Source: a virus
UHGV virus genome: UHGV-1376088
Length of the DNA: 64,000 bases
Direction: 5' to 3' (one strand)
Part shown: positions 1-64,000 of the stretch, piece by piece
Layout: every line of letters starts with the position of its first letter
Position numbering within the stretch: the stretch's first letter is position 1
Program-made: the position numbers and the translations under genes
The notes under the pieces: generated by a model
Told to the model about the DNA's origin: nothing
Database searches by the model: none
What the model saw: the letters and a program-made list of their open reading frames with translations, nothing else

Positions 1-1966
1 CATTTGGCGTTATCGACAATGCAGGGATTATTTGAGGTTCACCAGATTCTTGTAGTTCACTGGTTAACTCTTTCATCCTTGGATTAATTAGGTCCGGCTT
101 GATTGCGTCCCCAAATGCCATTTGAAGTCCGCGACCTATCCAACCGCCCATAGATACATCCATCCCCCATACAGGGTAAGGCATATCACCTTGATGCATC
201 TCTTCAAGTCTATATGGATTTCTTAGGTAATCAAAAGGACTAAGAAACGGATTTAGATCCTCTTTTGTATCTTGGTCTCCATAAAGGATTTTATCCTTAT
301 TGCCGGCCATTAATCTTTGATACCAGTTCTTAGTGAAGTATTTTATTCCTTCACCTTCTATTGGTGTAGATGATGAGAACCATCCCCTGTTTTTACGAAT
401 AGAGACATCTTTGCCGTAGATATACTCTTCTCTAATCTCGTCGCTGCTTTCGCCTATCAGTGCACCAGGAAGAAATGGCAATGCTAGTAAGGCACCTATT
501 GCAGCACCTCTTGTTGCAAATCTTCTGGCCCTTGTACCAACTGCTAATGCGTCTTGAACTGGTGTATTTACAGCAAGTGTTGCTATATTGCGGCCGAATA
601 TAAAGCTTTCTCTTGCGGCCTCTCTTGTAGATTTAATATAACCATCATTGGCAATAGCTGCAGGAAGTGCACGTCTACCGTAAGCAAACGTACCTCCAGC
701 CATAGCGCCAGCTAAAGGGAAGCCAGCTAGTTTTAATAATGAAGTAGATCCAGGGGCTACGTATTCTTGTTCTTGCCTGTATTCTTCGAATCTGTCAGAT
801 ATAGTCTCTGCATATAGTAATTTTGCACCAAGGAATGTTGTTGCTAACCCTTCAGTTATACCCTGGCCAAATCCAGATCCATCTGTGCCTATCACTTTTG
901 AAGCATTGTCTAACGCATAAAATCCTGCTGCAAGAGCAGCCAATTTAGTTATACCATGCTTGGCATATCCTGTTGTTAATTCTTTTATTGTCGATTCGGA
1001 TGTTGCATTAGGATTGATTCGGCCATATTTGCCGATCATTTTAAATAATGTTGAGTCTTTATTTATTAATGTTCCGCCGGTTTCCTCTAGGAATCCAAGA
1101 GGTTCATTAACCATATTGAAGCCTTGGGCAACCGCCTGCCCTACAACAGACTTCATCCATTCCTTACCTATGCTAGCATTTTTATCTGCTGCTATGATTG
1201 TAAATGGATTATGTGCTGGAACATTTTTTGAAAGGTCTCCAACTTCTTTCTTTGCAAAGAATGAGGCACCTTCGCCGACAGCTATATGTCTACGCAGTAT
1301 TTTATTGTAATTAGATGTAACAGAGTGACCTGGCTCAGTTCCGGCAAATTCAGTTAATGTAAGTCTTGTGTTCTCAATAACCACATTGCCCGATGAGTCT
1401 AATAGCTTACCTTTTGAGTATTTAAGACCAGACTCAAAATCTGCATCTGTTAATTCACGCTCACCATACTTTGACGATAAAAATTTGAAATATCTTTTCT
1501 GGGCTTTCAGTAAATCTGATGAAAATTCAAATTCAGATTCTGCTGTTGCGAATGGCGTTAGGATATGTGAAGTGTTAAATGTTCTTAAAATAGAAAAAGG
1601 GGAAAGCTCCTCGAACGCCCTTGCCACGTTCATAGACAAGTTTGCTAAGGTAACTTTCCCCCCGCCGAATACGCTAAGAGCATCCTGCTTTGTTCCTCTA
1701 ATAGAGTCAGCAAGATAGCTAAGATTAACATAGCGTTCTGCTTTTCGTTGCACTTCTTTATTCTTTAATGCCTTATTCGCCAATACAATAGCTTCAAGTG
1801 TCAGTCCGTATTTCATGACCGAACCGATTATATCTTTGGCATCTTGCTCAGATTTATTTTCCTCAATTGTCTGAGCATCCATTAATATTCTACGATGAGC
1901 TAGACTTCCATCTCTTCTGTCTCTATAATCGTCTAGAGCAGACCATCCTATATTGGCTGTTATCAT
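1..1966 (-). CDS. partial CDS running off the left window edge (at least 655 codons); candidate tail tape-measure protein
   Basis: Hand translation of the reverse strand from the ATG at 1964-1966 (ATGA overlap with the stop of the 176-aa gene) gives an uninterrupted frame to position 1. Ala/Gly-rich hydrophobic segments (AGFPLAGAMAGGTFAYGRRALPAAIA, GAAIGALLALPFLPGALIG). Sits after sheath, tube and small genes as in P2-like tail modules. Not in the ORF track, presumably because it has no in-window stop. Confidence 0.5.
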   Translation of the reverse strand, partial: MITANIGWSALDDYRDRRDGSLAHRRILMDAQTIEENKSEQDAKDIIGSVMKYGLTLEAIVLANKALKNKEVQRKAERYVNLSYLADSIRGTKQDALSVFGGGKVTLANLSMNVARAFEELSPFSILRTFNTSHILTPFATAESEFEFSSDLLKAQKRYFKFLSSKYGERELTDADFESGLKYSKGKLLDSSGNVVIENTRLTLTEFAGTEPGHSVTSNYNKILRRHIAVGEGASFFAKKEVGDLSKNVPAHNPFTIIAADKNASIGKEWMKSVVGQAVAQGFNMVNEPLGFLEETGGTLINKDSTLFKMIGKYGRINPNATSESTIKELTTGYAKHGITKLAALAAGFYALDNASKVIGTDGSGFGQGITEGLATTFLGAKLLYAETISDRFEEYRQEQEYVAPGSTSLLKLAGFPLAGAMAGGTFAYGRRALPAAIANDGYIKSTREAARESFIFGRNIATLAVNTPVQDALAVGTRARRFATRGAAIGALLALPFLPGALIGESSDEIREEYIYGKDVSIRKNRGWFSSSTPIEGEGIKYFTKNWYQRLMAGNKDKILYGDQDTKEDLNPFLSPFDYLRNPYRLEEMHQGDMPYPVWGMDVSMGGWIGRGLQMAFGDAIKPDLINPRMKELTSELQESGEPQIIPALSITPN

Positions 1967-2493
1967 ACCGGAGGTCCTTCCCTTTCTTCTTCCTGTTTTA
2001 CAATAGGTGCCACTTCATTAGGGAATGCGACATGGCAGGCTGCATACATTTCAAATAGGTCGTTGATTGGAATATTTTTTACTTCTGTGTATTTTATTCC
2101 AAGAAACCTAGATATAACTGCAGCCATAGCCTCTACCATAGGAACAGACTCTACAGCCCTATCGTATGCCTTAAAGGGATCGTCGACGTATTCTTTTGAT
2201 TTTATAAATATAATTTTACCAACGGTAGATACAAATCCCGCTGAAGAACTATTGTAGTCGACCCCTTTTGGAATACCTGGCACATCTATAACGCAAGATT
2301 TAAATATCTCTTCGTATAGCTCATCTTCGTTTGCGCTATCCTCTATGTTGATACGCATAGCTCTATCTAGCTCAGTCATAGACATTAGTCTAGCCAAGAC
2401 AGATAGATTTTTAAACATTCGCCCCTCGATTTGAATAGGGGTGTTATTAAAGGGGATAACAATTGTCCCCGTCTTCAAATCCAATGCACTCAT
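1963..2493 (-). CDS. 176-aa hypothetical protein (tail-assembly region)
   Basis: ORF track; start codon overlaps the stop of the upstream gene (TAATG coupling) and its stop overlaps the tape-measure start (ATGA); located between tube genes and the tape-measure candidate. Confidence 0.55.
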   Translation of the reverse strand: MSALDLKTGTIVIPFNNTPIQIEGRMFKNLSVLARLMSMTELDRAMRINIEDSANEDELYEEIFKSCVIDVPGIPKGVDYNSSSAGFVSTVGKIIFIKSKEYVDDPFKAYDRAVESVPMVEAMAAVISRFLGIKYTEVKNIPINDLFEMYAACHVAFPNEVAPIVKQEEEREGPPV

Positions 2494-2978
2494 TATAGAA
2501 TCTTAATTTGTGAATATGCTTGTTGTAATGGAACAAATCCTGAGCGGTACATAATTTGCTCTTTTAGTGTAGAGATAAATCCTGCTGGAGCAGTAGTCAA
2601 AAATTCCTGCTTCGCTTCAGGATACAATAGGCAGCGGCGTACTACCGAGTCTTCTGCTCTAACCTCATTGTCCATCATTCCCTGTTTAATCATGTTGGAA
2701 TACTCTTGGCGTCTTAATACACGCCAAATGAATATATCCTTGCCACCCAATACTGATGATACATGAATCGTGCCGTACTTCTCTAGCCATGCTTCAATAT
2801 CATAGAGTTTAGGCGCATCCTCTTTATCTGAAAGAGCGTTAAGAAGAATATCGATATCAGTCTGTTCTTTTTGTTCTTCTTCGATATTTTCTTTGGCTTG
2901 CTCTAACTGCTCATGTTCATCTGGAGATAGATCATCTGGATTTAACGATTCTAGTCCTTCAATTTTTTCAACTCTCAT
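2493..2978 (-). CDS. 161-aa hypothetical protein with acidic N-terminus (possible tail assembly chaperone)
   Basis: ORF track; translational coupling with neighbours; acidic helical N-terminus; position between tube and tape-measure. Confidence 0.5.
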   Translation of the reverse strand: MRVEKIEGLESLNPDDLSPDEHEQLEQAKENIEEEQKEQTDIDILLNALSDKEDAPKLYDIEAWLEKYGTIHVSSVLGGKDIFIWRVLRRQEYSNMIKQGMMDNEVRAEDSVVRRCLLYPEAKQEFLTTAPAGFISTLKEQIMYRSGFVPLQQAYSQIKIL

Positions 2979-3925
2979 TCTGGAATTACCTCTTTAGCAA
3001 TAAATTTATATCCGTCAATTAACTGGCCATCTGAGCCGATATCTACTGAATGTTCATACCCAACTATTCTACATTCTACAATAGATATTCGTTGTTGAAC
3101 ACCCTCTGTAACAGCATCAGAATTATTATAAACCATATGAATAGTAAAGCTACCAAGGTCCGCCCAGTCTAATACAGACTTAGCCGATACCTGCTCGTTT
3201 TGATATTCTTTCAATTGCTTTCTATATTTGGCTAGCTCTTCGGATGTTAATTGGATTTGCTCATATGGGCTTAGGATTTTAAACTCATTGGTTCTGCCGC
3301 GATAATGCGCAATAACTCTAGCCAGATAATCTTTTTCTGCCTTATTGATTCTAATAATACCGTTTGTTAAGACATTGCCTCTGGCTAAAAAATCGTATCT
3401 ACTATTACCAATAGTGTAAATTGGTGTACTTGTTAGAGTCTCATTTACAGCGATTCCGGCCGCTCTGTCTATTAGAATATCGCCAATGTATATATTGAAA
3501 TCACTAGAAGAGAAATACTTTGTATACAGCCCATCGTATGATGCAGTTTGTACTTTCTTATGAGCCAATGCTCTTTCTGCGTCTGTTTCTCCCGGATTAG
3601 GATTATATGGCCTAGCCCTACCCTTTGAAGAGATAGCCGACATATTATCAACGGGGTCAACTTTGCTTGAACTCTTTGGGACGCCTTTTGGTTTAAAGTC
3701 CGTAGAATTACTTCTAGAGTCTTTAATTTGCGGATACATCTTTTCAATAACTGTTTTATCCACAGTGATCGATTTGCCCGGCGCAAGTCTTTTGGCAAGA
3801 GAATATTCTAGACCTATATTATATTCTCTAGACTGATTCTCTACGACATTACCGTCTACAGATACGACAATACCATTATCGGTATTCTCTATATTATATT
3901 TTGATTTAGCCATTATTTCTTCCAA
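2975..3925 (-). CDS. 316-aa hypothetical tail-module protein
   Basis: ORF track; 4-nt overlap coupling with flanking genes in the tail operon. Confidence 0.55.
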   Translation of the reverse strand: MEEIMAKSKYNIENTDNGIVVSVDGNVVENQSREYNIGLEYSLAKRLAPGKSITVDKTVIEKMYPQIKDSRSNSTDFKPKGVPKSSSKVDPVDNMSAISSKGRARPYNPNPGETDAERALAHKKVQTASYDGLYTKYFSSSDFNIYIGDILIDRAAGIAVNETLTSTPIYTIGNSRYDFLARGNVLTNGIIRINKAEKDYLARVIAHYRGRTNEFKILSPYEQIQLTSEELAKYRKQLKEYQNEQVSAKSVLDWADLGSFTIHMVYNNSDAVTEGVQQRISIVECRIVGYEHSVDIGSDGQLIDGYKFIAKEVIPE

Positions 3926-5313
3926 GTTTTTCTATGTGCCGCCGGGTCGACAATATTATCGCCTCCCCATAGCCCGCGCTTATTAGCCTTAGCATCATGA
4001 TATTTCTTCTTAATCCTATTAATATCTTCAGCTGACATGCCGGCTTGTCTTGCACCCTCTGGCTTAAACCACGCCAATCCTGCCTCTACTATTGCTTCAA
4101 CATATCTTGGATTGAAGAATAATTTACGACCGTAAACATCTGTACCTGTAATCTTTGTTACACCGTCATCAATGTCCTTATCCCATTTTCCATCGGCTAT
4201 ATATTTTTCGAGAAAGGCTTTTGCTTCATATCCATACTCTTGACCTTTATCTATATGGTCCCCTTTATCATGGTCAGTTTCCGGAGTATCAATGCCCATA
4301 AAACGCAAGTGAGTGTTGCCGTCTTCCTGCACTTGCTTAAACTTTGAGCCATCTATATTTCTGACATGCACATACACGGTATCGCCGTCATCCACAAAGA
4401 AGCCTGGAGCTGTTGATTTAAACGTCGCCTTATCGATATATTTATTATCATATTCAGAAGGCTTAGAACCGGATGTGCTGTCTGGGGCATCTGTTGCTCC
4501 CTGCTTACGATACTCTTCTCTTGCTGCATCTATATAGCTTTGAGGAACATTTGCTTCAGTTCCATTTCCTGCAAGCTGAGAGTAGGCATTGATTCGGTTA
4601 ATTTCATCTTGAGACCATGTGCCTTTTTTAACTGCATCGTTTACAGACTGATTCCATCTGTCGTAGTAATATGATGTGTCGCTATTATTATAATTTACAG
4701 CATCTCCTGATAATTGAGAGGCCTTTACACCATTGTATTTAGATTCGCCATATACAACGCTGCCAATTTTATTTCGCGTTTGTCTAGCATCTCTAGCAAC
4801 AAATGAAAGGGTATTTTCTGTGATAAGATCGTGGATTGAGTGAACTTGTCCAGAATTGATTAAGGTTGCCCCATAGATAACCTCTGAAACGGAGAACCCT
4901 CCATATTCTGAACTAAGAAGAATGATGATATCAAATGGCAAAATATCATCCGCCATTAGGTGATGATATGCCTTTTGTTTTTCGAGCTTTAATTGATAGA
5001 TAGAATCGACCGGTTCTTTAATTCCAATGCCGTCTGCGATGTCTTGCATGAATTGTCGAAGGTCGTCGTGTAGAAAGGATGTCTTAACGATAGATCCGGC
5101 TACATATCTTTTGCCTATGGCGAATCCGTCGATATTTGTATTGCCCAAGTTATAGACCGGGACTTTGTCTCTGAATATTTGATAAGACAGCGAAAGAAGA
5201 CTGCCCATGTAAAGATAGCCGTATCCAGGGAAGTTAAAAATAATGTGGGTGGCATCGCCACCCACAGAATGATATTCTTCCTTGTGTAATGGCTGATTTT
5301 TGTAATCTTGCAT
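3913..5313 (-). CDS. tail tube paralog fused to a C-terminal staphylococcal-nuclease (SNase/thermonuclease)-like domain
   Basis: The N-terminal ~200 aa align with the adjacent 234-aa tube protein (shared ILPFDI(I/V)L..S.E(Y/F)GG and ISY/SYQ blocks). The C-terminal ~160 aa carry the SNase hallmark LRFMGIDTPE...GQEYGYEAKAFL. Confidence 0.7.
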   Translation of the reverse strand: MQDYKNQPLHKEEYHSVGGDATHIIFNFPGYGYLYMGSLLSLSYQIFRDKVPVYNLGNTNIDGFAIGKRYVAGSIVKTSFLHDDLRQFMQDIADGIGIKEPVDSIYQLKLEKQKAYHHLMADDILPFDIIILLSSEYGGFSVSEVIYGATLINSGQVHSIHDLITENTLSFVARDARQTRNKIGSVVYGESKYNGVKASQLSGDAVNYNNSDTSYYYDRWNQSVNDAVKKGTWSQDEINRINAYSQLAGNGTEANVPQSYIDAAREEYRKQGATDAPDSTSGSKPSEYDNKYIDKATFKSTAPGFFVDDGDTVYVHVRNIDGSKFKQVQEDGNTHLRFMGIDTPETDHDKGDHIDKGQEYGYEAKAFLEKYIADGKWDKDIDDGVTKITGTDVYGRKLFFNPRYVEAIVEAGLAWFKPEGARQAGMSAEDINRIKKKYHDAKANKRGLWGGDNIVDPAAHRKTWKK

Positions 5314-5343
5314 ATTACACCTATAGGAGAATAAGTTTAAGTA

Positions 5344-6048
5344 TTAACGAGAGTTAAAGGTATCCATCGGCTCCCATGGAGATACAGAGCGGGCAATAAA
5401 TGAATATTGTTTCTCAGTAGTCAAGTCGTCGATAGAAATACCACCAGACTCGGATACAAACTCTACGCCGTAGATGGTCATCTTAGTAGAGCTACCAAAT
5501 TCGTTAGTAGAAGCCAATACGATATCGAATGGGAGAATTTGGTCAGCCAGACGAGCTTTTGTCAGATCGCGCAGACCTGAACGAATACCTTGAGAGGTAT
5601 TTAAGTCTAGTTTACCATATTCTGGATTCAATGTACCACCGCCACGGATGCCGTTGTTAGCTTTAGGATCGGTAGAACCATAAATAGCATTACGAGCAGC
5701 TTCTGGGATAGCATCTTGATATTGGCCATTGTTAATGTGTTTATACGTACCGCCACGACGATAGTTTGCGGTTTCATGTTTACCAAGCCACACGTCTGAA
5801 CGACCCATTTCGTCCATGATGTCAAACAGCGCTTCACGGTCAAATACTGTAAATACGCAAGAACCCATACATGTACGTTTACCACGCGCGATTGCACGAG
5901 CGTCTGGAGAGCCCATAGTGTGAATAGGCACTTTCTCACGGTCAAGACGATAAGAGATCATCTGCATGGTGCCGATTGGTTTACCAGCTAATACTGGTGT
6001 AATATCTACACCTGAAGTGGTGGCATTATATGTAACAAAATCTGACAT
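5344..6048 (-). CDS. tail tube protein
   Basis: 234 aa, immediately downstream of the sheath gene in transcription order; paralog of the N-domain of the next gene; size and position typical of a myovirus tube. Confidence 0.7.
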   Translation of the reverse strand: MSDFVTYNATTSGVDITPVLAGKPIGTMQMISYRLDREKVPIHTMGSPDARAIARGKRTCMGSCVFTVFDREALFDIMDEMGRSDVWLGKHETANYRRGGTYKHINNGQYQDAIPEAARNAIYGSTDPKANNGIRGGGTLNPEYGKLDLNTSQGIRSGLRDLTKARLADQILPFDIVLASTNEFGSSTKMTIYGVEFVSESGGISIDDLTTEKQYSFIARSVSPWEPMDTFNSR

Positions 6049-6067
6049 AATATTCCTGATTTAATTT

Positions 6068-6087
6068 GGAGGGGATTAAACCCCTCC
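6068..6087 (-). other. GC-rich stem-loop between the sheath stop and the tube start (possible attenuator/processing hairpin)
   Basis: Perfect GGAGGGG-ATTAAA-CCCCTCC hairpin in the 45-nt sheath-tube spacer. On the transcribed (minus) strand it is followed by an A-rich tract, not a U-tract. Confidence 0.4.
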
Positions 6088-6093
6088 TTTATC

Positions 6094-8349
6094 TTAGATT
6101 TCTAGGGCCAGTTTAACGGCTACGTTAATCTCACGCAGTTCAAATGCAGGAACGATAGTCAGAGCTACGTCCAGACTTGCACGTCCATTAACGATAGGAC
6201 GTTGATTCACTACATGCAGATATTTGACAATATGTCCTTGCTCTACCAGACGTTGCAATGCGCCTTCGATCGCTACGTCTACAGCGGCTAAGGTTGCCTC
6301 TGTTAGACCACGACCGATGAACGGTTGAACAACGTCACGAACAGCGTTAGAAGCCTCAGCAACAGCCATAGTAGTTGAGAGCAGACGGTAGTCTGAATCA
6401 GCAGTAGTAGCCAGTTCGCCTGAAACTACACGAACACTATTGTTAGTGGTTTTGAAGAATACGTAACCAGCACCAGTCAATTGGTCCAGTTTCAATTTTT
6501 TGATTTCGCCAGGCAATGAGATGCGAGGGATCAACATATTGGTAGTAGATACGCTAGCATCGATAGTAGTAATCAGACCGGCATAAACTGCTGCACCGTT
6601 GGTAACGATAGTGTTAGAACCAGCAGAAGAATAAGAAGGAGTTACGATTACTTGAGGAACTACAGACAGGAATTTACCAATATTAATTGGAGCACCGTTA
6701 GAGTCGGTAACAATAGCGCCATCTACGAATCCAGAAATGGTTTTGTAGAATCCGCGGCGAGTGTCTGCACGTTCAACCATATTGCGAAGACCTAGCAATC
6801 CAGTACCGTTAGATACGATGTTGCCCAGTGCGTCATATGTTGCAGGAGAACCGATCCAGCGGTTAACCTCATACTGAGACAGTGAACGTGGCATTGTAGC
6901 GCCGATGGTAACCAAGCAGAACTGTTCGTTTTCAGAAATAGTGTTTGCGAAGTTTGCTAACAGGTGAGCAAAGTTTGCTTCGTGATAACGTCTGTATACG
7001 ATAGGTTGACCGTTACCGTTAATATCGGCTTCAGCTGGATTAGCAGTAGTGGCAGTACCACGGTTTTTACGGTACAGAACTTTCTCAGTTGACCATTCGT
7101 ATTTCAATTCACCGTTATCTTCTGATACATAAACGTAGTCAAGACGGTCAAGATCGTTAGAGCCGTCAGCAATGTTCGGAGCATCAATTACAGCGTAGTC
7201 TGTAACAACAGAGATAGCATTAACTGATTCCAATTCTGCCAGAGCGGTATGAAGCAGTTCGTAGTAGTTTTTCCAAGTGGTATTGATATTGTCTTCGCCC
7301 TCTTCGTATTCGCCAGTAACAGCTTCACGTTTAGGGTCTACGGTGTACTCTACGATAATTGAGCTTTGTTCGCCAGGGGCTTCGGTAAGTTTCAACGCTT
7401 TAGCATCTGAACCGGCGCTGTCATTTTGAACGTTTGAATCCTCAGTTTTATCTTGGCCGGCAACTTTCACAACATCAAGAGTTACTTCGTAATCTTTTTT
7501 AGTGCCAGGAAGAACAAACTCGTCTTTATTACCTTTACCAATGAAGACTGCAGAACCTGCAACTTTACCGCTGGACTTGAATGTATACAGAACTTGAATT
7601 TCTTTGGCTTGTTCTGGAGCGGTAGTAAATTCTACATATTGAGAAGATGTGGCTTTATCCACTTTTACAGAGAAGTCTGTTCCAGAGTTTTTAGCTTCGC
7701 CATCAACGGTAAGTGTCTTAACGGTTACTTCGTCAGTTTTGGTAACGCCAGGCAGACTGAATTTGGTAGTAGTACCATTACCGATAAATTTAGCAGTGCG
7801 GCTGTACTCTTTCAGGATAACTTCAGAGAATGGAATTGGTTCAGTTGGTGTACCAATTTTTACTTTGGTATCAGGGTCGAATCCAAATACTTCTACTTGG
7901 TTACGGTTGATTTCAGAACCAGGTACGTTAGAGTAGACGATTTCGTTGCCTTTGAAGACAATCAGACATGCCTTACCGTCGTTGTTTGGACGAGGACCAA
8001 CGTATACTTTAAGATTGTCTACTGCTGATACTGATGCCTCTACTGCGGCAAGATAGCTATCTTTGCCGAAGATATTTTTCAGTTTAGCCTGCTTACCACC
8101 AATGCGGTACAGGGATACACGGCGAGCTCCGCCAATGAGAGCTTCTGACATCTTACGGATTAATGGAGAGTCTTGACCAAATACAGCAGCTGCACGGTTG
8201 GTGTCAGTCACTGGGTATAGAGCATTAGTCAGACCTTTTTCTGCGCGACCGATAATAAGTACGCGAGGAGAGCTATCAGTTTGGTCGATACGAAGGTTAC
8301 CATCCAGAAGCTCTAGGTTTACACCTGGTAAGTGTTGATATGTGGCCAT
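6094..8349 (-). CDS. tail sheath protein
   Basis: 751 aa; strongly E. coli-optimal codon usage (CTG, CGT, GGT, AAA); internal Ig-like insertion; directly precedes the tube gene; size and order typical of a contractile sheath. Confidence 0.75.
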   Translation of the reverse strand: MATYQHLPGVNLELLDGNLRIDQTDSSPRVLIIGRAEKGLTNALYPVTDTNRAAAVFGQDSPLIRKMSEALIGGARRVSLYRIGGKQAKLKNIFGKDSYLAAVEASVSAVDNLKVYVGPRPNNDGKACLIVFKGNEIVYSNVPGSEINRNQVEVFGFDPDTKVKIGTPTEPIPFSEVILKEYSRTAKFIGNGTTTKFSLPGVTKTDEVTVKTLTVDGEAKNSGTDFSVKVDKATSSQYVEFTTAPEQAKEIQVLYTFKSSGKVAGSAVFIGKGNKDEFVLPGTKKDYEVTLDVVKVAGQDKTEDSNVQNDSAGSDAKALKLTEAPGEQSSIIVEYTVDPKREAVTGEYEEGEDNINTTWKNYYELLHTALAELESVNAISVVTDYAVIDAPNIADGSNDLDRLDYVYVSEDNGELKYEWSTEKVLYRKNRGTATTANPAEADINGNGQPIVYRRYHEANFAHLLANFANTISENEQFCLVTIGATMPRSLSQYEVNRWIGSPATYDALGNIVSNGTGLLGLRNMVERADTRRGFYKTISGFVDGAIVTDSNGAPINIGKFLSVVPQVIVTPSYSSAGSNTIVTNGAAVYAGLITTIDASVSTTNMLIPRISLPGEIKKLKLDQLTGAGYVFFKTTNNSVRVVSGELATTADSDYRLLSTTMAVAEASNAVRDVVQPFIGRGLTEATLAAVDVAIEGALQRLVEQGHIVKYLHVVNQRPIVNGRASLDVALTIVPAFELREINVAVKLALEI

Positions 8350-8361
8350 TTATTTACCTTA

Positions 8362-9117
8362 TCATTTATCTATCAATTTTGTTATTTTTTCTACTTCCCT
8401 ATTTTTTAGGGAGTTAACGACTTGACTATAGGTTTTAATTGCTACAATCTCGTCCTGTTTGATGAACCCAGGTTCTGCTGTTCCTATGAGATAGGAAAGT
8501 GTAACTCCAAACAGTCTCCGGTTTTTATAATGGTCGGTGTTAATTGTAGGTGACCTACCCTTATAAACCATATATCTAATCGCCCGCTTGAAATGGGGAT
8601 TAAATTTTAAAAATAGATTTTCCAGAGTTGAAGCTAGCCTTCTTGCATCCCTAGCGTTTGTAGACCAGGCAGTGAAACTAACTAGATTGTCATACATCGC
8701 TTCATAGACAACAGCTAGTCTGTCTTGGTTAGTCTTTACCTGACCAAGTAAAACTGGTCTATATTGCTTAGTACCACCTTGTACTACTTTTGAATCAAAA
8801 ATAGCCGGTTCTCTCCGTGAGATTTCCCACGTTACAACATTTTGAACCGGCGTATCGTCTGGCTGGTCAGGGAAAATTTCAGTAAAGTAAAATTTGTTTG
8901 AATCATATGGTCCAAACTCTAACTCATTTTCGATGAGAAGCCCTTCTGATTTGAATAGAGGATATAGCGATTCCATAAAATTGTCAATCGTTAATCCTGC
9001 ACGCTCTTCAAATATCTGCTCTAAAGGTATTGATTCGACTGCTTTTCTATTTGAAACCTGGATAAGTTGCTTTAATGCATATTCGTATGGATCTCTTAGA
9101 TCATATTCTTCTATCAT
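8362..9117 (-). CDS. 251-aa hypothetical tail protein (tail completion/sheath-proximal)
   Basis: ORF track; coupled to the downstream gene (overlap at 9114-9117); position immediately upstream of the sheath. Confidence 0.5.
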   Translation of the reverse strand: MIEEYDLRDPYEYALKQLIQVSNRKAVESIPLEQIFEERAGLTIDNFMESLYPLFKSEGLLIENELEFGPYDSNKFYFTEIFPDQPDDTPVQNVVTWEISRREPAIFDSKVVQGGTKQYRPVLLGQVKTNQDRLAVVYEAMYDNLVSFTAWSTNARDARRLASTLENLFLKFNPHFKRAIRYMVYKGRSPTINTDHYKNRRLFGVTLSYLIGTAEPGFIKQDEIVAIKTYSQVVNSLKNREVEKITKLIDK

Positions 9118-9644
9118 CTTGTTTGAAGTCCTATTGCTGTAAAGTCTTTTCTACCCATATCGAATCCAACTCTTAAGACCTCTGTAATATAATATGACTT
9201 TTCCGGTCTGATAGGAAACTTTATTGACCCTTCGTCATTCATGGCCGGAATATATATTACGTCTTTTTCGAATGCCTCTAGTCTATATGGCAGTATTAAT
9301 ACCCATGCTGAGTCTACTGAACGGCCAATACGCGATGTGCCGTTGTTATATGATGACCCAGTTGTTGGCATTATTGAACGAGTTAGCCACATATGTCCTG
9401 TAACTATCTCTTCGTCCCATAAATATCCGGCGCCTCCGCAGTCTGGACAGTCGCTCATACCCTCTTTGCTAATTTCATTGTAGCAGTGGCACTTTACTTT
9501 TGAACCGTCTTCATTGTGCCTAGATTTACGGTAAATGAATGGACGCATCTTATTTACAAACTCATCACCTGTAAAAAGATCGACCATCTCTTGTCGTAAA
9601 TCAACCTCTGCGATAAAGGGGAATTTGTTCGTTGCCATGTCCAT
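9114..9644 (-). CDS. 176-aa hypothetical tail protein with a Cys-rich motif (CHCY...CPDCGG)
   Basis: ORF track; putative Zn-ribbon-like CxC-x14-CxxC. Confidence 0.5.
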   Translation of the reverse strand: MDMATNKFPFIAEVDLRQEMVDLFTGDEFVNKMRPFIYRKSRHNEDGSKVKCHCYNEISKEGMSDCPDCGGAGYLWDEEIVTGHMWLTRSIMPTTGSSYNNGTSRIGRSVDSAWVLILPYRLEAFEKDVIYIPAMNDEGSIKFPIRPEKSYYITEVLRVGFDMGRKDFTAIGLQTR

Positions 9645-10284
9645 AACCTGTCTTGTAGAATTTTCCGTCCATCTCTAAATACTTGTCGGCAGCAACTGGC
9701 ATTATACTTCTATAGTTTGGATGGTGCCATTCGCGATTTGAAACGCGATTTGAGCAGTTCCATTTGCCTTTAACAAAACCATAAGCAAGTAACGTTGAGG
9801 CGTCATCTATTGCGGATAGAACATCATCTGCACATTCCTTAGATTCATTTGCAAATTTAAGAGCAGAACTTACATCGAATGTCGAATCCCTTTGAACTTC
9901 AAAATCTCCAAGAACCTTTTTAACAGATTGACCCTTAAGAAGTGTCCCATATAGTTTATTTGCAACACTAGATAAGGCTGAGCATATGACAAAGTCCCGC
10001 TTTATCATATACAGCTCTTCTTCTGAGAGATTGATTTTCTTTCTACGGATATAATTATCTATCCAGATTGACTTATTAAATATAATCTCCGAAATGTCTT
10101 TTGAGAATTTTTCTGTAAAAGAAACATTTTCGGCAGGGACATTTAATTCGATGTCTCGTATTGATGCGTAAAACGGACAAAGAGAAATCTCAGATGTAGA
10201 CTCTGCTACATCAACAGAGCCTCCATCTTTAAAATCAACTTTAAATCCGTATATTTTGATACGGTTATTCAATGATTTCCTCAC
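9601..10284 (-). CDS. 227-aa hypothetical structural protein
   Basis: ORF track; overlaps the neighbouring genes' ends. Confidence 0.45.
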   Translation of the reverse strand: MRKSLNNRIKIYGFKVDFKDGGSVDVAESTSEISLCPFYASIRDIELNVPAENVSFTEKFSKDISEIIFNKSIWIDNYIRRKKINLSEEELYMIKRDFVICSALSSVANKLYGTLLKGQSVKKVLGDFEVQRDSTFDVSSALKFANESKECADDVLSAIDDASTLLAYGFVKGKWNCSNRVSNREWHHPNYRSIMPVAADKYLEMDGKFYKTGYGHGNEQIPLYRRG

Positions 10285-13200
10285 CTATTCCAAGACTATC
10301 GCCTTTGTAATATTTGTATCTAATTCTATATGGCTTACCTATATCTTCATCGGAGAAGAATACAAGACCCGTATAGGGCTCTATTTTTACTTGTCCAGCC
10401 GAGATGTTTGCAGCGACTCCACCACGATTTGGCTTATCTGATTTTACGAAGAATTTAGGCTCAAGATCTAGGTAATTTGTATATACAACCTCTGCACTTC
10501 TGCCATCTATCTCGATATTTATCATATCTGGAGAACCGATAAAAGGCAACCCATAAAACACCGGATCGAATGTGCCAGACCGAGAAGCTTCATTTCCAAG
10601 TCTTGTGCATAATGCTCCTCTATATACATATTCAAATGTTGGCAATTTCATCTCTGGATCGACATTTATCTCATCGCCATTTAATGTGCCAGGAGTGGAA
10701 CTTGTAAAGCCAACCTTTATCGTACCGGATACCTTAGATGTTGTTACTGGCACTATAGTGACATAACTCATCTGATATGAACCAGAGGAATCAGATCCGG
10801 ATGTCCATATCACTTTATCGCCATCGTTTACAGTGACACCCATTTTTTCTGAATCAATAGTTATTGAGAAATTACTAGGATTCTGCAGCAATGTATTTGT
10901 AGGTAATAAAAAATCGTCTAAATAATTAGGCCTTTTCGTATTACAATGGTATGACACGCCTGACCCAATGTTGGATACAAATATATTTTTATAATTAAAA
11001 TATTCTCCAGAGCTTTGAGATGTTTTTATTGATATAAGGAATGTCCCCTTAAGTGTTGATAAGTCAAACTTCATTTTGGACGATCCTGGAAGTATATATT
11101 GTGGATAAGCATTATGGATATATCCTAAAAGGGTATGAGTCTTGTCTTTTGTTTTTAGTCTTCCGTCTCTTGTTAGGTACATATTTGTTTTTGTGCAAAT
11201 AGGGTGACGATATTTAGGTTTATTATTTTCCTCCGATACCGTACCAGACTGCTCAAATTCATTTGATACAGGCAAACAAGATTCCTCTATAGTAAATGAT
11301 GCAGTAGAAACATTGTCGTTAACGTAGGCATAAGTCCTGTGGAACACAAAGCAATCACCTGCAACGAAATTATCTCCTGATGCTAAGAATTGTACACCAT
11401 CTATTTCAAAATTACTTGATGATGTTTTAAATTTAGACTCTTTAACTTTTGTAAAAGACTGACTCTCGCTAGAATAATAATCAAATATATCTGGATTATC
11501 CTTGGATATACCTATATTTGGACCGGAAACTAATGTATAAGTTTTACTAAAACCGCTTCTTCTTACATCAAGAGACCATCTCCCATTGCTAATACTATTA
11601 GGATTCTCGCCTATGCCACTAACTATAGGATTACCATTACTGTCGATAATGGCATGCATAGTTTTAGAATATTCATTTGATGTTGAAGCACTCATATTAT
11701 ATCTATACTCATATCTTTTAATATCGCCATAAGCTATATTTATCGCTTCATATCCTACCATAACAGGACGTCCGTCAATAGCAATGCCCCATGCTGCACC
11801 TGGCTGAAGAGAATATTTCTCTGAGTTAACCATGTCCCTTATTGTTGTCTTCTCTGCCTCTGCCTTTTGTGGACCAATACATATCGGTATCAACGACACA
11901 CCATTGGATTTTTCACTACCAATTGGATATGATTGATAGTAATCTCTGTCTGAGCTATATGGCGTACCTGAACCCTTTTTCTCAGTCTTTAGTTCTATAA
12001 ATGGAATCTCTGAGTTGTAATAATGCGCTAACAGACATATACCAACACTATTACCGTCTCTAGATAACACAAATCCCATATTGCTATATTTTAATTTATT
12101 CTCATAATCAAATGCAGCATCGAATCCTGAACTTACACCCATTAGCTGTTTTTTAACAGTTGAGAATGGTTTAGTGTTCCATGTCTCACCCATGTTATCA
12201 GAATACATTATGCCGGAATCTGTTATAATTGCAACTCCGCCTTTGCCATTTCCAGAAATTGCATATACGCGTTCGATACCATCCTTTGTAACCCTCTTAA
12301 CAACAGGAGTCTCATCAGTATCGTTATCAAATTCTACCTTGTATAATCCGCTTTCACCACATCCGATCAATAGCCCCTTTTTGCTATCATTCCATGCGAT
12401 ACCAGTAATTTGTATACCTCTATTTTCATGTGGCAAGTTGGTCTCATCCAAGATTATATACCTTGAATTCCCTATAGATGTGAGTAGAACACCTTTTCTA
12501 ATAACGATAGCGATATTCTGTCCATACAGTGGCCATATTGCAGGAGAAGACTCATAATACATTCCATCCGGATGGTTATACTTTTTATACACCATACCAT
12601 TTATATTGCCAGGGTAGGATAGGTGCGGAATAGGTTCAAATGATTGAACATTGGAATTTCCATAATATCCAGAAACTATAGTTTTTCTAACCCTAAATTC
12701 AGAATCAGACAGCGATCCGCCTTTTAGTACATCAATCTCCCATCTTTCGGGAAGACCATATCTTTCCGTTGCGGATATTGCCTTTATAGACCCTGTACCC
12801 TTTTTAATGGATGATGCCTCAAAAAATGGTTTAATTGAGGAACTAATATTGACCCTTGTCTTTGAGAAGGTTGTACTAACACCTTTTCCATTGCTAATTT
12901 TTCTAATTGATTCTGGTGATATAGACCTTCTGCTGGCACCAACACAGCCTATGATACTTCCTGATTTTTTCATATCCTCATATGAAACATCGCTGATTAT
13001 AACTGGAGACATAATATTTTTATGACTATACCTATTTATAGTAGCATTCCTGTCGCTACCGGTAAATGCCCTCATAATAAGGCTGTTATATTGAGAACTT
13101 TTCATATTTGTGTCTAACAACCCAAATATTACTTTATCATCATCATCAATATCCCATGTTGTTGAGTCGATACCCATTCCACCTACGGAATCCTTATAAT

Positions 13201-13834
13201 TCAATGGATATGATATACTGCCTTCACCATGACCATCTCCGTTGTAGCTATACGACAGTACACCAGAAAGGTTTGTTATATACTCCCTTTCAGAGTCTCC
13301 TGATACTATAACCTTGTATGTTATATCCACTACTGTTGCAGAATCTTGCACTATAATCTCGTCCAAAGGTGTGTAGAACTCTGTTCCTTCAGTATTTATA
13401 TTTAAAGCTATTGTACCGATCTTCCTTACGCCAGAATCTGGGGCATATAGAACACCCTTGAAAACTATAACAGTTCTTCCACTAGAATCTTTATCATATC
13501 TTAAATTTTCTACACCAGTAACATCTGTTACAACCCTTGATGCCTGACCATCTTGGAATATGCACTTACCTCTTCTCCATCCCTCCTCGTCCCTATTGTC
13601 CATATAATAGTACGGTGTCTTTGGCATCCTATATGGCATAGTATATATAAAACTGATAGGATTACTACTGCTAGATTGTCTTATCATCAACGTATATGTT
13701 TCACCTATATACCCGGTATTAGAGAACATCATCTTTGCAGGGATTGTCTGGATATTTTTGCAGGATATCTCTTTCTTAATCCTGCCAGTTTCTTTGTCTT
13801 TTAATGTTATTGTAGGATAACCGTATGAGTTCAT
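10265..13834 (-). CDS. 1189-aa virion structural protein with a BNR/Asp-box motif (fibre/receptor-binding candidate)
   Basis: Long ORF; canonical Asp-box S-x-D-x-G-x-T-W (YSDNMGETWN); many Gly/Tyr-rich beta-type segments. Confidence 0.55.
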   Translation of the reverse strand: MNSYGYPTITLKDKETGRIKKEISCKNIQTIPAKMMFSNTGYIGETYTLMIRQSSSSNPISFIYTMPYRMPKTPYYYMDNRDEEGWRRGKCIFQDGQASRVVTDVTGVENLRYDKDSSGRTVIVFKGVLYAPDSGVRKIGTIALNINTEGTEFYTPLDEIIVQDSATVVDITYKVIVSGDSEREYITNLSGVLSYSYNGDGHGEGSISYPLNYKDSVGGMGIDSTTWDIDDDDKVIFGLLDTNMKSSQYNSLIMRAFTGSDRNATINRYSHKNIMSPVIISDVSYEDMKKSGSIIGCVGASRRSISPESIRKISNGKGVSTTFSKTRVNISSSIKPFFEASSIKKGTGSIKAISATERYGLPERWEIDVLKGGSLSDSEFRVRKTIVSGYYGNSNVQSFEPIPHLSYPGNINGMVYKKYNHPDGMYYESSPAIWPLYGQNIAIVIRKGVLLTSIGNSRYIILDETNLPHENRGIQITGIAWNDSKKGLLIGCGESGLYKVEFDNDTDETPVVKRVTKDGIERVYAISGNGKGGVAIITDSGIMYSDNMGETWNTKPFSTVKKQLMGVSSGFDAAFDYENKLKYSNMGFVLSRDGNSVGICLLAHYYNSEIPFIELKTEKKGSGTPYSSDRDYYQSYPIGSEKSNGVSLIPICIGPQKAEAEKTTIRDMVNSEKYSLQPGAAWGIAIDGRPVMVGYEAINIAYGDIKRYEYRYNMSASTSNEYSKTMHAIIDSNGNPIVSGIGENPNSISNGRWSLDVRRSGFSKTYTLVSGPNIGISKDNPDIFDYYSSESQSFTKVKESKFKTSSSNFEIDGVQFLASGDNFVAGDCFVFHRTYAYVNDNVSTASFTIEESCLPVSNEFEQSGTVSEENNKPKYRHPICTKTNMYLTRDGRLKTKDKTHTLLGYIHNAYPQYILPGSSKMKFDLSTLKGTFLISIKTSQSSGEYFNYKNIFVSNIGSGVSYHCNTKRPNYLDDFLLPTNTLLQNPSNFSITIDSEKMGVTVNDGDKVIWTSGSDSSGSYQMSYVTIVPVTTSKVSGTIKVGFTSSTPGTLNGDEINVDPEMKLPTFEYVYRGALCTRLGNEASRSGTFDPVFYGLPFIGSPDMINIEIDGRSAEVVYTNYLDLEPKFFVKSDKPNRGGVAANISAGQVKIEPYTGLVFFSDEDIGKPYRIRYKYYKGDSLGIGEEIIE

Positions 13835-15039
13835 TATTGTCCGCCGGATGTAATCGTTACTTTTACTGAAGAAGAATTTAGCGAGAGTGTACTTAACATA
13901 TCTTCAGAAATGAGTCTTTTCTGTTTAAAGTCATTAGACTTGATATTTGATACAGCTGATGACCAAGGAATAGCTATAGATGATAAACTGTCGTTATATT
14001 TATATGATGACTGTTTGGGGTCTGCTGATAATATTCGTGAATTAACAGAGCTCCCGCCCTTTAATGTAATTGATTCTACTATATCAATTGCGTTTGGGCC
14101 GCTGTATGGTGGAATCTGATCAGATATTAGTGCCCTATATTCTCCGCCAAAGATAGTTTTTATCTTTAACAATGGAGATTCTGAGTCTCCAAATACAGAT
14201 TCTACTATACCATTATTATATGTTGAATTGCCTGTTACTGATATTTCTGTTAAATCTGCCTTAAGATCGTCGCTTATCTGACCTCTAAATCTTCCGCCTG
14301 GAGATTTAAATAGGATTTCATTCTTAGGCTTTGCGCCGAAGTCTTCTCCGACTGTGGTATTTATAAGCCTATATTCTGCAGGTAGAATCTTTGAATATGA
14401 ACTATATGGATCATTAGAAACCAAACCTACTGATGTCTCCTTCTGAGACTCGGCCATGTCCTCAATAATAACTATTGCCTGACCGTTTTCTATTTTTATG
14501 TTGGTCTTCTCGACATAGACAAATACGTCTTTATCGTTAATTATTGATAACCCATTAGCTTTATCTGTGAAGTCAGTTTCAGGAATATTGAAGTAGAATT
14601 TATATTTATATTTAGGATCACCAGAGTCTTTTACTTGTTTTTCTATTAGCTCAAGAACAAATCTTTGTGGCAATATAGAAAGTCTTTTTGATAAAACCTT
14701 TTTTGTTTCCTCTAAAACAGTTTCCTCATTGTCGACTTCTTTTAGTCTTATTGGGGTGAATTCATCACCCATGAGCTGTTTATTTAAGTATTCGAATTCA
14801 GATAATTTTACACGGTTATATCTAAATTTTGTTTTACCAAATACGTTCTTAAATGGTATTCCTATTACTTGTATTTCACTGGATCCATGAACGTCTTCTA
14901 CCTGTATCGGCTTTTTCAATACAAGGCCGCCAGGAAGATATTCCATATTCCTATCAGCAAATCCTCGTGCCATCAACTCTGAGAAGTTTTCTACATCTGT
15001 CTTCTTCCAGTCTATTGGCATTAACTCTCTATCTGACAT
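13834..15039 (-). CDS. 401-aa hypothetical baseplate/tail protein
   Basis: ORF track; operon context. Confidence 0.5.
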   Translation of the reverse strand: MSDRELMPIDWKKTDVENFSELMARGFADRNMEYLPGGLVLKKPIQVEDVHGSSEIQVIGIPFKNVFGKTKFRYNRVKLSEFEYLNKQLMGDEFTPIRLKEVDNEETVLEETKKVLSKRLSILPQRFVLELIEKQVKDSGDPKYKYKFYFNIPETDFTDKANGLSIINDKDVFVYVEKTNIKIENGQAIVIIEDMAESQKETSVGLVSNDPYSSYSKILPAEYRLINTTVGEDFGAKPKNEILFKSPGGRFRGQISDDLKADLTEISVTGNSTYNNGIVESVFGDSESPLLKIKTIFGGEYRALISDQIPPYSGPNAIDIVESITLKGGSSVNSRILSADPKQSSYKYNDSLSSIAIPWSSAVSNIKSNDFKQKRLISEDMLSTLSLNSSSVKVTITSGGQ

Positions 15040-15064
15040 TATATATCCTTCTGGCGTACTTGTT

Positions 15065-15718
15065 TTACGGAGATTCGACTACTGGTTTATTGTTACTTTC
15101 ACCTTCACCAGCTTTATCTCCAAGATGTTCTGAACTGTTAAAGTTATCGGACTCTTTATATTGTCTAGCATATACTATAAATTCGTTATAGTATCTTCTT
15201 ACATTCTGTTCCCACCTTGTAAAGATTGCTGCGCGATTATCGGGTTTTATTGTAACTTTCCATTTTTTAACACCCTCTTGCCCAGCTACATCTTCAATAA
15301 ACTCTACGTTGTCAACTAAATTAAAGTATGCGGCTTTAATTCCTGCCTCTGTATTCTCTCTTACAATAAATGGTACGTCCGGCACTCCGACTGTCTCTGT
15401 TTGAGAGAATTCTAATAGTGCTAAGTCCACTCTTCCGTATGATAAAAGTATAGTTACGGGGCCGCCATCCCTATTCATAAGATGACAGCCATCTGTAACA
15501 ATTTCGGCTATTGTGTTGTATTTAAACGCATTTGTTTGAGATGGGTTAGTATAAACCTTTGTTACTGCACATGCATCCTTGATGTCTACATTATTATCCT
15601 TAAGCTCTTTTTCAAGTCTCGGATTAATAGATGCAAACAGATCAAGGACCCATCCATCTGTATTTAAAACCTTGCCACTTCTAAGTAACCATGGCTTTAA
15701 CTCAAGCTCTCTACTCAT
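15065..15718 (-). CDS. 217-aa hypothetical baseplate protein
   Basis: ORF track; operon context. Confidence 0.5.
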   Translation of the reverse strand: MSRELELKPWLLRSGKVLNTDGWVLDLFASINPRLEKELKDNNVDIKDACAVTKVYTNPSQTNAFKYNTIAEIVTDGCHLMNRDGGPVTILLSYGRVDLALLEFSQTETVGVPDVPFIVRENTEAGIKAAYFNLVDNVEFIEDVAGQEGVKKWKVTIKPDNRAAIFTRWEQNVRRYYNEFIVYARQYKESDNFNSSEHLGDKAGEGESNNKPVVESP

Positions 15719-16695
15719 CTTCTAAATCCTGGTAGGTATCTATCTCTTATGAAGTCAAGGTTTACAAATCTTCTTGCATCTTCAGAGTCTGTTGATAATG
15801 GCGTAGGTTTCACTGGAGTTGGCTTAGACGGAACAGTAGGGTTAAACTCTACACTAATAGTCGGAGGAGGCACTTCGACTTTAACCTCTGATTTACGAGA
15901 ATCATCCTTAAAGGAGTCGCCCGGGTTAAAGTTGTATGACTCTGTTTTAGCAAATTGATCTGGATATCGGATAACATTACCTGTATTGTCAGTTACCTTA
16001 CCAGCATCAATAAGCCACCATTCTATACCGCCAACATTAAATCCGTCCTGAATACCGACAATTGCGCCTATAGAGTTTAGGCTGTCTATTAAGCCTTCGA
16101 CCTCTATTCTAGAACATATGATAGTCGGATCATAATTTCCGCCTGTAACCTTATATTCTACATCTGTCTTGATTATAGTACATCCGTTAGATGAGTCTTT
16201 ATTCAATACAGCCTTATCTAGGCAGCAATTATTAGGCTCAGAGAATTTAACCTCAAAAGTGTCAGATTCTAGACCGCGAGGGATTTTACTTCCTAAGACG
16301 ATACTTTCCTCTTTGATGTCAATCTTCTTAGCTTCAAGGTTATAAAGAACGCCAGGGTCATAGACTTTTGAGTCAACCCACTTCTCCCCGCGAATAATCT
16401 GTGTAGTGTCCACTGGGAAACTATTATATCTATAAATAGAGATTGAAATAGGTGAAAGGGTTTTAAGATATGATGCGATTTGCGCTTCTGTTGCTTCTTC
16501 TGACGGAATAACGGAGGGGATATACAAAAATAAGCCATCTTTATCTTCGGCTATAAATGGTATATCCCCATATTTAACATACTCGGAAATTTCCTTTATT
16601 TCGCCTACTACTGCTTCCGGAGAGCCTCGGTCCCTAGTGTCGCCCGATTCACCTGTTAAACCAGTAGGTGTATTTTGTGGGTTTCTTGTTTCCAT
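15715..16695 (-). CDS. 326-aa hypothetical baseplate protein
   Basis: ORF track; 4-nt overlap with the upstream gene. Confidence 0.5.
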   Translation of the reverse strand: METRNPQNTPTGLTGESGDTRDRGSPEAVVGEIKEISEYVKYGDIPFIAEDKDGLFLYIPSVIPSEEATEAQIASYLKTLSPISISIYRYNSFPVDTTQIIRGEKWVDSKVYDPGVLYNLEAKKIDIKEESIVLGSKIPRGLESDTFEVKFSEPNNCCLDKAVLNKDSSNGCTIIKTDVEYKVTGGNYDPTIICSRIEVEGLIDSLNSIGAIVGIQDGFNVGGIEWWLIDAGKVTDNTGNVIRYPDQFAKTESYNFNPGDSFKDDSRKSEVKVEVPPPTISVEFNPTVPSKPTPVKPTPLSTDSEDARRFVNLDFIRDRYLPGFRR

Positions 16696-16713
16696 ATTAA
16701 CCTTAGTTGAAGT

Positions 16714-18063
16714 TTATTTGACACGTACATGCTTAACTGCCCAATAGCCTTTTTGACTTGGATTATCAGGATCTGTTTGAACTACCCATTCAACCTCTGA
16801 GTTTTTAGCATCAGAATATGTAGGTAAGAGGCGCTTCAAGTGCTCGGGGGTATCAGAGGCCTCAACCAACTTATTAATAGGCGCGATGGCATCATACCTG
16901 CCGAACTTATTAGGTTCATAGCCATATCTCAGCATCCGATCTTCTGAATAGAGATACCGTGAATCACTGAAGTCTGGGATAGAGTGTACAGGCTTCTCAA
17001 CAAAAGCATTCTGGTCTGTAACCCTAGATACAGGCGCTGATTTGTCATCTTTCATATATTTAATGAGCTTAGCCCGCTGTCTTTCTGCTTCTTCGGCGTA
17101 ATTTCCATCTGCCCTTGCTCCAACATATTTATCTCCCTGAATACCGAGGGCATATGCCCACATATTATATGCAGGGATGATATGGCCACCATAGGCAACT
17201 GTTCCATCGACAATAAGATTTGAATAGTCGTCTAGCCAATTTTTATCGACCCAGTCTCTCGGTTTTCGATAAATGCCAAGTGCAGTGTCCCACACCCTCC
17301 AGCCATATTCGCCCCAGTCTTTCTCATTGAGCTTTCCAGGGAGTCTATATTTTCCAGGTGTAACCCATTTGCCCTCCCACCAGTCATATACAGCATCTTC
17401 AGATGGTTTTTCTCCATTAGGACTACCAGACACAGTTGGAATAGTATGGGTTTTTGTTTCTTTAAGATGAAAAAATCCAGAACTCCATCCTTCAGAATCC
17501 TCACTCTTTTCTGTAAAGTACCCAACAAATCTAGGGTATTTAACCTTGTAGAAAGTTTCTTTTAATGGATACTCAACAGGAATATATCTCCAGTCTTCTA
17601 TGTAGGAGGTTCTTGCTCTTGTCCATTGCGGTAGAGCCCTGAAGTAGTCCGACTTATCCCCATGTGTTCTTTCATAGCCACCCACTATAAAACACCCATA
17701 TGTCTTATCCCAGCATACAATATCCCTGATTTTATTATACACTCTTTTTATGTATCTTTCCGATGGCTGTTTAAATGAGCCGACTTCAACCCATGTCTTA
17801 GTTATAGGATGATATACTAAATCTTTACCATTGCTTGATTTTTTAGCTATATAGCTTGGATAATCGTCATCATTGTCTGGCTCATACATAGTATAATCAA
17901 CTAGGCCTATGTCGCTCTCATCCCCAGATATCTCGTAGACCATATTGTGTCTATATGAACTATCGAAATTAAAAAAATTGAGCAGAGATTTGTTTTTTGT
18001 AAAAATCATATTGATATTCCAATTATAGTCTACAAGAATTATTATCGGTAATCTACCGCCCAA
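16714..18063 (-). CDS. 449-aa structural protein carrying a C-terminal ~65-aa module shared with the next gene
   Basis: C-terminal YGYEPNKFGRYDAIAPINKLVEASDTPEHLKRLLPTYSDAKNSEVEWVVQTD...YWAV aligns with two modules in the 636-aa protein. Confidence 0.55.
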   Translation of the reverse strand: MGGRLPIIILVDYNWNINMIFTKNKSLLNFFNFDSSYRHNMVYEISGDESDIGLVDYTMYEPDNDDDYPSYIAKKSSNGKDLVYHPITKTWVEVGSFKQPSERYIKRVYNKIRDIVCWDKTYGCFIVGGYERTHGDKSDYFRALPQWTRARTSYIEDWRYIPVEYPLKETFYKVKYPRFVGYFTEKSEDSEGWSSGFFHLKETKTHTIPTVSGSPNGEKPSEDAVYDWWEGKWVTPGKYRLPGKLNEKDWGEYGWRVWDTALGIYRKPRDWVDKNWLDDYSNLIVDGTVAYGGHIIPAYNMWAYALGIQGDKYVGARADGNYAEEAERQRAKLIKYMKDDKSAPVSRVTDQNAFVEKPVHSIPDFSDSRYLYSEDRMLRYGYEPNKFGRYDAIAPINKLVEASDTPEHLKRLLPTYSDAKNSEVEWVVQTDPDNPSQKGYWAVKHVRVK

Positions 18064-19952
18064 TAGCTTTCTGGCCGCGTTGTTTCAGTATCCGTCCGTG
18101 TCACCCATTCAAGTACAGAGTTCTTGCTGTCAACATATACAGGCAAACCTTCTTTTAGATACTCAGGAGTATCGTCGGCAATCACGTACTTCGTAATTGG
18201 CGCGACAGCAGGGTAGTCACCAAACTTATTAGGCTGGTATCCATAAGCTGCCATATTGTCGTTTGAGCTCCGAGCACGGTAACGCGGAAGCCTTGTATCT
18301 GCATGCACAGGTACAACTTTTACATCACGATCTTTAGCTGTAGTATCAGGAGCCGATGCAGCTGAAGTTGGTTCTTCATCAAGTTTGAGCGTCCAATAAC
18401 CTGTTTGCTCACCCTCAGCATCTTCCTTTTCTGTCCACTCAACTAATGAGTTGTGCTCGTCAAGATATAAAGGCTGTGTACTGCGTGCACTTTCAGGGGA
18501 ATCCTTGGCAACAACCCACTTAGTAACGTCACCTAGCGCAGGGTAGTTGCCATAAGCGTCTCGACTGTAACCTAAGTCGGTAGGCACATTGTCTTCATTA
18601 CGATAATGTACAGTCGGCGCAGATCCTACGCGATACTCTTTGATAAGTGCCCCATGGTCTTCAGGGTCATCGCTAACCACTCTGGCAGGGCTAGGCTCTG
18701 CAGGTACTGGCGCAGCAGGAGCAGGTTCGGTAGGCGCAGGCTCTTCTCTGCGCTCAGGGGCCGGCTCTTCACGACGCCCCGGTGCCGGTTCAGGACTATG
18801 TTCCGGATTAGCTGGCGCTGGCTCTGATGGTACAGGTTCAGCTGGTGCAGGTTCTTCACGGCGCGTAGGCGGCGAAGGTTCTTCTCGACGCTCAGGAGCG
18901 GGCTCAGGTCTTGGTTCAGGTCTTGGTTCAGGTCTTGGTTCAGGCTCAGGCTCGTGTCTTGTCTCAGATTCTGGCACAATCCCTATTTCAGACTCTCCAC
19001 GTACATTTAAAGATTCAAATCTGATTTTATGGTCAATTACATAAGGACCGTCTTTCATTTTCTCTGGAGGAGGTGGCGGTGGAGGTTGAACTGGGTCCTT
19101 ATGTGGACGCTCGCTCTTACCTGACAGCTTCTCAAATCTGTCCCTCATTACTGCACAATAGTTTATATATTTAGGAGGGAAGTTTAAGTAGATTCTTATA
19201 CCATCTGTACCTAGGTTTAGCTTTTCTTTGTCCAATGCAACCCTGATGCCACTTGATCCGTCTTTCTGCTTAATGATTTTCCACGGCGTTGGCAACTCAG
19301 CGATAGTGGTATTAGCACCTGCGGCATTCTTATTGTATTTTCTAGGGAATACAAATTTAGATACGCTATGTCTATATCCGGCCTTATAACTTTGCTCTAT
19401 TCTATTGATAAGGATTACATTGAAGTAGTCTGTGTATCTAAACTCTGTCTCGCTTCTTCTACTATATCTATAAGAACATTTGTAGTTTAAGAATAGCGGA
19501 TCCCTCTTTGCATTTGACACTCTAAAGGCTGTACGATAATTAAGTTTAAATCTGGTTTTACCAAGTTCAAGCTTATATCCAGCCTTATAGTTGTATCTAA
19601 TTCTCTCGCCAAATAGGAAGTGTCTTTTAAACATACTTCTATATTTGTATTCGGTTCTTTGTGAGAATTTTACACTATACCCCGCAAGATACCTTTGTTC
19701 AGTAGAGGTTATTTTTACCCCTACACGATATCCGCAAAAATATCGCATAGGTGGTTCTGGTTTATTAATCCAGAAATAGTCTCTATATCTCTGAACAACC
19801 TCTTTTCCGGTATCCATATTAAACCCGGAAGAGAATCTATATTGCTCTACATTTGAATAATATATAGTAATAGGGATTTTAATTGAGTTGTTTTGATGCC
19901 TAGCTAGGGCTATATGTTCAGAACTCAGATTTTCGTTAAAAATGATTATCAT
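18042..19952 (-). CDS. 636-aa structural protein: Tyr/Arg-rich beta-type N-domain, TonB-like Pro/Glu-rich linker, and two copies of a ~65-aa C-terminal module
   Basis: Low-complexity (EP)n/(RPEP)n/EPAP tract of about 110 aa; two copies of the YG.xPxxG.Y.A...V.A.D(T/S)PE...L..Y.D..NS.(V/L)EW....D......YW module. Confidence 0.55.
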   Translation of the reverse strand: MIIIFNENLSSEHIALARHQNNSIKIPITIYYSNVEQYRFSSGFNMDTGKEVVQRYRDYFWINKPEPPMRYFCGYRVGVKITSTEQRYLAGYSVKFSQRTEYKYRSMFKRHFLFGERIRYNYKAGYKLELGKTRFKLNYRTAFRVSNAKRDPLFLNYKCSYRYSRRSETEFRYTDYFNVILINRIEQSYKAGYRHSVSKFVFPRKYNKNAAGANTTIAELPTPWKIIKQKDGSSGIRVALDKEKLNLGTDGIRIYLNFPPKYINYCAVMRDRFEKLSGKSERPHKDPVQPPPPPPPEKMKDGPYVIDHKIRFESLNVRGESEIGIVPESETRHEPEPEPRPEPRPEPRPEPAPERREEPSPPTRREEPAPAEPVPSEPAPANPEHSPEPAPGRREEPAPERREEPAPTEPAPAAPVPAEPSPARVVSDDPEDHGALIKEYRVGSAPTVHYRNEDNVPTDLGYSRDAYGNYPALGDVTKWVVAKDSPESARSTQPLYLDEHNSLVEWTEKEDAEGEQTGYWTLKLDEEPTSAASAPDTTAKDRDVKVVPVHADTRLPRYRARSSNDNMAAYGYQPNKFGDYPAVAPITKYVIADDTPEYLKEGLPVYVDSKNSVLEWVTRTDTETTRPESYWAVDYR

Positions 19953-19961
19953 ATTGTAGCC

Positions 19962-21734
19962 CTATTTTGATACTTTTAAGCCAATCTTAAATCCTGCAAG
20001 GTCAAATTCATTAAGGGCTCCTGCGCGAGCATACAAAGCACTAATTGGATTATAAAGTATATTGATTTTTATAACGGCAATATCATATGCCTTGAAGAAC
20101 CTAATTCTAGCGGTGTCAAATGTATACAGATCATTGAGTGATTCTGATAGATTTTGTTTTGGAGTAATTTTAGCTGATATGATCTCGAAGAATCTATCTC
20201 TATCCTTCTTCAATTGTTGATCAACTGTAGCATTAAAACGTTTATTTACAGCGGCTTTTTCATCGCCCGTAAATGCGTTAGCCAAAGTGTTAAATCCATC
20301 TATAAGGATGTCTTGATAGTCAATTGGCTCTTGGTAATACTGAGAAGAACCCCACCTATATTGTCTTCTGTTTCGTTTGGCCGCTTCTTGTCTTTCTCGC
20401 TCTATTCTGGCTTTTTCCTCGTTTACAGCCTTCTCAATGTCTTCATATCTTGGACCAAGAAATTGGCTTGGAAATGGGTTTAATGCATCTGAACGGTTTT
20501 CAACTGCAGAATAGATATTGGTAGCTTTGATTGATGAACCTTTAGAGTTCCTGGTCGATTTGCTTCTATCGGACTTACCGCTAATATTTTTGGAAGGATT
20601 ACTAATTCCAACTCTAATACTAGAAGAGGCTATGCCCAGAATCTTTGAAGATACACCTTGAATAGGCGTCAATAGGAATCCGCCCGAATTAGCTGCAGAC
20701 TTAATTCTTATCTTGACTCTGCCGCCGTCCAAGAAGATTTTTTCAATGGTACCTTGTGCTTCGTATGAATTACTTGAGCCAAACATTCTGATGTCTTGCC
20801 CGATGTAAAAGATTTCCCTGACAGCCCTTAGAAGTTCATTATTATTAATGTTGTTACTATTGAGGCTGGAAATAATATCTGCAACAAGTCCATCGGCCCC
20901 TCTAATATAGAAATCTTTTCTAGAGTTGTATTTTCCTCTATCAGAGGCAATATATCTTTCCCCGTCGTTTGGATTATCCGAGTAGGGGATTTCCTGTTCA
21001 GAGCCTGGAACTTCATCTACATACAGCACTGTGTATGGACTTACTGAAACTTCAAGTTCAAATTTACCGCCAGCAACTTTTTGACTATATTCTTTTAACC
21101 TCTGCAAATCTGATTCATGCATTGGAATATTGTTTCGCATTATCAGAAGTGGAAGCTCAATATAACATTTACTTACCTCATCCCCGTTAATAGCAACACG
21201 GAACGAGGTGTCGACATTAGTGTTCTCACCACTATCAAACATGCGTCTTGTTATAAGATTTGCGTAATACTTAGCCTGTCTATCATAGTCGATATCTCGC
21301 GCTTGTATATAGCTCGGACCCTCTTTATTGATCAAGTCGGCGAACGACATAAGTGGATTGTCGCTTTCGAATGTATACTTTTGGTCGACAGAACCTGGAT
21401 TGCCTGTACTGGCAATAACCTTTGTGCCTAGAATAGAGCCAGCCTTTTCGAAGATATATTTCTTACGGCCTACAGCATCTGCAATGAAATATTCGTAATA
21501 TTTGGAATTCAGGATATCTTTGAAATATCCCTCAGTTAATTGTATAACTTCTCTGGCGTTATTAATGTCGGTCTGATCCAACATTTCCATCATGCCATTA
21601 ACAGAGTAGAAGGGGTTATTCCCCTTCTCTTCCATTTGATCGTCAAAATTGGCTGGCAAATAGATGTCAAAATAACGCTGAATAATGCCATCAATTTCTA
21701 CACTATCTGGCGTGTAGTCTAGTATCTGCGCCAT
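19962..21734 (-). CDS. 590-aa hypothetical baseplate/tail protein
   Basis: ORF track; operon context. Confidence 0.5.
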   Translation of the reverse strand: MAQILDYTPDSVEIDGIIQRYFDIYLPANFDDQMEEKGNNPFYSVNGMMEMLDQTDINNAREVIQLTEGYFKDILNSKYYEYFIADAVGRKKYIFEKAGSILGTKVIASTGNPGSVDQKYTFESDNPLMSFADLINKEGPSYIQARDIDYDRQAKYYANLITRRMFDSGENTNVDTSFRVAINGDEVSKCYIELPLLIMRNNIPMHESDLQRLKEYSQKVAGGKFELEVSVSPYTVLYVDEVPGSEQEIPYSDNPNDGERYIASDRGKYNSRKDFYIRGADGLVADIISSLNSNNINNNELLRAVREIFYIGQDIRMFGSSNSYEAQGTIEKIFLDGGRVKIRIKSAANSGGFLLTPIQGVSSKILGIASSSIRVGISNPSKNISGKSDRSKSTRNSKGSSIKATNIYSAVENRSDALNPFPSQFLGPRYEDIEKAVNEEKARIERERQEAAKRNRRQYRWGSSQYYQEPIDYQDILIDGFNTLANAFTGDEKAAVNKRFNATVDQQLKKDRDRFFEIISAKITPKQNLSESLNDLYTFDTARIRFFKAYDIAVIKINILYNPISALYARAGALNEFDLAGFKIGLKVSK

Positions 21735-21752
21735 TACCAGCCCCTTTTTATA

Positions 21753-22272
21753 TTATGCACTTGCGGTAAGTGTAAAGTCCATAAATTCTCTAACTTCACC
21801 AGCACCTGATACGTTTGTTGGTGTTCGTTTAAACCATACTGCCTGGTATTCGCCAGGTTGTAATGTTCCGATCAATAGCGGGTCATCTTTTGTATGGTCC
21901 TCAAATGTAATGCTTAATGGAGCAGAGTTCTCATCACGAATAATGTTTGCATCAGAGTTTGGCAATGGAGTTTTGCCTACTTGGAATTTTGCATATGAGT
22001 TTGAAGATAAGATAAGCTTCATACCCATAGCTGGGCCCTTTCTAGAGCCAAGAGGATTGTTATAGATATAAACACATCTGTAATCTGATGAACCGTTTTC
22101 ACTATCCATTTGTGTAATGTCATCCCATAGGTTATTTATAACCATACTGTTCTGACCAAGAATATATGAAACACCTTCATTTGCACTTTGTGCCATCTTG
22201 CCGCCGATAGATTTATTCGGCTCTGTTAAATTGGTTGATGTAGTGCTACCTGTTGATAGTCTAACTTCGATA

Positions 22273-22280
<8 letters not shown>
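21753..22280 (-). CDS. 175-aa hypothetical structural protein
   Basis: ORF track. Confidence 0.45.
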
Positions 22281-24859
<2,579 letters not shown>

Positions 24860-24876
24860 CTATCCGTAATCTAGAT

Positions 24877-25452
24877 TTATTCTTCTTCTGTTGTTGCGGT
24901 TTCAGATTCAACAGACTCTTTAAGACGTTTGATCTCTGAATCCAAAGATGAGATTACGCCTCTTCTGTTTTTGCCGTTGATTTCTGATGTTTTAGCAAAT
25001 TCGATAATTTCCAGGTCAACATCTGGAATATTTTTAGCTGCCACCATAGCAAGTGCTGTAGAGGCGTTAAGAATTTTGTCTTGGATAAAGCTAACACGAG
25101 GGTCTTCTTTTTGTGCTTCTTCCAATGCGGCGATGGTTGTTTTAGTACCATCCTCAAGTTCGATTTCTGCGTCAAGAATACGTACTTCTTCTGTATCCTC
25201 AATCTTTAGCAGATTGTCGTATTTGCCTTGTTGCACTTCTTTTCGTAGGGCGCCGGCTCTTTCGATGAATTTTTCAGAAGGGATGTTTGATTCAACCTCT
25301 CCTCTGCGAATATGATACGCAAGAATTTCCAGGTCTCCGATTGTCAATTTAGACAGATCGTATACAACTTCTTGGCCACGACGCATATGGATTTTTTCAC
25401 CAAACAAGAATGTCTGTGTTAATAGTTTTACTTTTGCTTGTAATGCTTTCAT
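24877..25452 (-). CDS. 191-aa acidic protein (head-associated; start trimmed relative to ORF track)
   Basis: The ORF track's N-terminal 21 codons run through a 10-bp GC terminator hairpin. An internal ATG (MKALQAKV) with a GGTGA SD lies just after the terminator. C-terminus very acidic (ESVESETATTEEE). Confidence 0.45.
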   Translation of the reverse strand: MKALQAKVKLLTQTFLFGEKIHMRRGQEVVYDLSKLTIGDLEILAYHIRRGEVESNIPSEKFIERAGALRKEVQQGKYDNLLKIEDTEEVRILDAEIELEDGTKTTIAALEEAQKEDPRVSFIQDKILNASTALAMVAAKNIPDVDLEIIEFAKTSEINGKNRRGVISSLDSEIKRLKESVESETATTEEE

Positions 25453-25459
25453 TAAATCA

Positions 25460-25500
25460 CCAAATAAAAAATGGGGGCAGGGAGTTCTAACCCTACCCCC
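25460..25500 (-). terminator. rho-independent terminator downstream of the capsid gene
   Basis: GGGGGCAGGG-agttctaa-CCCTACCCCC stem (one wobble); in minus-strand orientation it is followed by UUUUUUAUUU. Confidence 0.7.
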
Positions 25501-25548
25501 ATGTTGTTTAATCAACTATGAGTATATTATATACCTAGTTTTAAAAAA

Positions 25549-26805
25549 TTACTTGCGTTGAATACGTGGCAAATCGCTAACAACTGCTTGAGGAGGCAGA
25601 ACCACTTCGTTAGGTTCGATGCTTACGTTTTTAGCGATAGAAACTGCTTGACCATCATTAAACAATGCCAGGCCGTAACGTTCACGGATTTTGATATTTT
25701 GAATGTCACGTGCTGGGTCATCCCATTGGTCTACAGTAGGCTCTTCTTGAACGAAGATGGCGCCCAGTTCATTAGTATCCAACATGATAATAGAAGTGGT
25801 TTTCTTCTCAGCATCGAATGGAACATAATGAGAGGTCATGATAGTCAGACCTTGAGTACCAGGGAAGTATGATGGGAATTGGAATGGTGTATCTTGAGTA
25901 CCAACGCGCTCTTCAGTAGTCAGCGGAGTAGCTGGACGGCCAGACATACGGCTGAAGCGACGATAAGCCTCTGGAACATCACCACCAATTTTTTGGCTAG
26001 GCATACTGGTAAACCAGTTGTCCAAAGAACCATTTTTCAGTGCATATTCACGCAGAACTGGGTCTTTAGTGAATGTAGCCCAAGCCAATGGGTGGCACAG
26101 GATAACGTTAGGTTTGTAACCACGCTCCAGCATGTTGGCATACATATCATACATATCGTCAGCGGTGAAAGAACCATTGCCAGCACCAGAAATATCACGA
26201 CCGGTAGTACGGCCCAAGATGGATTGGTTAGGATTGTCGTTGTCAAATACAACAACACCGGCAGAGTTGATCATGCGGAAGATGTTTTGTTCTTTAGCGC
26301 GAGCCATAGCGCGACCCAGGCGATTCAGATGGAAAGCGATAACATCCCATTGAGAGTTACGCAACATTTCTTCGGTGATGCGCAGACGGTTACCGTATTT
26401 GCCAACACCAGCGAAGAGTTGACCACCACCGTTAGTGGTGCTAACTTCTGGGTATTCGCCACCCTCAGCAACAGAGTTGTCGCCAACCTCGATAGCACCA
26501 TAAGTGCTAACGTTAACTTGGGTGATGTTAGGATCGATATGAATGGTTTGCAGCAATTTGTGACCGATCAGATTTGGTTCAATAGCATCGATTACAAATT
26601 CTTCGATTACACGTTTGAATGCAATCGGGAAGTTAGGAGTAGCAAAAGCGTCAGAAACTTTAAGGCTTTCGATGTTACCAGTCATAGCGTCGCTGATGGA
26701 GATTTGTTCACCATCTACAGTTTTACCGCCATTGTCGAACAGGCCACGAATAAATTGAATGCTTTGAGATTCTTGTGCGTAAGTTTTGTCGAATTTTTTA
26801 GACAT
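25549..26805 (-). CDS. major capsid protein (candidate)
   Basis: 418 aa; the most strongly E. coli-optimal codon usage in the window; sits between the scaffold-like gene and a strong terminator; size typical of an HK97-fold major capsid protein. Confidence 0.55.
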   Translation of the reverse strand: MSKKFDKTYAQESQSIQFIRGLFDNGGKTVDGEQISISDAMTGNIESLKVSDAFATPNFPIAFKRVIEEFVIDAIEPNLIGHKLLQTIHIDPNITQVNVSTYGAIEVGDNSVAEGGEYPEVSTTNGGGQLFAGVGKYGNRLRITEEMLRNSQWDVIAFHLNRLGRAMARAKEQNIFRMINSAGVVVFDNDNPNQSILGRTTGRDISGAGNGSFTADDMYDMYANMLERGYKPNVILCHPLAWATFTKDPVLREYALKNGSLDNWFTSMPSQKIGGDVPEAYRRFSRMSGRPATPLTTEERVGTQDTPFQFPSYFPGTQGLTIMTSHYVPFDAEKKTTSIIMLDTNELGAIFVQEEPTVDQWDDPARDIQNIKIRERYGLALFNDGQAVSIAKNVSIEPNEVVLPPQAVVSDLPRIQRK

Positions 26806-26834
26806 ATTATTTATTTATTCCTATGATTGTAAGA

Positions 26835-27713
26835 TTAGCGGTTAATCAGGTTAACGCGAACCAGGCCGTAACCGTTAGAGTAAGCAACTTTATGTTCAGC
26901 ACCTTTAGTAGCGGTACCAGGCATTTTGTCCAGGTCATGACCACCAGCAGAGCTAGTGCGAACCAGTTTTAACAGACTGTCTTCTTGAGGTTTAACAACT
27001 TGCAGAACTTGACCCAGAATTTTCTCTTTAGCGACTGAAGCTTGAGCAACAACCATGTTAGAGTTTTTGTCAAAGGTTACGAAGTCACCAGGTTTAACAG
27101 TGGTGAAGTCAGCAAGAGTACCTGTACCGGCATTTGCACCTTTAGCAGCGATGAAGGCAGAAATACCTTTCATAGGAGCTTTTTCGTATTCAGCATCAGA
27201 TTCTACCAGTGGCAACTCGATCATGTAGTCACATACGAATTGAACGCGATGTTGATAGTTCAGGTTTTGATAGTTGAAGTGGGCGGGGTTGATACCGTCG
27301 CCACCTGGATGACGCCAGAAGTCATACAGTGCAACACCAACAGGAGCAGAAACAGTCAGGTTGGCGGCGTTCATTTTATCTTTAACTTTATCGCCTGCAG
27401 CAACTGGTTGACCGTCTGGACCAACGATGCCTTCTTGAACGTCTACTTCGGTGTAAGTTGCGTCAGAATCCAAGATACCGGCAGGAACCAGATAACCATT
27501 GCTGTCGAATGCAACTACTTTACCAGTAGAAATTACAACATGAGTTTTGATATCTTTGGAAGGTACGCGGATAAGTGGTAGGTAAGGAGCTGGCATAAAT
27601 TGGCCGGCAGGATGCATACCTTCTGAGAACATGACATTAGGAGTTGCCCAGTTCTCACGGCTGTAGTGTTTAGTCTTAGGAGCATTAGCAGCTACGTTTT
27701 GATATTGGAACAT
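26835..27713 (-). CDS. 292-aa abundant head protein (decoration/auxiliary capsid protein candidate)
   Basis: Codon-optimized like the capsid gene; adjacent to it. Confidence 0.4.
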   Translation of the reverse strand: MFQYQNVAANAPKTKHYSRENWATPNVMFSEGMHPAGQFMPAPYLPLIRVPSKDIKTHVVISTGKVVAFDSNGYLVPAGILDSDATYTEVDVQEGIVGPDGQPVAAGDKVKDKMNAANLTVSAPVGVALYDFWRHPGGDGINPAHFNYQNLNYQHRVQFVCDYMIELPLVESDAEYEKAPMKGISAFIAAKGANAGTGTLADFTTVKPGDFVTFDKNSNMVVAQASVAKEKILGQVLQVVKPQEDSLLKLVRTSSAGGHDLDKMPGTATKGAEHKVAYSNGYGLVRVNLINR

Positions 27714-27735
27714 TGTGGATTATTCTCCGTATATT

Positions 27736-29394
27736 TTAGCTTTCGCTTTTAATTTTTACTTTTGCTGCAAACGCTTTAGCTGCTGCAGCACCCTCTTTAT
27801 TGAGAACCTTTAGGAACTCTTTTTGAGCTTCAATTTTATTTTCAAAAATTAAACCGTCTTCAATTTTAACATCTTTAGGCTCCTCTACAGTAGTTGTATC
27901 GGCGCTATCTTCGATCTTAACAGAATCTTTTTCCAGAGGCTCTTTTGTGTCTTTTTCTACTGAGTCAGACACCTTTTCAGTTGTATCGGTTTTTGCGGCC
28001 TGAAGATCTTTTAATTTGTCAGAAAGAGATTCAAGACTTCGTTTTTTCAATTCTTCAATTTTAACAGAATCTGAAATTTTTTCAATAGCCGAAATCTGTG
28101 ATACCACTGATTCTTTTAATGCGTCTTGTACTTTAACAAGCTCGATAGTCTTGTTAGCTAATTCTTGGCGCAGCACTTTGTTTTGTGAGTTTAAGTAGCT
28201 GTTTGCATTACCGGCGATAAGAGCTTGGATCTTATCAGAGATTGCAACGGCGACTTTCTCAACAAGAGCGTCTTGATCAAACTCTGCTTGAGCTAAACCT
28301 TGCTCAACATTGTCTGAAACCTTTTCTGCTTCTTTAGGTTCTTCGCTTGCCTTGATCGCATCGGCGATCACTTGTTCATAATCTTCGACACCTAGCTCTT
28401 GTAGTTTTTCATCAATCAAAGTGATGATTGATTCTTTGTCGCCTGAATCGGAAATTTTAGTGGTGAAGTATGACTTAGCCAATGATGCAGATAATTTATC
28501 TGAGATTGGGAAAGTTTTTTGCTCGCCAAAAACATAATCCAGAACAGTTAAGCCTTCCTCAGAGGGAAGCTGATAGTCTTTAATCCCCAGAGTTTTGGCA
28601 TGTTCGACAAGATGTTCGCTAGACTTATTAATGTCTTGGATTCCTACTGTCATCTGTTTACCTTTTTCTATTTCAAAATCTAATATCTGTAGATGGGATT
28701 GACTATTTTTACTATCCCGAATTAATGTTGCAACGGCATTACTATCCGCAGGTGTAGCAACATATGATATATGATCGAAGTGCATTTTGCCTCCGACATA
28801 ATAGCATTTCTCATTCCCATATTTAACGCCGCGTCTATGTTCGCAGCGATTAGGTGAATTTACCTTTGTAGAGCAGATAGAACAATATGCCTCTTCTACT
28901 CTGCCGTCAACCGAAACAAATCCGAACTCTCCATCGAGAATTTTATCAATTGCCTCTTTATCCGTAATCTTGGCAACCAGCTCGATGTGACCAAGACCTT
29001 TATAGCCCCGTGATCGATATTGCTTATCAAGATTTAACTCTTTTGCCTTACCGAGATATTCTACAGGAGAAAGGCTATTAAATGAATCACTAATATTCCC
29101 GTAATCAACATATTTGGATGAAATAACTCTACCAAGAGTTCTTGAATCCGGATTGTGTTCTTCCGTTACAGGCTTAAACACTGGAGATACAAATGAACGA
29201 TATCCGTCATACATTCCTTTAGGTGTGTAAATCCAGTTATTGCCATTTGGTCGGCCAGAATGAGTGGCCTCCATTTTAACGGTAATGCTTTTTACTTTAG
29301 CGCCATTAGATAGAGAATCAGAGATTCGTTGTTGAATCTCTTCTCCTAAACTTACTCTCGCAGTTGTCTCGAAGTGGTCATTAAAAGGCCTCAC
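27736..29394 (-). CDS. 552-aa head scaffolding-like protein (N-terminal globular domain plus long acidic coiled-coil C-terminus)
   Basis: The C-terminal ~250 aa are heptad-like, Glu/Lys/Asp-rich helical sequence; position between the portal candidate and the capsid gene. Confidence 0.4.
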   Translation of the reverse strand: MRPFNDHFETTARVSLGEEIQQRISDSLSNGAKVKSITVKMEATHSGRPNGNNWIYTPKGMYDGYRSFVSPVFKPVTEEHNPDSRTLGRVISSKYVDYGNISDSFNSLSPVEYLGKAKELNLDKQYRSRGYKGLGHIELVAKITDKEAIDKILDGEFGFVSVDGRVEEAYCSICSTKVNSPNRCEHRRGVKYGNEKCYYVGGKMHFDHISYVATPADSNAVATLIRDSKNSQSHLQILDFEIEKGKQMTVGIQDINKSSEHLVEHAKTLGIKDYQLPSEEGLTVLDYVFGEQKTFPISDKLSASLAKSYFTTKISDSGDKESIITLIDEKLQELGVEDYEQVIADAIKASEEPKEAEKVSDNVEQGLAQAEFDQDALVEKVAVAISDKIQALIAGNANSYLNSQNKVLRQELANKTIELVKVQDALKESVVSQISAIEKISDSVKIEELKKRSLESLSDKLKDLQAAKTDTTEKVSDSVEKDTKEPLEKDSVKIEDSADTTTVEEPKDVKIEDGLIFENKIEAQKEFLKVLNKEGAAAAKAFAAKVKIKSES

Positions 29395-31151
29395 GACTCT
29401 CCTCCAATCAACTCATATATTTCCATAAGTGAATCTTCGATATATGAATCTGAAACATCTTCAGTCTGACCAGCCAAATACAAAGAGTCAGAGAAGACAG
29501 AAACAATATCTTTTACGTTATTATCCATTTGTGAATCAGATATGTCAACAACCAATTTTACATGATTTTCAATGTATTCAGATAGTAACTCTTTATTTGG
29601 CATTGCTGCTCTAATTTCGTCTACTGGAAACAATGAATAACTTAGTGAATCACTGAACTGATTTTTAGGATTGGTTTTTGATACTGAAGCTTTCTTAGCA
29701 CCATCTGCTTTTGTCTTATTGCCGGAGCTATTTTCTTTTTTAGACTGCGCGGCGGCTGAAGCTGCAATCTTAGCTGTTTCAACTTGGTAAGTCGGAAGGA
29801 TCATTTCCTTGTCTTTGCCAATTCTTGAGATCTCTTTATCACCAATTTCTTTGTATCCAATCTCAAGTCTTGCTTCGTTGATTGACAATAGGCCACTGTT
29901 AAACATATTAAGGATATGTGATTCTATCTTAATACGTGCATCCTGGTCAACATGGTTAAATTTAAACTTAACCAAATCTTCTTCTGGAATCATATATTCT
30001 GCTTCATACATTCCAGATTCAACTAGTAGAGGTTTAAACAGAACATGAGTAATAAACTCTGCTATTGCATCCTGTTTATTAATAACTGCCTCTTTTAGTG
30101 TTTGTGAGATAATTTGACCTGTTGCTTTACCGGAAGAATCGCCGATACCCATGTCGATATCTGAGACACCAAGACCCAACATTACGCGGTCTTTGAAATA
30201 CTCTAGGTAACTCTCTACTCTTAATGCCAACGATTCAGACCCAATGGCTTTTACCTCTACGCGTTCACTCGTAGTAATACCGCCATATTCATCTAGCTCC
30301 TGCATTACATATCCCATCTTTTCAACTTCATCGCTTCCATCGATAAGGATTTTTGCCGGGTTAGACTCTGTACCAACCTTGACGTGAATCATTGGGAAGA
30401 TACCCTTATAAATCAGTGTTTCAACTGATTCTTCAATTCGTCTCAATGCAAGGATGTCGTCTTTTACCGCTTCTAATGGAGGTGTACCCATTGTAAAGCC
30501 TGAGCGGGCATTGTATTTAAGATGTCTAACTTTTTCTGGTGAAAATAATCTAAATGTTGCCGGATCTAAATACTGCTTATACATTTCAACGTCACCGTTC
30601 TCTTTTAGTTTACGTTGAATTGTTTCTGTAGGTAAATTGAACCATCCTGCAATAGGTTCTAGCTCTTTATTACCCACATTAACAGTTTCTCCAGTAGATT
30701 TATTTTCATTTCGAACCACTAAGATGTAAGAATTATGAAACATTACAAGATTGTAGGCCATCTCTTCTATGAAGTTTCTAAATGTTAGACCTGTTACATA
30801 TTCTATTTCTCTAATCCTAGATTTTATATATTCGACATTCTTTGGATTGTTCGATTCGAAATAGTAGCCATTTTTAAATATTAGCGCTCTTTGTCTCTCA
30901 AACGCTTTGGCAACTATAGCTTCGGTATCAATAATTCTAGAGTATTCAAATAGATCATACTCGTGATTTTTAAAACCGCTATAAATTACATCATTAAATC
31001 CGCCGGTTCTTTTTCCAAAATAAGACAGGCCTGGGTTGGATAAGGACTGTCTTTTTATACCTAGAGCTTTACTGCTCAAAGCATCCTTAATTACCTTTGG
31101 ATTTGAAGAATAATTAGTATTCAAAAGAATGCCTATATCTTCATTTTTCAT
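29391..31151 (-). CDS. portal protein (candidate)
   Basis: 586 aa; between the terminase region and the scaffold/capsid genes; coupled to flanking genes. Confidence 0.45.
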   Translation of the reverse strand: MKNEDIGILLNTNYSSNPKVIKDALSSKALGIKRQSLSNPGLSYFGKRTGGFNDVIYSGFKNHEYDLFEYSRIIDTEAIVAKAFERQRALIFKNGYYFESNNPKNVEYIKSRIREIEYVTGLTFRNFIEEMAYNLVMFHNSYILVVRNENKSTGETVNVGNKELEPIAGWFNLPTETIQRKLKENGDVEMYKQYLDPATFRLFSPEKVRHLKYNARSGFTMGTPPLEAVKDDILALRRIEESVETLIYKGIFPMIHVKVGTESNPAKILIDGSDEVEKMGYVMQELDEYGGITTSERVEVKAIGSESLALRVESYLEYFKDRVMLGLGVSDIDMGIGDSSGKATGQIISQTLKEAVINKQDAIAEFITHVLFKPLLVESGMYEAEYMIPEEDLVKFKFNHVDQDARIKIESHILNMFNSGLLSINEARLEIGYKEIGDKEISRIGKDKEMILPTYQVETAKIAASAAAQSKKENSSGNKTKADGAKKASVSKTNPKNQFSDSLSYSLFPVDEIRAAMPNKELLSEYIENHVKLVVDISDSQMDNNVKDIVSVFSDSLYLAGQTEDVSDSYIEDSLMEIYELIGGES

Positions 31152-33064
31152 TATTGGTCTCCGAGTTTATTAAGGACGTTCTCTATGTCTGTAATACAGT
31201 CTAGCTGTCCAAGTGGGGAATTCGAATCATTAGATTTACTAAAGTTTGCTATCAGTCGTTCTACACTCTCAACCGCAGTAGGGGTCGGTGCACCATTATT
31301 GGTTTGAATACGTCCAGTCGAATCGACAATCTTAATGCTACCATCCTCATTTACAATTCTTACTGAAGAGTCTGTTAAACCGTCAACAATATTATCATCT
31401 TTTGTTTTAATTTGTCTATCTTTGATGATTTTATTCAGATCTTCGTCTATGAATGTAATTTCATTTGATGTTCTAGCAGGATCTGTTGCACCGTTATATT
31501 TATCAATAAAGCCTATAACGTTTTGAATATGCTTAGGGATGCTCCAGTCGGGATCATCGGTATTTATGACCAATGGAATGATGGATGTATTTGGTCTACC
31601 GTAATCATATTTTGAATCCGGGATTATTGTTACTTTCCATGGTGACGGATTCCATTCGTCAATTTTGATATTAGGAAAGTCGTATTTGGATATTTCTTCA
31701 ATTAGCCCCGGAACCGTTACAGACCTTGCAAAGTCATCAAGATTACATGAGTAAAATGAAAGGTTGTCCTTATTACCATCGCTATCATCTTTTATTGCAA
31801 CAGCGATTGCATTCCCTTTTTCATCTGTTATAAGATCAATGTCCGAACCAATAGTATCTGCAATTACAGACCCTATATTACCTATAGACAGATTTCCGTC
31901 TATGGCGGAAGTATCGTTATCTTCCCCGAAGTTTGGTTGTCCGGATGGAGCATTACAGATTTTTTCGATAGCAGCTTTTCCTGACTTCATTCTGACAATA
32001 TATCTTAAGAGATTTGCCATTGCCATCAATTCAGACAGATTACTTAAATATTGCGTAATAGTCAAGCCGGAACGCGCCGGTTCACAACTGTAATGATTAA
32101 GAAGACCAGTTAATTCTGATATTGCATTATTTAGAGACTCTACACTTCTATTTATTGTTTCTTGTAGAGGGCCCATAATTTCCTCTACGTATTTGCGAGT
32201 GTTGAGCTCTGCAGATTCGGCATATTTATTTACTCTTGATGTGTATTGTTTTCTAATCTCTTGGGTCTTTTTCTTGAGATTAGTGTCGTATTGGCCATCT
32301 AAGAACTTATTGCTAACACCGAGTTGTTTTAAATCTTCTGCACTAGTGTTGCGAATATTTTCTGGTGTTGGCAACTGATCAATAATAGAGTCTATTGAAT
32401 CAAGTATGCACAATACGGGAGTAAGCGCGAATCTTGCTAATATAGAAATATTTTTTACTAGGGCCTCTATGATTGCGCCTAGGATTGCATTAATAAATAC
32501 GGCAACCGTTAGTCTTGGCAATTGTATATTCTGAGTTGTTTTCACAATTGCTGCAAGAATTAATGCTATCAATTTCAATAAATCTGGTAAACATAGGTAT
32601 GATAAAAAGAATGCATACTGACAAACCGATGCCTTATTAAATTTACCTATGTTCTTAAACTGATCCAGAGATGTTGTGATATCTTTTAATAAGTTTCCGA
32701 ATATACCACTAAAGTCAAATTTCGGCTTTTCAATTTTACAAGCAAAACAATCGTTACTTGCTTTTCTTATTGCACTCTTTATTGCGGCTAGATATTTAGG
32801 GCTAATAGCACCGTTAGGACTAACGACATCGTCAAATTTATCACCATTGCCGTCATTGTCAATATTCCCAGCATTTAATGCACTCTCTATATAATCTACC
32901 AATCTGTTGTATTGGTCGTCAAACTGTATATATAATCCGACAGGAACCTGTATTAAGCAGCCGTTTTCCTGAAGTGCCTTTGAGAAATGATCAACAATAA
33001 GTTGAGCGTAAGCAACCGCATATGTTGTGCTCGCTGTTGGGTTAACTTTTCTGCTTAATTCCAT
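31151..33064 (-). CDS. 637-aa protein with several hydrophobic helices (alternative portal candidate or packaging/ejection-associated)
   Basis: ORF track; hydrophobic segments LIALILAAIVKTT and VAVFINAILGAIIEALV. Confidence 0.4.
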   Translation of the reverse strand: MELSRKVNPTASTTYAVAYAQLIVDHFSKALQENGCLIQVPVGLYIQFDDQYNRLVDYIESALNAGNIDNDGNGDKFDDVVSPNGAISPKYLAAIKSAIRKASNDCFACKIEKPKFDFSGIFGNLLKDITTSLDQFKNIGKFNKASVCQYAFFLSYLCLPDLLKLIALILAAIVKTTQNIQLPRLTVAVFINAILGAIIEALVKNISILARFALTPVLCILDSIDSIIDQLPTPENIRNTSAEDLKQLGVSNKFLDGQYDTNLKKKTQEIRKQYTSRVNKYAESAELNTRKYVEEIMGPLQETINRSVESLNNAISELTGLLNHYSCEPARSGLTITQYLSNLSELMAMANLLRYIVRMKSGKAAIEKICNAPSGQPNFGEDNDTSAIDGNLSIGNIGSVIADTIGSDIDLITDEKGNAIAVAIKDDSDGNKDNLSFYSCNLDDFARSVTVPGLIEEISKYDFPNIKIDEWNPSPWKVTIIPDSKYDYGRPNTSIIPLVINTDDPDWSIPKHIQNVIGFIDKYNGATDPARTSNEITFIDEDLNKIIKDRQIKTKDDNIVDGLTDSSVRIVNEDGSIKIVDSTGRIQTNNGAPTPTAVESVERLIANFSKSNDSNSPLGQLDCITDIENVLNKLGDQ

Positions 33065-33071
33065 CTATATC

Positions 33072-33644
33072 CTATACTGGTTCTGGTAATAAATATGGAG
33101 GGACGTTTGGTACGTATGCCTTTTCTAAAGGCGTAGATCTACGCTGATGGACATTAGAATCTCCTATAACGCCTGAACCTGATATAACTTTATTATCAAG
33201 GTTTGTTGTGGCGCCAGATGTATTCTGATATGCTTTAGGGATTTGTCCATCCCTCCATTTTAATTCTTTTGTTGGTTTAATTGATTCAAATTCTTGATTA
33301 ACGCCAGTGGTCGTTAATGTCCCCGTATCAGTAGGAGTTGGGACATTTGGCCCGCTAGGTCCCCATGCTGTAGGATGAACATGTGGTAATATCAAATGAG
33401 TATGCGGAGGGACCTGATGGGTATGTGCAGGAATCTTATGAGTATGAACATTTAAGTCTTTTTCAAATTGCTTCATTCTGTTCTCAACAGACTTTGCCCA
33501 GTTGATAACATCATCGACAAATGTCTTTATATCCTGGTTATTTGTAAAGTCAGATGAAGCATACTGAAAGATTCTCATGTATAACTCTGCACGCTGCTGG
33601 TCAACGATTGTATTTTGACTTTGTGATCCCCATAACTCAATCAT
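33072..33644 (-). CDS. 190-aa protein with a His-Thr-His-x-x-P repeat
   Basis: HTHKIPAHTHQVPPHTHLILPHVHP repeat. Confidence 0.45.
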   Translation of the reverse strand: MIELWGSQSQNTIVDQQRAELYMRIFQYASSDFTNNQDIKTFVDDVINWAKSVENRMKQFEKDLNVHTHKIPAHTHQVPPHTHLILPHVHPTAWGPSGPNVPTPTDTGTLTTTGVNQEFESIKPTKELKWRDGQIPKAYQNTSGATTNLDNKVISGSGVIGDSNVHQRRSTPLEKAYVPNVPPYLLPEPV

Positions 33645-33907
33645 TTAATTAACTCCGCAGCCTTAGCCTTACCGGCTCTCCTAACTATATCGACACACTG
33701 TGCAACCATTTCAAATGTGATTGATGCTTTACCGTCCTTGATTGCATCTTCGCCATAAAGATTCCGTATAGCTGTCATAACATCAGGATCGCGATCATTG
33801 GTCGCTGTAACTTTTACGTCCTTTAGTTTTCCTAGCAATTCAGACTTAGCAACAACAAGTTCTTCCAGTATTGAACTTACTTCTTTTACGGTAAAACTAG
33901 AACTCAT
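33641..33907 (-). CDS. 88-aa hypothetical protein
   Basis: ORF track; overlaps neighbours. Confidence 0.4.
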   Translation of the reverse strand: MSSSFTVKEVSSILEELVVAKSELLGKLKDVKVTATNDRDPDVMTAIRNLYGEDAIKDGKASITFEMVAQCVDIVRRAGKAKAAELIK

Positions 33908-34316
33908 ATGTCAGCTCCAATGGTGCATTCAATAGGGCATTGATTGGCCCTTTTGTCTTAATGTAGACATGAAACGGAATAAGTGAATATGGTTGTAATC
34001 CTTCAGAAATTTCGAGATTATTAAACGCGTCTATCTCAGAGAAGGAAGAAATTCCTGGGGCAGAGACCCCAGGTAAAATTTTAATGTCAAATAAGGATTC
34101 TAGCTCCTCACTTTTGACAATTTTAATATTGACCTTTTTGATAGAACCGTTCTTAATCACTAGCATTAGCTTGTGGATTACAGGGGATGTAGGATTTGTC
34201 CCCATCATATATCCAGAACCAATTTCTTTGATAACCTCTTCTATCGGGTCATAGTAGCATATACCGGCATCCGACAAAACGGTGCTATCAGTAATTCTGA
34301 TTAGATTGTAATCCAT
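33897..34316 (-). CDS. 139-aa hypothetical protein
   Basis: ORF track. Confidence 0.4.
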   Translation of the reverse strand: MDYNLIRITDSTVLSDAGICYYDPIEEVIKEIGSGYMMGTNPTSPVIHKLMLVIKNGSIKKVNIKIVKSEELESLFDIKILPGVSAPGISSFSEIDAFNNLEISEGLQPYSLIPFHVYIKTKGPINALLNAPLELTYEF

Positions 34317-34333
34317 AATTAGATTGATTCCTC

Positions 34334-36292
34334 TTATCTAGATCTTGACCTCATTGTAGTTCTATACCTATTCATAAATGTAGAGGCTGTCTCTCTGGAC
34401 AGTATTCCTCTATTGCCCATAGGTCCACCAGACATAGATGAGCGTCTACTTATTCCTGGTGCAACACGAACTGTACGATGATATTTTTCTTCGTTTGCAT
34501 ATGAGCGTTTTTCTATTTCATTCGAACCATTATACGCCTCGGAACCACGCTTTTCAAGTGGCAATATTGTAATATTAGAATAACGTCTAGTGTCTAGAAT
34601 CGAATTCTCGTTTAGTTGTAATCCCGCCAATGCAATCATAAACGCATCTAAATCATGGTCGCCTATTTCGCTATTTTTAGCCTCATAGACTTCTCTGCCA
34701 TTAGCTGCTCTGGATTTTACAATATAGTTTTTCATCTGCTCTACAATAGGTGCAGATATTGGGTCCTTGAATGCAAGTAGCCCTGTTTCCAATGCGCGTT
34801 TTGTTGTTTCGACTATAAAATTCTTGAAGTATTTTTTACGAATCTCACCAGTCATTACGTCCCGAAGTTCTAATGTTGATGAGAAGTTTACTGGTACTAC
34901 ATCTCTAAGCCTTAAGTCAGGATGATCTGCAGGAACCTTTCCGAACAGATTTACTGCAATAAGTTTTAGCTGTTGAACGTTAGCCTCGCCAAATCCCTCA
35001 TCGACATAAATATAGTCTGGCGTATATAAGCGGTTTAGTTCGACAATTTTGTCTATCGCCGCTACCTGTGTCCACCCTTCTCGTCTTACATTTGATAGGT
35101 TTGCTATGATAATTTTGCGCTCAATCTTATCGTATGCAATAACACAAATACGTGTACCTACTTTGTCGGCATTCCAGTCGCATCCAAGTGAGACTATGTA
35201 TCTATTCCTATTCGTAATGACATTGTGCAGAGATTCTGATGTTCCTATTAATGTACTCCTATTTACAAGGTCGGTATCAAAAACAGAGTTATCAGACAAA
35301 CCGAATTCTGCCATAATTTCTTGAATATATGCCATCATAGACAGTGAGTTTCTAAACTCTCTATCCATGTCGTCATTATAATGAGGAATACAGAATGATG
35401 GGAAATGGAACTCCTTATAGTCTTTTGAGTTTGCAAATTTATATAGCAATCCCTCGCCCATCGGTGTTGATGTACAGATAATTTCTGTATTGGGCTTATC
35501 CATAAGAATGGCCGTAATAGAGTCGAATGCTTCTTGTGTTAAGAAGTCGGCCTCGTCAATAATGATAAGGTGGGCACCTTGTCCACGTACAGCGTTCGCG
35601 TTATCGTTACCGGCTGTAAATGCTTTGAATGTTGATCCATTCTTCATCTGTATCTCTTGATACGGAGATGTAACAGATCTCTCCACCAAATCATCCCATG
35701 TACCTATTGTGGCACTTAATGATCGTAGAATCTTTTTAACTACACTTGTAAGTTCCTTTGCTTGTGAAAGAAACGGTGTAACCACTAGAATTTGGTAATT
35801 ACTATTCTGTACAAGTCTGTTTGCGATATCAATACCAAGGCCGTATGATTTACCGGATCGGCGTCCGCATCGGATTGCTTTTTTAGAGGCCGAGCACTGA
35901 ATTTGCATAGATTGATACCAGCGATTAACATATAAACGCTTTGTAGGGTCCGGCTGATTGACATCAATGTTCTTTTCGGCCCAGTATACTGGATTCATAG
36001 CTTGTTTAATTTCTTCAAGCTCGTCGCTGTTCATATTGGCCACTATATTCTGGTCAAGAACACTGATATCTTTGGGGCCCGAACATTTTATCGTTATTTC
36101 ACCGTACTTTTTAATTTGCTCTCTTTGGCAATTTCTGCACATATTGTTAATATCTGTGTCATAATTCTTATGCTTTAGATATTCTCTCCATGGCATCTCA
36201 TATAGCTGTATAAGTGACGACGTAGGCTTTTTATCCTCGATATCATCTATATCGCTTCTGATATGGTCGGTATTTTTATCTAAATCTTCCAT
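34334..36292 (-). CDS. terL: terminase large subunit
   Basis: Walker A CGRRSGKSYGLG; Walker B HLIIIDEADFL; C-terminal RNase H-like nuclease region with GDHDLDAFMIALAG; 652 aa. Confidence 0.85.
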   Translation of the reverse strand: MEDLDKNTDHIRSDIDDIEDKKPTSSLIQLYEMPWREYLKHKNYDTDINNMCRNCQREQIKKYGEITIKCSGPKDISVLDQNIVANMNSDELEEIKQAMNPVYWAEKNIDVNQPDPTKRLYVNRWYQSMQIQCSASKKAIRCGRRSGKSYGLGIDIANRLVQNSNYQILVVTPFLSQAKELTSVVKKILRSLSATIGTWDDLVERSVTSPYQEIQMKNGSTFKAFTAGNDNANAVRGQGAHLIIIDEADFLTQEAFDSITAILMDKPNTEIICTSTPMGEGLLYKFANSKDYKEFHFPSFCIPHYNDDMDREFRNSLSMMAYIQEIMAEFGLSDNSVFDTDLVNRSTLIGTSESLHNVITNRNRYIVSLGCDWNADKVGTRICVIAYDKIERKIIIANLSNVRREGWTQVAAIDKIVELNRLYTPDYIYVDEGFGEANVQQLKLIAVNLFGKVPADHPDLRLRDVVPVNFSSTLELRDVMTGEIRKKYFKNFIVETTKRALETGLLAFKDPISAPIVEQMKNYIVKSRAANGREVYEAKNSEIGDHDLDAFMIALAGLQLNENSILDTRRYSNITILPLEKRGSEAYNGSNEIEKRSYANEEKYHRTVRVAPGISRRSSMSGGPMGNRGILSRETASTFMNRYRTTMRSRSR

Positions 36293-37413
36293 TAGAAAAT
36301 GCCCTTCAAAATTGCTGCTTCATTTCCGAGAATGTAGCCCTTATCATTCAGTGATGATTTTGATAGTTTAGCAAATGCTCTCTGTCTACTGGTTGCAAGT
36401 TGTGCAGTGTTAACCGAAGTATTGCCAGTAGTTGGCGAGAATAGAGAATTCCTTATTTGCAGGATTCTATTATCCCTGTCTGCCATGCTTTTTGCTAAGC
36501 CGACTACCGCGTCAGTAGCGAGCATTAGGCCTCCACCGACAACAAGTCCACCCATGGTACCTGTTGCTAGTTTTGCGGCACCCCTAATTCTTCCTGCTGC
36601 ACCAAGTGCTTCTCCTGCTGTTCCTCGTCCAATCTTGCCTATAATTGGAGCGCCTTTTAGAAGAGATGTTCCTGCGTGTGTCAATTCTTTGCCAACACGG
36701 AATCCATATGTTCCCAATGCAAGGGATGCGGCCATACCTGCTACAGATGTTGCGGCGTTGTCTGTAATTGTGGATTCTTTATTCCCGAAAATATAGTCAG
36801 ATGCCTCTGATAATGCAAACATGCCGCCTATTGTAGGGGCAAGTCCTGCAAATAACTTATCTGAGGCTTTTGTTGCTGAAGATGCGATAATTGATTTCTG
36901 ATGCTTTGTCATTAAGCCGACAGAGTTCATTAAGTCATCTCGTAATCCATATCCAGTTATGAATTTTCTAGCTCTACCAAGATGGTCCATCGCCCCTGCT
37001 GTTGCAAATGATTCATAGCTGTTAAATGCGTATATATTATTTATCCCGCCGCCCCTTATAGGCTGTGTGGAATTGTATTTACTGGACCCTGGAGCTGCAC
37101 CAAAGATACGCTCTGCTGCTGTTCTATTTCTAGAGTTGGTTATAGCTTCTGCTTTTAGCGCAGTATTTATAGATCCCTTAGAAAGTGGGTCTGTTCCATC
37201 CAGCATCTTTTTGACATCCATATAGCCCTCGTTTGCATTTTTATAATGCAAATTCGTAGACCATTTTATAGGATGATTATGCCCGAGACTATTCTCGAAT
37301 AAGCGTTTAGATGTCCTAATAGTATTTTTCTCTCTAGTTTTACTATTGCTAAAAAGGCCATCTTTTGATTCTAATCGTATTTGGTCCCAAAGCTGAGCCT
37401 TATCAATACTCAT
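36292..37413 (-). CDS. 373-aa protein with a glycine-zipper-rich C-terminal half
   Basis: G/A-rich GxxxG-type tracts (GLAPTIGGMFA...GTAGEALGAAGRIRGAAKLATGTMGGLVVGGGLMLA), similar in character to the two Gly-rich proteins at 44.8-46.0 kb. Confidence 0.5.
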   Translation of the reverse strand: MSIDKAQLWDQIRLESKDGLFSNSKTREKNTIRTSKRLFENSLGHNHPIKWSTNLHYKNANEGYMDVKKMLDGTDPLSKGSINTALKAEAITNSRNRTAAERIFGAAPGSSKYNSTQPIRGGGINNIYAFNSYESFATAGAMDHLGRARKFITGYGLRDDLMNSVGLMTKHQKSIIASSATKASDKLFAGLAPTIGGMFALSEASDYIFGNKESTITDNAATSVAGMAASLALGTYGFRVGKELTHAGTSLLKGAPIIGKIGRGTAGEALGAAGRIRGAAKLATGTMGGLVVGGGLMLATDAVVGLAKSMADRDNRILQIRNSLFSPTTGNTSVNTAQLATSRQRAFAKLSKSSLNDKGYILGNEAAILKGIF

Positions 37414-39091
37414 GCGCTCTCCTTGACTCCCTATATTGAGCCTCCATATATCCAGCTGGAATTGCCATAGAATAATCTAATGCGTCGAACTTATTGAATG
37501 TGGGGTCATTGTACTGTTTGAAATCTAATGCTTCTTGTCTAGATTTCAGTTTCTTAACCCTCATATCATCATCAAATGAGTCTCCCATCATGTATAGCAA
37601 TCCGCCGGCGGCGGCTAGTCCAACTGCGGGTATACCAACCCTATGATTTTCTGGAAGGATCGATTTTAATATTTCGTTACTATTTCTAACTTTTTTATAT
37701 GTATCTCGTGCAAATCCAGAGAGCGTTTGTTCTGTTCCTGAAGAAACATTGTATCTGCGTATCTTTAATAGCTCTTCATCTGTTAGCTTCTGCCCGTTAA
37801 GCACTTTATCTAGAATCTCAGTGTTCTCTGAATTCAATAAGCCTATTTTAAAAGTAGTATCTGGATTTCTAAGTAAGTCTTGTGCAACCTCTGGATTTCC
37901 CTGGGCCATCTTGACGATTCTTTCAAGCTCTGCATAAGACTGAGTGTTACCATATCTTTCTTTAGACATTGCTAAGAAATTAGCCAATCCTCTCTCATTG
38001 GAGATATCTCTTGTAAACCTTGGAACATCTATATGTCCTGTTTCTCCAGTTATAGAGTTTATAAATGGCACTTGGGCAGTATCGACTCTTTGCTTAGAAT
38101 CCCACGCTCCAAATTCTTTAAACTTCTCTATATTCGAAGTTATTGATTTTGCTGCCTGCATCTCTCTTAGTAGACCTGATGCAGTCTTCATCTTATTAAA
38201 GATACCGGTGCTCTCTTCGGAGATATTTCCGGAAATCAATTCCTCACGCAGAGCTGTGATTTTGTCAAAAAGCCTTATTTGTTGTCTTGCATCGGACAAT
38301 GCGCCGTGGGTTTCTTTTTCGCCTAAGAATAGTTTTGCAAGGAAGTCTACATTATGGCCCATATCCTTGTATATTTCTGGTATATGTCCCTGTGCAGCAG
38401 CCTTAACAAATGTTGCTTTAGTGAAATCCATAAGATCTGCAGCATAGAACATTGGCAATCCGCCTTTAACCGCTCTCTCTGCGTCATATTTCATCACAGA
38501 GGCGTCTACTTTCTTGTAGGCATCAATTACCTTGTCCATGGCTGAATCTAAATCTGAGAGCGTTTTAGCGTCCTTTGCGGCGGCCCTAGCTTTTACAACT
38601 TCAGACGGTGAATACAATTTGGTTTGACCATCTGGTGACCGTTCATACATCTGGCTCATAAGCCTTGATGATGATGACCCATCTAGGCTTGCATAAAATG
38701 CTCGTTCAAACCCTAAGTTCTGAACAAGGACCATTCCTGAATTTCCGAATGTCAGACTATTGTCCAGATGCTTAAGTATTGCCCTGTCTGAAGCTTCAAA
38801 TAGTAGCTCTGCTGATGACGGTTTCTTTTTACCGGAGATATATGTTTGCCACTCTTGGTTTTGTGCATAGAACCCTCTTTTATTTAGGGCTATTTTCTCA
38901 GCCTCTAATTGTTCTCTTGAGGGATTAAATATAGCTTCTGATCCATCGCTTCTTGTTGCCAAACCAACGGACCATATCCTTGCTTTGTGTCTAGCCTTAA
39001 CAACGCCATCTCTAACATCCTTAATTCTTTCCTCTGGATTTGTAGAAGTTGTTTCGAAGTCAAGGGAGATGACATTGCTAAACGGTTTCAT
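37403..39091 (-). CDS. 562-aa protein with an N-terminal DnaQ-like (DEDDh) 3'-5' exonuclease domain
   Basis: Exo I motif SLDFETT; Exo III motif HGALSDARQQI (H-x4-D); possible Exo II QNLGFERAF. Confidence 0.6.
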   Translation of the reverse strand: MKPFSNVISLDFETTSTNPEERIKDVRDGVVKARHKARIWSVGLATRSDGSEAIFNPSREQLEAEKIALNKRGFYAQNQEWQTYISGKKKPSSAELLFEASDRAILKHLDNSLTFGNSGMVLVQNLGFERAFYASLDGSSSSRLMSQMYERSPDGQTKLYSPSEVVKARAAAKDAKTLSDLDSAMDKVIDAYKKVDASVMKYDAERAVKGGLPMFYAADLMDFTKATFVKAAAQGHIPEIYKDMGHNVDFLAKLFLGEKETHGALSDARQQIRLFDKITALREELISGNISEESTGIFNKMKTASGLLREMQAAKSITSNIEKFKEFGAWDSKQRVDTAQVPFINSITGETGHIDVPRFTRDISNERGLANFLAMSKERYGNTQSYAELERIVKMAQGNPEVAQDLLRNPDTTFKIGLLNSENTEILDKVLNGQKLTDEELLKIRRYNVSSGTEQTLSGFARDTYKKVRNSNEILKSILPENHRVGIPAVGLAAAGGLLYMMGDSFDDDMRVKKLKSRQEALDFKQYNDPTFNKFDALDYSMAIPAGYMEAQYRESRRAHEY

Positions 39092-39603
39092 CCTATTTCC
39101 TTAAGTAATTTGCGGTAATCGCCATCTTTTTCGAATATCTCTTTTTCTGTGATAAATCTATATTTTGCATTGATCTTATTTTCTTTTAAAAATACAACTG
39201 CGGCTCTAGCTTTTAGTTGTACATTTATTGCCTTTTTGGCAGACGAAGGTTTTATTTCGCATAGTTCTAATCTTCCATCTGAGTATAAGACCAATGCGTC
39301 GGGGATGTAATTCCTTCTTAGCCCGGAATTGTCTGTATATGGTATCTTCATTGGCTCTACGATGTATTTTATAACACTGCTATCAGTGTCCATTCCTTTG
39401 TAGAATGCATACTCGTATAGGCTTCTATATTCGATATCCTTGCCAGCCTTAGTGGAGAAATACTTCCCTGAGCGATATCGCTTACCCTTATTGAAGTAAG
39501 CGCCATTATTTTTTATATGCTCTTCTTTTGTATGTCTGGACTTTTGTATACGTGGAGATTTATTGCGCTTAGGCTTACCACGAATCCTTTTTGAAGCTGT
39601 CAT
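39088..39603 (-). CDS. 171-aa PD-(D/E)XK-type nuclease-like protein with a basic N-terminus
   Basis: IPDALVLYSDGRLELCEIKP fits D...(D/E)xK; Lys/Arg-rich N-terminal 40 aa. Confidence 0.45.
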   Translation of the reverse strand: MTASKRIRGKPKRNKSPRIQKSRHTKEEHIKNNGAYFNKGKRYRSGKYFSTKAGKDIEYRSLYEYAFYKGMDTDSSVIKYIVEPMKIPYTDNSGLRRNYIPDALVLYSDGRLELCEIKPSSAKKAINVQLKARAAVVFLKENKINAKYRFITEKEIFEKDGDYRKLLKEIG

Positions 39604-40928
39604 TTATTTGAACCATCTATTACGGACTGGTCGATAGATTTATCGACATATTTGCCACGTGTTGCGGCAGTTAACATATCAAGCTTATCTTTAAGTGACT
39701 GGCTACCGCTTCCCATACTTGCACCAGATGCTTGTACAGCGATCTTGGCTCGCTCTTTTCTTGTTGCCATCAGAGATTCTAATAATTTACTTCTTCTGTT
39801 TTTCAGTTTCTCTTTGATATTGAGATATCTTGATATGTCGTCTCTGGCGATCATATTGCCACCAGCATCGAATCCCATTAAATCTTCTTGGCTGAAATCT
39901 TGATGTGTTAATGATAGGATCTGAGTAACCCTTCTTTCATACAAGTCTATTTCAGCGAGTTCTGCAACCATTTGCATTTCTGTTGGGCTATCTGGCTGAA
40001 CGTTGAACTCTTCGAAGTATCTTTCTGTTTGGCTACGCAGATAGTCTTGCTCATAAATACATGGGGCACCTACTGGTGCCTTATTCATCTTGTAAAGCTG
40101 ACAGTTGTGGACCAATAGTCCTTCGGCAAAGAAATTGGAGTTTTTAAATACCTGGATGTCGTATACTGGGAGGACACCAACAACATCTATTGATTCAATT
40201 TTAGTAATTAAACAGTCCCCATATGAGTTGTCTTCTTCACTAAATAGGTCTTCGTATACTAGTTTACTTCCGATTGTAAGACCGTCATCAATAGATAGGA
40301 ATTTAAATTTAGAACCTCTTCCTTTTATAGCAAAGAACTGATGGTCTGACGTTGCCTTAATGCAATGGCCGTCTATGGTTCTAATTTCGTAAACTGTCTT
40401 CTCGCCGACATAGGCTGTGGCATATACCATGTCATGCTCAATACGTTTCGTCTTCGTATTGAATGATATGATTTTATCTCCGCTTTTAATTCGGTCTATT
40501 CTTACTTGTTTTCCATCGTGCATGGAGACCATGGAGTCTCCAGTTAGGCATGTCTCTTTTACCTTACAGTTTGAACCCCTACAAATCATTGGGGAGTATG
40601 TTGATATACCACCATCGGTTGATCGTCTCAAACTAGTGCTGAATGCTAACGCTTCATCTTCTGTTAGTACAATGTTTTCATACAGCTTGTCGTCTAATGA
40701 TAACGCATCTAGGTATCTAGCTCTCGTGATCTTATTATCAACAACTTTGATTCCTCTTGATGAAAACAAAATTGGAATAGATTTTGATTTAGTTTCTTGT
40801 ATCATTGAAACTGTTTTTTCAACTTCTGTTTTTGTCTTGGTTTTCTCTTTTTCTCTCATTTCATGAGCAGAGATTATACCTGCAGACAAATCGAACATTT
40901 CTTGTATTTCTTTATTTGGAATAGCCAT
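39600..40928 (-). CDS. 442-aa intein-containing protein (extein about 293 aa; possibly small terminase or another packaging-module protein)
   Basis: First gene of the late operon; Cys-rich extein junction (CRGSNCKVKET/CQLYKMNKAPVGAPC); contains a 149-aa mini-intein. Confidence 0.6.
   Translation of the reverse strand: MAIPNKEIQEMFDLSAGIISAHEMREKEKTKTKTEVEKTVSMIQETKSKSIPILFSSRGIKVVDNKITRARYLDALSLDDKLYENIVLTEDEALAFSTSLRRSTDGGISTYSPMICRGSNCKVKETCLTGDSMVSMHDGKQVRIDRIKSGDKIISFNTKTKRIEHDMVYATAYVGEKTVYEIRTIDGHCIKATSDHQFFAIKGRGSKFKFLSIDDGLTIGSKLVYEDLFSEEDNSYGDCLITKIESIDVVGVLPVYDIQVFKNSNFFAEGLLVHNCQLYKMNKAPVGAPCIYEQDYLRSQTERYFEEFNVQPDSPTEMQMVAELAEIDLYERRVTQILSLTHQDFSQEDLMGFDAGGNMIARDDISRYLNIKEKLKNRRSKLLESLMATRKERAKIAVQASGASMGSGSQSLKDKLDMLTAATRGKYVDKSIDQSVIDGSNK
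40104..40550 (-). mobile_element. mini-intein (Hint domain, no homing endonuclease) inside the 442-aa gene
   Basis: N-terminal Cys (CLTGDSMV, block A); TxxH block B (ATSDHQF); C-terminal LLVHN followed by the +1 Cys. The 149 residues are removed in-frame. Confidence 0.7.
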
Positions 40929-41244
40929 TAACTAATTATCCTGAGTCAAATTATTATTATTATATTCTTACCATGCTATACTTAAATAAACAGAACGGAA
41001 ATATATGCAGGTAGTAGTCTCGTATAATCTAGGTAGAATTCAAATTTCTATTTTACTATCGAATAATTTAGTATAGGCTAAATCATGGTCATAGGCAATA
41101 ACCGGATATATGACCCTAGAAGCTAACTCTGGTAGTGTAACCACGATTTAGCAGAACATCTCTAAAAAGCTTCCATAGTATACTTCCAATACAGGAAGCA
41201 GTAAATATTATTTGCTTAAGTAAGTTTCTTTTGCAAATAAAACA

Positions 41245-41267
41245 GGAGGTAGCACCAAGCTACCTCC
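41245..41267. other. perfect 9-bp hairpin GGAGGTAGC-accaa-GCTACCTCC in the 1.3-kb control region
   Basis: Inverted repeat seen directly in the sequence. Confidence 0.5.
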
Positions 41268-41485
41268 AAGTATTATCTAATTAATTGTAGACTACAACAA
41301 GCTTAAGTAAGTATCCTAAGCTTATGTTCGTTTCCTCTATTGGTAACTTAGGGCTGCGGTAGCAGCCTATGTATTATCTACATTACTTATGATTATATTT
41401 TCTTGTATTGAAGGGCCGGGGCCGCGTGACAGCGGCCATCTATTATAGACTGAATTTATTTTATTTTAGATAAATAATAGATACA

Positions 41486-41497
41486 GTTAGGCCTAAC
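41486..41497. repeat. perfect 12-bp palindrome GTTAGGCCTAAC
   Basis: Self-complementary; candidate protein-binding site in the divergent region. Confidence 0.4.
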
Positions 41498-42164
41498 CAA
41501 AACAAGCGGCTTGATAAATATAACCCGATCTAGCCATGTTGTATAACGTAGATGTCTTACTGATATAACTCTAATTGTAAGAGAGCTATATCCTAGGCTT
41601 TTTCTTTACCCATCTTGACCCTCCATGGAAACCACGGACCGTTAATACTTCCATTTGTAGTCATGCTATTTAGCATCATCTTGTAGCTCAATATGCTATC
41701 TCTACAAGACCAGAGATGTTTCATCTTCCCATGTGGCCGATTAGTATCGGTTACAATCCACTGCATAACAGGAAATTTATTTATACTCGCCACCTCTCGT
41801 ATTGCTTTGATATTTCAGGGAGTTTACGCTACTTCAACAACGAGTTTTCGATCGACTCCTTCGGTTAGGCTTGCCCACATCTAGGAGTTTCATTACTGCT
41901 TCGTCCGACCTCGCCTCTCGAGGTTATTTAGATTTTCATCTAAGACTAGTTCACAGTAAGATGATGTCTCTTGAAGGCCGGATGCCGTAGATTATCCCGA
42001 CTCAGCTTGTCCAGTCATCAACATCATGACCGTTATTATACGGATTTTTGACACAAATGTCAAGAACTATTTTAAAAATTTACATTCAAAAATTAGTATG
42101 GTGTACATATATTTTATATTTTTATAAGTGCTTGATTACAAACAGAATAAAGATTGTAAAAAAC

Positions 42165-42193
42165 TTGACTTTTATACCGTTTTAGCGTATAAT
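42165..42193 (+). promoter_or_regulatory. near-consensus sigma70 promoter (TTGACT, 17-nt spacer, TATAAT) for the 283-aa gene
   Basis: -35 TTGACT at 42165-42170, 17-nt spacer, -10 TATAAT at 42188-42193. It is flanked upstream by the inverted repeat TTACAA...TTGTAA. The ATG lies 80 nt downstream. Confidence 0.7.
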
Positions 42194-42272
42194 ACAATCT
42201 CTATGTGTGAGGGGACACACTTAAAATATTTCTAATAAAAATAACAATAAAAGAATATAGGATTACAACAAT

Positions 42273-43124
42273 ATGAGCAAAAGCGAATTTCTTCAAGACC
42301 AATTTTTCCAATCTCAACCTGAGCGTATAACTTATTACAACCTTGGTTCAACATGTGCTATGTGCCTTACTCCACGTGTGGCTTATAATGACGCCACCGG
42401 CGTTCGTGATGTATGGGCATCAAACGAAACCGTAAGCAACGAAGTTGGCCGTATCTTTTACGAACAGAAAATGCGCAACCCTCTGTTCTCATGCAACGAG
42501 GTTAATATTTACCCATTGATCTACATGGTAAATAGAGAAGAGAGAACCTCAATGCGCGGCATTGAAGAATTAGAGAACAAATACTTCCTAAGCGCCGCTA
42601 TTATTGAATACCCAGTATATCGATACACATACAAGCAGCCTTATGATGAGCTTAAAGATAAACCGATCCCAGAGCTTCGTAAATTGGCAACCGGCGAATA
42701 CAGAACTAATTATACTGCCGTTATAGAACAAAGCCTAGATGGGTATATTGTTCCACCGAAAGAACTAGTAGCAATGCTGATCAATACAGCTATTAACTAC
42801 AATAGAGGCATTAAGTGGGTTCCACACAAAGACATTAGAATCAACTTGTGTATGCCTAAATCTCTAATTGCTGAGATAGAAGACCATCTGAAGGATGGCG
42901 AAGTTAATCCTTACGGAACACCTACCGGCGTAATGGAATTTCTTGCAGCAGAGTTCGGCGAAGATTCTATCAAAGACCTAGAAAACAAGTTCTCTAAATC
43001 GAATCTGGTAATCAAAGAGATTGATGATTCAACCGATTCAAGAATGGTTAAAAATCTCCCATTGGTTTATAGAGAAGTGATGGATTCCTTCTCAACATCA
43101 TTTAGATCAAATCCAATTAGTTAA
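42273..43124 (+). CDS. 283-aa early protein of unknown function
   Basis: ORF track; driven by the consensus host-type promoter; ends at a bidirectional terminator. Confidence 0.6.
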   Translation: MSKSEFLQDQFFQSQPERITYYNLGSTCAMCLTPRVAYNDATGVRDVWASNETVSNEVGRIFYEQKMRNPLFSCNEVNIYPLIYMVNREERTSMRGIEELENKYFLSAAIIEYPVYRYTYKQPYDELKDKPIPELRKLATGEYRTNYTAVIEQSLDGYIVPPKELVAMLINTAINYNRGIKWVPHKDIRINLCMPKSLIAEIEDHLKDGEVNPYGTPTGVMEFLAAEFGEDSIKDLENKFSKSNLVIKEIDDSTDSRMVKNLPLVYREVMDSFSTSFRSNPIS

Positions 43125-43129
43125 AATAA

Positions 43130-43157
43130 AAGCTCCAGGTTTTATACCCTGGAGCTT
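43130..43157. terminator. bidirectional rho-independent terminator between convergent genes
   Basis: Perfect 10-bp stem AAGCTCCAGG-ttttatac-CCTGGAGCTT, flanked by TTAAAATAAA on the left and GTTTTTAT on the right. Confidence 0.8.
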
Positions 43158-43161
43158 GTTT

Positions 43162-43659
43162 TTATACAATGATAAATTTTAAAGGGTTATTTAGCGACGG
43201 GTTTGAGTTAAACAGTTTTTGCTCAGCAACACGGCGCCTTGTAAGTCCCGGCATTTCTGAAAGGGCACCTTTTACCCTGCCCTTATTCCAGCGGATAAAC
43301 TCTTTTGATGCACCATCAAAATCGCCAGCATTTAATTTCTTAAGCAATGTAGAGCTTGCGAACGCATTAGTTCCAACATTAAAGATAAAGACACCAAGCG
43401 CATCAAATTGGTGCTGGTTTAACGGAACTCTTACATTCTTTAGGATTGCATTCTTGGCGATTTGCAAGTCCTTCATTAACAACTCTTTTGCGAATTCGTA
43501 GGTAATCTTCTCCGGGAAGATCTCGCCCGGCTTAACCATATGACCAATGCCGATAGTGATTTTGCCTACGCCGTCATCATACTTGTGCAACACTGCGCCC
43601 TCAAAATGCTCTGTGAGCTTAATGCAGTTGTCACTAAAATTCTTAACTAGTTCACCCAC
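43162..43659 (-). CDS. endolysin, GH24 (T4/lambda-type) lysozyme
   Basis: TEHFEG...YDDGVGKITIGIGH catalytic Glu/Asp/Thr signature; 165 aa. Confidence 0.8.
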   Translation of the reverse strand: MGELVKNFSDNCIKLTEHFEGAVLHKYDDGVGKITIGIGHMVKPGEIFPEKITYEFAKELLMKDLQIAKNAILKNVRVPLNQHQFDALGVFIFNVGTNAFASSTLLKKLNAGDFDGASKEFIRWNKGRVKGALSEMPGLTRRRVAEQKLFNSNPSLNNPLKFIIV

Positions 43660-44135
43660 GCTATTTTTACCTCCATATCATTAGTTTCCTCTAAATATTT
43701 CATTAGCAGGGTGTATGCTTTATACCCTTCTATTGGCTCGTAAAAACCCTGAGTATTATATCTAGTATCAGCGCCAATTAGAATATACCTCCCATATATA
43801 CTATAGATATCATTGTCAATAATGTGACAAAAGGCATGGCCACATCTATCTGTTGCCGCACTTTTCTGCCTTAATTGCACACCATTGCTAGGATTAACTA
43901 GGAACGGCAATTTAATCTTATGTACCGGAGATTCTTCGATAGCAAGTTGATAACTTCCATCCTTAATACAGCTAAGACCAACAATACCATTAGGCTCATC
44001 AGGATTATAATCCCATGGCGACTCTAATGTATAGATATATGCCTCTTTACCGTCCTTAAATCTTAGGCGGATTCGGCCGTGAACACCAAATTGTCGTCTA
44101 ATCGCTGAGTTCTGTTTTAATCGCTCTAACAGCAT
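43647..44135 (-). CDS. 162-aa lysis-cassette protein of unknown function
   Basis: ORF track; overlaps the endolysin start; Cys/His cluster DRCGHAFCH. Confidence 0.45.
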   Translation of the reverse strand: MLLERLKQNSAIRRQFGVHGRIRLRFKDGKEAYIYTLESPWDYNPDEPNGIVGLSCIKDGSYQLAIEESPVHKIKLPFLVNPSNGVQLRQKSAATDRCGHAFCHIIDNDIYSIYGRYILIGADTRYNTQGFYEPIEGYKAYTLLMKYLEETNDMEVKIAWVN

Positions 44136-44176
44136 ATCAATCTAAATTCCTCTATATTAAATAAATGTGTTATAAA

Positions 44177-44494
44177 TCAACCTTTTGGCTCTTCATTCAA
44201 TTCTTTTACATACTCTTCGTATTCGTTCTGCTCGTCTTCAGGTTCATCATCATTATGCTTTGCAACAGATTGTTCTTTGGCAGCCTCTGCTATAAGTTTA
44301 CCTTTAGCGACTGTGTATCTAGTTGCAATATTTGAAGTTAAATAAACAGCAATTATTGAAATAGTTATAGTTTCAAAAGAGTCTGAGTTCAGCCTCCCTA
44401 TAGAGAGAAGCCAAGCACAGACTCCAAAAATTGTAAGTGAAAAGAATAATTTTCTAGATATAAAAGCAATAAGGTTTCCTTTTACAGTTCCCAT
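44177..44494 (-). CDS. holin-like membrane protein
   Basis: 105 aa; two predicted TM helices followed by a highly charged acidic C-terminus; adjacent to the endolysin. Confidence 0.5.
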   Translation of the reverse strand: MGTVKGNLIAFISRKLFFSLTIFGVCAWLLSIGRLNSDSFETITISIIAVYLTSNIATRYTVAKGKLIAEAAKEQSVAKHNDDEPEDEQNEYEEYVKELNEEPKG

Positions 44495-44510
44495 ATAATT
44501 CCTTTATATC

Positions 44511-44849
44511 TTAGTTACCTCTTTCGCTCCTACGGTGCTCACCTTCCAGATTGGATAATCTATCTTCGTGACGACGAATATCCTCCTTATTCCGGTCAAT
44601 CATGCCATTAATAAGTTGGACCTGAGACTGAAGCTCATTCTTAGTAACTAAATCTGATTTAATCTGTTCAATGTTGGCCGCCATAGCAGCTTGTTGGGAC
44701 TCCATCCTTGCCATTGTTGTCGCTCCGATCCATGAACCGTAAACAATAGAACATAGTGCGGAGAACACTCCGATAATCCCAAAGCTTTTTGGTATTTTTA
44801 TACCAAGAATGGTGCTTTCATCTTGTTCAGACATATTTATTTTCCCCAA
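44511..44849 (-). CDS. 112-aa single-TM coiled-coil protein (i-spanin/antiholin-like)
   Basis: N-terminal TM segment followed by a periplasmic coiled coil (QSQVQLINGMIDRNKEDIRRHEDRLSNLEGE). Confidence 0.4.
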   Translation of the reverse strand: MGKINMSEQDESTILGIKIPKSFGIIGVFSALCSIVYGSWIGATTMARMESQQAAMAANIEQIKSDLVTKNELQSQVQLINGMIDRNKEDIRRHEDRLSNLEGEHRRSERGN

Positions 44850-45451
44850 GTTTGATTTTTGAATATTCCATCTTTCCCTGGGCTCGTGCCATAGGTGTTA
44901 GTAAGTTTGTCACCAACAACTCTGGCATTGTAGCCGGTATATGTATTACGACTACCGGCACCAGACATATTAGCAGCTTTAGCTGAATTAGCTGCTCTAT
45001 TAACAGGGCTCCTAGATGCATTATTAAACTTACCAATAGAAGAGCCCATTTCTCCGAACAGTGCCTGAGAAAAAGTTGATGTCTCCATAGCTGCAGCAGG
45101 ATTCTTAGCCCGGTTGTTAAACTGACTAATGGACTTGATAATTCGTCCATCCCTACCAGCCTTTGATAAGAGAGATGCACCACGTGCACCACCAATGAGT
45201 GCACCAGCCATCATACCGCTTGAAGCACCACTAAAAGGATCGCCTCCAGTGGCTGTATTGTATGCATACCCGACAGCACCGAAAGCAGCACCAGTTGCCA
45301 AGGATCTAGATGCCAGCTTTCCTCTAACATCAGAGGCAAGTGTGAACCCGGCATTTGTCATTGCTCTCTTGTTTCTAAGAGAGTTATCCGCAGCCTTCAT
45401 GGCTGAGCGATACGCAGCCCTTTCCCGATTGAATGTGTTAAACAATCCCAT
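44837..45451 (-). CDS. 204-aa glycine-zipper-rich protein
   Basis: Gly/Ala/Ser-rich low-complexity sequence with GxxxG repeats. Confidence 0.5.
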   Translation of the reverse strand: MGLFNTFNRERAAYRSAMKAADNSLRNKRAMTNAGFTLASDVRGKLASRSLATGAAFGAVGYAYNTATGGDPFSGASSGMMAGALIGGARGASLLSKAGRDGRIIKSISQFNNRAKNPAAAMETSTFSQALFGEMGSSIGKFNNASRSPVNRAANSAKAANMSGAGSRNTYTGYNARVVGDKLTNTYGTSPGKDGIFKNQTWGK

Positions 45452-45957
45452 TATTTAGCCCCATCAAACCAAGCTTCCCAATCTTTCTTTCCTGTCAGAG
45501 AAACGTTCTGTAAGCCACGATTCTCCTTGACAGAATGAACAAGGTCGCTAGTGTTATAGTTCATATCCCCGAACTGATAGGTCTTTTTCGCCAATGCAGA
45601 GGACTCCCAGTCATGTGGTGACATGGCTGATGCCTTTGTCCGGCGAATCATATCCTCAGCAGCATGGTCTGCTCCTGAGAATTTGTTGTTAAGGCTTCTT
45701 AGAACATTTCTAAGACCCTTCCCATGAGCACCTGAAGCAGCGTAAGCCAATCCGGCACCAACAGCACCACCAAAAGTTGCACCGCCGACAGCACCACCAA
45801 ACATCGTGGTGTTATCAGAGACAGCACCTTTAGCAACACCGTATCCGCCGAAGGCCGCAGCGCCAGCAGTTGCAGCAGCGGTGAATTGTGCCTGTTTCTC
45901 CGAACGCATCAGAAACTCAGACATCCCACCGTAAATCGATTGTCGCAAATTTGCCAT
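45451..45957 (-). CDS. 168-aa glycine-zipper-rich protein (paralog-like to the 204-aa protein)
   Basis: FGGAVGGATFGGAVGAGLAYAASGAHG; first gene of the leftward lysis-region operon. Confidence 0.5.
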   Translation of the reverse strand: MANLRQSIYGGMSEFLMRSEKQAQFTAAATAGAAAFGGYGVAKGAVSDNTTMFGGAVGGATFGGAVGAGLAYAASGAHGKGLRNVLRSLNNKFSGADHAAEDMIRRTKASAMSPHDWESSALAKKTYQFGDMNYNTSDLVHSVKENRGLQNVSLTGKKDWEAWFDGAK

Positions 45958-46037
45958 AACAAATCACTTTCTAAAAAGCTTTTTAAAAATCTGAATCAAT
46001 AGACACAAGAGAGGGAGCGACCCTCCCTGTAGAAACA

Positions 46038-46066
46038 ATTAGAACAGAAACAATAGAAAAAGTCAA
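46038..46066 (-). promoter_or_regulatory. candidate sigma70-like promoter for the leftward Gly-rich/lysis operon
   Basis: On the minus strand: TTGACT, 17-nt spacer, TCTAAT. It shares TTGACTTTT with the 42165 promoter. The leader would contain the hairpin AGGGAG-cgacc-CTCCCT. Confidence 0.35.
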
Positions 46067-46143
46067 CTAACTATCCTTTGAAAATAGACAAATTTTAAAA
46101 CGGCCGGCCCGACAAAACACAAAACACCACACCCCATTAATTC

Positions 46144-46461
46144 ATGCCCCCTGGGGCAAACCAAGGGGGATAGTTGACCCAAAACACAGAATGGCCCGGC
46201 GCGGCGGACCCATCATTTTGCCGAAGGCAAAGACTGATTGGGGGTTGGTTGAATGGGAAGTGAGAATGGATGACTGAAGTAGACGTGAAACTTGAGGTGT
46301 GTGGATGTGTGAGTGAGGATGTGTGTGATAATGCGTGTGGATCAAATAAAAATATGAAATGAATTGTTTTGAGTAATGGTTGATGTAATGCGTGTGGGTA
46401 CCTGGTGTCTATTAATGATATCCCTGTGGATGGGGGTATGTCCGGGATTTGCCCCCTGGGG
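46144..46461. repeat. direct repeats TGCCCCCTGGGG (46144-46155 and 46450-46461) bracketing a G/T-rich tract that contains direct repeats TAATGCGTGTGG (46329-46340 and 46386-46397)
   Basis: Seen directly. The flanking 46078-46140 is A/C-rich on the same strand. Confidence 0.6.
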
Positions 46462-46523
46462 TGGAATGGACTGCTCTCATCTACATCTTTTATTTTATTC
46501 TTTAGTCTAAGAAAGGACTTACC

Positions 46524-46691
46524 ATGAAAAACTTTATCATCGCTTCTGTTGCAGTATTCTTTTGCTTTTCTTTTTACTCTTTCATGTTCTCTGGAGCCAA
46601 AAACGCTGCTGAGAATGTAAAAGGAAGTATGAGTGTCACTTCTGTTGACAAAGCATGTAAGAGTAATAAAGGCCTGTGTAAGGAACTATAA
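46524..46691 (+). CDS. 55-aa small secreted/membrane peptide with two Cys
   Basis: AAAGGA SD 8 nt upstream; hydrophobic signal-like N-terminus (IIASVAVFFCFSFYSFMFSGA); not in the ORF track (below 60 aa). Confidence 0.45.
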   Translation: MKNFIIASVAVFFCFSFYSFMFSGAKNAAENVKGSMSVTSVDKACKSNKGLCKEL

Positions 46692-46837
46692 GGTCTATAT
46701 TTAAGGGTGTGTGGGATATTAGTCCTGCACATCCTTTTATCTTATCTATAATGGCATTCAATACAGAGTGTTATTATAAATGAGATAATTCTGTCTCATT
46801 ATTTTGTTTATTATTTACCAAAGAAAGGTATCATACT

Positions 46838-47008
46838 ATGAAAATCCGTCATATCATCGCCATCGTTGCTTCTGTTATCGCTATTAACGCTGCTTTTGGT
46901 GGCATTAGTAACGCTCTTAAACGCAGTGATTACAATCATTGCCGTGTAACTACTCACATGACAGTACAAGAATGCGAGAACGCTACTGGATATGAAGTAA
47001 CCAAATAA
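46838..47008 (+). CDS. 56-aa small secreted/membrane peptide with two Cys (paralog-like to the 46524 peptide)
   Basis: AAAGG SD; signal-like N-terminus (IIAIVASVIAINAAFGG); CRVTTHMTVQEC. Confidence 0.45.
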   Translation: MKIRHIIAIVASVIAINAAFGGISNALKRSDYNHCRVTTHMTVQECENATGYEVTK

Positions 47009-47136
47009 TCTCTTAGTCCTGAGTACGACAATAAACTGCTCACTGTCCAGAGATGTGTGTCTCTGCTGATGATGGGTAAAAATACCCGAAACAGTTTATT
47101 TTTTATTTTTAAAAACTTTTCAAAAAGGAAATTATT

Positions 47137-50100
47137 ATGTCAACTATCACTTTCAAAACCTTCACTTCTACTGTCAACGAAAAAGCTGCTGCTTCTTACG
47201 AAGCTGCTAAAGCTAATTTTGAGCACACCGCCAATATTAAGGCTGGCGTTCATAAAGTGCCAGGTGTTGAGGTTGTTGCTTTATCTAGTAGCAAAGCGGC
47301 CGCAATGAAGCCAGAAGTAGTGGCTATCGTTAAAGATGGGGCCGCTGTAGCAGTCAAAGAAGTGGGCTCTCGTTTAGAAGCCTTGGCATGGGCTAATGCA
47401 GAAGTAGAGGCTATTGTTTTGAATGAAGTAAAGGAGACTGAAATGTCTTATAGTTTTGAAGTAGAAGGTGTACCTACAATGGTACAACGTGTAGAGACCG
47501 TTAAAGCCGGTAAAACTCCTACCAAAGAGGAGCTGAATAATCTCAAAGATTGGGCTCGTACTATTTGTAAGATCAAGGCTGGTGAGGCCTTGCCTATTGT
47601 AGGCAAAGTGGAGATCAATATTAGACGTCCAAGCAAAGGTAGTGTAAGGGTAGTTGCACAACGTGGGACTTTGGCTACATCTTTGGTAAATTCCCCGCTT
47701 GGCCGCGAAACTATCGCCCGCCACGCATTTGTCTCTTACAAAGATGGCATCGTATCTGTCACTGAAAGTATTGAGACCCTTATTGACTGGATGGCCGGTA
47801 TTAACACCGAAGGCGTCAAATTGGTTGATGCTCTCAAACGTAAGAGCGGCGGTGTCGTTGTTGTTAAATCTGAAAAACCTGCTCCTAAGGGCGTTAAGGT
47901 TCAACAAGGTGATCTCCTGAATATCTCACCTGACACATCTTGGAAGCTCGGCATGCCGGTTAGTGATGCCATGTTTATTAGCCGCAAGGCGCCAAACTCT
48001 ATGGTTGCTGTTAACCATCCTCAATTAGCTGGTAAATATATCAGCGTATATGACGTGAAGAAAGCCATTGCACGTGGCATTCTGAATCCAGACTTGGACA
48101 CTAAAGTCTCCATTGGGGTTCGTAAGGTGGCAGTTCTTTTATCCGTTACTAATGAGGCTGGCGACAAAGTTAAATCTCTGGCTGATGTTAAAGATCATCC
48201 TCTGGCCATGAACTTTGCTGGCGGTGCTTGTTATGGCCGCAAGTCTTTGATTCAACAGTACGGTAAAATGCGTGTTGTTAGCTTTCATCATCTGAAAGGT
48301 GTAGTTACCAACGTTAGAGAGATCGATGCATTGGTCGACTACCTTGATGTAGACATCATCTCTCCTATGCTGAAATCCAAAGCTGTCGGTGTTACACATG
48401 CGATCATGGGTGGTGATCTAGCTGACTTTATGTTGCGTCTGCTGGAGGATGAAAGTTTCCGTGCATCTGCCAATGCGGCTATTGCGATGAATAGCAAATC
48501 TGTCAATGTTGACGGTTTGGTTTATGAGTTCGCAATTATTGAGGAAGAGATTTACGTCTCTGACTTCTACACACTGCAGGGTCATCGTCGAGTCGGTTCT
48601 GAAATCACCGTTAATGATAAAATCAACGGTGTTGAGGTAGAAGCACCTGAGCAAACTCTGATGAATGAGCTCTTATCTGAGCTCAAAGGTGGTAATACTA
48701 CCTACTCTCCAGTGGTTCGTATTCTGGAAATGAAACGAGCCGGCTTAGTTGAAGCAGTGTCCCACTCTGCTGAGGGCGGCGTATTGTTGGCGGATCAGAT
48801 GATTCGTCAATACGGTGAATCTCTGTTCAAGTCTTTCATTTCCGGCCGTACCGGTAAACGTACTGCCAAAGCAGTTGCAGCTGCCAAGAACGTGGATTGG
48901 TCTTGTACCGCCAACGAGTTCTTAGCTATGACTCGTACTTGGTACTCTGATAAGTTTGCTGTGATGTTTGCTGGTAATGGTTCATTATCAGTTGAACAAG
49001 TGAAATATACCGCTCTTGTTGGTGACGAAACTTCTCAGTACATCATGAAGCAATTCCTGGTTAACCTGTTTAACGGTTATGGCAAATTCCCTGGATTATT
49101 GAATATGCCTCGTGGTTTTGAAATCAAAGCTGGTGATCACAGCTTCGTGTTCCCGGGCTCTAGCTTCTGGGATAAACCTGAGACTATTACTGGTGATCAC
49201 GTATCTGGTCTTCAGTTCACTGGTGGAGACTTCTTCAAGTCTCTGGCCTCTATTATCCTGATGGCAAAAACTCGTGGCACTAAGACCTGGGAAGCCGCTG
49301 GTGTTATCAAAACGCACGCCAAGCATTTACTGGCTATTGAAGAAACCTTTGGTTCTCACAAGGGCTTAAAATTCAGCTTGCCTAAAGGTCGTAGCTTGCC
49401 AGTATCTTACCACTTTGAAAATGGGCTCAAAGTTATCACTGCGGATCGTAGCTATAAGGAGGCTGCAAAACGTGGTGAAGTGGGCGCTATTAAGTTCCCT
49501 ATCTTGATGGAAAACAATTTCCGTCTGTATGAGACCGAGGTTAAAACTCTGATGAGCTTTGACTCTGATGCCGAGCTTGAGCTGAACCGCTTTATCTGCG
49601 AATCAGTAGTATTCGTAGATGCATTGTCTCATATGAGCAACCGTGATGATGCGGATGGTGACCGCTTGACATTGTTCTGGGCTAAAGGTTATGAAGGCCA
49701 AGAGCAATGGAGCGAGGATAAACTGTTGGCATGTAACTCTGCCAAACAACAGCTCTCTTATGTGGAAGACGAACTGGGTTCTCTTAACACCAAAGAGATC
49801 AATGAGCGCTCTGTTCAAGTTTGGGGCAAAGAAGATGTTCAGCCTGCTGTCGAAGAAATCGTAGCTGCTAAGACTGGTGTGGGTAGCGAGACTAATAATC
49901 TTATTACATTGACCCATTTAATCCGTAACAAACTGGGCTATTCTAATATGGCCAACTTGGCTATTGATGCTATGGGTATCTTGCTGCAGAAGGAAGTTGT
50001 GGAAAATATGAAGCATAGCAACGGCAACGTTCGCTTCTGCGAATATTTAAACCTGCGCAACAAGGAGACTGATCTAGACTGCATGTCTGAGGCATTCGAG

Positions 50101-50547
50101 AAGGCTTTCGAATTGATGTTCATCGAAGATTACGTAATGGCGTTTGAAATTGCCAAAGTCTTTGTTGAGCTGTTCGAAGAAGACAAACGTTCTCGTGGTC
50201 AGCAAGGCTACCGTTGGAATAAAACCAACGCAGTTCGTATGGCACACACTGCGACTTGGAAAAATGTACACTTCGATGTGTACACTAAGGATGTGTCTGA
50301 GATTTATAACACATCATTCTTCTTTGGCCTGGACGATGTAAAATCCGTCAACAATTTGCTTGACATGAATGGCAAATCACCATTCAGTTTTATCCTGAAG
50401 GCTTTGAGCCGCGAAGTCTTGGCACAGAAACTCGTTATCGCCGAGACCAAAGCCGCTGAAGCTGAAGCGTTGGCCAATGGTGAGACTGTTGAAGCTGAGT
50501 CTTATCATGAGGTTGTAGATATGGACGAAGCTATTGATATGCTGTAA
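47137..50547 (+). CDS. 1136-aa protein of unknown function carrying an NRDDADGD (DxDGD) motif; speculative RNA-polymerase-like or other metal-dependent enzyme
   Basis: Long ORF with good SD (AAAGGAAATTATTATG) and moderately optimal codon usage; no Walker A, polymerase A/B/C or Toprim motifs found by eye; motif MSNRDDADGDRLTLFW. Confidence 0.6.
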   Translation: MSTITFKTFTSTVNEKAAASYEAAKANFEHTANIKAGVHKVPGVEVVALSSSKAAAMKPEVVAIVKDGAAVAVKEVGSRLEALAWANAEVEAIVLNEVKETEMSYSFEVEGVPTMVQRVETVKAGKTPTKEELNNLKDWARTICKIKAGEALPIVGKVEINIRRPSKGSVRVVAQRGTLATSLVNSPLGRETIARHAFVSYKDGIVSVTESIETLIDWMAGINTEGVKLVDALKRKSGGVVVVKSEKPAPKGVKVQQGDLLNISPDTSWKLGMPVSDAMFISRKAPNSMVAVNHPQLAGKYISVYDVKKAIARGILNPDLDTKVSIGVRKVAVLLSVTNEAGDKVKSLADVKDHPLAMNFAGGACYGRKSLIQQYGKMRVVSFHHLKGVVTNVREIDALVDYLDVDIISPMLKSKAVGVTHAIMGGDLADFMLRLLEDESFRASANAAIAMNSKSVNVDGLVYEFAIIEEEIYVSDFYTLQGHRRVGSEITVNDKINGVEVEAPEQTLMNELLSELKGGNTTYSPVVRILEMKRAGLVEAVSHSAEGGVLLADQMIRQYGESLFKSFISGRTGKRTAKAVAAAKNVDWSCTANEFLAMTRTWYSDKFAVMFAGNGSLSVEQVKYTALVGDETSQYIMKQFLVNLFNGYGKFPGLLNMPRGFEIKAGDHSFVFPGSSFWDKPETITGDHVSGLQFTGGDFFKSLASIILMAKTRGTKTWEAAGVIKTHAKHLLAIEETFGSHKGLKFSLPKGRSLPVSYHFENGLKVITADRSYKEAAKRGEVGAIKFPILMENNFRLYETEVKTLMSFDSDAELELNRFICESVVFVDALSHMSNRDDADGDRLTLFWAKGYEGQEQWSEDKLLACNSAKQQLSYVEDELGSLNTKEINERSVQVWGKEDVQPAVEEIVAAKTGVGSETNNLITLTHLIRNKLGYSNMANLAIDAMGILLQKEVVENMKHSNGNVRFCEYLNLRNKETDLDCMSEAFEKAFELMFIEDYVMAFEIAKVFVELFEEDKRSRGQQGYRWNKTNAVRMAHTATWKNVHFDVYTKDVSEIYNTSFFFGLDDVKSVNNLLDMNGKSPFSFILKALSREVLAQKLVIAETKAAEAEALANGETVEAESYHEVVDMDEAIDML

Positions 50548-50630
50548 GACTCCGTACCCAATAAGAATTGGGCAAATGTTACTGCTCGCTGGATACGGCT
50601 CCGTAGCGATATGGGGCTGTATTCACGTGG

Positions 50631-50660
50631 AGCGGTTCTGGTGTCGGTTTCCCTGTGGAG
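50631..50660 (+). promoter_or_regulatory. reiterated GTGTCGGTT element, copy 1 (variant, followed by the CCCTGT-ggaga-ACAGGG hairpin)
   Basis: GGTGTCGGTTTCCCTGTGG, 65 nt upstream of the ATG at 50706. Confidence 0.5.
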
Positions 50661-50705
50661 ACAGGGTTTCCTGTCGTTTTCAATTTCTTTTCGGAGGCTC
50701 CGTTA

Positions 50706-51001
50706 TGCGAGAGTTCGCAATTGCCCCAAATTCGCCATTTGCACAGTTGTGTGCAGGTGACATGTATGACGCCGTAGTTCGCGACGTCAAGTTTGCAATG
50801 CCGGTTGGTGTTGAGACCAAAGAGTCTGACATTCCCGGCGGTTTTCGTACCGTTGAGACGGAAGATGGCAATGCTGTTTTCTGTTCAGCGGTACGTTTGT
50901 CTGATAAACCCGCTCCTGGGTTTGTCTCAGTTGCATTATGGTATGCTGAGTATTCTCGGCTGTACCATATGGCTCGTGTCAGTGAGGATCATCCTTTCTG
51001 A
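50706..51001 (+). CDS. 98-aa hypothetical early protein
   Basis: Internal ATG with GGAGG SD; the ORF-track N-terminal extension spans the regulatory element. Confidence 0.5.
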
Positions 51002-51015
51002 TACAATACAGGGAT

Positions 51016-51047
51016 CCGGCACATCTATTGTGTCGGTTCTTTTACGA
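51016..51047 (+). promoter_or_regulatory. reiterated element, copy 2 (hairpin CCGGCACA/TGTGTCGG plus TTCTTTTACGA)
   Basis: Seen directly; ATG 35 nt downstream. Confidence 0.6.
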
Positions 51048-51072
51048 TAATAATTTTTCAATGGAGGTTGTT

Positions 51073-51249
51073 ATGAAATACAAAGATTTTTTGATCCGAT
51101 ACACCCTGGAAGATGGTTCTCGCAAGGACCGCCTCGTATCTTATATCGTTCCTAAGGATCTGGACGACGTATATGAGTATGCCGAAAATGTGGCGTGCAT
51201 GGAAGATTTCGAGGTTGTTGATATTGAAGTTAAGGGATTGGAAGACTGA
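51073..51249 (+). CDS. 58-aa hypothetical protein
   Basis: GGAGG SD; trimmed from the ORF-track 51028 start. Confidence 0.5.
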   Translation: MKYKDFLIRYTLEDGSRKDRLVSYIVPKDLDDVYEYAENVACMEDFEVVDIEVKGLED

Positions 51250-51452
51250 TGGTGTCATTTGAATTCAAATTGGCCTACGGCTCTATTGACGAGCTTAGGG
51301 CCGATTTGGGAAATAATAAAGAGATTTCCATATGGAAGCACTTCTTGGATGTAATTGTAAGTCATTCAGAAGATGATGATATGGTTATCTTTGAGATTCA
51401 GGACGATAATTCTTTGAAATTTGCTAGATACGAAGAGTTTTCGTTTATCTGA
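51249..51452 (+). CDS. 67-aa acidic hypothetical protein
   Basis: ATGA overlap coupling. Confidence 0.5.
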   Translation: MVSFEFKLAYGSIDELRADLGNNKEISIWKHFLDVIVSHSEDDDMVIFEIQDDNSLKFARYEEFSFI

Positions 51453-51462
51453 ACAATGCAAG

Positions 51463-51497
51463 GACCGGCCCAGATTTTGGTGTCGGTTCTTTTATGG
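51463..51497 (+). promoter_or_regulatory. reiterated element, copy 3
   Basis: GGTGTCGGTTCTTTTATGG, followed by the GAGAAGAG-ttg-TTCTTCTC hairpin. Confidence 0.6.
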
Positions 51498-51550
51498 AAG
51501 AGAAGAGTTGTTCTTCTCAATTATAATTTTAATAGCTATGGAGGCTAAAA

Positions 51551-51897
51551 TGAAATACGTTCCAACTAAAAACTTGTCGCAAGTATGGTATAACCTTGCC
51601 GAGCGCAAAGAATTTGAAGCGGCTGCTGAAGAGGCAGCAAAAGAAGAGTTCTTAAAAGAACTGAAAGATGAAGACTATCGATCAGTTGACGACTATAAGT
51701 CCTATCTTGCAGCAGAGTTTAGTGATGGTGACATCGCCCACGATATGTACGAATTGCAAGATGAACGCGATGATGAACAAGTCTTAGCTGGGCATCCGGA
51801 CATTACACCGGAGCAAAGCTTTAATCGTCTTGTAGAGAGCTATGTCAAAGATCTGTATGTACAGGCCCATTGGCAAGTCTTAGAGTCTCTTAAATAA
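51551..51897 (+). CDS. 115-aa acidic hypothetical protein
   Basis: GGAGG SD; trimmed start. Confidence 0.5.
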
Positions 51898-52193
51898 CCT
51901 ACCAGCCGGCATCTGTAAAAGGATGTCGGTTATTTTATGACATATATGATTTCCCTGTAAGTTTTGCCGATACCTTGAATCTTGTTGCTCTTGGTATCGG
52001 TTTCTTTTTGGAAACATTTGAATCCTTTTACCTCCATAAACCTTTGGGCCACACTTGCTTTTTTATAGCGCAGTGTTGGCCCCCTTTTTTCCTCCCGCTG
52101 GACAGGTAGCAGGACATCAACGTGTTGCAACCACGCATATAAACCCGCTAAGACACCCACAGACTCCGTATTGAATATAGGCCACATAACATC

Positions 52194-52220
52194 AACGGTT
52201 TTGTGTCGGTGCTTTTATGA
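52194..52220 (+). promoter_or_regulatory. reiterated element, copy 4 (GTGTCGGTGCTTTTATGA, then TATAAATA)
   Basis: Seen directly; ATG 40 nt downstream. Confidence 0.55.
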
Positions 52221-52243
52221 TATAAATATTTGTGGAGTTTACC

Positions 52244-52561
52244 ATGAAGTATACCGTAAAGTTATTTGATAGCCATGGCAAAGAGACTGAATATGAGGTC
52301 TCTAGTCTTGACATCGAAACCATTAAGAAAGAGATTGGTTTCGGTGAAGAAGAAGTTGCTATGGCTAAAACTTATATAGATGGGAAGATTGTTTCTACTT
52401 TCCATCTTGGTCAGGATTGGCAATATTATGTAACATATGAATTTATTGATGGGTTGACAGACTCTGATGTAATCTATGTTGTAGAGGGCCAAAATCCTGT
52501 GGCAATCGCAAAACGTGATATGCCGTTCTTAGCCCACGATGTAGACGTTGAAATTCTGTAA
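52244..52561 (+). CDS. 105-aa hypothetical protein
   Basis: GGAG SD; ATG start rather than the upstream GTG. Confidence 0.5.
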   Translation: MKYTVKLFDSHGKETEYEVSSLDIETIKKEIGFGEEEVAMAKTYIDGKIVSTFHLGQDWQYYVTYEFIDGLTDSDVIYVVEGQNPVAIAKRDMPFLAHDVDVEIL

Positions 52562-52567
52562 CCTATG

Positions 52568-52600
52568 GGGCCGATGTGTTTGTGTCGGTCTTTTTACGAG
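52568..52600 (+). promoter_or_regulatory. reiterated element, copy 5, followed by the GGACA-tgt-TGTCC hairpin
   Basis: GTGTCGGTCTTTTTACGAGGGACATGTTGTCC. Confidence 0.6.
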
Positions 52601-52640
52601 GGACATGTTGTCCGAATCTAACCACAATGGAGTGTAAATC

Positions 52641-53000
52641 ATGAAAATCAAGATCGAATTTGCTAAAAAAGAAGTTAAAGCTTTGCAATCTGCGGCTCAG
52701 TCTTTCCGCGACCGTGAAGACGAGTTCAATGCAATGGTAGGTTTGCAAAATAGCCAGCCGGCAACCATCAACAAGAACACCGTTTACTGGGAGAAATCTC
52801 AGAACGAAGACGGCAATGTTGAAGTGTCCTTAGAAATCAACAAAGACTGGGCCGTTAAGGTTATCGATATTTGGACAGAAAACTTCAATGCCGTAATGAA
52901 CTTTGTGTTCGCGGTTACCCCAGCAATTGCATTGTTTGCAGGCCGCATGAAGAAATCTAGCTCTAAACTCAACTCTGTTGTAAAAGAGCTGGTTGAGTAA
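52641..53000 (+). CDS. 119-aa hypothetical protein
   Basis: ORF track; GGAG SD. Confidence 0.5.
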   Translation: MKIKIEFAKKEVKALQSAAQSFRDREDEFNAMVGLQNSQPATINKNTVYWEKSQNEDGNVEVSLEINKDWAVKVIDIWTENFNAVMNFVFAVTPAIALFAGRMKKSSSKLNSVVKELVE

Positions 53001-53011
53001 CGCCATAATGG

Positions 53012-53046
53012 CCGGCACCCCTTAAAGGTGTCGGTTATTTTACGAC
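53012..53046 (+). promoter_or_regulatory. reiterated element, copy 6 (hairpin CCGGCACC/GGTGTCGG plus TTATTTTACGAC)
   Basis: Seen directly. Confidence 0.6.
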
Positions 53047-53077
53047 AATATTTTAACAGCCTTTTATGGAGATAATC

Positions 53078-53374
53078 ATGGCTAAAAAGAACCCTTCTAT
53101 TAACCGCTTTTTGAAACAAATCAGACACTGGGCATACGGCAAGACCGTAGTGTTGAAATCCAGCGTTGGCAAGTTAGAAGCTGAATGGGTTGATATGTAT
53201 GAACATTCGTCCGACAAGAAAATGGACGAAAGTTTAAGCTCTCTGAGCTTCACTAAAATCTATGTTTGTGACACTTCTTTGCCTATGGGGCAGAATGTTA
53301 CAATCTATGAGCTTGAAGATGGAAAATATGTCCACAAGGGTACTACTTATGACCCTTACTTTGAGCTCGTTTAA
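53078..53374 (+). CDS. 98-aa hypothetical protein
   Basis: GGAG SD; trimmed start. Confidence 0.5.
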   Translation: MAKKNPSINRFLKQIRHWAYGKTVVLKSSVGKLEAEWVDMYEHSSDKKMDESLSSLSFTKIYVCDTSLPMGQNVTIYELEDGKYVHKGTTYDPYFELV

Positions 53375-53383
53375 ATAAAAGTT

Positions 53384-53421
53384 ACCGGCACCGATTAGTT
53401 TTGGTGTCGGTTCTTTTGTGG
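53384..53421 (+). promoter_or_regulatory. reiterated element, copy 7, followed by the AGGCA-tgt-TGCCT hairpin
   Basis: ACCGGCACC...GGTGTCGGTTCTTTTGTGGAAAGGCATGTTGCCT. Confidence 0.6.
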
Positions 53422-53450
53422 AAAGGCATGTTGCCTTGTTGGAGTCCAAA

Positions 53451-54443
53451 ATGGAAATCAAATCCCAAAAGCAGGCAAAGAAAGTCCTGCTTCAATTGCA
53501 AGGGGAGCTTCATAAGTTGGAGCTCCAATATCAGAAACTCAATGGCATTCATAAAAACGCCGTTGAAAAGAAAATTACAGAGACCGCCGCGCTTTGGATG
53601 TCGGTCTTGGGTGAAGCCACACATAAAGGCTTCGTGGAAAATAATGGTGTTACGGTCACCATCTCTGGAACCGAGCTCAAAAATCCAGAGAAAATTGGAC
53701 CAGTTACATTGTCTGTGTTTAAACGCGCAGAAGAGCTGTCCAAAACCGAACCGGGGCCTGAAATCGAAATCAAGCCCGAACCCCAATCTGAAACTTTAGC
53801 TAAAGGAAATATCATCATGACTCAAAATACTCAAACTATCGCTCAAATTATTGCCGGTGCAGAAGCAAAATTCGCAAATATCGACAAGTTCAATGTTGCC
53901 GTGGAGGACATTAAGTCCGAAATGTTGGCATTTGAGGGTGACGAAGTGACCCCAGAACTGTTGAAGAATGTGGGAGAATACCTCACCGCGCTGGTTAAAT
54001 ATAACCGAACCACTGACGCAACAGGTGTCTCCACACTGACCGCCGAAAAAGCAGCGTTGAATGAAGCTGCTAACCAGTTCTATGAGGGACTGGGTGAAGT
54101 AGACGAAGAAACGTCTGCGAAATTCAGCAAGTTGCTGTCCGATATCGTCAAAAATACTGACGAAGAAGACAAAGAGGGTTGGACCCATAAGATTTGGGTT
54201 GGTTGCAAAACTGGCGGCTCGTTCGTATTGGACTTGGCCAAAGGTTTGGTTATGTACATCTATGGCGGTGTAATCAAAATCCTTGGTACAGTTCGTGATA
54301 TTGCCGGCTATACCTTAGGTAAAATGCTGTCTATCTTGGACGCAGCAACTACTAAAGACTTTGGACGCAAGTCTAAAGAGGGTGTTATTATGCGTGCAAT
54401 GAAAGAACACGTAGAGGAAGCCAATGCAGCAGCGGCAGCCTGA
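53451..54443 (+). CDS. 330-aa hypothetical protein (coiled-coil N-terminus)
   Basis: GGAG SD 6 nt upstream of the ATG at 53451; the ORF-track extension lacks an SD. Confidence 0.5.
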   Translation: MEIKSQKQAKKVLLQLQGELHKLELQYQKLNGIHKNAVEKKITETAALWMSVLGEATHKGFVENNGVTVTISGTELKNPEKIGPVTLSVFKRAEELSKTEPGPEIEIKPEPQSETLAKGNIIMTQNTQTIAQIIAGAEAKFANIDKFNVAVEDIKSEMLAFEGDEVTPELLKNVGEYLTALVKYNRTTDATGVSTLTAEKAALNEAANQFYEGLGEVDEETSAKFSKLLSDIVKNTDEEDKEGWTHKIWVGCKTGGSFVLDLAKGLVMYIYGGVIKILGTVRDIAGYTLGKMLSILDAATTKDFGRKSKEGVIMRAMKEHVEEANAAAAA

Positions 54444-54723
54444 TAAAATCTACTGTGACGCTCGGTTCGTGGGCGGTAATCGATGGGCTATTGGTTACTG
54501 CTCACTAAATATGGGTGTCAATGGATATAAAATAATTAAGGCTTCTGACAATAATGTAGCCGAACTGGAAGCAATTCGCTTTGCTAAGCAATCTAATCCA
54601 GGTTCTATTATATTGTCTGATAGTCTTAATAGTGTAACTGCGCTTAATGACCCTAGTGTAGCTTACATTGAACGTTCACTTAACTTTGCAGACTCATATT
54701 TGCGAAATGTCCGAGTGAAATAA
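54424..54723 (+). CDS. 99-aa truncated RNase H-like protein
   Basis: IYCDARFVGGNRWAIGY, NNVAELEAIRFA and IILSDSLNSV align with RNase HI catalytic D-E-D blocks; the C-terminal His/Asp region is absent; 20-nt overlap with the upstream gene. Confidence 0.55.
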   Translation: MQQRQPDKIYCDARFVGGNRWAIGYCSLNMGVNGYKIIKASDNNVAELEAIRFAKQSNPGSIILSDSLNSVTALNDPSVAYIERSLNFADSYLRNVRVK

Positions 54724-54726
54724 CGG

Positions 54727-54769
54727 ACACCGGCGCGGCAGAAATTGTCGTGTCGGTGTTTTTATGAGG
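54727..54769 (+). promoter_or_regulatory. reiterated element, copy 8 (hairpin ACACCGGC/GTCGGTGT plus TTTTTATGAGGG)
   Basis: Seen directly; ~110 nt upstream of the 459-aa gene. Confidence 0.6.
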
Positions 54770-54861
54770 GATAGAGCCAACCTCAATAAAAAACAGCTCT
54801 ACGGTCTGAATCTTGACCAAAAGAATCTCAATTTTCAATCAACCTTAAAAGGAAAAATATC

Positions 54862-56241
54862 ATGACTATGAATCAAATCGAAACTGGCAACCTGAACACC
54901 GGCCGTAGCAAATTCCACAGCGTTTCTGGCCAAGTTGCAACTCCAATGGCATCAAGCCGCCGCACCTTTTACGTCTTGGACGCTCGTCCAGATGAAGCAG
55001 AAGCATTGGGCTATCGTGTATTCGTGTACAAACTGATGCATATGATTGCAAATGCCCCTATGTCTCGCGGTAATGGCCGTGCTTGCTGGGTAGCTACCAA
55101 TGCCGACGATGGTGTGCAATACACTGAAGGTATGACTACGAACCAAATCGTAGCAGCCGTCCGTAATGCAAATGCCAATGCAATGGAATTCTTGGACGCT
55201 GGTTTCAACGGTCTGAGCATCCAAAACGGCAAATTGGCACACTTCCCGGTACCAGTAGGTCCAGCATTTGGTCCAGAATGGTATGAGAAAGCAAACGGTT
55301 TGGCACTGAAAGCTCTGAGTCTGTCTAAAGGCTACGAAGCTTTGTTGTCTGGCTCTGCGTTCATCAGCCACGACAAGAACATTGTTACCGCCAACGAAAA
55401 AGACGGCGAGCGTGTTCAGTTCACCGAACAACAGCTGGCCGAAATGATGGCCAAGATTGTAGGTGCATACAAAGCCGAAATCAAACGCCTCGTTGACGCA
55501 GGTGCAATCGCCACTTCGACTGCTATCTATGTTGGTGCAAACGGCCTGAGCCCTTGTATTGTCCCAATTGCAGCAGCCAGCTACAAAGTAAATAGCAACG
55601 GCAAGCAAATTGACGTCCGTACTACACCTCGTGCATACGGCCGTGTCTCTCCAAACTTCTGTCTGACTATTACTGGTCAAGCCGAAATCACCACTTTGGA
55701 GCAAGACGAATTGCATGAAGGCTATTTGGCTGGTGTCCAAGTGACTGAGGGTAACAATCCTACCCAATACTGCCGCAAGTTCGTGAACTTCAAGGACAGC
55801 CGTGGCAACGATATTACTGTACGTGCAGTAATGTACAGCAACGGTAATAACGGCCGTGGACAAACCCGCGCCGAAGCCTTTGAAAATGTCAGCACCAACG
55901 CCGATGAAATCATGTTCACCGAGAACAATGTGTTAGGCTTTGAAAGCCGCACTCCTCGTGAAGACGATGAAACCGGTCAACCATGGGTAGTTACAGCACG
56001 TGTAACCATGGACGGTTATATTGTTAGCCGTAACGAAGCAGGTAGCACTGCTGTTGTTGCAGACATTGACGTTGACGCACTCGATGTAGACGGTCTGGAC
56101 TTGGGCGACGTGGACATCTTCGCAGATACTGCTAAAGTAGAAGCTGAGAAACCTGCTGCAGCCAAAGAAACCAAACGCACTCGTCGTGGTCAAGCTCAAC
56201 AAGCTCCGGCTAACGAAGAGAGCGACGATACTCCGTTCTAA
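54862..56241 (+). CDS. 459-aa highly codon-optimized protein of unknown function (acidic C-terminal tail)
   Basis: ORF track; AAGGA SD; E. coli-optimal codons throughout; followed by a strong terminator. Confidence 0.65.
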   Translation: MTMNQIETGNLNTGRSKFHSVSGQVATPMASSRRTFYVLDARPDEAEALGYRVFVYKLMHMIANAPMSRGNGRACWVATNADDGVQYTEGMTTNQIVAAVRNANANAMEFLDAGFNGLSIQNGKLAHFPVPVGPAFGPEWYEKANGLALKALSLSKGYEALLSGSAFISHDKNIVTANEKDGERVQFTEQQLAEMMAKIVGAYKAEIKRLVDAGAIATSTAIYVGANGLSPCIVPIAAASYKVNSNGKQIDVRTTPRAYGRVSPNFCLTITGQAEITTLEQDELHEGYLAGVQVTEGNNPTQYCRKFVNFKDSRGNDITVRAVMYSNGNNGRGQTRAEAFENVSTNADEIMFTENNVLGFESRTPREDDETGQPWVVTARVTMDGYIVSRNEAGSTAVVADIDVDALDVDGLDLGDVDIFADTAKVEAEKPAAAKETKRTRRGQAQQAPANEESDDTPF

Positions 56242-56296
56242 TAGAGCCAGATACGGGCGAGCGTAAGCGAGCCCCTATTTGAAGTCCACTTGAATG

Positions 56297-56330
56297 CTGG
56301 TGTGCATGTATTTGTGCACCAGTATTTTTT
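56297..56330 (+). terminator. rho-independent terminator after the 459-aa gene
   Basis: CTGGTGTGCA-tgtatt-TGTGCACCAG (10 bp, two G:U pairs) plus TATTTTTTG. Confidence 0.7.
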
Positions 56331-56341
56331 GTCTTTTATGA

Positions 56342-56377
56342 CTGGTTGACGTGTTGTGTCGGTCCCTTTTTATAGGG
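56342..56377 (+). promoter_or_regulatory. reiterated element, copy 9 (no ORF downstream)
   Basis: GTGTCGGTCCCTTTTTATAGGG; the TGACTGGTTGAC direct repeat is present at 56340 and 56396. Confidence 0.5.
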
Positions 56378-56480
56378 ATTTAGCTTTCAAATGATTGACT
56401 GGTTGACTGTGTTTTTGATGTGTATACGGACATACAATATAGACGGGCGCGGCTATCTTTGTGCTGGATAACAGCCCAAA

Positions 56481-56510
56481 CAGCTATAATAGTGTCGGTT
56501 ATACTACGGT
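56481..56510 (+). promoter_or_regulatory. reiterated element, copy 10 (TATAAT-AGTGTCGGTTATACTACGGT; no ORF downstream)
   Basis: Seen directly. Confidence 0.5.
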
Positions 56511-56535
56511 ACGTGTAATATATTAATGAACAGCT

Positions 56536-56920
56536 TAAAACGTTTTATATGGCTAAGGGAGCAACCTTATCTAAGTTGTTGATTTATATAGATACAGGAT
56601 ATTCGTTCAAAAGTAAACAATAGGCTAAAATTAAGCCTAAAATAGAGGTATCTAGCGCCGCAGAAAGGCTAATATAGGCAAGAATCATAGCAATAGAGCT
56701 TATATAATAGATAGTATAAGCTAAAATAGGTCTATAATGGACATATAGGCATATAATAGAGGCATGTAATATATTAATAATAGGCCCAGATGTGCTTTAT
56801 ATTCCTTGGGAGCATTTTATACTAAGTCCTTGATTTATATAGAGGCAAGATATTTGTTCAGGAATGAACAATAGGCTAAAATATGGTCCGATTTAAGCAA
56901 AAATATACAATATAACCGTA
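56536..56920 (+). repeat. two ~75%-identical direct repeats of about 120 bp (56536-56660 and 56795-56920) in an A-rich, ATAGG/TATAG word-rich, iteron-like tract
   Basis: Both copies share GGGAGCA...TAAGT..TTGATTTATATAGA..GATATT..GTTCA..AACAATAGGCTAAAAT. Confidence 0.6.
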
Positions 56921-56995
56921 AAAATAGGTCATTTTGCATGAAAAGTGGCTTCAAATGAGAATAATTCCTAAAGTATCATTTTCTCCTATAGCGGA

Positions 56996-57030
56996 TACCG
57001 ACCTCTGAAAAGTGTCGGTTATTTTACGGT
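56996..57030 (+). promoter_or_regulatory. reiterated element, copy 11 (hairpin ACCGAC/GTCGGT plus TATTTTACGGT; no ORF downstream)
   Basis: Followed by the direct repeat GTCAATATAGACAG (x2) and the palindromic GGACGGGCGCGTCC. Confidence 0.55.
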
Positions 57031-57100
57031 GAATATAGTCTAAGCAGTCAATATAGACAGTAATAGACGGTCAATATAGACAGGACGGGCGCGTCCTTGT

Positions 57101-57250
57101 ATTGATTAAAAGCATAAATAACACCAATAAAACCACCAATACAAACATCACAAGCACAAACAATAATACTACTACAATAGGTAATACAATACATACTATA
57201 TACAAGTATAGCAGGTATAATAAGCACAAATCCAATGCAACTATATAGGC
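57101..57250 (+). repeat. A/C-rich (about 80% A+C) low-complexity tract
   Basis: aaaccaccaatacaaacatcacaagcacaaacaataatactactacaatagg... Confidence 0.6.
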
Positions 57251-57529
57251 TAAGGTGTATCTATATGTGCATAAGATACGGGCTGTAGTCCAGGTACCGC
57301 AGACTATATTAAGTGCATTCATCTATTATTGTCTCTATTGGTCAAATCTTAGAGACAAGGGTTTGATGGACTGGACTTCCAGGTAATTTAGCCTATATTG
57401 TTGTAATACGGTCCGTATTTTAGGTAATGCAGTCTATATTAAAATGTCTAGACCTGTAAACAAGTGTCCAGACGTATATTTGGTTTATATAAGTGCAAAC
57501 CTATAAATAGGTGTCTAAGTTCTTATTAA

Positions 57530-57900
57530 TAGTTATATCTGTATTAGAGTCTATATTGGTACTTATGTATTTGTGTGCATAAGTTCTTATATGTTCTTTA
57601 TGCTTCTATTGGTATATTTGTTTTTTATTGTATTGGATTCTATTCTATTTTTATTTTATATGGGAGTGTATTTGTATTTATGGTTGAGTCTATTTTGTTT
57701 TGGTTTGTTGTTTATTTTTTAGTTGTTATATTCTTTATGTTTGTATTTGCTTTTAAGGATTGTTCTGATGAATGAATATGGTTGGGTTGTTGCTTTTGTT
57801 GTTTGTATTTTGTTTATTATTGCTTTTATGGATGTTTGATTTTTGCATCTATCTTTGTTTTTGAAGTTTTTTATTTTGGTTATTTTGGCCAATAAAAGAA
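57530..57900 (+). repeat. C-depleted T/G-rich (about 80% T+G) 370-nt tract
   Basis: ttgttttttattgtattggattctattctatttttattttatatgggagtgtatttgtatttatggttgag...; about 300 nt downstream of the A/C-rich tract on the same strand. Confidence 0.6.
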
Positions 57901-57905
57901 TAATG

Positions 57906-57930
57906 GGCCCGGCGGGCCTTGTTTTATGTT
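57906..57930 (+). terminator. rho-independent terminator closing the noncoding locus
   Basis: GGCCC-ggc-GGGCC plus TTGTTTTATGTT. Confidence 0.6.
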
Positions 57931-57961
57931 GCACTAACCGTTTTTAAGCCCCTATGAAAAA

Positions 57962-57987
57962 TCGATTTAGTGTCGGTTTTTCTATGG
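57962..57987 (+). promoter_or_regulatory. reiterated element, copy 12
   Basis: AGTGTCGGTTTTTCTATGG; ATG of the 113-aa gene 33 nt downstream. Confidence 0.55.
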
Positions 57988-58010
57988 TAAATATTATATA
58001 GGGAGTTATC

Positions 58011-58352
58011 ATGATTTCTATGATATTGTTTGGCTCTGCTATTACTTCTTTAGCTATATTGTCTATTCTTGCTAAGAGTAATGTAGACCTTTTATATAAG
58101 GTTTTGGGTTATGAAGCCTATGTAGATCTTTGTTTTTCCTTGATTATTGGTTTTGCTTGTGGTATTAGTGGTACTATGTCCGGCTTTGTTATCGGCGCGG
58201 CGACCGGTCTTATCTTTGGTACTTGCCTGTTCCTTCTGAAGAAGATGATCGGCTATAAAAAGTATGAAAATAAGACTTGGGTTTACTATCCTGCTAAGTG
58301 GCCTATTGGTGATTTATTCAAAAATATGTATTCTAAGTATGAATACATCTAA
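58011..58352 (+). CDS. 113-aa integral membrane protein (2-3 TM helices)
   Basis: GGGAG SD; hydrophobic segments. Confidence 0.55.
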   Translation: MISMILFGSAITSLAILSILAKSNVDLLYKVLGYEAYVDLCFSLIIGFACGISGTMSGFVIGAATGLIFGTCLFLLKKMIGYKKYENKTWVYYPAKWPIGDLFKNMYSKYEYI

Positions 58353-58468
58353 ATGGCTATTTATTAAAGCCTTATTACGCAGGCATTATTATTTATGTCA
58401 TTTTTGCTATTACGATTCTTGTTTGAATAGCTAAAATTGATCATTATAGTTATTTTGGAGTTACATTT

Positions 58469-58744
58469 ATGGGCTTTTTAAAATCTCGTTTTAATCTTAT
58501 TGCGGCGCGTCTGTTCTACAATAAACAGGGGCGTCTTTCAATATTTAAGGTTTGTGCTGTATTAGGCATCTCTGCTGTCTGCTTTGTGTATAATGCAACA
58601 TTTGCATCCCTTGTAACAGGATTAGTGGTATTGATCGGATGTGTCTGGGTTATTACTCCTGTAGTAACATCTCTGTTTCCTAGTTTTGGAGACGAAGAGT
58701 GTGAAGTAATTGAATCCGAAACTGTTGATCCTTACACCAACTAG
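58469..58744 (+). CDS. 91-aa membrane protein
   Basis: ORF track; two hydrophobic helices. Confidence 0.5.
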   Translation: MGFLKSRFNLIAARLFYNKQGRLSIFKVCAVLGISAVCFVYNATFASLVTGLVVLIGCVWVITPVVTSLFPSFGDEECEVIESETVDPYTN

Positions 58745-58755
58745 GGAGGTTCCAA

Positions 58756-59238
58756 ATGGTTCCTTTGAATCTGTTTTCTACCTTGTTTAATCCCTCTTTA
58801 GAGTCCCTTGATTGGGACTCTGATTTAGGGAAAGAATGTATTTCTGCTGCTGAAGACTTTATTGATCAATTAGCTAATGCGGATTCTATTCGATCTCTTC
58901 GTGGCGATCCTATTTTTGATTCTATGATGGAATATGCTTCTAAGAATTATGACGCAAAAACCCTTTATGGTAATCTTAATTGGTTCTTAACGGATCTTGA
59001 GCAGAACCTCGCAATTCCATTGCACATTGACAGAATAAGTGATAATAAGGGTGATCCATACATCCGATATACATTTATGTCTGTCAAAATGCCGTATGTT
59101 ATTTCCTGGGTGCGTAATTTTCATGATCGACTGTATGTTAGTATTCATACCCCTAAGTTTATTAGTGGTGTAGAGATGAACATTTGTCGCAATGGTGAAA
59201 TCATAAAGGAAGAGCCATATGCTGGGATTCTTGTTTGA
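58756..59238 (+). CDS. 160-aa hypothetical protein
   Basis: ORF track; GGAGG SD (CTAGGGAGGTTCCAAATG). Confidence 0.55.
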   Translation: MVPLNLFSTLFNPSLESLDWDSDLGKECISAAEDFIDQLANADSIRSLRGDPIFDSMMEYASKNYDAKTLYGNLNWFLTDLEQNLAIPLHIDRISDNKGDPYIRYTFMSVKMPYVISWVRNFHDRLYVSIHTPKFISGVEMNICRNGEIIKEEPYAGILV

Positions 59239-59395
59239 CCTTGTAAAAATGGCAGCGTTCTTGCCTGTATTATTAGTTGGCGCGGTATGCTTCATGTTTT
59301 ATTTGGTAGCTGTTTGCATCTTTACGTTACCTGTTATTGCGGCATATTTAGTGCAAAGGTTATTTGCCGGCTGTATTAATGCTTTAAAGGCTTAG
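59219..59395 (+). CDS. 58-aa hydrophobic peptide (2 TM)
   Basis: AAGGAAGAG SD; overlaps the end of the 160-aa gene out of frame; not in the ORF track (below 60 aa). Confidence 0.4.
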   Translation: MLGFLFDLVKMAAFLPVLLVGAVCFMFYLVAVCIFTLPVIAAYLVQRLFAGCINALKA

Positions 59396-59406
59396 AAAGG
59401 CTTATC

Positions 59407-59685
59407 ATGTTCGTATTCGGAAGCGTATGGGACTACTTCGTTTATAACGCCATCACAAATCATTCTACAGGAATCTTATATATTATCTTCCTTGCAGTAT
59501 ATATAGGATTTATCCTTGCAAATTTAAATAAATACGTCTTTAAAATCAAGTATCTGCGTAAATTGGAAAGAAGCGGGCCGTTTCATGTTTTGCTGTTCTT
59601 CATTTCTGTTTTATTAGCTCACTTTGCAACTATTTACACAGGAAAGACCGTAGTTTATTTAATAGAAAAATTCCAGCTTTACTGA
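59407..59685 (+). CDS. 92-aa membrane protein
   Basis: ORF track; hydrophobic helices. Confidence 0.5.
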   Translation: MFVFGSVWDYFVYNAITNHSTGILYIIFLAVYIGFILANLNKYVFKIKYLRKLERSGPFHVLLFFISVLLAHFATIYTGKTVVYLIEKFQLY

Positions 59686-59700
59686 AAGCTTTGCATTTTG
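59675..59700 (+). terminator. rho-independent terminator
   Basis: AGCTTT-actg-AAAGCT plus TTGCATTTTG. Confidence 0.5.
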
Positions 59701-59701
59701 G

Positions 59702-59736
59702 AAAACCGATATTATAAAGTGTCGGTTTTCTTTTGG
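59702..59736 (+). promoter_or_regulatory. reiterated element, copy 13 (perfect hairpin AAAACCGA/TCGGTTTT plus CTTTTGG)
   Basis: Seen directly, immediately after a separate terminator. Confidence 0.6.
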
Positions 59737-59764
59737 ATGTTTTAATGTTTATGAAAGGTAAACA

Positions 59765-60202
59765 GTGGATACTAAGATTTTTGATTATGGCGAGTATTAT
59801 TATATCGTAAAGTATAAGCTCCAAACTGGAGAGATTCGCTATGCTATGTTTAAAGAAGATGCGCCAGAAGAATATTGCCTCGAATTAATTACAGATATCA
59901 GCGGACCTATTGAATCTTTTGAATTTATTTATGTTGAAGATACCCTCAAAGATCTTCCCCCTGATAATTATGAAGACGGTTGTGATATTGCGGATATCTT
60001 TGTTGTCGAAGCAATTAATAATGGCATCAAAGAGGGTGCCATAGTGAGTTTCGGCGAATATGAAGGCTCTCGTAAATTCTATAAAGTGTATCTGAAAGGC
60101 GAATTGCCAGATACGGACGAGAAGTTAACGGTCGTTAACCTTGAAGAGTGGCATAAAGCGCATCTCGAATGGCTTGACAGCTTTAATCCTACGTATCGAT
60201 AA
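59765..60202 (+). CDS. 145-aa acidic hypothetical protein
   Basis: ORF track (GTG start). Confidence 0.5.
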   Translation: MDTKIFDYGEYYYIVKYKLQTGEIRYAMFKEDAPEEYCLELITDISGPIESFEFIYVEDTLKDLPPDNYEDGCDIADIFVVEAINNGIKEGAIVSFGEYEGSRKFYKVYLKGELPDTDEKLTVVNLEEWHKAHLEWLDSFNPTYR

Positions 60203-60382
60203 ATATATCTGACGCCCTTTAGATAGGGTGTCTGTATATTAATGGAGCAATAAGAGCTCCTTCCTAGTATGATTCGACGCTAGACGTTGAATGGAGCCAA
60301 TGATTTAGTCACAAAGGCTAGTAGCTGAAATGCTATTTCTGACTTGGGATGACGACCCGCCCCTGTGAATGTGTCTGACTCT

Positions 60383-60418
60383 TGCCTGCGGAGTATAAAC
60401 GCAGGCATCCTATTTTAT
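60383..60418 (+). terminator. rho-independent terminator
   Basis: TGCCTGCG-gagtataaa-CGCAGGCA plus TCCTATTTTAT. Confidence 0.65.
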
Positions 60419-60431
60419 CACGAGGTTCAAT

Positions 60432-60686
60432 ATGACCAGTATCGATATTGTTTTTATATATATTATAATCTTAATTGCAGTTTATATTTTTGGAGCTACA
60501 TTTATTGTACGTTCATACCCTTCAAATTCTATGAATTTAGAAGAAGAACATCGCATTAAGATTTTAGACTCTCAATTAGATATGCTATTAATTGTGGCTT
60601 CGGCCTGGCCTGTAGCATTGGTAATTGTCCCTATTTATTTTATTATTAAAGGCTTAAAATCTGTAATTTACAGACTAATACGCTAA
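60432..60686 (+). CDS. 84-aa membrane protein (2 TM)
   Basis: ORF track; SD-like GAGG upstream. Confidence 0.5.
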   Translation: MTSIDIVFIYIIILIAVYIFGATFIVRSYPSNSMNLEEEHRIKILDSQLDMLLIVASAWPVALVIVPIYFIIKGLKSVIYRLIR

Positions 60687-60714
60687 TTGTTGATCAAAAG
60701 AAAGGTACTTTATA

Positions 60715-61158
60715 GTGAAACCGTTTAATCATGAAGAGGCCTTAAAGGGCAAATTGTGCAAGACCGCCGGCGGAGATTTGGCAATTGTATACGGAGATAC
60801 ATTAAACTCTCCGTATCTCAAAAATAAACCATATAGAGTTTTAATTGGAGTTGTTATTAACCGTACTGGCCATATTATTACAACCTCATGGAAATTAGAT
60901 GGTTCGTTTGGTATGGACCCATCAAATAATGATATTTTGGGAATCCTTGAAGATCATGAAGTAAGGGCGATTGAAAACTTGCAATTGTTAGAAAATGCAA
61001 TGCGGGACAATAAATATGTCCAATGGTATGAATCCGGCATTAATGGTCCAATTGCGGTAGAAAAGAAACTTGAAAATGGCAATTTCATTTTGGGTTTTGG
61101 CAAATGGAAATATGAAACCAATGGCGGAGGTTTGATAAATCTTCATATTGTAAAATAA
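60715..61158 (+). CDS. 147-aa hypothetical protein
   Basis: ORF track; AAAGG SD. Confidence 0.5.
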   Translation: MKPFNHEEALKGKLCKTAGGDLAIVYGDTLNSPYLKNKPYRVLIGVVINRTGHIITTSWKLDGSFGMDPSNNDILGILEDHEVRAIENLQLLENAMRDNKYVQWYESGINGPIAVEKKLENGNFILGFGKWKYETNGGGLINLHIVK

Positions 61159-61167
61159 ACAAAAGAT

Positions 61168-61195
61168 AAGTGTCGGCAAATTGTCGGTAAAATAG
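61168..61195 (+). promoter_or_regulatory. degenerate copy 14 of the reiterated element (GTGTCGGCAAATTGTCGGTAAAATAG)
   Basis: Seen directly; weaker match. Confidence 0.3.
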
Positions 61196-61210
61196 ACATT
61201 GGAGTAAGTT

Positions 61211-61714
61211 ATGCAATTAAAAAACAATATGCGTTATACTGATAATATGGTAACGTTCTTTACCGGCGGTGCACCGTTTAGCAATTTTTACTTTAGCCCA
61301 CTTGTGTATAAAGGCTACAATGTAAAGACTGCTGAGCAGGCATTTATGATTGAAAAAGCTATTACATTTGGTGATGAAAGCAAAATTCTGCCTATTGTTC
61401 AGGCTAGATCAGCGGCAGAAGCCAAAAAAGTGGGCCGGGCGGTACGAAATTTCGATCCTAAAGTGTGGGACGAAAAACGTTATGGAGTTATGGTTGATAT
61501 TCTGAAAATCAAATTCCAAAATCCTACATTGAAAGAAATTCTTTTGAGAACCGATAATCTTGAACTGGTTGAAGGCTCTCCATATGATGCAATTTGGGGC
61601 GTCAAATTGGACTGGTTGAGTGATGAAATTCTTGACCGTAACAATTGGCGCGGCCGCAATCTTCTTGGTAAGGCACTCATGGAAGTAAGAGAGTATTACC
61701 GTAATCAAATCTAA
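61211..61714 (+). CDS. NADAR-domain (YbiA-like) protein, candidate ADP-ribose-removing anti-defence enzyme
   Basis: FFTGGAPFSNFY...TAEQAFMIEKA...SAAEAKKVGR...W...KF.QNP.L...LL.T....LVEGSPYDAIWG...G.N.LG.ALMEVRE aligns block by block with E. coli YbiA/NADAR. Confidence 0.7.
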   Translation: MQLKNNMRYTDNMVTFFTGGAPFSNFYFSPLVYKGYNVKTAEQAFMIEKAITFGDESKILPIVQARSAAEAKKVGRAVRNFDPKVWDEKRYGVMVDILKIKFQNPTLKEILLRTDNLELVEGSPYDAIWGVKLDWLSDEILDRNNWRGRNLLGKALMEVREYYRNQI

Positions 61715-61726
61715 ATGGAGTAAATT

Positions 61727-62074
61727 ATGCAAATTAATAAAAAAGTATCTTTCGTATTAGCTACACTGTTAGCCGTATCTGCTCTTTCAGCCTGTGATAA
61801 GGTTGACGAATCATCTCGGGTATATCTGAATACCGATCATTGGATTCAGGTTGGCACTGGTAAAAGCGGCACAACTTACCAGGAATGTGTAAACGACCTC
61901 GTGCCGGGCAAAGAGCCTAAAGTTTTGTGTCGCCCAATCACAAAAAGCACATTCGAAGATATGAATTTTCAACATATCAATAAAGCAATTGAAGCCTCAA
62001 ATTCAAAGGGATCTAAAATCCCTAAAGCAGTAACTGCGTTGGAACAGTTGCCGGACTATAAGGCTTCAGAGTGA
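61727..62074 (+). CDS. 115-aa lipoprotein
   Basis: Signal peptide with lipobox LSAC (LLAVSALSAC-D). Confidence 0.6.
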   Translation: MQINKKVSFVLATLLAVSALSACDKVDESSRVYLNTDHWIQVGTGKSGTTYQECVNDLVPGKEPKVLCRPITKSTFEDMNFQHINKAIEASNSKGSKIPKAVTALEQLPDYKASE

Positions 62075-62469
62075 TGAAATCGGCAAATCAGAAATTCAAT
62101 GAGAAGTTCCTTAAACATATTCATTCGTTTGAAGAGCTTCTCAGAGATATGAAATTCAATAAAAACAGGATGTTAAATCGACGCGCAGCCGGCATTAAGG
62201 AAGAAATCAAAGTTAAAGACTTGATTCGTCCAAGCATTGTCTGTGGCCATAAAGGTGATATTGAAGAAAATACAAGAATCAATGAGAAGATTCTGCTTAA
62301 CTATTATCATCAAGCACATGAGCATCGTATTCCTTTGTATGGCGAAACTCAGATTATTACTAGAATTTATTCTGATTGTTATATCACAAAACGACTCATC
62401 GGCCGAGTTAAATATTATGCCCGGATCATGAAAGAAATATCTGCGATTATTGACATTGCAGATGATTAA
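62071..62469 (+). CDS. 132-aa hypothetical protein
   Basis: ORF track; ATGA coupling with the lipoprotein gene. Confidence 0.5.
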   Translation: MMKSANQKFNEKFLKHIHSFEELLRDMKFNKNRMLNRRAAGIKEEIKVKDLIRPSIVCGHKGDIEENTRINEKILLNYYHQAHEHRIPLYGETQIITRIYSDCYITKRLIGRVKYYARIMKEISAIIDIADD

Positions 62470-62613
62470 CATCTAAAATAACGGAGGCAATCATGCTAGT
62501 ATTATTTGCATTAACAGTACGGAAATTATTGGCATTTTTGTCTTCCGTTAAACAGAAAAGTAAAAATAAGTTGGTGAAGATTCAAAACCACCTTTAAGGG
62601 AAAGCAACTCATT

Positions 62614-62802
62614 ATGTCTAATAAATTAAAAGAAATTGGTCTTCTTGAGCAATTTCTTTCTGAAGGTGTCTATTATAGTGCAGATGAACTTATCACTGTT
62701 ATAAATGGCATCAAGAGCGAGTTTAACAATGTAACCATAACTCTTGAACCGCATTCCGGCGGGAGTTATATGGTTGTTTACGGAGAGCACAAAGATGAAT
62801 AA
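62614..62802 (+). CDS. 62-aa hypothetical protein
   Basis: ORF track. Confidence 0.4.
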   Translation: MSNKLKEIGLLEQFLSEGVYYSADELITVINGIKSEFNNVTITLEPHSGGSYMVVYGEHKDE

Positions 62803-63250
62803 GCAAATCCTTATTGCGGCTCTTTTGTTGGCTGCAAGTTTTAACGTTGAAGCTGCTAAAAAAGAACGCTCTTCTTTGTCTGAAGTAAAAGCATTGGCAA
62901 CCGCTATCCATCATGAAGCCCGTGGCGAGTCATTGGCCGGTAAAAAAGCTGTTGCTAATGTAATCATGAATCGTGTTAAACACAAAGATTTTCCGAATAC
63001 TGTAAACGGTGTAATTGCTCAGCGTGGCCAATTCCAGTGGTATCGTAATAAGAAGTTACGAGCTAAAACTGGCTACGATAAAGAAACTGAAAAAATTGCA
63101 CAGGCCGTTTATTTGGCCCATAAGACGAAACATCATGTTGACAATACCCGGGGAGCTATTTTCTTTTCCTCCAATGGGAAACGACCGGCTCCGCGTGCAA
63201 TTAAGCCATATCGTATTGGCCGACATGTATTTTATAAACTGAAAAGTTAA
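62795..63250 (+). CDS. secreted SleB/CwlJ-like cell-wall hydrolase (Hydrolase_2 family)
   Basis: Signal peptide MNKQILIAALLLAASFNVEA; motifs HHEARGE, AVANVIMNRV and QRGQFQWY; start trimmed to the ATG with a GGAG SD. Confidence 0.6.
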   Translation: MNKQILIAALLLAASFNVEAAKKERSSLSEVKALATAIHHEARGESLAGKKAVANVIMNRVKHKDFPNTVNGVIAQRGQFQWYRNKKLRAKTGYDKETEKIAQAVYLAHKTKHHVDNTRGAIFFSSNGKRPAPRAIKPYRIGRHVFYKLKS

Positions 63251-63319
63251 ATCAAAATAAGGTGTCATTGATATAAAAGTAATGACATTAACCAAGATAT
63301 TTTTAAAGGATAAAAAATT

Positions 63320-63703
63320 ATGCGTTCACCTAACGTACTCTATAAGGCCTATTCAAAGTTGGGTTTGGCTGTTGCACAAGAATTAACATTCTCTGCGCCG
63401 ACTGATAAAGAATTCCGAGAATTCGTTGAATCTCAATTGGCAGAAGTTGACCGTATGGTCTTGACCCGTGAAGATATTCGCTCAATTGCGGATATGAGTG
63501 ATGAAGATCTGAAAGATTTGGGTTGTAATATTCTTCTGACTAAAGAAGGTAAACGCATTGCAGAATTGCCATCACATATTCGCCGCTTGGCTGAACCCGA
63601 TACAATTTATGATATCGGTACAATCGAAATCGAAGATGAAGATTTCGGTAAACGTGAATTCAAAATCACTGGTGTATTTCTGAATGGCGAAAATGCCTTT
63701 TGA
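63320..63703 (+). CDS. 127-aa acidic hypothetical protein
   Basis: ORF track. Confidence 0.45.
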   Translation: MRSPNVLYKAYSKLGLAVAQELTFSAPTDKEFREFVESQLAEVDRMVLTREDIRSIADMSDEDLKDLGCNILLTKEGKRIAELPSHIRRLAEPDTIYDIGTIEIEDEDFGKREFKITGVFLNGENAF

Positions 63704-64000
63704 TTAATAAAACAAGTTTGTGTGGCAAATGTGTTCTGGACGGTTTATCCGGCAGGGCGGCATTTGGCGCATTAATCGTAAGTCGTTAAATAACAGTGGC
63801 CCTGTTCGTATTGACTACACGATATGCCCATAGTGGCAGGCGATAAATCAGACTATTTTTGTATACTGTCGGATATATCAGTATCGCCTTTAGCCTTTCT
63901 CTCCCGTGAACCGAGCGCAATACGCCTTTCCATACAGTTCCTTACGCGTTCACCTGGCGCTCGGAGCGGGCCCCATTCATAAGTGTATGAAATTAGTGCA

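Follow-up and report, generated by a model that had tools for sequence, protein, structure and literature searches.

A tail tube paralog fused to a staphylococcal nuclease-like domain in the structural operon of a large uncultivated phage

Introduction

Known tube initiators and spacers, including Mu gp43, T4 gp48/gp54, phiKZ gp88/gp182, and Pvc5/Afp5, share a tube-like domain by which tube growth is nucleated on the baseplate hub. In T4 and phiKZ, two tube-like rings, an initiator and a spacer, are located at the hub-tube junction (PMC13250141), and Mu gp43 combines the tube-like domain with a flexible loop and, at its C-terminus, a helix-rich/LysM domain that sits between hub and wedges (PMC11915804). 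As far as architecture alone is concerned, a tube fold with a C-terminal DNase is also encountered in the Hcp-ET1/3/4 proteins, which carry HNH-DNase, pyocin S3, and colicin-DNase domains (PMC6099711). [quoted passage not shown]

Here we describe tube2-SNase, the second of three tandem tube-like genes in an uncultivated phage of approximately 186 kb from a human metagenome, of which a stretch of 64,000 nucleotides (UHGV-1376088; hereafter, the window) was analysed. The initial annotation of this stretch had proposed that the gene directly following the tube gene encodes a tube paralog fused to an SNase-like domain.

Results

That proposal was confirmed: the open reading frame (ORF) of tube2-SNase begins 30 nt downstream of the 234-aa tube gene, encodes a genuine fusion in which a tube-fold paralog and an SNase domain form a single protein, and was also called on an ENA contig of 186,050 bp. 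Its domain plan consists of a tube-like domain, a flexible linker, and a C-terminal accessory domain (Table 1). The linker is weakly conserved, varies in length among homologs (alignment A1), and was modelled with a pLDDT of 33-60. A decayed PG_binding module was ruled out as its identity, because hhalign revealed no similarity between the linker and the extension found in the PG_binding clade described below.

Table 1. Features of the tube2-SNase locus and their coordinates in the window.
Feature	Position	Strand	Basis or remark
Tail sheath, 751 aa	6094..8349	-	PHROG 16991, E=8e-64
tube1, 234-aa tail tube protein	5344..6048	-	Best match WH1 gp101, E=3e-40; tube-family profile E=1e-53
tube2-SNase gene	3913..5313	-	Uninterrupted ORF, 466-aa fusion protein; stop codon 3913-3915
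Tail-tube-fold domain, aa 1-180	4774..5313	-	Paralogy to 234-aa tube gene, AF2 model and Foldseek
Terminator-like 10-bp perfect hairpin, TGTGGGTGGC-GAT-GCCACCCACA	5244..5266	-	Followed by T-rich tract; terminator scan
Variable linker, aa 181-295	4429..4773	-	S/N/Y/D-rich, low-confidence helices
SNase (thermonuclease) domain, aa 296-466	3916..4428	-	Pfam, PDB phmmer, Foldseek, residue census
D311 (D21 equivalent)	codon 4381-4383	-	Ca2+ ligand
R337 (R35 equivalent)	codon 4303-4305	-	Catalytic
D342 (D40 equivalent)	codon 4288-4290	-	Ca2+ ligand
T343 (T41 equivalent)	SNase domain	-	Ca2+ ligand
E345 (E43 equivalent)	codon 4279-4281	-	Catalytic
Y394	SNase domain	-	Counted among Ca2+/catalytic residues
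R396 (R87 equivalent)	codon 4126-4128	-	Catalytic
tube3, 312-aa protein	2975..3913	-	Homolog of WH1 gp099 and 0305phi8-36 gp142
Two tail assembly chaperone genes	1963..2978 (161 aa 2493-2978; 176 aa 1963-2493)	-	WH1 'tail chaperonin' gp098/gp097 homology
Tape measure gene, 5' part	1..1966	-	Open frame runs off window; 1256 aa on full contig

The N-terminal domain aligned with the 234-aa tube protein (tube1) in BLASTP over aa 120-174 (E=2e-10) and aa 18-92 (E=7e-9), and a profile of 107 tube-family proteins detected the tube2-SNase and tube1 ORFs with E-values of about 1e-59 and 1e-53. Two sequence blocks had been put forward as shared by these proteins; the ILPFDI block is indeed common to both, whereas the E(F/Y)GG block corresponds only approximately, with EYGG in tube2-SNase and EFGS in tube1. 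Modelled alone with the 107-sequence alignment, the domain reached a pLDDT of 73 and a pTM of 0.65 in AF2 (full-length modelling with a 24-sequence alignment gave a pLDDT below 50 over aa 1-213). This model had 49 Foldseek matches in the PDB at E<=1e-3 (best E=6e-7); the top 50 PDB matches listed were all tail tube, Hcp, or tube-like proteins, Pvc5 among them, without a separation in rank between initiator-type and trunk-type tube proteins. Another 262 matches at E<=1e-3, including 0305phi8-36 gp141, were found in BFVD, and single-sequence and profile searches of PDB sequences with the N-terminal domain gave no match. Judged by its model, this domain is a tube fold of the gp19/gpV-N/Hcp superfamily. 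The PHROG label 'major head protein' (phrog_9206) was disregarded; it probably derives from a RefSeq mislabel of 0305phi8-36 ORF141.

In the C-terminal part, Pfam SNase (PF00565) matched aa 336-449 (E=1.7e-10, 41.7 bits, gathering cut-off 21), and a precomputed PF00565 match exists for 67 of the 69 full-length homologs (P0001-P0069). The SNase domain starts upstream of the Pfam match, because the DGDT calcium-site motif is located at aa 309-312. The motifs RFMGIDTPE and GQEYGYEAKAF, on which the initial annotation was based, were found at aa 337-345 and 357-367, and the domain that it had placed at about 3950-4431 agrees with the interval determined here. The domain matched S. aureus nuclease chains in the PDB by phmmer (E about 1e-6), and its AF2 model, with a pLDDT of 80-95 over aa 290-460, had the S. 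aureus nuclease structure 4k8j as best Foldseek match (target-normalised TM 0.64, 24% identity, E=9e-6); eukaryotic SND1 SN domains were among the structural matches as well. S. aureus nuclease A and the tube2 domain, 24% identical in the structural alignment, thus have in common the fold, an OB barrel with three helices, as well as the Ca2+ ligands and the catalytic Arg/Glu/Arg set, but the former is a secreted stand-alone enzyme and the latter a fused C-terminal domain, in which the DGDT strand and R35 are separated by an insertion, the Y113/Y115 loop has been replaced, and position K84 varies.

A residue census revealed the equivalents of D21, R35, D40, P42, E43, and R87 in 69 of 69 homologs, so that D311, R337, D342, E345, and R396, the calcium-site and catalytic positions on which the reading as a nuclease depends, are invariant; the Y85 equivalent was present in 68 and the W140 equivalent in 67. 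The T41 position is occupied by T in 25 homologs and by A in 44. In S. aureus nuclease, T41 binds Ca2+ via its backbone, and its side chain is therefore dispensable. The dN/dS of the SNase part was at most 0.17 wherever dS was measurable. The invariance of the Ca2+-site and catalytic residues together with this purifying selection implies that the domain is not dead, which argues against the earlier suggestion of a catalytically dead structural adaptation. On the evidence of these residues the active site is intact and predicted to be catalytically competent, and the conserved ligands suggest that the nuclease would be Ca2+ dependent. A phmmer search of 1.84 billion representatives with the SNase domain returned only 25 matches at E<=1e-3 and no informative new fusions; by sequence, the domain is a very isolated SNase subfamily.

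All 69 full-length homologs (33-96% identity) have the tube domain, linker, and SNase domain in one ORF, on metagenomic phage contigs of 140-190 kb and one of 344 kb. Since all three parts are kept over this range of identities, the fusion is old. In relatives, the N-terminal domain is 89-100% identical to that of the window protein and the SNase part only 69-93%, and the tube domain has a dN/dS of 0.00-0.04, a constraint as tight as in the tube gene itself. Among 50,697 phage records, tblastn with the whole protein detected only two Bacillus phages, and with the SNase part only Staphylococcus thermonucleases. A scan of GTDB genomes yielded no relative, and therefore no clue to the host; a search for tRNAs found none.

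A sister clade, represented by more than 120 clusters on contigs of 200-214 kb, carries a PG_binding_1 plus SH3-like module in place of the SNase, and this module was found on the next gene too. Among large myoviruses, it is common to find a second tube paralog whose C-terminal extension varies. The arrangement, which had been considered unusual, stands less alone than that description implied, given these extended paralogs and the SNase domain of the BtI1 hub (PMC2147016).

The sister clades also bear on the notion that the SNase domain targets the DNA of the phage itself, or mainly binds nucleic acid, and would hold, process, or protect the leading end of the genome. There is a precedent in the tube initiator of Mu, which doubles as a DNA-end-binding circularization protein (Mu N/gp43; PMC11915804), and SNase domains are nucleic-acid-binding OB folds, of which the SND1 SN domains were recovered here as structural matches. 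However, the residues for hydrolysis and Ca2+ binding that are invariant in 69/69 homologs are not required for binding alone, and the replacement of the SNase in sister clades by peptidoglycan-binding modules or by nothing indicates that it is not a core part of DNA handling. We consider this explanation very unlikely.

The gene order sheath, tube1, tube2-SNase, tube3, chaperone, chaperone, tape measure was encountered in every locus read, and the same order is found in 0305phi8-36 and WH1, where gp141 and gp100, respectively, occupy the place of tube2-SNase. The N-terminal domain is homologous to gp141 (E=6e-21) and gp100 (E=2e-21), and all three proteins contain a 5-residue insertion that tube1-type proteins do not have. 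Beyond this domain they differ: gp141 has a C-terminal extension of about 325 aa without Pfam match and unrelated to SNase, and gp100 is a short ortholog without extension. Moreover, 0305phi8-36 and WH1 infect Bacillus, whereas the tube2-SNase clade is known from metagenomes alone. The neighbouring tube1 has the position of 0305phi8-36 gp140 (in GenBank, 'major structural protein; tail tube') and is probably the major tube subunit. The tube3 start codon shares one base with the tube2-SNase stop codon; its C-terminal ~185 aa constitute a third, divergent tube-fold paralog (alignment A4 versus tube-family alignment A3 in hhalign: probability 95.6%, E=1.3e-8), and its N-terminal ~125 aa are variable. 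This N-terminal extension was rejected as an immunity partner of the nuclease, because it is missing in the SNase-bearing relative L003. Beyond the tape measure, a 1666-aa gene and a 1964-aa gene (Peptidase_M23) are present, and the tube-fold genes detected over the window plus about 10 kb past the tape measure number exactly three.

The surroundings of tube2-SNase are thus a phage structural operon in which the next gene downstream is another tube-fold paralog, and two alternatives can be weighed against this context. Firstly, the protein may not be part of the virion at all, but a nuclease that works in the cytoplasm or after release, to break down host DNA or to clear DNA upon lysis, with the tube-like domain as oligomerisation scaffold. 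Stand-alone SNase genes are known in phages (PMC2147016; Staphylococcus phage 'thermonuclease'), and the nr record of a homolog is titled only 'nuclease-like protein'. We nevertheless judge this highly improbable, in view of the tube-gene-like constraint on the N-terminal domain, the invariant position in the tail operon, and the orthologs gp141 and gp142, which are virion proteins verified by mass spectrometry. In GenBank, gp141 is described as 'identified as virion protein by mass spectrometry; tail tube paralog'; this annotation pertains to an ortholog that is 29% identical in the N-terminal domain only and has a different extension. The tube3 homolog gp142 also has a weak PG_binding_1 match. 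By analogy, tube2-SNase would be a structural and probably minor component of the virion.

Secondly, the tube2 ring may have a different address, at the head-proximal end (terminator or neck) or elsewhere on the tail, with the nuclease as an outward decoration. The tube fold also serves terminator and neck proteins of other phages, the gene adjoins the sheath and tube genes rather than hub genes, and the Foldseek matches do not tell initiator and trunk tube proteins apart. However, the usual terminator position is already filled by three neck-type virion genes, among them one for a 251-aa protein, which immediately precedes the sheath gene, and the cell-wall-binding modules of the sister clade fit better at the end that meets the wall, so that we regard another location as distinctly unlikely.

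The terminator-like hairpin is located inside the 5' end of the gene, in codons 16-29 of tube2-SNase, and is kept at the nucleotide level in 8 divergent relatives: among 75 amino-acid columns that are invariant and degenerate, codon identity across the 8 genes was confined to 7, every one of which falls at residues 17-29. This conserved hairpin fits a lower expression of tube2-SNase relative to sheath and tube1. Promoter-like sites were not enriched over shuffles. Elsewhere in the window, a HOLDH RNA was observed at 41663-42027.

Discussion

The intact active site of the SNase fused to tube2 makes it probable that phages of this clade have a DNA- or RNA-cutting enzyme on their tails. We propose, at roughly even chances, that tube2-SNase is a low-copy, tube-initiator-like protein that forms a ring where the tube meets the baseplate and tethers a Ca2+-gated nuclease that acts outside the cytoplasm. 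As a minor structural protein of a contractile tail, its N-terminal domain would form a hexameric ring that is in register with the tube, by analogy most likely as one of a pair of adaptor rings that link the baseplate hub to the first major-tube ring, tube3 presumably being the other. Likeness to the known initiators and spacers is restricted to the fold, as there is no sequence similarity, and the site of tube2-SNase in the tail is assigned on that likeness; the accessory domain is LysM in Mu gp43 versus an enzyme here. The gene position stands against an initiator reading: initiator genes are beside the hub genes (after the tape measure in the Mu/P2 type), whereas tube2-SNase is between the tube gene and the chaperones, upstream of the tape measure.

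Known tube proteins with C-terminal add-on domains have these outside the tube wall. A lumen-facing nuclease is therefore unlikely, also because it would be a danger to the phage's own DNA, and the ~115-residue linker may instead tether six Ca2+-dependent SNase copies outside the wall. The position of the extension looks like an envelope-facing accessory slot, as the sister clade has PG_binding_1/SH3 modules there, gp142 its weak PG_binding_1 match, and the BtI1 hub an SNase/transglycosylase swap. BtI1, which belongs to a 0305phi8-36-related lineage, resembles tube2-SNase in that an SNase is grafted onto a tail-tip structural protein in a slot that holds cell-wall-acting domains in relatives; by its published description, the carrier is a gp27-like hub, with the SNase at the other end of the protein.

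SNase chemistry requires millimolar Ca2+, far above the cytoplasmic level. The nuclease would hence be silent in the cytoplasm during virion assembly and be switched on only extracellularly or within the cell envelope, and no immunity protein would be needed for an enzyme silenced in this way. Its substrate may be extracellular or envelope-associated nucleic acid at the site of infection, such as eDNA in biofilm or mucus that obstructs the way to the cell surface, and upon sheath contraction the nuclease could travel into the wall or periplasm together with the tube tip. No pertinent report of virion-associated DNases or eDNases, or of thermonuclease tail proteins, was recovered in literature searches.

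The contraction step leads to the alternative that tube2-SNase is an injected effector like the T6SS Hcp-ETs, in which contraction drives the nuclease ring through the envelope, and DNA (the host chromosome, plasmids, competing phage DNA, or DNA acquired by competence) is cut in the target cell or periplasm. Hcp tube proteins that end in a DNase toxin (HNH, colicin-DNase, pyocin S3) form an established effector class (PMC6099711), the central baseplate rings of phiKZ and T4 pass the envelope with the tube (PMC13250141), and for the Mu initiator gp43, also a DNA circularization protein, a distal tail reaching the cytoplasm has been discussed (PMC11915804); strict conservation of the SNase active site is in agreement with such a function. 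However, the nucleases of the Hcp-ETs belong to a superfamily other than SNase, and these proteins are encoded in a T6SS cluster, have immunity genes, and act in the target cytoplasm, whereas tube2-SNase is encoded in a phage operon without an immunity-like companion gene, the next gene being a tube-fold paralog, and its enzyme type is Ca2+ dependent. The Ca2+ need of SNase-type enzymes far exceeds the cytoplasmic supply, and a non-specific nuclease at the tube exit would endanger the phage's own genome. Overall, injection appears unlikely, albeit worth serious consideration.

A more elaborate scenario, which we offer as a long shot, has six tethered Ca2+-switched nucleases on a tube-tip ring, hidden in the baseplate until contraction and then released in the envelope, where they would destroy non-phage DNA (the eDNA matrix, competence-imported DNA, or the genomes of competing phages), with the hairpin setting the dosage. 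If true, this would be the phage counterpart of the T6SS Hcp-DNase effectors.

To our knowledge, the enzymes known so far to be borne by tails mostly attack polysaccharides or peptidoglycan. With a conserved, catalytically intact nuclease on a tube-family protein, nucleic acid would join the barriers and targets that virions handle directly, and the SNase domain of the BtI1 tail hub (PMC2147016) would gain a rationale. The C-terminus of the second tube paralog in large myoviruses is a swappable slot, which holds nothing, an unknown domain, PG_binding/SH3, or SNase, depending on the lineage, and at which cargo might be engineered onto contractile tails. Finally, Ca2+ gating would be an answer to the problem of assembling a non-specific nuclease beside the phage's own genome without an inhibitor.

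Tail operon and genomic setting

A contractile-tail operon occupies the minus strand over the window's first 8.4 kb; in it, the gene of tube2-SNase (tube-like N-domain, aa 1-180; SNase domain, aa 296-466) lies between the tube1 and tube3 genes. Genes for terminase, portal and major capsid protein are found elsewhere in the window, together with many genes without a family match. The window matched a 186,050-bp ENA metagenome scaffold, on which, as on one related scaffold, the long ORF open past the window start is a tape-measure-sized gene of 1256 aa, followed 3' by a 1666-aa gene and a 1964-aa gene with a Peptidase_M23 domain. In two related metagenomic loci the tape measure gene bears an intein (L003, an SNase-bearing relative, 11213-16069; L033, 7384-9398), with a faint LAGLIDADG match in one of them.

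Features of the window.
Feature	Coordinates	Strand	Remark
Long ORF	1-1966	-	open past window start
176-aa protein	1963-2493	-	
161-aa protein	2493-2978	-	
tube3, 312 aa	2975-3913	-	start overlaps tube2-SNase stop by one base
tube2-SNase, 466 aa	3913-5313	-	
tube1, 234 aa	5344-6048	-	
Palindromic hairpin	6068-6087		
Sheath, 751 aa	6094-8349	-	PHROG tail sheath, E=8e-64
Neck-region virion protein, 176 aa	9114-9644	-	
Block of large genes	10265-24853	-	
Intein-bearing gene	39600-40928	-	intein at aa 124-275 (Intein_splicing/Hint)
HOLDH RNA	41663-42027	-	Rfam RF02997
ORF	42273-43124	+	
T4-type lysozyme	43162-43659	-	PF00959, E=2e-37

The 45-nt gap between sheath and tube1 contains a GC-rich palindromic hairpin (GGAGGGGATTAAACCCCTCC), and the neck-region virion protein carries a CxC...CxxC cysteine cluster (CHCYNEISKEGMSDCPDCGG) that is possibly zinc-binding. 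Capsid and neck are separated by about 14.6 kb of large genes (1189, 401, 217, 326, 449, 636, 590, 175, 494 and 370 aa), which gave no Pfam match except one weak Ig-like; the 1189-aa protein, the only one scanned against PHROGs, had no match there. These genes may encode head or neck decoration, or fibres. The lysozyme is a single-domain protein without a cell-wall-binding domain, a weak hint at a Gram-negative host. The HOLDH RNA, a full-length match (all 391 model positions, 1-391; 376.7 bits, gathering score 319.4), occupies the gap separating the intein-bearing gene from the plus-strand ORF in this phage genome of ~186 kb; HOLDH is among the Weinberg-Breaker candidate structured RNAs, with function unknown (PMC8191799).

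Identity and catalytic state of the SNase domain

The C-terminal part of tube2-SNase matched Pfam SNase at 41.7 bits (curated threshold 21; E=1.7e-10) and PDB chains of S. aureus nuclease at E about 1e-6, and its AF2 model (pLDDT 80-95) superposes on S. aureus nuclease with a target-normalised TM of 0.64; by every feature testable here it belongs to the SNase family. The first calcium ligand is placed wrongly when HMMER aligns the domain to the PDB chains; MAFFT alignments locate the true DGDT motif before a short insertion, at aa 309-312. The initial annotation had left open whether the domain is an active nuclease or a catalytically dead structural adaptation, and had proposed examining its catalytic and calcium-site residues. 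To this end the C-domains of all 69 full-length homologs, drawn from 5.8 billion protein clusters, were aligned to S. aureus nuclease A. Residues equivalent to D21, R35, D40, P42, E43 and R87 were present in all 69, those equivalent to Y85 and W140 in 68 and 67, respectively, and the T41 position held T or A, a variation that is tolerated because the main chain of T41 supplies the Ca2+ ligand in S. aureus nuclease. Moreover, codon comparisons with ten relatives gave dN/dS values of at most 0.17 for the SNase part wherever dS was unsaturated. Residue conservation and low dN/dS thus argue that the domain is maintained as an enzyme, and the dead-domain option was set aside.

Three consecutive tube-fold proteins

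The N-terminal part is paralogous to tube1 (two blocks matched by BLASTP, E=2e-10 and 7e-9), which, together with the predicted folds, confirms the proposed fusion of a tube paralog to an SNase domain; as a small correction, the second of the shared blocks claimed initially reads EYGG in tube2-SNase and EFGS in tube1. From a 107-sequence alignment AF2 predicted the N-domain fold at pLDDT 73, and its best 50 Foldseek matches in the PDB were all tail tube, Hcp or tube-like proteins, including those of phage 812, HFTV1, PVC (Pvc1/Pvc5), phiCD508, AFP, Mu and lambda (gpV). By fold and context tube2-SNase is therefore a member of the tube-fold superfamily. The N-domain is under far stronger constraint than the SNase part (dN/dS 0.00-0.04), and relatives share 89-100% identity with the window protein in the former but only 69-93% in the latter, the pattern that a structural module which forms a lattice should show when it is joined to a peripheral module that evolves faster.

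A profile of tube3 and its positional homologs matched the tube-family profile over the C-terminal ~185 residues (hhalign probability 95.6%, E=1.3e-8); tube3 is thus a third, very divergent paralog, and the operon encodes three consecutive tube-fold proteins. No fourth was detected by HMM scans that covered the window in all six frames and a further 10 kb or so after the tape measure gene. The N-terminal extension of tube3 ranges from 0 to about 210 aa depending on lineage, and homologs of the protein in other lineages bear either PG_binding_1/SH3 (related locus L002) or, in gp142 of Bacillus phage 0305phi8-36, a large insertion.

Distribution and relatives

The fusion was found on metagenomic contigs of 140-190 kb and one of 344 kb, 24 IMG/VR contigs among them, with constant surrounding gene order in every case; no relative was detected among 185,579 GTDB species genomes. 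The same N-domain occurs in a sister clade (more than 120 protein clusters; contigs of 200-214 kb), where PG_binding_1 and an SH3-like module follow it; the next gene there has both modules as well. The operon recurs in Bacillus jumbo phage vB_BceM_WH1, where both tube paralogs (gp101 and gp100) are plain. A five-residue insertion is common to tube2-SNase, gp100 and the PG_binding clade and missing from tube1-type proteins, and marks them as orthologs of one old duplicate. Among the BFVD matches were further long tube-plus-extension proteins from uncultured phages, and phage G has tandem tube paralogs.

In Bacillus phage 0305phi8-36, gp140 is annotated as 'major structural protein; tail tube' and gp141 (502 aa) as 'tail tube paralog'; gp141 aligns to the N-domain of tube2-SNase (E=6e-21), whereas its extension of about 325 aa is unrelated, and gp142 (558 aa) aligns to tube3. 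All three are annotated virion proteins by mass spectrometry, and that tube2-SNase is a non-virion enzyme is regarded as very improbable.

A conserved hairpin within the tube2-SNase gene

A terminator scan detected a perfect 10-bp hairpin, TGTGGGTGGC-GAT-GCCACCCACA, then TTATTTTTAA, at 5266-5244 on the coding (minus) strand, within codons 16-29 and with a T tract reaching to about 5234. Relatives with protein identity as low as 33-41% retain this stem sequence over 8-9 bp, with a T-rich tract after it, and the hairpin is absent from the non-SNase orthologs compared. Across eight divergent genes aligned by codon, only 7 of the 75 columns with an invariant amino acid and synonymous choices had an identical codon throughout; all 7 cluster at residues 17-29, which indicates selection at the nucleotide level. 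Hypothetically, the hairpin could be a partial intrinsic terminator or attenuator; its place right behind the sheath and tube genes, whose products are needed in abundance, would suit a product of low copy number.

Proposed tail position and role

In solved myophage tails one or two tube-like rings separate tube from hub, the initiator and spacer of T4 and phiKZ being rings of this kind that join the two (PMC13250141). Mu initiator gp43 combines a tube-like domain with a flexible loop and a LysM-containing C-terminal domain that is lodged between hub and wedges (PMC11915804); tube2-SNase is laid out alike, SNase being the distal module, where the sister clade has peptidoglycan-binding modules. 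A related element, the B. thuringiensis israelensis prophage-like BtI1, bears an SNase domain on the hub itself where 0305phi8-36 has a transglycosylase (PMC2147016). Together, the initiator layouts, the sister-clade modules and the BtI1 hub point to the cell-proximal tube end. Tube2-SNase shares the layout of initiators but departs from two of their usual features, LysM and gene position, and, its tail location being inferred, is not filed as one. Type VI Hcp-ET effectors are alike in architecture only, and delivery of tube2-SNase into the cell as such an effector seems unlikely.

Where known tube proteins carry an added C-terminal domain, as do lambda gpV, T5 pb6 and SPP1 gp17.1*, that domain lies outside the tube wall. 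Under a sheath, room for such a domain would exist only at the baseplate or neck; placement at the neck or another location is somewhat less probable still than effector delivery. SNase enzymes need Ca2+ at levels found outside the cytoplasm; the nuclease would therefore be inactive while virions assemble and active in the environment or envelope, which would also account for the lack of an immunity gene. Action on the phage's own DNA ends is considered improbable.

Extensions on second tube paralogs had been noted in 2007, as had an SNase on a tail hub. Apparently new, against the literature searched, are the specific tube-paralog-SNase fusion, the strict conservation of its catalytic residues and how widely it has spread in a large metagenomic clade. 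The reading favoured here, to which we give about an even chance, is that tube2-SNase would form a low-copy ring at the baseplate end of the tube, tethering a Ca2+-gated nuclease that would act on extracellular or envelope-associated nucleic acid.

Follow-up and report, generated by a model that had tools for sequence, protein, structure and literature searches.

A one-stranded 18-nt element in a phage small-gene array as a possible promoter doubling as a terminator half next to a candidate two-barrel RNA polymerase gene

The window, by which we mean the whole 64-kb stretch of DNA analyzed here, derives from an uncultivated ~186-kb human-associated phage. An 18-nt element, GTGTCGGTy-N-TTTT-r-YGR, strictly one-stranded, precedes nearly every small gene of an array region that follows a large open reading frame (ORF). 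The features of this region are listed below, with distances counted from the first motif nucleotide to the start codon.

47137 to 50547, + strand: 1136-aa ORF, previously unannotated; candidate single-subunit two-barrel RNA polymerase
50641 to 50658, + strand: motif copy 1, GTGTCGGTTTCCCTGTGG, without a motif-based hairpin; ATG 50705 at 64 nt
51030 to 51047, + strand: copy 2, 3′ arm of hairpin 51016–51036; ATG 51073 at 43 nt
51480 to 51497, + strand: copy 3 with hairpin, then a small hairpin (51500–51518); ATG 51550 at 70 nt
51923 to 51940, + strand: copy ATGTCGGTTATTTTATGA with hairpin 51904–51931; no ORF downstream; kept in all relatives
51994 to 52011, + strand: GTATCGGTT plus T-run, a hairpin/T-run relative with terminator-like hairpin (~51966–52002) and without the GTGTCGG core
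52203 to 52220, + strand: copy with no convincing hairpin; ATG 52244 at 41 nt
52582 to 52599, + strand: copy with hairpin, then GGACAtgtTGTCC (52601–52613); ATG 52641 at 59 nt
53028 to 53045, + strand: copy with hairpin; ATG 53078 at 50 nt
53404 to 53421, + strand: copy with hairpin 53384–53411, then AGGCAtgtTGCCT (53421–53433); ATG 53451 at 47 nt
54750 to 54767, + strand: copy with hairpin, the strongest (−25.9 kcal/mol); ATG of a 459-aa gene at 112 nt
56292 to 56327, + strand: terminator without motif, 15-bp stem plus T-run, past the 459-aa gene
56356 to 56373, + strand: core copy GTGTCGGTC, past terminator 56292–56327; ORF-free zone
56400 to 57960, no strand: AT-rich, ORF-free zone with iteron-like repeats, inside the array
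56492 to 56509, + strand: copy ATACTACGG, hairpin absent, T-run broken; ORF-free zone
57012 to 57029, + strand: copy with short hairpin; ORF-free zone
57905 to 57919, + strand: GC-rich terminator-like hairpin without motif, found by scan; structure kept in relatives
57970 to 57987, + strand: copy past terminator 57905–57919; ATG 58011, first of a five-gene unit, at 41 nt
59719 to 59736, + strand: copy with shifted hairpin register (AAAACCGA/TCGGTTTT); GTG 59765 at 46 nt
61170 to 61187, + strand: degenerate copy GTGTCGGCAAATTGTCGG, T-run and hairpin both absent; ATG 61211 at 41 nt

The pattern GTGTCGG-N8-YGR has 13 matches in the window versus 0.19 expected (at most one in 100 shuffles), all of which are intergenic, lie on the + strand, and fall within 50641–61187. 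This pattern describes the motif more sharply than does GTGTCGGTT, for which 21 matches with ≤1 mismatch are found in the window versus 6.9 expected, and nine exact matches, on the + strand only, at 50641–59719. The array is thus real, as a sequence-only reading of this DNA had proposed; all 14 of its coordinates are correct, with one true copy, a variant at 51923, overlooked and with 56356 having the core and lacking YGR at positions 16–18. The motif lies 41–112 nt (33–110 nt in that reading) upstream of SD-supported start codons in our gene map, measured from motif start. Copies 56356, 56492, and 57012, all in the ORF-free zone, have no ORF downstream, and the three small downstream hairpins are present, one flagged by our scan (51500–51518) and two visible in the sequence (52601–52613 and 53421–53433). 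Across the 46 kb of structural genes that run leftward, a scan found no copies, again in agreement with that reading; past the window end are two further copies at window-equivalent positions 64528 and 64692, and the ~9 kb that follow hold no more. On the question of whether the motif is genome-wide or class-restricted, these scans place it in the latter category, with no host REP-like family seen. Sigma70-like matches number 41 versus 46 expected, and none is found within the intergenic regions of the array.

The window and its relatives contribute 107 unique motif instances, in the selection of which positions 16, 17, and 18 were not used. Of these, 100 have T or C at position 16, 94 have G at position 17, and 96 have a purine at position 18; a Y-G-R at a fixed offset of 8 nt past the core is no property of a U-tract. 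Among ~172-kb relatives with GTGTCGG (loci L055 and L033), the T-run is broken (cccttgTGG and catcatTGG), with TGG still in place. Orthologous copies sit exactly at junctions of conserved and swapped gene cassettes: those of copy 50641 are kept where a conserved upstream block meets variable downstream genes, and the motif at 52203 is kept although relatives differ in the downstream cassette. The element at 51994, where one relative (L063) carries GTGTCGGTC, probably serves a short noncoding transcript as a plain terminator.

The motif is conserved with covariation over four phage clades, and its array accompanies the polymerase-like gene. In clade A, which includes the window, the first copy is found 94 nt past the stop codon of this gene; in three further clades, the polymerase-like protein is only 30 to 36% identical, and the array again begins directly behind the gene and keeps to the same strand. 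Clade B loci (protein 36% identical) harbor 5 to 13 copies each of nTGTCGG-N8-TGR, all on the + strand, the loosest first copy being GTGTCGGAT at ~175 nt past the stop; in the clade B loci listed, this pattern is absent from the opposite strand and from the 10 kb upstream. Clade C (protein 30% identical) has 8 to 13 copies, all on the + strand, the first 70 nt past the stop, with a GTGTCGA core and 5′ arms altered to match (TCGGCAC/TCGACAC). The clade D protein is 31% identical over the C-terminal half (residues 500–1118), and three GTGTCGG copies lacking both hairpin and T-run are found ≤150 nt downstream of the gene.

The first nine nucleotides of the motif form the 3′ arm of a predicted hairpin at 11 of 16 window sites, consistent with the earlier description of a GTGTCGG 3′ arm facing a variable 5′ arm in most copies. 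The mean minimum free energy (MFE) of the 107 unique instances is −12.8 kcal/mol; shuffling the upstream arm raises it to −6.7, and the opposite strand gives −7.3. The 5′ arm drifts against a fixed 3′ arm and pairs with it through G·U wobbles, with G partners of T2, T4, and T8 in 31, 53, and 32 cases, respectively; at 54750, a compensatory C··G to T··A change affects motif position 9 across relatives. This wobble pairing indicates that the hairpin acts in the sense RNA rather than as a DNA cruciform and, together with the lower sense-strand MFE, that pairing is selected in RNA, with an extra sequence constraint on the 3′ arm. Loops span 4 to 12 nt, and the stem register shifts from copy to copy. 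The hairpin is dispensable to the motif, which is conserved in hairpin-free form at 50641, 52203, and 56492 and in the orthologues of 57970 in L065–L067, where it is intact. Of three copies previously placed behind separate canonical terminators, two follow such structures (56292–56327 and 57905–57919); the stem at 59675–59700, ahead of the third, is weak, AT-rich, and of 6 bp and went unflagged by the terminator scan.

The 1136-aa protein encoded upstream of the array returned no match against Pfam, PHROGs, or PDB sequences. Its matches to E. coli RNA polymerase are motif-level and collinear, and pair β GDKMAGRHGNKGV..VDIVLNPLGVPSRM with GKMRVVSFHHLKGV..VDIISPMLKSK, β′ NRAPTLH..NADFDGD with IKFPILM..NRDDADGD, and the bridge helix ALKTANSGYLTRRLV with AAKTGVGSETNNLI. 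D838-x-D840-G841-D842 is invariant, within N(R/Q)DD(A/F)DGDR, across homologues down to 19 to 30% identity. From these sequence features, we infer that the protein is a new single-subunit two-barrel (β/β′-like) RNA polymerase, and it may well be the enzyme that uses the motif, with gene adjacency representing a correlation. Neither the polymerase-like gene itself nor the rII-type genes past the array carry the motif; their expression must therefore depend on promoters of other classes, of which none was identified.

On balance, we lean toward the element being a compact promoter of this putative polymerase that has also been recruited into intrinsic terminators, as their 3′ half. Positions 1 to 9 (GTGTCGGTy, from the first G) would constitute the specificity element, positions 10 to 16 (nTTTTrY) an A/T-rich melting segment, and G17 (Y−1/G+1) the predicted transcription start, with the protein encoded directly upstream (47137–50547) as the reader. 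Because the upstream half of such a promoter is rich in G+C and leads into a T-run, a complementary 5′ arm could have evolved in front of it again and again; the 18 nt would then supply an intrinsic terminator with its 3′ half in any RNA that reads through from the gene before, and the hairpins are predicted to terminate transcription. Such a combination would give each small gene or short operon a module that stops the previous unit and starts the next, fitting into ~70 to 100 nt of intergenic DNA across a ~14-kb region. A combined terminator/promoter module served by a phage-encoded polymerase, among the possibilities raised by the sequence-only reading, is therefore the best-supported one, with a candidate gene directly upstream of the array.

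Against a promoter, a hairpin followed by a T-run already makes a textbook terminator, and a phage polymerase can own sequence-conserved terminators, as in P23-45, where a conserved 26-nt motif is found at seven virion-polymerase terminators (PMC10770324). The element might thus be solely a sequence-specific termination or pause signal for a phage or host polymerase, comprising hairpin, conserved 3′ arm, T-run, and YGR, with the small genes expressed through partial read-through from one upstream promoter. Like intrinsic (Rho-independent) terminators, it has a G+C-rich stem, a 4- to 12-nt loop, and a T-run just past stop codons (4 to 15 nt from the preceding stop to each copy of the motif), with hairpin and T-run in 53 to 95% of copies (95% in clade C) and with compensatory and wobble substitutions. 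We nonetheless regard this explanation as unlikely. The element is more than a plain terminator, as the sequence-only reading had argued: its 3′ arm and fixed-offset YGR keep their sequence from clade to clade, while the 5′ arm, the loop, and even the presence of the hairpin vary; the hairpin is absent in one third of copies, including conserved ones, clade D copies lack both hairpin and T-run, and motif-free terminators coexist in the array region. Some copies are located right past independent strong terminators and just ahead of operons, the invariant G17 is left unexplained, and a terminator behind every gene, with no other promoter-like motif or sigma70 match, would leave the downstream genes silent.

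Two further explanations appear improbable. In one, a phage RNA-binding protein or nuclease would bind the 3′ arm/UUUU/AYG in the transcript, as a site for processing polycistronic early RNA into monocistronic units, for antitermination, or for stabilization. Selection of the structure in sense RNA via G·U pairs fits this, and the small hairpins at 51500–51518, 52601–52613, and 53421–53433 could protect 5′ ends after cleavage; however, the core is retained in the hairpin-free and clade D copies, no nuclease or RNA-binding candidate was identified, and this model explains neither why the array begins strictly behind the polymerase-like gene in four clades nor why other promoters are absent. In the other, at similarly long odds, a phage sigma-like factor or activator, rather than the 1136-aa protein, would direct host polymerase to GTGTCGG in the style of T4 MotA or phiEco32 gp36. 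The promoter-type sequence evidence fits this equally, a −35-less layout, its core ~10 to 16 nt ahead of the putative start, would be in keeping with a −10-type element, and the DNA inspected represents 64 kb of a 186-kb genome; yet no sigma or activator candidate is found among the scanned ORFs, and in four clades the array goes with the polymerase-like gene, with the core changing along with the clade of the protein. Finally, an N4-type promoter, in which a virion polymerase recognizes an extruded DNA cruciform or hairpin, shares a phage-specific polymerase and inverted repeats that end ~8 nt ahead of the putative start, but is very improbable given loops of 4 to 12 rather than 3 nt, a variable stem register, G·U-dependent stems that become C·A mismatches on the template strand (−7.3 versus −12.8 kcal/mol), hairpins that are dispensable and missing in several conserved copies and in clade D, and a two-barrel rather than T7-like candidate polymerase, so that the analogy drawn earlier is not supported.

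The proposed promoter can be placed in the context of known systems. T7 promoters are contiguous (~18 to 23 nt) and combine an upstream part for specificity, an A/T-rich part that melts, and a start at G; in the gene-1/class II layout, the first promoters lie directly behind the polymerase gene. The element described here has the same contiguous arrangement with a putative G start, its first copies are right behind the polymerase-like gene, and copies beside the AT-rich noncoding zone bring to mind the primary origin of T7 (phi1.1A/B). The polymerase of T7 is Pol-I-like and single-subunit, whereas the candidate here is of the β/β′ (two-barrel) kind, and T7 promoters, unlike this element, are not halves of terminator hairpins. 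The PeSL (phage early stem-loop) cassettes of T4-type phages, reportedly described by Arbiol, Comeau, and Krisch in 2010, carry host sigma70-type early promoters and likewise form a promoter-plus-stem-loop module repeated ahead of numerous small early genes in a plastic part of the genome, as do the copies here at junctions between conserved and swapped cassettes; they differ in their sigma70-like signal, absent here, and in a stem-loop that follows the promoter rather than overlapping its core.

In late promoters, the non-virion polymerase of phiKZ begins transcription with the G of T(−3)ATG(+1) (PMC4666361), and P23-45 encodes two single-subunit two-barrel polymerases (gp96 and gp64), each with its own conserved promoter motif (PMC10770324). 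Relative to both, the upstream specificity part (GTGTCGG) has an unrelated sequence, a terminator hairpin is fused to the element, and the candidate polymerase is without detectable sequence or profile similarity. As in these phages, a conserved phage-specific motif abuts the (here putative) start site, with no −35/−10 architecture. Furthermore, as in P23-45 (PMC10770324), the motif class is confined to a single block of genes close to that of the polymerase, and most copies have TATG or TACG ending at G17, reminiscent of phiKZ (PMC4666361).

The 18-nt pattern GTGTCGG-N8-YGR, numbered here from its first G and with GTGTCGG as its core, describes the repeated element of the rightward genes more sharply than GTGTCGGTT, which matches 21 sites in the window with ≤1 mismatch (6.9 expected) and is found exactly in nine copies, every one on the + strand between 50641 and 59719. 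GTGTCGG-N8-YGR has 13 matches in the window, all on the + strand (50641-61187), vs 0.19 expected from 100 shuffles, in which the maximum was one match per shuffle. All of the motif coordinates reported in a sequence-only reading of this DNA are right, and a clear copy that it overlooked lies at 51923 (ATGTCGGTTATTTTATGA). Two further sites are partial: 51994 is a hairpin/T-run relative without the core, and 56356 has the core and is missing YGR. The features discussed below are as follows.

41663-42027, - strand: full-length HOLDH RNA
47137-50547, + strand: 1136-aa ORF, candidate polymerase gene
50560-50640: conserved stretch between this ORF and the first motif copy
50641-61187, + strand: GTGTCGG-N8-YGR array within the window
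51940-52200: ORF-less stretch starting from copy 51923
54862-56241, + strand: 459-aa ORF without family match
56400-57960: ORF-free AT-rich zone in the array
61211-61714, + strand: NADAR-domain protein, inside the array

The motif is over-represented, restricted to the coding strand and placed at a short, regular distance from genes, as is characteristic of a promoter. Start codons supported by an SD sequence are found 41-112 nt 3' of the copies, the exceptions being copies in two ORF-free stretches, and 19 loci from three clades harbor no copy on the opposite strand. The 46 kb of leftward structural genes contain no copy in our pattern scans, in agreement with the earlier reading. The window corresponds to bases 32001-96000 of its own contig (ENA ERZ28662767 scaffold_15, 186,050 bp), where two further copies are found directly past the window end, followed by ~9 kb without the motif that harbors a 1147-aa gene and rIIA-like, rIIB and YadA-like genes. 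When the strict pattern is run against all of IMG/VR, matches in five near-complete ~180-kb relatives are confined to the array region. Collectively, these scans define a class-restricted array of ~18 copies in ~14 kb. Past the array end in locus L208 (14949-19557, beyond the window), the rIIA-like (HATPase_c, 669 aa), rIIB and YadA-like genes are motif-free, and the rightward genes thus fall into at least two promoter classes.

To define the anatomy of the element, we compiled 107 instances, no two of them identical, drawn from the window and 13 related loci. Outside of the selected core, conservation extends to T11-T14, Y16 (T 86, C 14), G17 (94/107) and R18 (96/107), and to an A-rich stretch at +20 to +22. 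In L055 and L033, loci of ~172-kb relatives with GTGTCGG, the T-run is sometimes broken (cccttgTGG, cttcatTGG, catcatTGG) and TGG is kept at positions 16-18, which argues that the 3' part of the motif is more than a U-tract. The motif forms the 3' arm of a hairpin in 11 of the 16 window sites, and hairpins with an MFE ≤ -9 kcal/mol are found in 67%, 53% and 95% of copies in clade A (the window and its close relatives) and in clades B and C (phages with distant homologues of the 1136-aa protein), respectively. Sense-strand folding of all instances yields a mean MFE of -12.8 kcal/mol, compared with -7.3 for the opposite strand and -6.7 after shuffling of the upstream arm. The two strands differ because T2, T4 and T8 face a G in 31, 53 and 32 cases, respectively; such a pair is G.U in RNA and would be a C.A mismatch on the complementary strand. 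A further effect of favoring G as the partner of T4 and T2 would be to keep an antisense GTGTCGG from arising. A and G interchange in the 5' arm, loop lengths range from 4 to 12 nt, the stem register shifts between copies (e.g. AAAACCGA/TCGGTTTT at 59719), and position 9 undergoes a compensatory C..G to T..A exchange among relatives; structure-neutral transitions are never seen in the 3' arm. A fixed 3' arm opposite a drifting 5' arm that continues to pair reveals two superimposed constraints, one on pairing of the sense RNA and one on the sequence of the 18-nt element itself.

Many copies have the G+C-rich hairpin and T-run 3' of a gene expected of an intrinsic terminator, and terminator-like sites are enriched in the window (39 vs 14 expected). 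An intrinsic terminator conserves structure over sequence; here the 5' arm wobbles and the 3' arm and G17 are near-invariant, and thus the element is not solely a terminator. Copies 50641, 52203 and 56492 are conserved without a convincing hairpin, as are the orthologues of 57970 in L065-L067, which follow an independent GC-rich terminator and precede a five-gene unit by 41 nt, while strong terminators at 56292-56327 and 57905-57919 in the array region are motif-free. The main rival explanation, a dedicated sequence-specific terminator, finds precedent in the conserved 26-nt terminator motif of phage P23-45 (PMC10770324); it leaves the hairpin-less and T-run-less copies and the invariant G17 unexplained and gives no account of downstream gene expression, and we consider it unlikely. 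An RNA processing or antitermination site is less probable still, and a site for a sigma-like factor or an activator of the host polymerase is, in our estimation, equally improbable. Sigma70-type promoter matches are not enriched in the window (41 vs 46 expected) and none falls in the motif intergenic regions.

The N4-type hairpin promoter put forward in the sequence-only reading is highly improbable. Such promoters are characterized by a short stem and a 3-nt loop on the template strand in every promoter, whereas the hairpins here have loops of 4-12 nt and shifting registers, the template strand folds less stably (-7.3 vs -12.8 kcal/mol), copies without a hairpin show it to be dispensable, and the candidate polymerase is of another class. 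The same reading had named a host REP-like element as an explanation that would overturn its own; in 185,579 bacterial and archaeal genomes the matches listed are single and scattered over unrelated taxa, and no host REP-like family is therefore seen among them. In orthologue alignments, the motif sits exactly where a conserved block meets a swapped block, kept with the upstream block at 50641 and 52203 and with the downstream block at 57970. This cassette-boundary position is reminiscent of PeSL-type cassettes, although the sigma70 promoter feature of the latter is missing here. Three other candidates were rejected: a sigma70 promoter with TAYGRT as -10, whose spacing to any -35 would coincide with the unconserved loop and which the scan does not find enriched; a leaderless mini-ORF start codon at A15-T16-G17, since ACG variants occur and the ORFs span only 2-10 codons; and a nick, packaging or recombination site, which would neither keep a fixed distance to start codons nor stay intergenic.

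The first motif copy is found 94 nt 3' of the stop codon of the 1136-aa ORF. The ~80 nt between this stop and the first copy (ctcgctggatacggctccgtag..atatggggctg..cacgtg) are conserved, even in L055 and L033, and may be a structured 3' UTR or a regulatory site. The 1136-aa ORF retrieves nothing in Pfam, PHROGs, PDB sequence or PDB profile searches, and its close homologues (≥71% identical), all on 170-188-kb contigs, are all annotated as "hypothetical protein." The family comprises 81 protein clusters from many human microbiome samples, many of them on ~180-kb phage contigs. An exhaustive HMMER scan identified five distant homologues of 1,015-1,581 aa sharing 19-36% identity, which likewise retrieve nothing in Pfam or PHROGs. 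Only ~35 positions are invariant across these sequences, and they are grouped in four collinear signatures.

Conserved signatures of the 1136-aa protein and its homologues, with the sequences compared
a, beta-like: G376-x2-R379-x2-S382-x-H-H-x-K387-G-V, then V-D-I-I-x-P-x-x-K413-S-K; E. coli beta, GDKMAGRHGNKGV...VDIVLNPLGVPSRM
b, beta'-like upstream part: I-K786-F-P788-I-L-M; beta', NRAPTLH; YonO, RSPHLF
c, beta'-like metal-binding loop: N-(R/Q)-D-D838-(A/F)-D840-G841-D842-R, with DDFDGD in two clades; beta', NADFDGD
d, bridge-helix-like: A-K912-x3-G916-x2-T919-N-x-L922-(I/V); beta' bridge helix, ALKTANSGYLTRRLV

D838, D840, G841 and D842 are invariant in every homologue, with K-x-P-x-L-M 50 aa upstream as in beta' and YonO. 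At the motif level only, the 1136-aa ORF is thus a candidate carrier of a DPBB-A barrel with its invariant DxDGD loop, with a second, putative beta-like DPBB N-terminal to it and a predicted bridge helix after it. The order of these signatures is the same as in known single-subunit two-barrel polymerases, in which a beta-like barrel is followed by a beta'-like barrel and the bridge helix (PMC10770324). AF2 with a shallow alignment gave an unusable model (pLDDT 38.9); with the distant homologues, it is confident only for residues ~320-490, and the DxDGD region has pLDDT <50, so that the model does not confirm the DPBB-A fold, for which the evidence is at the motif level. Foldseek against the PDB returned only noise, with nothing at E ≤ 0.001. 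With the scores given, Pol I RPA135 (6.5), Pol IV/V subunit 2 (6.4), a designed DPBB (6.1) and plastid beta (6.1) rank above vaccinia rpo132, RDR2, the AR9 and phiKZ non-virion polymerases and QDE-1. HHalign against SPbeta YonO gave a probability of 0.1, and neither HHalign nor unfiltered hmmsearch found a significant match to YonO or to E. coli RpoB/RpoC; none of the Pfam, PHROGs, PDB HMM, HHalign and Foldseek searches links the protein significantly, whether by sequence, profile or whole fold, to a known two-barrel polymerase. The phage itself is novel at the DNA level, with no near-identical match among 50,697 phage records, and its large terminase shares 41% identity with its counterpart in the Acinetobacter jumbo phage vB_AbaM_ME3.

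An array is found 3' of the polymerase-like gene in all four clades; its core reads GTGTCGA in clade C and GTGTCGG in the other three.

Arrays accompanying distant homologues of the 1136-aa protein
Clade B: protein 36% identical, ~170-kb contigs; eight loci with 5-13 copies each of nTGTCGG-N8-TGR on the strand of the gene
Clade C: protein 30% identical; four loci, 8-13 copies per locus, + strand only, with the first copy 70 nt past the stop
Clade D: protein 31% identical over the C-terminal half (residues 500-1118); short contigs from another sample

Among the clade B loci listed, nTGTCGG-N8-TGR occurs neither on the opposite strand nor in the 10 kb upstream, and the loosest first copy (GTGTCGGAT) is ~175 nt after the stop. 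In clade C (consensus GTGTCGAtTttTTtTTGA), the 5' arms are altered to match the variant core (TCGGCAC, TCGACAC). Clade D harbors three GTGTCGG copies spanning ≤150 nt, all on the strand of the gene and 290-440 nt past its end, without a hairpin or T-run. Across these loci, the motif thus varies and is inherited together with the polymerase-like protein. GTGTCGG is absent from the 7.8-kb contig of the most distant homologue, P0087 (23% identical); the contigs of P0086 and P0087 are too short to judge or motif-free, and P0084 has no entry in IMG/VR. The Logan ERR3345675 contig that carries P0087 (L206) harbors AGTTGAGATATATA twice in intergenic DNA (3711-3915 and 7304-7640), which may be a different cognate motif.

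The simplest model that fits all of the evidence is that the element is most likely a compact promoter read by the adjacent candidate polymerase. GTGTCGGTy would be the specificity part and nTTTTrY the melting part, and conservation of Y-G-R suggests G17 as the transcript start, which would place a pyrimidine at -1, purines at +1 and +2 and then an A-rich initial transcript. Repeatedly, the G+C-rich half and T-run would have come to serve as the 3' half of an intrinsic terminator that ends the preceding transcript. A promoter co-opted in this way would account for a 3' arm that is fixed opposite a 5' arm that is free, for wobble pairs, for loops and registers that vary, for promoter-only copies where nothing needs terminating, for motif-free terminators, for the absence of host-type promoters, for leaders of 25-54 nt (one of 96 nt) and for the start of the array directly after the polymerase-like gene. 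Small 5'-proximal hairpins at 51500, 52601 and 53421 could stabilize the new transcripts. In T7, class II promoters begin right after gene 1, and the array resembles them in starting right after the polymerase-like gene. Among short contigs that might derive from transcripts, none starting or ending at the motif was found. Precedents for a phage polymerase with its own motif include the phiKZ non-virion polymerase, which starts at the G of TATG (PMC4666361), and P23-45, whose two-barrel polymerases each use a conserved promoter motif of their own (PMC10770324). We tentatively propose, with a confidence somewhat short of even, an unrecognized family of single-subunit two-barrel polymerases (~1,000-1,600 aa, "hypothetical protein") in abundant ~170-187-kb human-microbiome phages that uses an 18-nt GTGTCGG-N8-YGR promoter systematically co-opted as a terminator 3' half.

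Phage-specific promoters for phage polymerases are already known; what is new is the motif itself, its systematic fusion with terminator hairpins and the unannotated, very divergent polymerase-like family. We found no published description of the motif or the protein family in the literature, where the motif string occurs in unrelated primers only. If correct, this proposal would extend the small group of known single-polypeptide relatives of cellular RNA polymerases (YonO, crAss gp66, P23-45 gp64/gp96, QDE-1) by a new, very divergent branch, with the likely promoter of the enzyme and a natural specificity variant (G7 to A, clade C) in hand, and promoter specificity would have co-evolved with the enzyme from GTGTCGG to GTGTCGA. 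Promoter recognition by a minimal two-barrel polymerase would become directly testable, possibly as an orthogonal transcription system. It would also explain the expression, in the absence of host-type promoters, of a large block of orphan early genes in common uncultivated human-microbiome phages, through a bifunctional "terminate-and-reinitiate" punctuation of economical design in which a single 18-nt sequence acts as a promoter at the DNA level and, once transcribed, supplies half of a terminator, and transcription units could be annotated across the phage group from sequence alone.

Several neighboring features merit description. The ORF-less stretch that starts from copy 51923 is conserved in relatives, contains terminator-like hairpins at ~51966-52002 and ~52050-52095 and may encode one or two small non-coding RNAs. 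The 459-aa protein gave no match in tblastn, and its end, ...EESDDTPF, resembles the acidic C-terminal tip of bacterial SSB; its ORF has the longest leader (96 nt, partly conserved), and a mini-ORF from the motif ATG upstream ends in an ATGA overlapping its start codon. The 1.5-kb AT-rich zone (GC ~0.35) encloses three motif copies and iteron-like repeats (two copies of GTCAATATAGACAG, four of the GCAGTCTATATT type and two of a 75-nt repeat), with an A/C-rich arm opposite a T/G-rich arm; one assembly (L211) breaks there, and the zone may mark a genome terminus or serve as an origin of transcription-primed replication. Finally, between the leftward structural genes and the replication genes lies HOLDH (Rfam RF02997; 376.7 bits, gathering score 319.4), a large, structured orphan RNA with no known occurrence outside metagenomes, and its full-length presence in the window identifies this phage clade as a natural carrier.

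Follow-up and report, generated by a model that had tools for sequence, protein, structure and literature searches.

In the 64-kb window, by which we mean the whole stretch of DNA that was analysed, the longest gap without a stop-to-stop ORF of at least 90 codons extends from 56275 to 58001. It lies inside a rightward gene block of an uncultivated phage of ~185 kb, between the genes for a 459-aa protein and a 113-aa membrane protein, and is the window's peak in AT content and strand skew. The lowest G+C in the window at the 400–1700-nt scale falls here, so that the locus has the composition of an AT-rich unwinding region. The following features were located (window coordinates, strand).

56254–56335, plus: GC-rich box GGGCGAGCGTAAGCGAGCCCCTATT just 3' of the stop codon, and intrinsic terminator of the 459-aa gene (stem 56292–56327, T-run)
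56339–56407, plus: G/T-rich leader with TGACTGGTTGAC twice, kept in relatives L002, L007, L020 and L021
56344–56373, plus: hairpin element copy GGTTGACGT/GTGTCGGTC followed by CCTTTTTAT, inside the G/T-rich leader
56436–56470, plus: GC hairpin ATAGACGGGCGCGGCTAT, then CTTTGT; paralogue of the hairpin module at 57083 (repeat D8)
56491–56512, plus: 'element 9', a solo 3' arm AGTGTCGGTTATACTACGGTA, kept in L001, L018, L020 and L021
56521–56660, plus: locus-specific module of ~150 bp, copy 1, with core CTAAGTTGTTGATTTATATAG (nhmmer)
56572–56584, minus: IHF-type site AATCAACAACTTA in module copy 1 (match to the IHF consensus)
56772–56924, plus: locus-specific module, copy 2 (nhmmer; repeats D1 and D14)
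56823–56835, minus: IHF-type site in module copy 2 (match to the IHF consensus)
56953–56992, plus: block AAATGAGAATAATTCCTAAAGTATCATTTTCTCCTATAGC, kept in the window's clade and the L003–L006 clade (alignments A1 and A6)
56997–57030, plus: 'element 10', hairpin ACCGAC/GTCGGT followed by TATTTTACGG (family-wide covariation)
57047–57108, plus: GTCAATATAGACAG twice, then hairpin GGACG-GGCG-CGTCC with tail CTTGTATTGATT (repeat D13, terminator scan, A6)
57101–57250, plus: A/C-rich tract, 70.7% A+C, the window maximum for 150 nt
57294–57557, plus: centre with 17–21-bp repeats of the GTAATGCAGTCTATATT family, at 57294, 57383, 57403, 57424 and 57541
57530–57900, plus: T/G-rich, C-poor tract, 75.8% G+T and 5.7% C, the window extreme
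57662–57666, plus: Shine–Dalgarno (SD) sequence GGGAG upstream of micro-ORF A, 7 nt from the ATG in L020 and L021
57680–57775, plus: micro-ORF A, MVESILFWFVVYFLVVIFFMFVFAFKDCSDE, 31 aa, one transmembrane helix and an acidic tail (conservation)
57768–57839, plus: micro-ORF B, MNEYGWVVAFVVCILFIIAFMDV, 23 aa, overlapping the 3' end of ORF A
57905–57930, plus: intrinsic terminator GGGCCCGGCGGGCC followed by TTGTTTTAT; the stem also scores on the minus strand
57969–58010, plus: 'element 11' AGTGTCGGTTTTTCTATGGTAAATA, SD sequence GGGAG and start of the 113-aa membrane-protein gene, nearly invariant in 8 relatives (A1)

All repeats, hairpins and terminators listed in a preliminary description of this DNA are present in the sequence. 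These include TGACTGGTTGAC at 56339 and 56396 (repeat D17), both copies of GTCAATATAGACAG (D13), the hairpin GGACG-GGCG-CGTCC (57083–57096), and the terminators of the 459-aa gene and of the right end, both recovered by terminator scan (the latter with stem 57905–57919). The statement that no credible ORF occurs until 58011 holds for ORFs of at least 90 codons, but not for the two conserved micro-ORFs.

An ORF-poor region is found at the same place in all relatives, in ~16 distinct versions of 1219–2556 nt, none of which contains an ordinary ORF. The locus differs even among near-identical strains, and whole modules are gained or lost between strains that are 99% identical. The possibility that it is the remnant of a decayed gene can be dropped, because no relative examined encodes ordinary proteins at this place and because the locus varies between near-identical strains. 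By sequence, the locus is non-coding over about 1.4 kb, at a position conserved in all relatives. Since most of its sequence is hypervariable, much of it may be spacer.

Hairpin elements and terminators

The locus is cut up, on the plus strand only, by terminator-type hairpins. Three sites have both the hairpin and the T-run of an intrinsic terminator (56292–56327, 57082–57097 and 57905–57919), and the stretch from 55.5 to 59 kb holds nine terminator-like sites vs. 2.2 expected. Both the box GGGCGAGCGTAAGCGAGCCCCTATT and the terminator of the 459-aa gene are kept in relatives (alignments A1, A2 and A4), and the 57905 terminator is kept with compensated stem changes in L002, L007 and L020. The module of the GC hairpin ATAGACGGGCGCGGCTAT is likewise present in L001. 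An 11-nt sequence of the 57047–57108 segment, TTGTATTGATT, is invariant in 8 aligned relatives (A1) and in 10 in A6; in L001 its first C is replaced by T.

Four hairpins of the locus are members of a family that punctuates genes and has the form CCGGCAC-loop-GTGTCGGTT-TTTTAYGG. This family has nine matches in the window, all on the plus strand between 51030 and 59737, vs. 0.03 expected, and between 50.6 and 59.7 kb nearly all small genes are followed by the conserved element of hairpin, T-run and TAYGG. The stems are mostly 7–14 bp long and are followed by TTTT. Arm positions 1–8 are paired in 74–97% of 146 distinct instances. Compensatory changes were found in the stems (CG replaced by TA at positions 1 and 3, and AT by GC at position 9), as counted by register over the same instances and not in an independent alignment. 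The hairpin elements look like terminators.

Three copies, at 56492, 57012 and 57970, had been described as promoter-like. The copies exist but are 3' arms of terminator-like hairpins. Sequence conservation continues past the T-run (TTTTaTGg.A, with 1.4 bits for the G at +17 in 190 instances) and reaches +20; the next start codon is 42–51 nt away. Because of this continued conservation, the elements may also be promoters, as in the PeSL cassettes discussed below. Element 9 has neither an upstream complement nor a T-run and does not qualify as an intrinsic terminator; such a conserved solo arm, together with the conservation past the T-run, argues for a second, sequence-specific role. A scan for sigma-70 promoters revealed no excess (13 found vs. 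13.6 expected), and a literature search with the element sequence returned primers only.

PeSL cassettes (promoter-early stem-loops) of T4-type phages are short, well-conserved motifs that combine terminator and promoter; they recur between small genes and accompany indels where the genome is plastic (PMC2839356, PMC4122927). Here, too, a conserved stem-loop is repeated between small genes of a plastic region, and strain L021 lacks the stretch of module copy 1 between two copies of CGTGTAATATATTAATGA, which form the breakpoints and the first of which lies directly 3' of the solo element arm. The sequences are unrelated, however. In the present elements the putative promoter part is not placed next to the hairpin but shares sequence with its 3' arm, and it is unlike a sigma-70 promoter.

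All exact copies of the element are located downstream of the gene for a 1136-aa protein (47137–50547). In its homologues, at 19–29% identity, a DxDGD motif and the residues G376, R379, S382, K387 and K413 are invariant. On these motifs only, the protein is a candidate two-barrel RNA polymerase. It has no match in PDB or Pfam, and its AlphaFold model was too poor to use. GenBank phages, searched by megablast and tblastn with the locus and the 459-aa and 1136-aa proteins, gave no match, nor did a scan of GTDB genomes with the 459-aa alignment. The 459-aa protein is an orphan, restricted to this group of phages. Comparison of the flanking proteins with Pfam, PHROG and PDB was uninformative, as were two AlphaFold runs (pLDDT 31 and 37).

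The duplicated module and the short repeats

Two direct repeats of ~120 bp had been noted in the left half. They were recovered as 75 nt at 79% identity without gaps (D1), and nhmmer extends them to the two module copies listed above, with E-values of 1e-29 to 1e-31. The copies make up what is conserved of a 251-nt tandem duplication. Within the sequence examined, the module occurs only at this locus, always on the plus strand and in one to three copies. Purifying selection acts on its core at a divergence that makes the flanks unalignable, and the IHF-type core is retained in the module copies of every clade.

IHF binding sites in phage control DNA have the consensus WATCAANNNNTTR (PMC10380432, PMC8942017). 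The module core matches this consensus and has the A/T-rich flank; this invariant core is predicted to be a consensus site for DNA bending of the IHF type, a kind of site widespread in phages of Proteobacteria. The predicted site differs from those known in being duplicated and embedded in a larger conserved module. The exact 19-base core pattern has at least 119 occurrences in IMG/VR, with unrelated flanks. DnaA boxes lie near it more often than in the background, in 10 of 93 contexts vs. 0 of 442 background windows. In GenBank the core motif is found almost only in phages of Gammaproteobacteria, which bear IHF, including a Mu-like operator position. The same 21-mer lies in intergenic DNA of Gammaproteobacteria phages, near DnaA boxes and, in D3112-like phages of the Mu type, at ~930 bp from the left end. 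The contexts in unrelated phages include origins, att-like sites and operators. An IHF-type architectural module points to a proteobacterial host.

RNAalifold on the modules and the conserved block predicted trivial hairpins only, with no compensatory pairs; the block AAATGAGAATAATTCCTAAAGTATCATTTTCTCCTATAGC has just a 5-bp GAGAA/TTCTC helix without covariation. Several other candidates in this part were rejected. A sigma-70 promoter on the minus strand of the module (TTGAAC-16-TATAAA) is not kept outside the window's clade. ORFs of 18 and 24 codons inside the module and of 17 codons in the conserved block do not have conserved starts or frames. A TR/VR pair of a diversity-generating retroelement was likewise rejected, since mismatches are not specific to adenine and the vicinity has no reverse transcriptase.

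The central repeats of the GTAATGCAGTCTATATT family include tandem 21-mers (57381–57440, 2.9 copies). They are reverse-orientation copies of AATATAGAC and are restricted to the window's subclade. For AATATAGAC, 65 matches were found vs. 25.6 expected, and five of the eight exact copies are in the locus; in several relatives it has opposite orientations in the A-rich and the T-rich half. The iteron-like repeats of the preliminary description are real, but the majority differ from clade to clade. A search for uptake sequences (Hin/Apl USS, Neisseria DUS) found none.

Skewed tracts and micro-ORFs

An ~80% A+C tract followed by an ~80% T+G tract had been described. Both skews are extremes of the window, but the measured values are lower, as listed above. 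Of a smaller skewed pair described further left, the first member is A/C-rich (46078–46140, 74.6% A+C), but the second has only 63% G+T with 10% C (46200–46430). The A/C-rich composition, not the sequence, is conserved in 11 of 11 relatives examined.

The right part of the T/G-rich tract contains micro-ORF A, which is always 31 codons long. Its K/R-DCSDE end is conserved, codon position 2 is the least variable, and gene callers have called the exact ORF A sequence on nine public contigs. In micro-ORF B, changes confined to the third position are synonymous, and the stop codon swaps between TGA and TAA at the same place. A 73-nt deletion in L002 results in an in-frame A–B fusion. The micro-ORF sequences are conserved only in the window's subclade, with positional analogues in other clades. 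Two points speak against the micro-ORFs as genes: both are tiny, and the T/G-rich tract reads hydrophobic in all three frames. Both peptides have the small hydrophobic form of type I toxins; no toxin family in Pfam or PHROG was matched. The right end of the locus is an operon of two overlapping predicted micro-genes for single-pass membrane peptides. Much of the richness in T/G and poverty in C is explained by hydrophobic codons, which have T as their second base. What had been proposed as the GU-rich body of a long non-coding RNA is largely a putative micro-gene operon, the last 160 nt of the T/G tract encoding both micro-ORFs.

Other reading frames were discarded. A 66-aa extension of ORF A is frameshifted in L020 and L021, a third micro-ORF (57836–57895, VFEVFYF) has lost its start in L007 and L020, and frames in the first G/T-rich leader are not conserved. 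On the minus strand of the A/C tract, an 'NQYK' frame is open in all clades; it was rejected as a gene because it has no SD sequence and no conserved start, and because its conserved part coincides with hairpin DNA.

At the RNA level, the stretch 57030–57935 folds with z = -5.3, and in the minimum-free-energy fold the A/C tract (57108–57251) pairs colinearly with 57687–57827. The A/C-to-U/G pairing is only slightly better than composition predicts (z from -0.65 to -3.6). Its best helix is lost, without compensation, through a deletion of 12 nt in L020 and L021. Compensating indels between the A/C and G/T tracts were considered, but alignments and pairing give no support for them. Scans by Rfam E-value of the window's locus and of L012 gave no match, and ARAGORN, searching for tRNAs, found nothing. 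A structured non-coding RNA is not supported, as these scans and RNAalifold found no Rfam family, no tRNA and no conserved structure with covariation.

Function of the locus

On the best reading of these data, the locus is neither a single RNA gene nor a dead gene, nor is it an origin of the classical kind. Of the first proposal, a non-coding RNA or origin candidate, the paucity of ORFs and the fixed position stand, but the GU-rich body is largely putative micro-genes and no conserved RNA structure was found. We favour, tentatively and with a little less than even confidence, a composite intergenic control region that combines transcription punctuation with a micro-gene operon. Transcription would start at the conserved 3' arm of the elements, the initiating enzyme possibly being the phage's own candidate two-barrel RNA polymerase (47137–50547), and would halt at the next hairpin. 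The products would be short non-coding transcripts of ~95, 510 and 70 nt and one micro-gene mRNA of ~0.9 kb, whose long A/C-rich leader could pair with the U/G-rich coding part. IHF-bent modules would act on the DNA, setting the level of transcription or of replication priming, and the target of this level setting may be the downstream cluster of membrane-protein and endolysin genes.

A replication origin, either of the T7/T4 type with phage promoters, AT-rich unwinding and RNA priming, or of the iteron/IHF type, has several points in its favour. The promoter-like elements adjoin the most AT-rich 400–1700-nt stretch of the window, IHF-type sites are present and their motif lies near DnaA boxes elsewhere, there are short direct and inverted repeats (AATATAGAC) besides the 21-bp tandem repeats, and the place is kept in all relatives. 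The T7 primary origin consists of two phage-polymerase promoters followed by an AT-rich region; the present locus resembles it in this arrangement, but has putative promoters, no skew switch and a much longer region interrupted by terminators. We nevertheless regard an origin as unlikely. The cumulative GC skew of the window has its minimum at ~46 kb and is positive on both sides of the locus and across it, in a test that is confounded by gene orientation. The locus has only two DnaA-box matches, each with one mismatch; they form no cluster, and the window total is at chance level. No initiator gene is recognizable among the neighbouring ORFs, clades do not share the repeat arrays, and strains that are 99% identical differ in whole modules. 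The hairpin and T-run signals are all strand-specific, as transcription would predict. A bolder reading, in which the GTGTCGGTT-TTTTAYGG elements serve as promoters for the 1136-aa protein, a two-barrel RNA polymerase of a new, single-chain sort that makes the non-coding RNAs of the locus on IHF-bent, AT-rich DNA, with these RNAs priming replication (a YonO-like-driven, RNA-primed origin) or acting as an abundant decoy, is in our judgement less probable still.

Slightly below this we place two readings that centre on RNA. An abundant, unstructured A-rich RNA of ~250–550 nt, running from 56492 to the 57012 hairpin through one to three modules, might serve as a protein or RNA sponge. Such a transcript would fit the GTGTCGGT element that precedes the module(s) in every clade, the hairpin and T-run that follow them in the window's clade and the selection on the core beyond alignable flanks, but we consider it improbable: there is neither conserved secondary structure nor an Rfam match, no complementary target was found in the window, module copy number is not conserved, and the invariant core belongs to a class of DNA sites already known, occurring in DNA contexts of unrelated phages. 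About equally doubtful is a fold-back control of toxic micro-peptides, in which the A/C leader masks ORFs A and B until processing or an antisense RNA intervenes. Type I toxin mRNAs such as hok and fst encode tiny single-helix membrane peptides with a charged tail and have a long leader that pairs with the coding region. Here, likewise, peptides of 23–31 residues with one transmembrane helix and a charged tail, built like Fst and Hok, are preceded by a long leader able to pair; its A/C-rich composition is kept in all clades, and the terminator at 57905 scores on both strands. The duplex energy, however, is mostly compositional, the 12-nt deletion in close strains is uncompensated, and no toxin family in Pfam or PHROG is matched. 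A packaging (cos/pac), genome-terminus or recombination site around the IHF bends is less probable than any of these. In lambda cosB, IHF sites are flanked by other conserved blocks, as are the IHF-type sites here, and the motif lies ~2 kb from a record end in Vibrio phages. Many fragmentary metagenome contigs stop inside the locus (L018, L019, L022, L027, L028 and L030), but at differing positions, the pattern expected if assemblies break at repeats and where strains differ. Among the nearest relatives of TerL is that of Bacillus phage 0305phi8-36, which has long terminal repeats; the large terminase gene, however, is 21 kb away, and the ORFs scanned include no integrase.

Compact phage genomes rarely keep 1–2.5 kb of non-coding DNA, and here it is kept at one fixed place, in phages of ~185 kb that come from human-associated metagenomes and form a lineage without cultured relatives. 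Standard ORF lists miss the two putative micro-proteins, and a strongly skewed 'non-coding' tract can simply consist of tiny membrane-peptide genes. The hairpin elements may define the promoter/terminator code of a phage-encoded non-canonical RNA polymerase; if this is true, hairpin-embedded promoters would be a new promoter architecture.

Composition and conservation of the locus

The source of the 64-kb window is an uncultivated, myovirus-like phage; its relatives are metagenomic contigs of 171–189 kb. The terminase is 41% identical to its counterpart in Acinetobacter phage ME3, and no sequence resembling the locus or its neighbours was found in GenBank phages. The genes form two blocks:

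2–46 kb, leftward block: tail sheath, major head protein, portal, large terminase
47–64 kb, rightward block: orphan proteins for the most part, small membrane proteins in a row, an endolysin-like protein (62744–63250)

All features listed for the locus (56242–58010) in the preliminary description were recovered, at or within a few bases of their reported positions. Nowhere else in the window is there so long a stretch free of stop-to-stop ORFs of at least 90 codons (1727 nt), and at the 400–1700 nt scale no part is more AT-rich. The strand skews are real, both being window extremes, but weaker than the ~80% proposed: the A/C-rich tract (57101–57250) has 70.7% A+C, and the T/G-rich tract (57530–57900) 75.8% G+T with 5.7% C. 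Terminator-like sites numbered 9 (2.2 expected) and AATATAGAC-type words 65 (25.6 expected), five of the eight exact copies of the latter lying within the locus.

We compared the interval between the genes for the 459-aa protein and the 113-aa membrane protein in 35 loci (~16 distinct sequences from three clades, with 459-aa protein identities of 71–100%). Its length ranges from 1219 to 2556 nt. Ordinary ORFs are absent from all recovered loci and whole-block differences persist between strains with 99–100% identical 459-aa proteins, which rules out a decayed gene. One relative (L021) lacks a repeat module, with breakpoints at the two CGTGTAATATATTAATGA copies, and has a replaced centre. Most of the locus evolves fast via duplication, slippage and deletion, and a few blocks show strong conservation. 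Many fragmentary contigs from this group of phages (L018, L019, L022, L027, L028, L030) terminate within the locus, no two at the same position; the simplest explanation is that assembly broke at its internal repeats and strain-variable DNA.

The upstream gene (54862–56241, +; 50% G+C, strong terminator) encodes the 459-aa protein, whose orphan family is restricted to this group of phages. A disordered-looking linker precedes its acidic tip (...EESDDTPF), which recalls the C-terminal tips of single-stranded-DNA-binding proteins. Second in length among the non-coding regions of the window is the ORF-free stretch 40932–42260, which contains a full-length HOLDH RNA (Rfam RF02997; 41663–42027, −; 376.7 bits, gathering score 319.4, E 9e-102); this ~185-kb phage lineage thus carries HOLDH, a large structured RNA of unknown function that, according to PMC8191799, is among the motifs of Weinberg et al. 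2017. A nearby 442-aa protein (39600–40928, −) has an intein splicing domain (PF14890, E 5e-16) with a Hint module, and its residues 125–200 weakly match a PHROG ‘DNA helicase’ family (E 2e-6).

Micro-genes of the T/G-rich tract

The earlier statement that the locus has no credible ORF before 58011 holds for ORFs of at least 90 codons, but two conserved micro-ORFs, A (57680–57775) and B (57768–57839), had been missed. Micro-ORF A has a constant length of 31 codons and a K/R-DCSDE end; it varies mainly at codon positions 1 and 3, with T retained at position 2, and its exact sequence has been called by gene callers on public contigs. In two relatives (L020, L021), GGGAG stands 7 nt upstream of the ATG opening this frame; in the window a 6-nt duplication has widened the spacing to 13 nt. 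Micro-ORF B (23 codons) overlaps the end of A; changes confined to third codon positions are synonymous in it, and its stop swaps between TGA and TAA at one fixed place. A 73-nt deletion in L002 fuses A and B in register. Different hydrophobic micro-ORFs occupy this position in the other clades; those of L001, L023, L026 and L003 are led by an SD, and L004 keeps an ORF there, but its upstream GGGG failed the SD filter. The micro-ORFs make ~160 of the 370 nt of the tract coding, and hydrophobic codons (T at position 2, G/T at position 1) explain the composition of this part; upstream of it lie the other 150 nt, which are leader.

The A/C-rich tract follows a conserved hairpin and a near-invariant CTTGTATTGATT tail; its composition, not its sequence, is kept in 11 of 11 relatives examined. 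In the window the tract and the micro-gene region pair colinearly, and the fold of the 906-nt RNA has z = −5.3. The duplex gains only modestly over composition-matched shuffles (z −0.65 to −3.6), and a 12-nt deletion in close strains is uncompensated; for these two reasons, masking of the micro-genes by the leader is something we infer.

Hairpin elements and a candidate RNA polymerase

The elements described as promoter-like are present far beyond chance (nine copies in the window, 0.03 expected), but their anatomy is that of terminator hairpins. The complement of GTGTCGGTT nearly always lies upstream of GTGTCGGTT. Among 146 distinct instances from the window and its relatives, stems are mostly 7–14 bp and arm positions 1–8 are paired in 74–97%. 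The helix is maintained by both-sided changes, a T-run follows it, and the elements lie ~10 nt past stop codons and 42–51 nt ahead of the next start. By this predicted anatomy they are intrinsic terminators. A second role is suggested by conservation extending past the T-run (TTTTaTGg.A), by the constrained side being the 3' arm, often opposite G·T, and by the copy at 56492, a conserved solo arm with neither hairpin nor T-run. The elements are similar to the PeSL cassettes of T4-type phages, composites of terminator and promoter (PMC2839356, PMC4122927).

The gene for an 1136-aa orphan protein (47137–50547, +), which has neither PDB nor Pfam matches, lies upstream of every exact copy. The protein contains GKMRVVSFHHLKGVV at ~aa 376–390 and NRDDADGD at aa 835–842; D838, D840, G841, D842, G376, R379, S382, K387 and K413 are invariant across homologues of 19–29% identity. 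DxDGD together with this G/R/S/K set characterizes two-barrel RNA polymerases such as YonO (PMC5467207). The protein is thus a candidate single-chain enzyme of the YonO or crAss gp66 kind, a lead and not a demonstration.

A perfect sigma-70-type promoter (TTGACT-17-TATAAT, 42166–42194, +) upstream of the gene starting at 42273 shows that canonical promoters are read by the host polymerase. The best sigma-70-like match around the locus (TAGAAA-16-TATAAT, 10/12, 57993–58020, −) points leftwards from the 113-aa gene start toward the terminator at 57905, the stem of which scores on the minus strand too; this predicted promoter could give an antisense RNA of ~80 nt across element 11.

Repeat module, IHF-type core and the origin question

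The ~120-bp repeats are two diverged copies within a 251-nt tandem duplication. A profile of this module found one to three copies in every clade, at the locus only and always on the plus strand. The iteron-like direct repeats are present; the 17–21-bp repeats of the locus centre are limited to the window's subclade. The module yielded no consensus RNA structure on either strand, and Rfam and ARAGORN scans gave no matches. Its invariant core, CTAAGTnnTTGATTTATATAG, matches the IHF consensus (PMC10380432) and looks like a near-optimal IHF site. The exact core pattern occurs at least 119 times in IMG/VR. Its 93 distinct contexts are unrelated in their flanks; in 10 of them it lies near exact DnaA boxes (0 of 442 background windows), and it sometimes adjoins tRNA 3' halves. 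Its GenBank occurrences are almost exclusively in phages of Gammaproteobacteria, including a site in D3112-like Mu-type phages, ~930 bp from their left end. Together, the lack of RNA structure, the IHF-consensus core and this recurrence suggest that the module most likely acts as DNA and that the host is probably a proteobacterium. As a 21-mer, CTAAGTnnTTGATTTATATAG is recurrent and mostly single-copy in many unrelated phages (L036–L124 from IMG/VR and GenBank phages, mostly of Vibrio, Escherichia, Pseudomonas and Salmonella) with nothing common in the flanks, often close to DnaA boxes, iterons or tRNA-derived att-like sequences.

That the locus is a replication origin appears doubtful. Its G+C is the lowest of the window, it has IHF-type sites and short repeats in both orientations, and promoter-like elements adjoin it, as promoters neighbour the primary origin of T7. 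However, no DnaA-box cluster was found in it, no initiator gene is recognizable, and the skew does not switch there, the cumulative minimum being the 46-kb divergence point. Hypervariability and strictly strand-specific transcription signals also speak against an origin.

By skew, 45957–47137 is a better origin candidate than the locus. The leftward and rightward gene blocks diverge there, and the cumulative GC skew of the window reaches its minimum. A palindromic GC box, GGCCCGGCGCGGCGGACC, is flanked by an A/C-rich tract and a G/T-rich one; GCCCCCTGGGG occurs twice (46146, 46453), and secreted or membrane peptides are encoded by two small genes (46525–46692 and 46840–47007).

The locus is real and unusual: it combines parts of known kinds, newly arranged, with two overlooked micro-genes.
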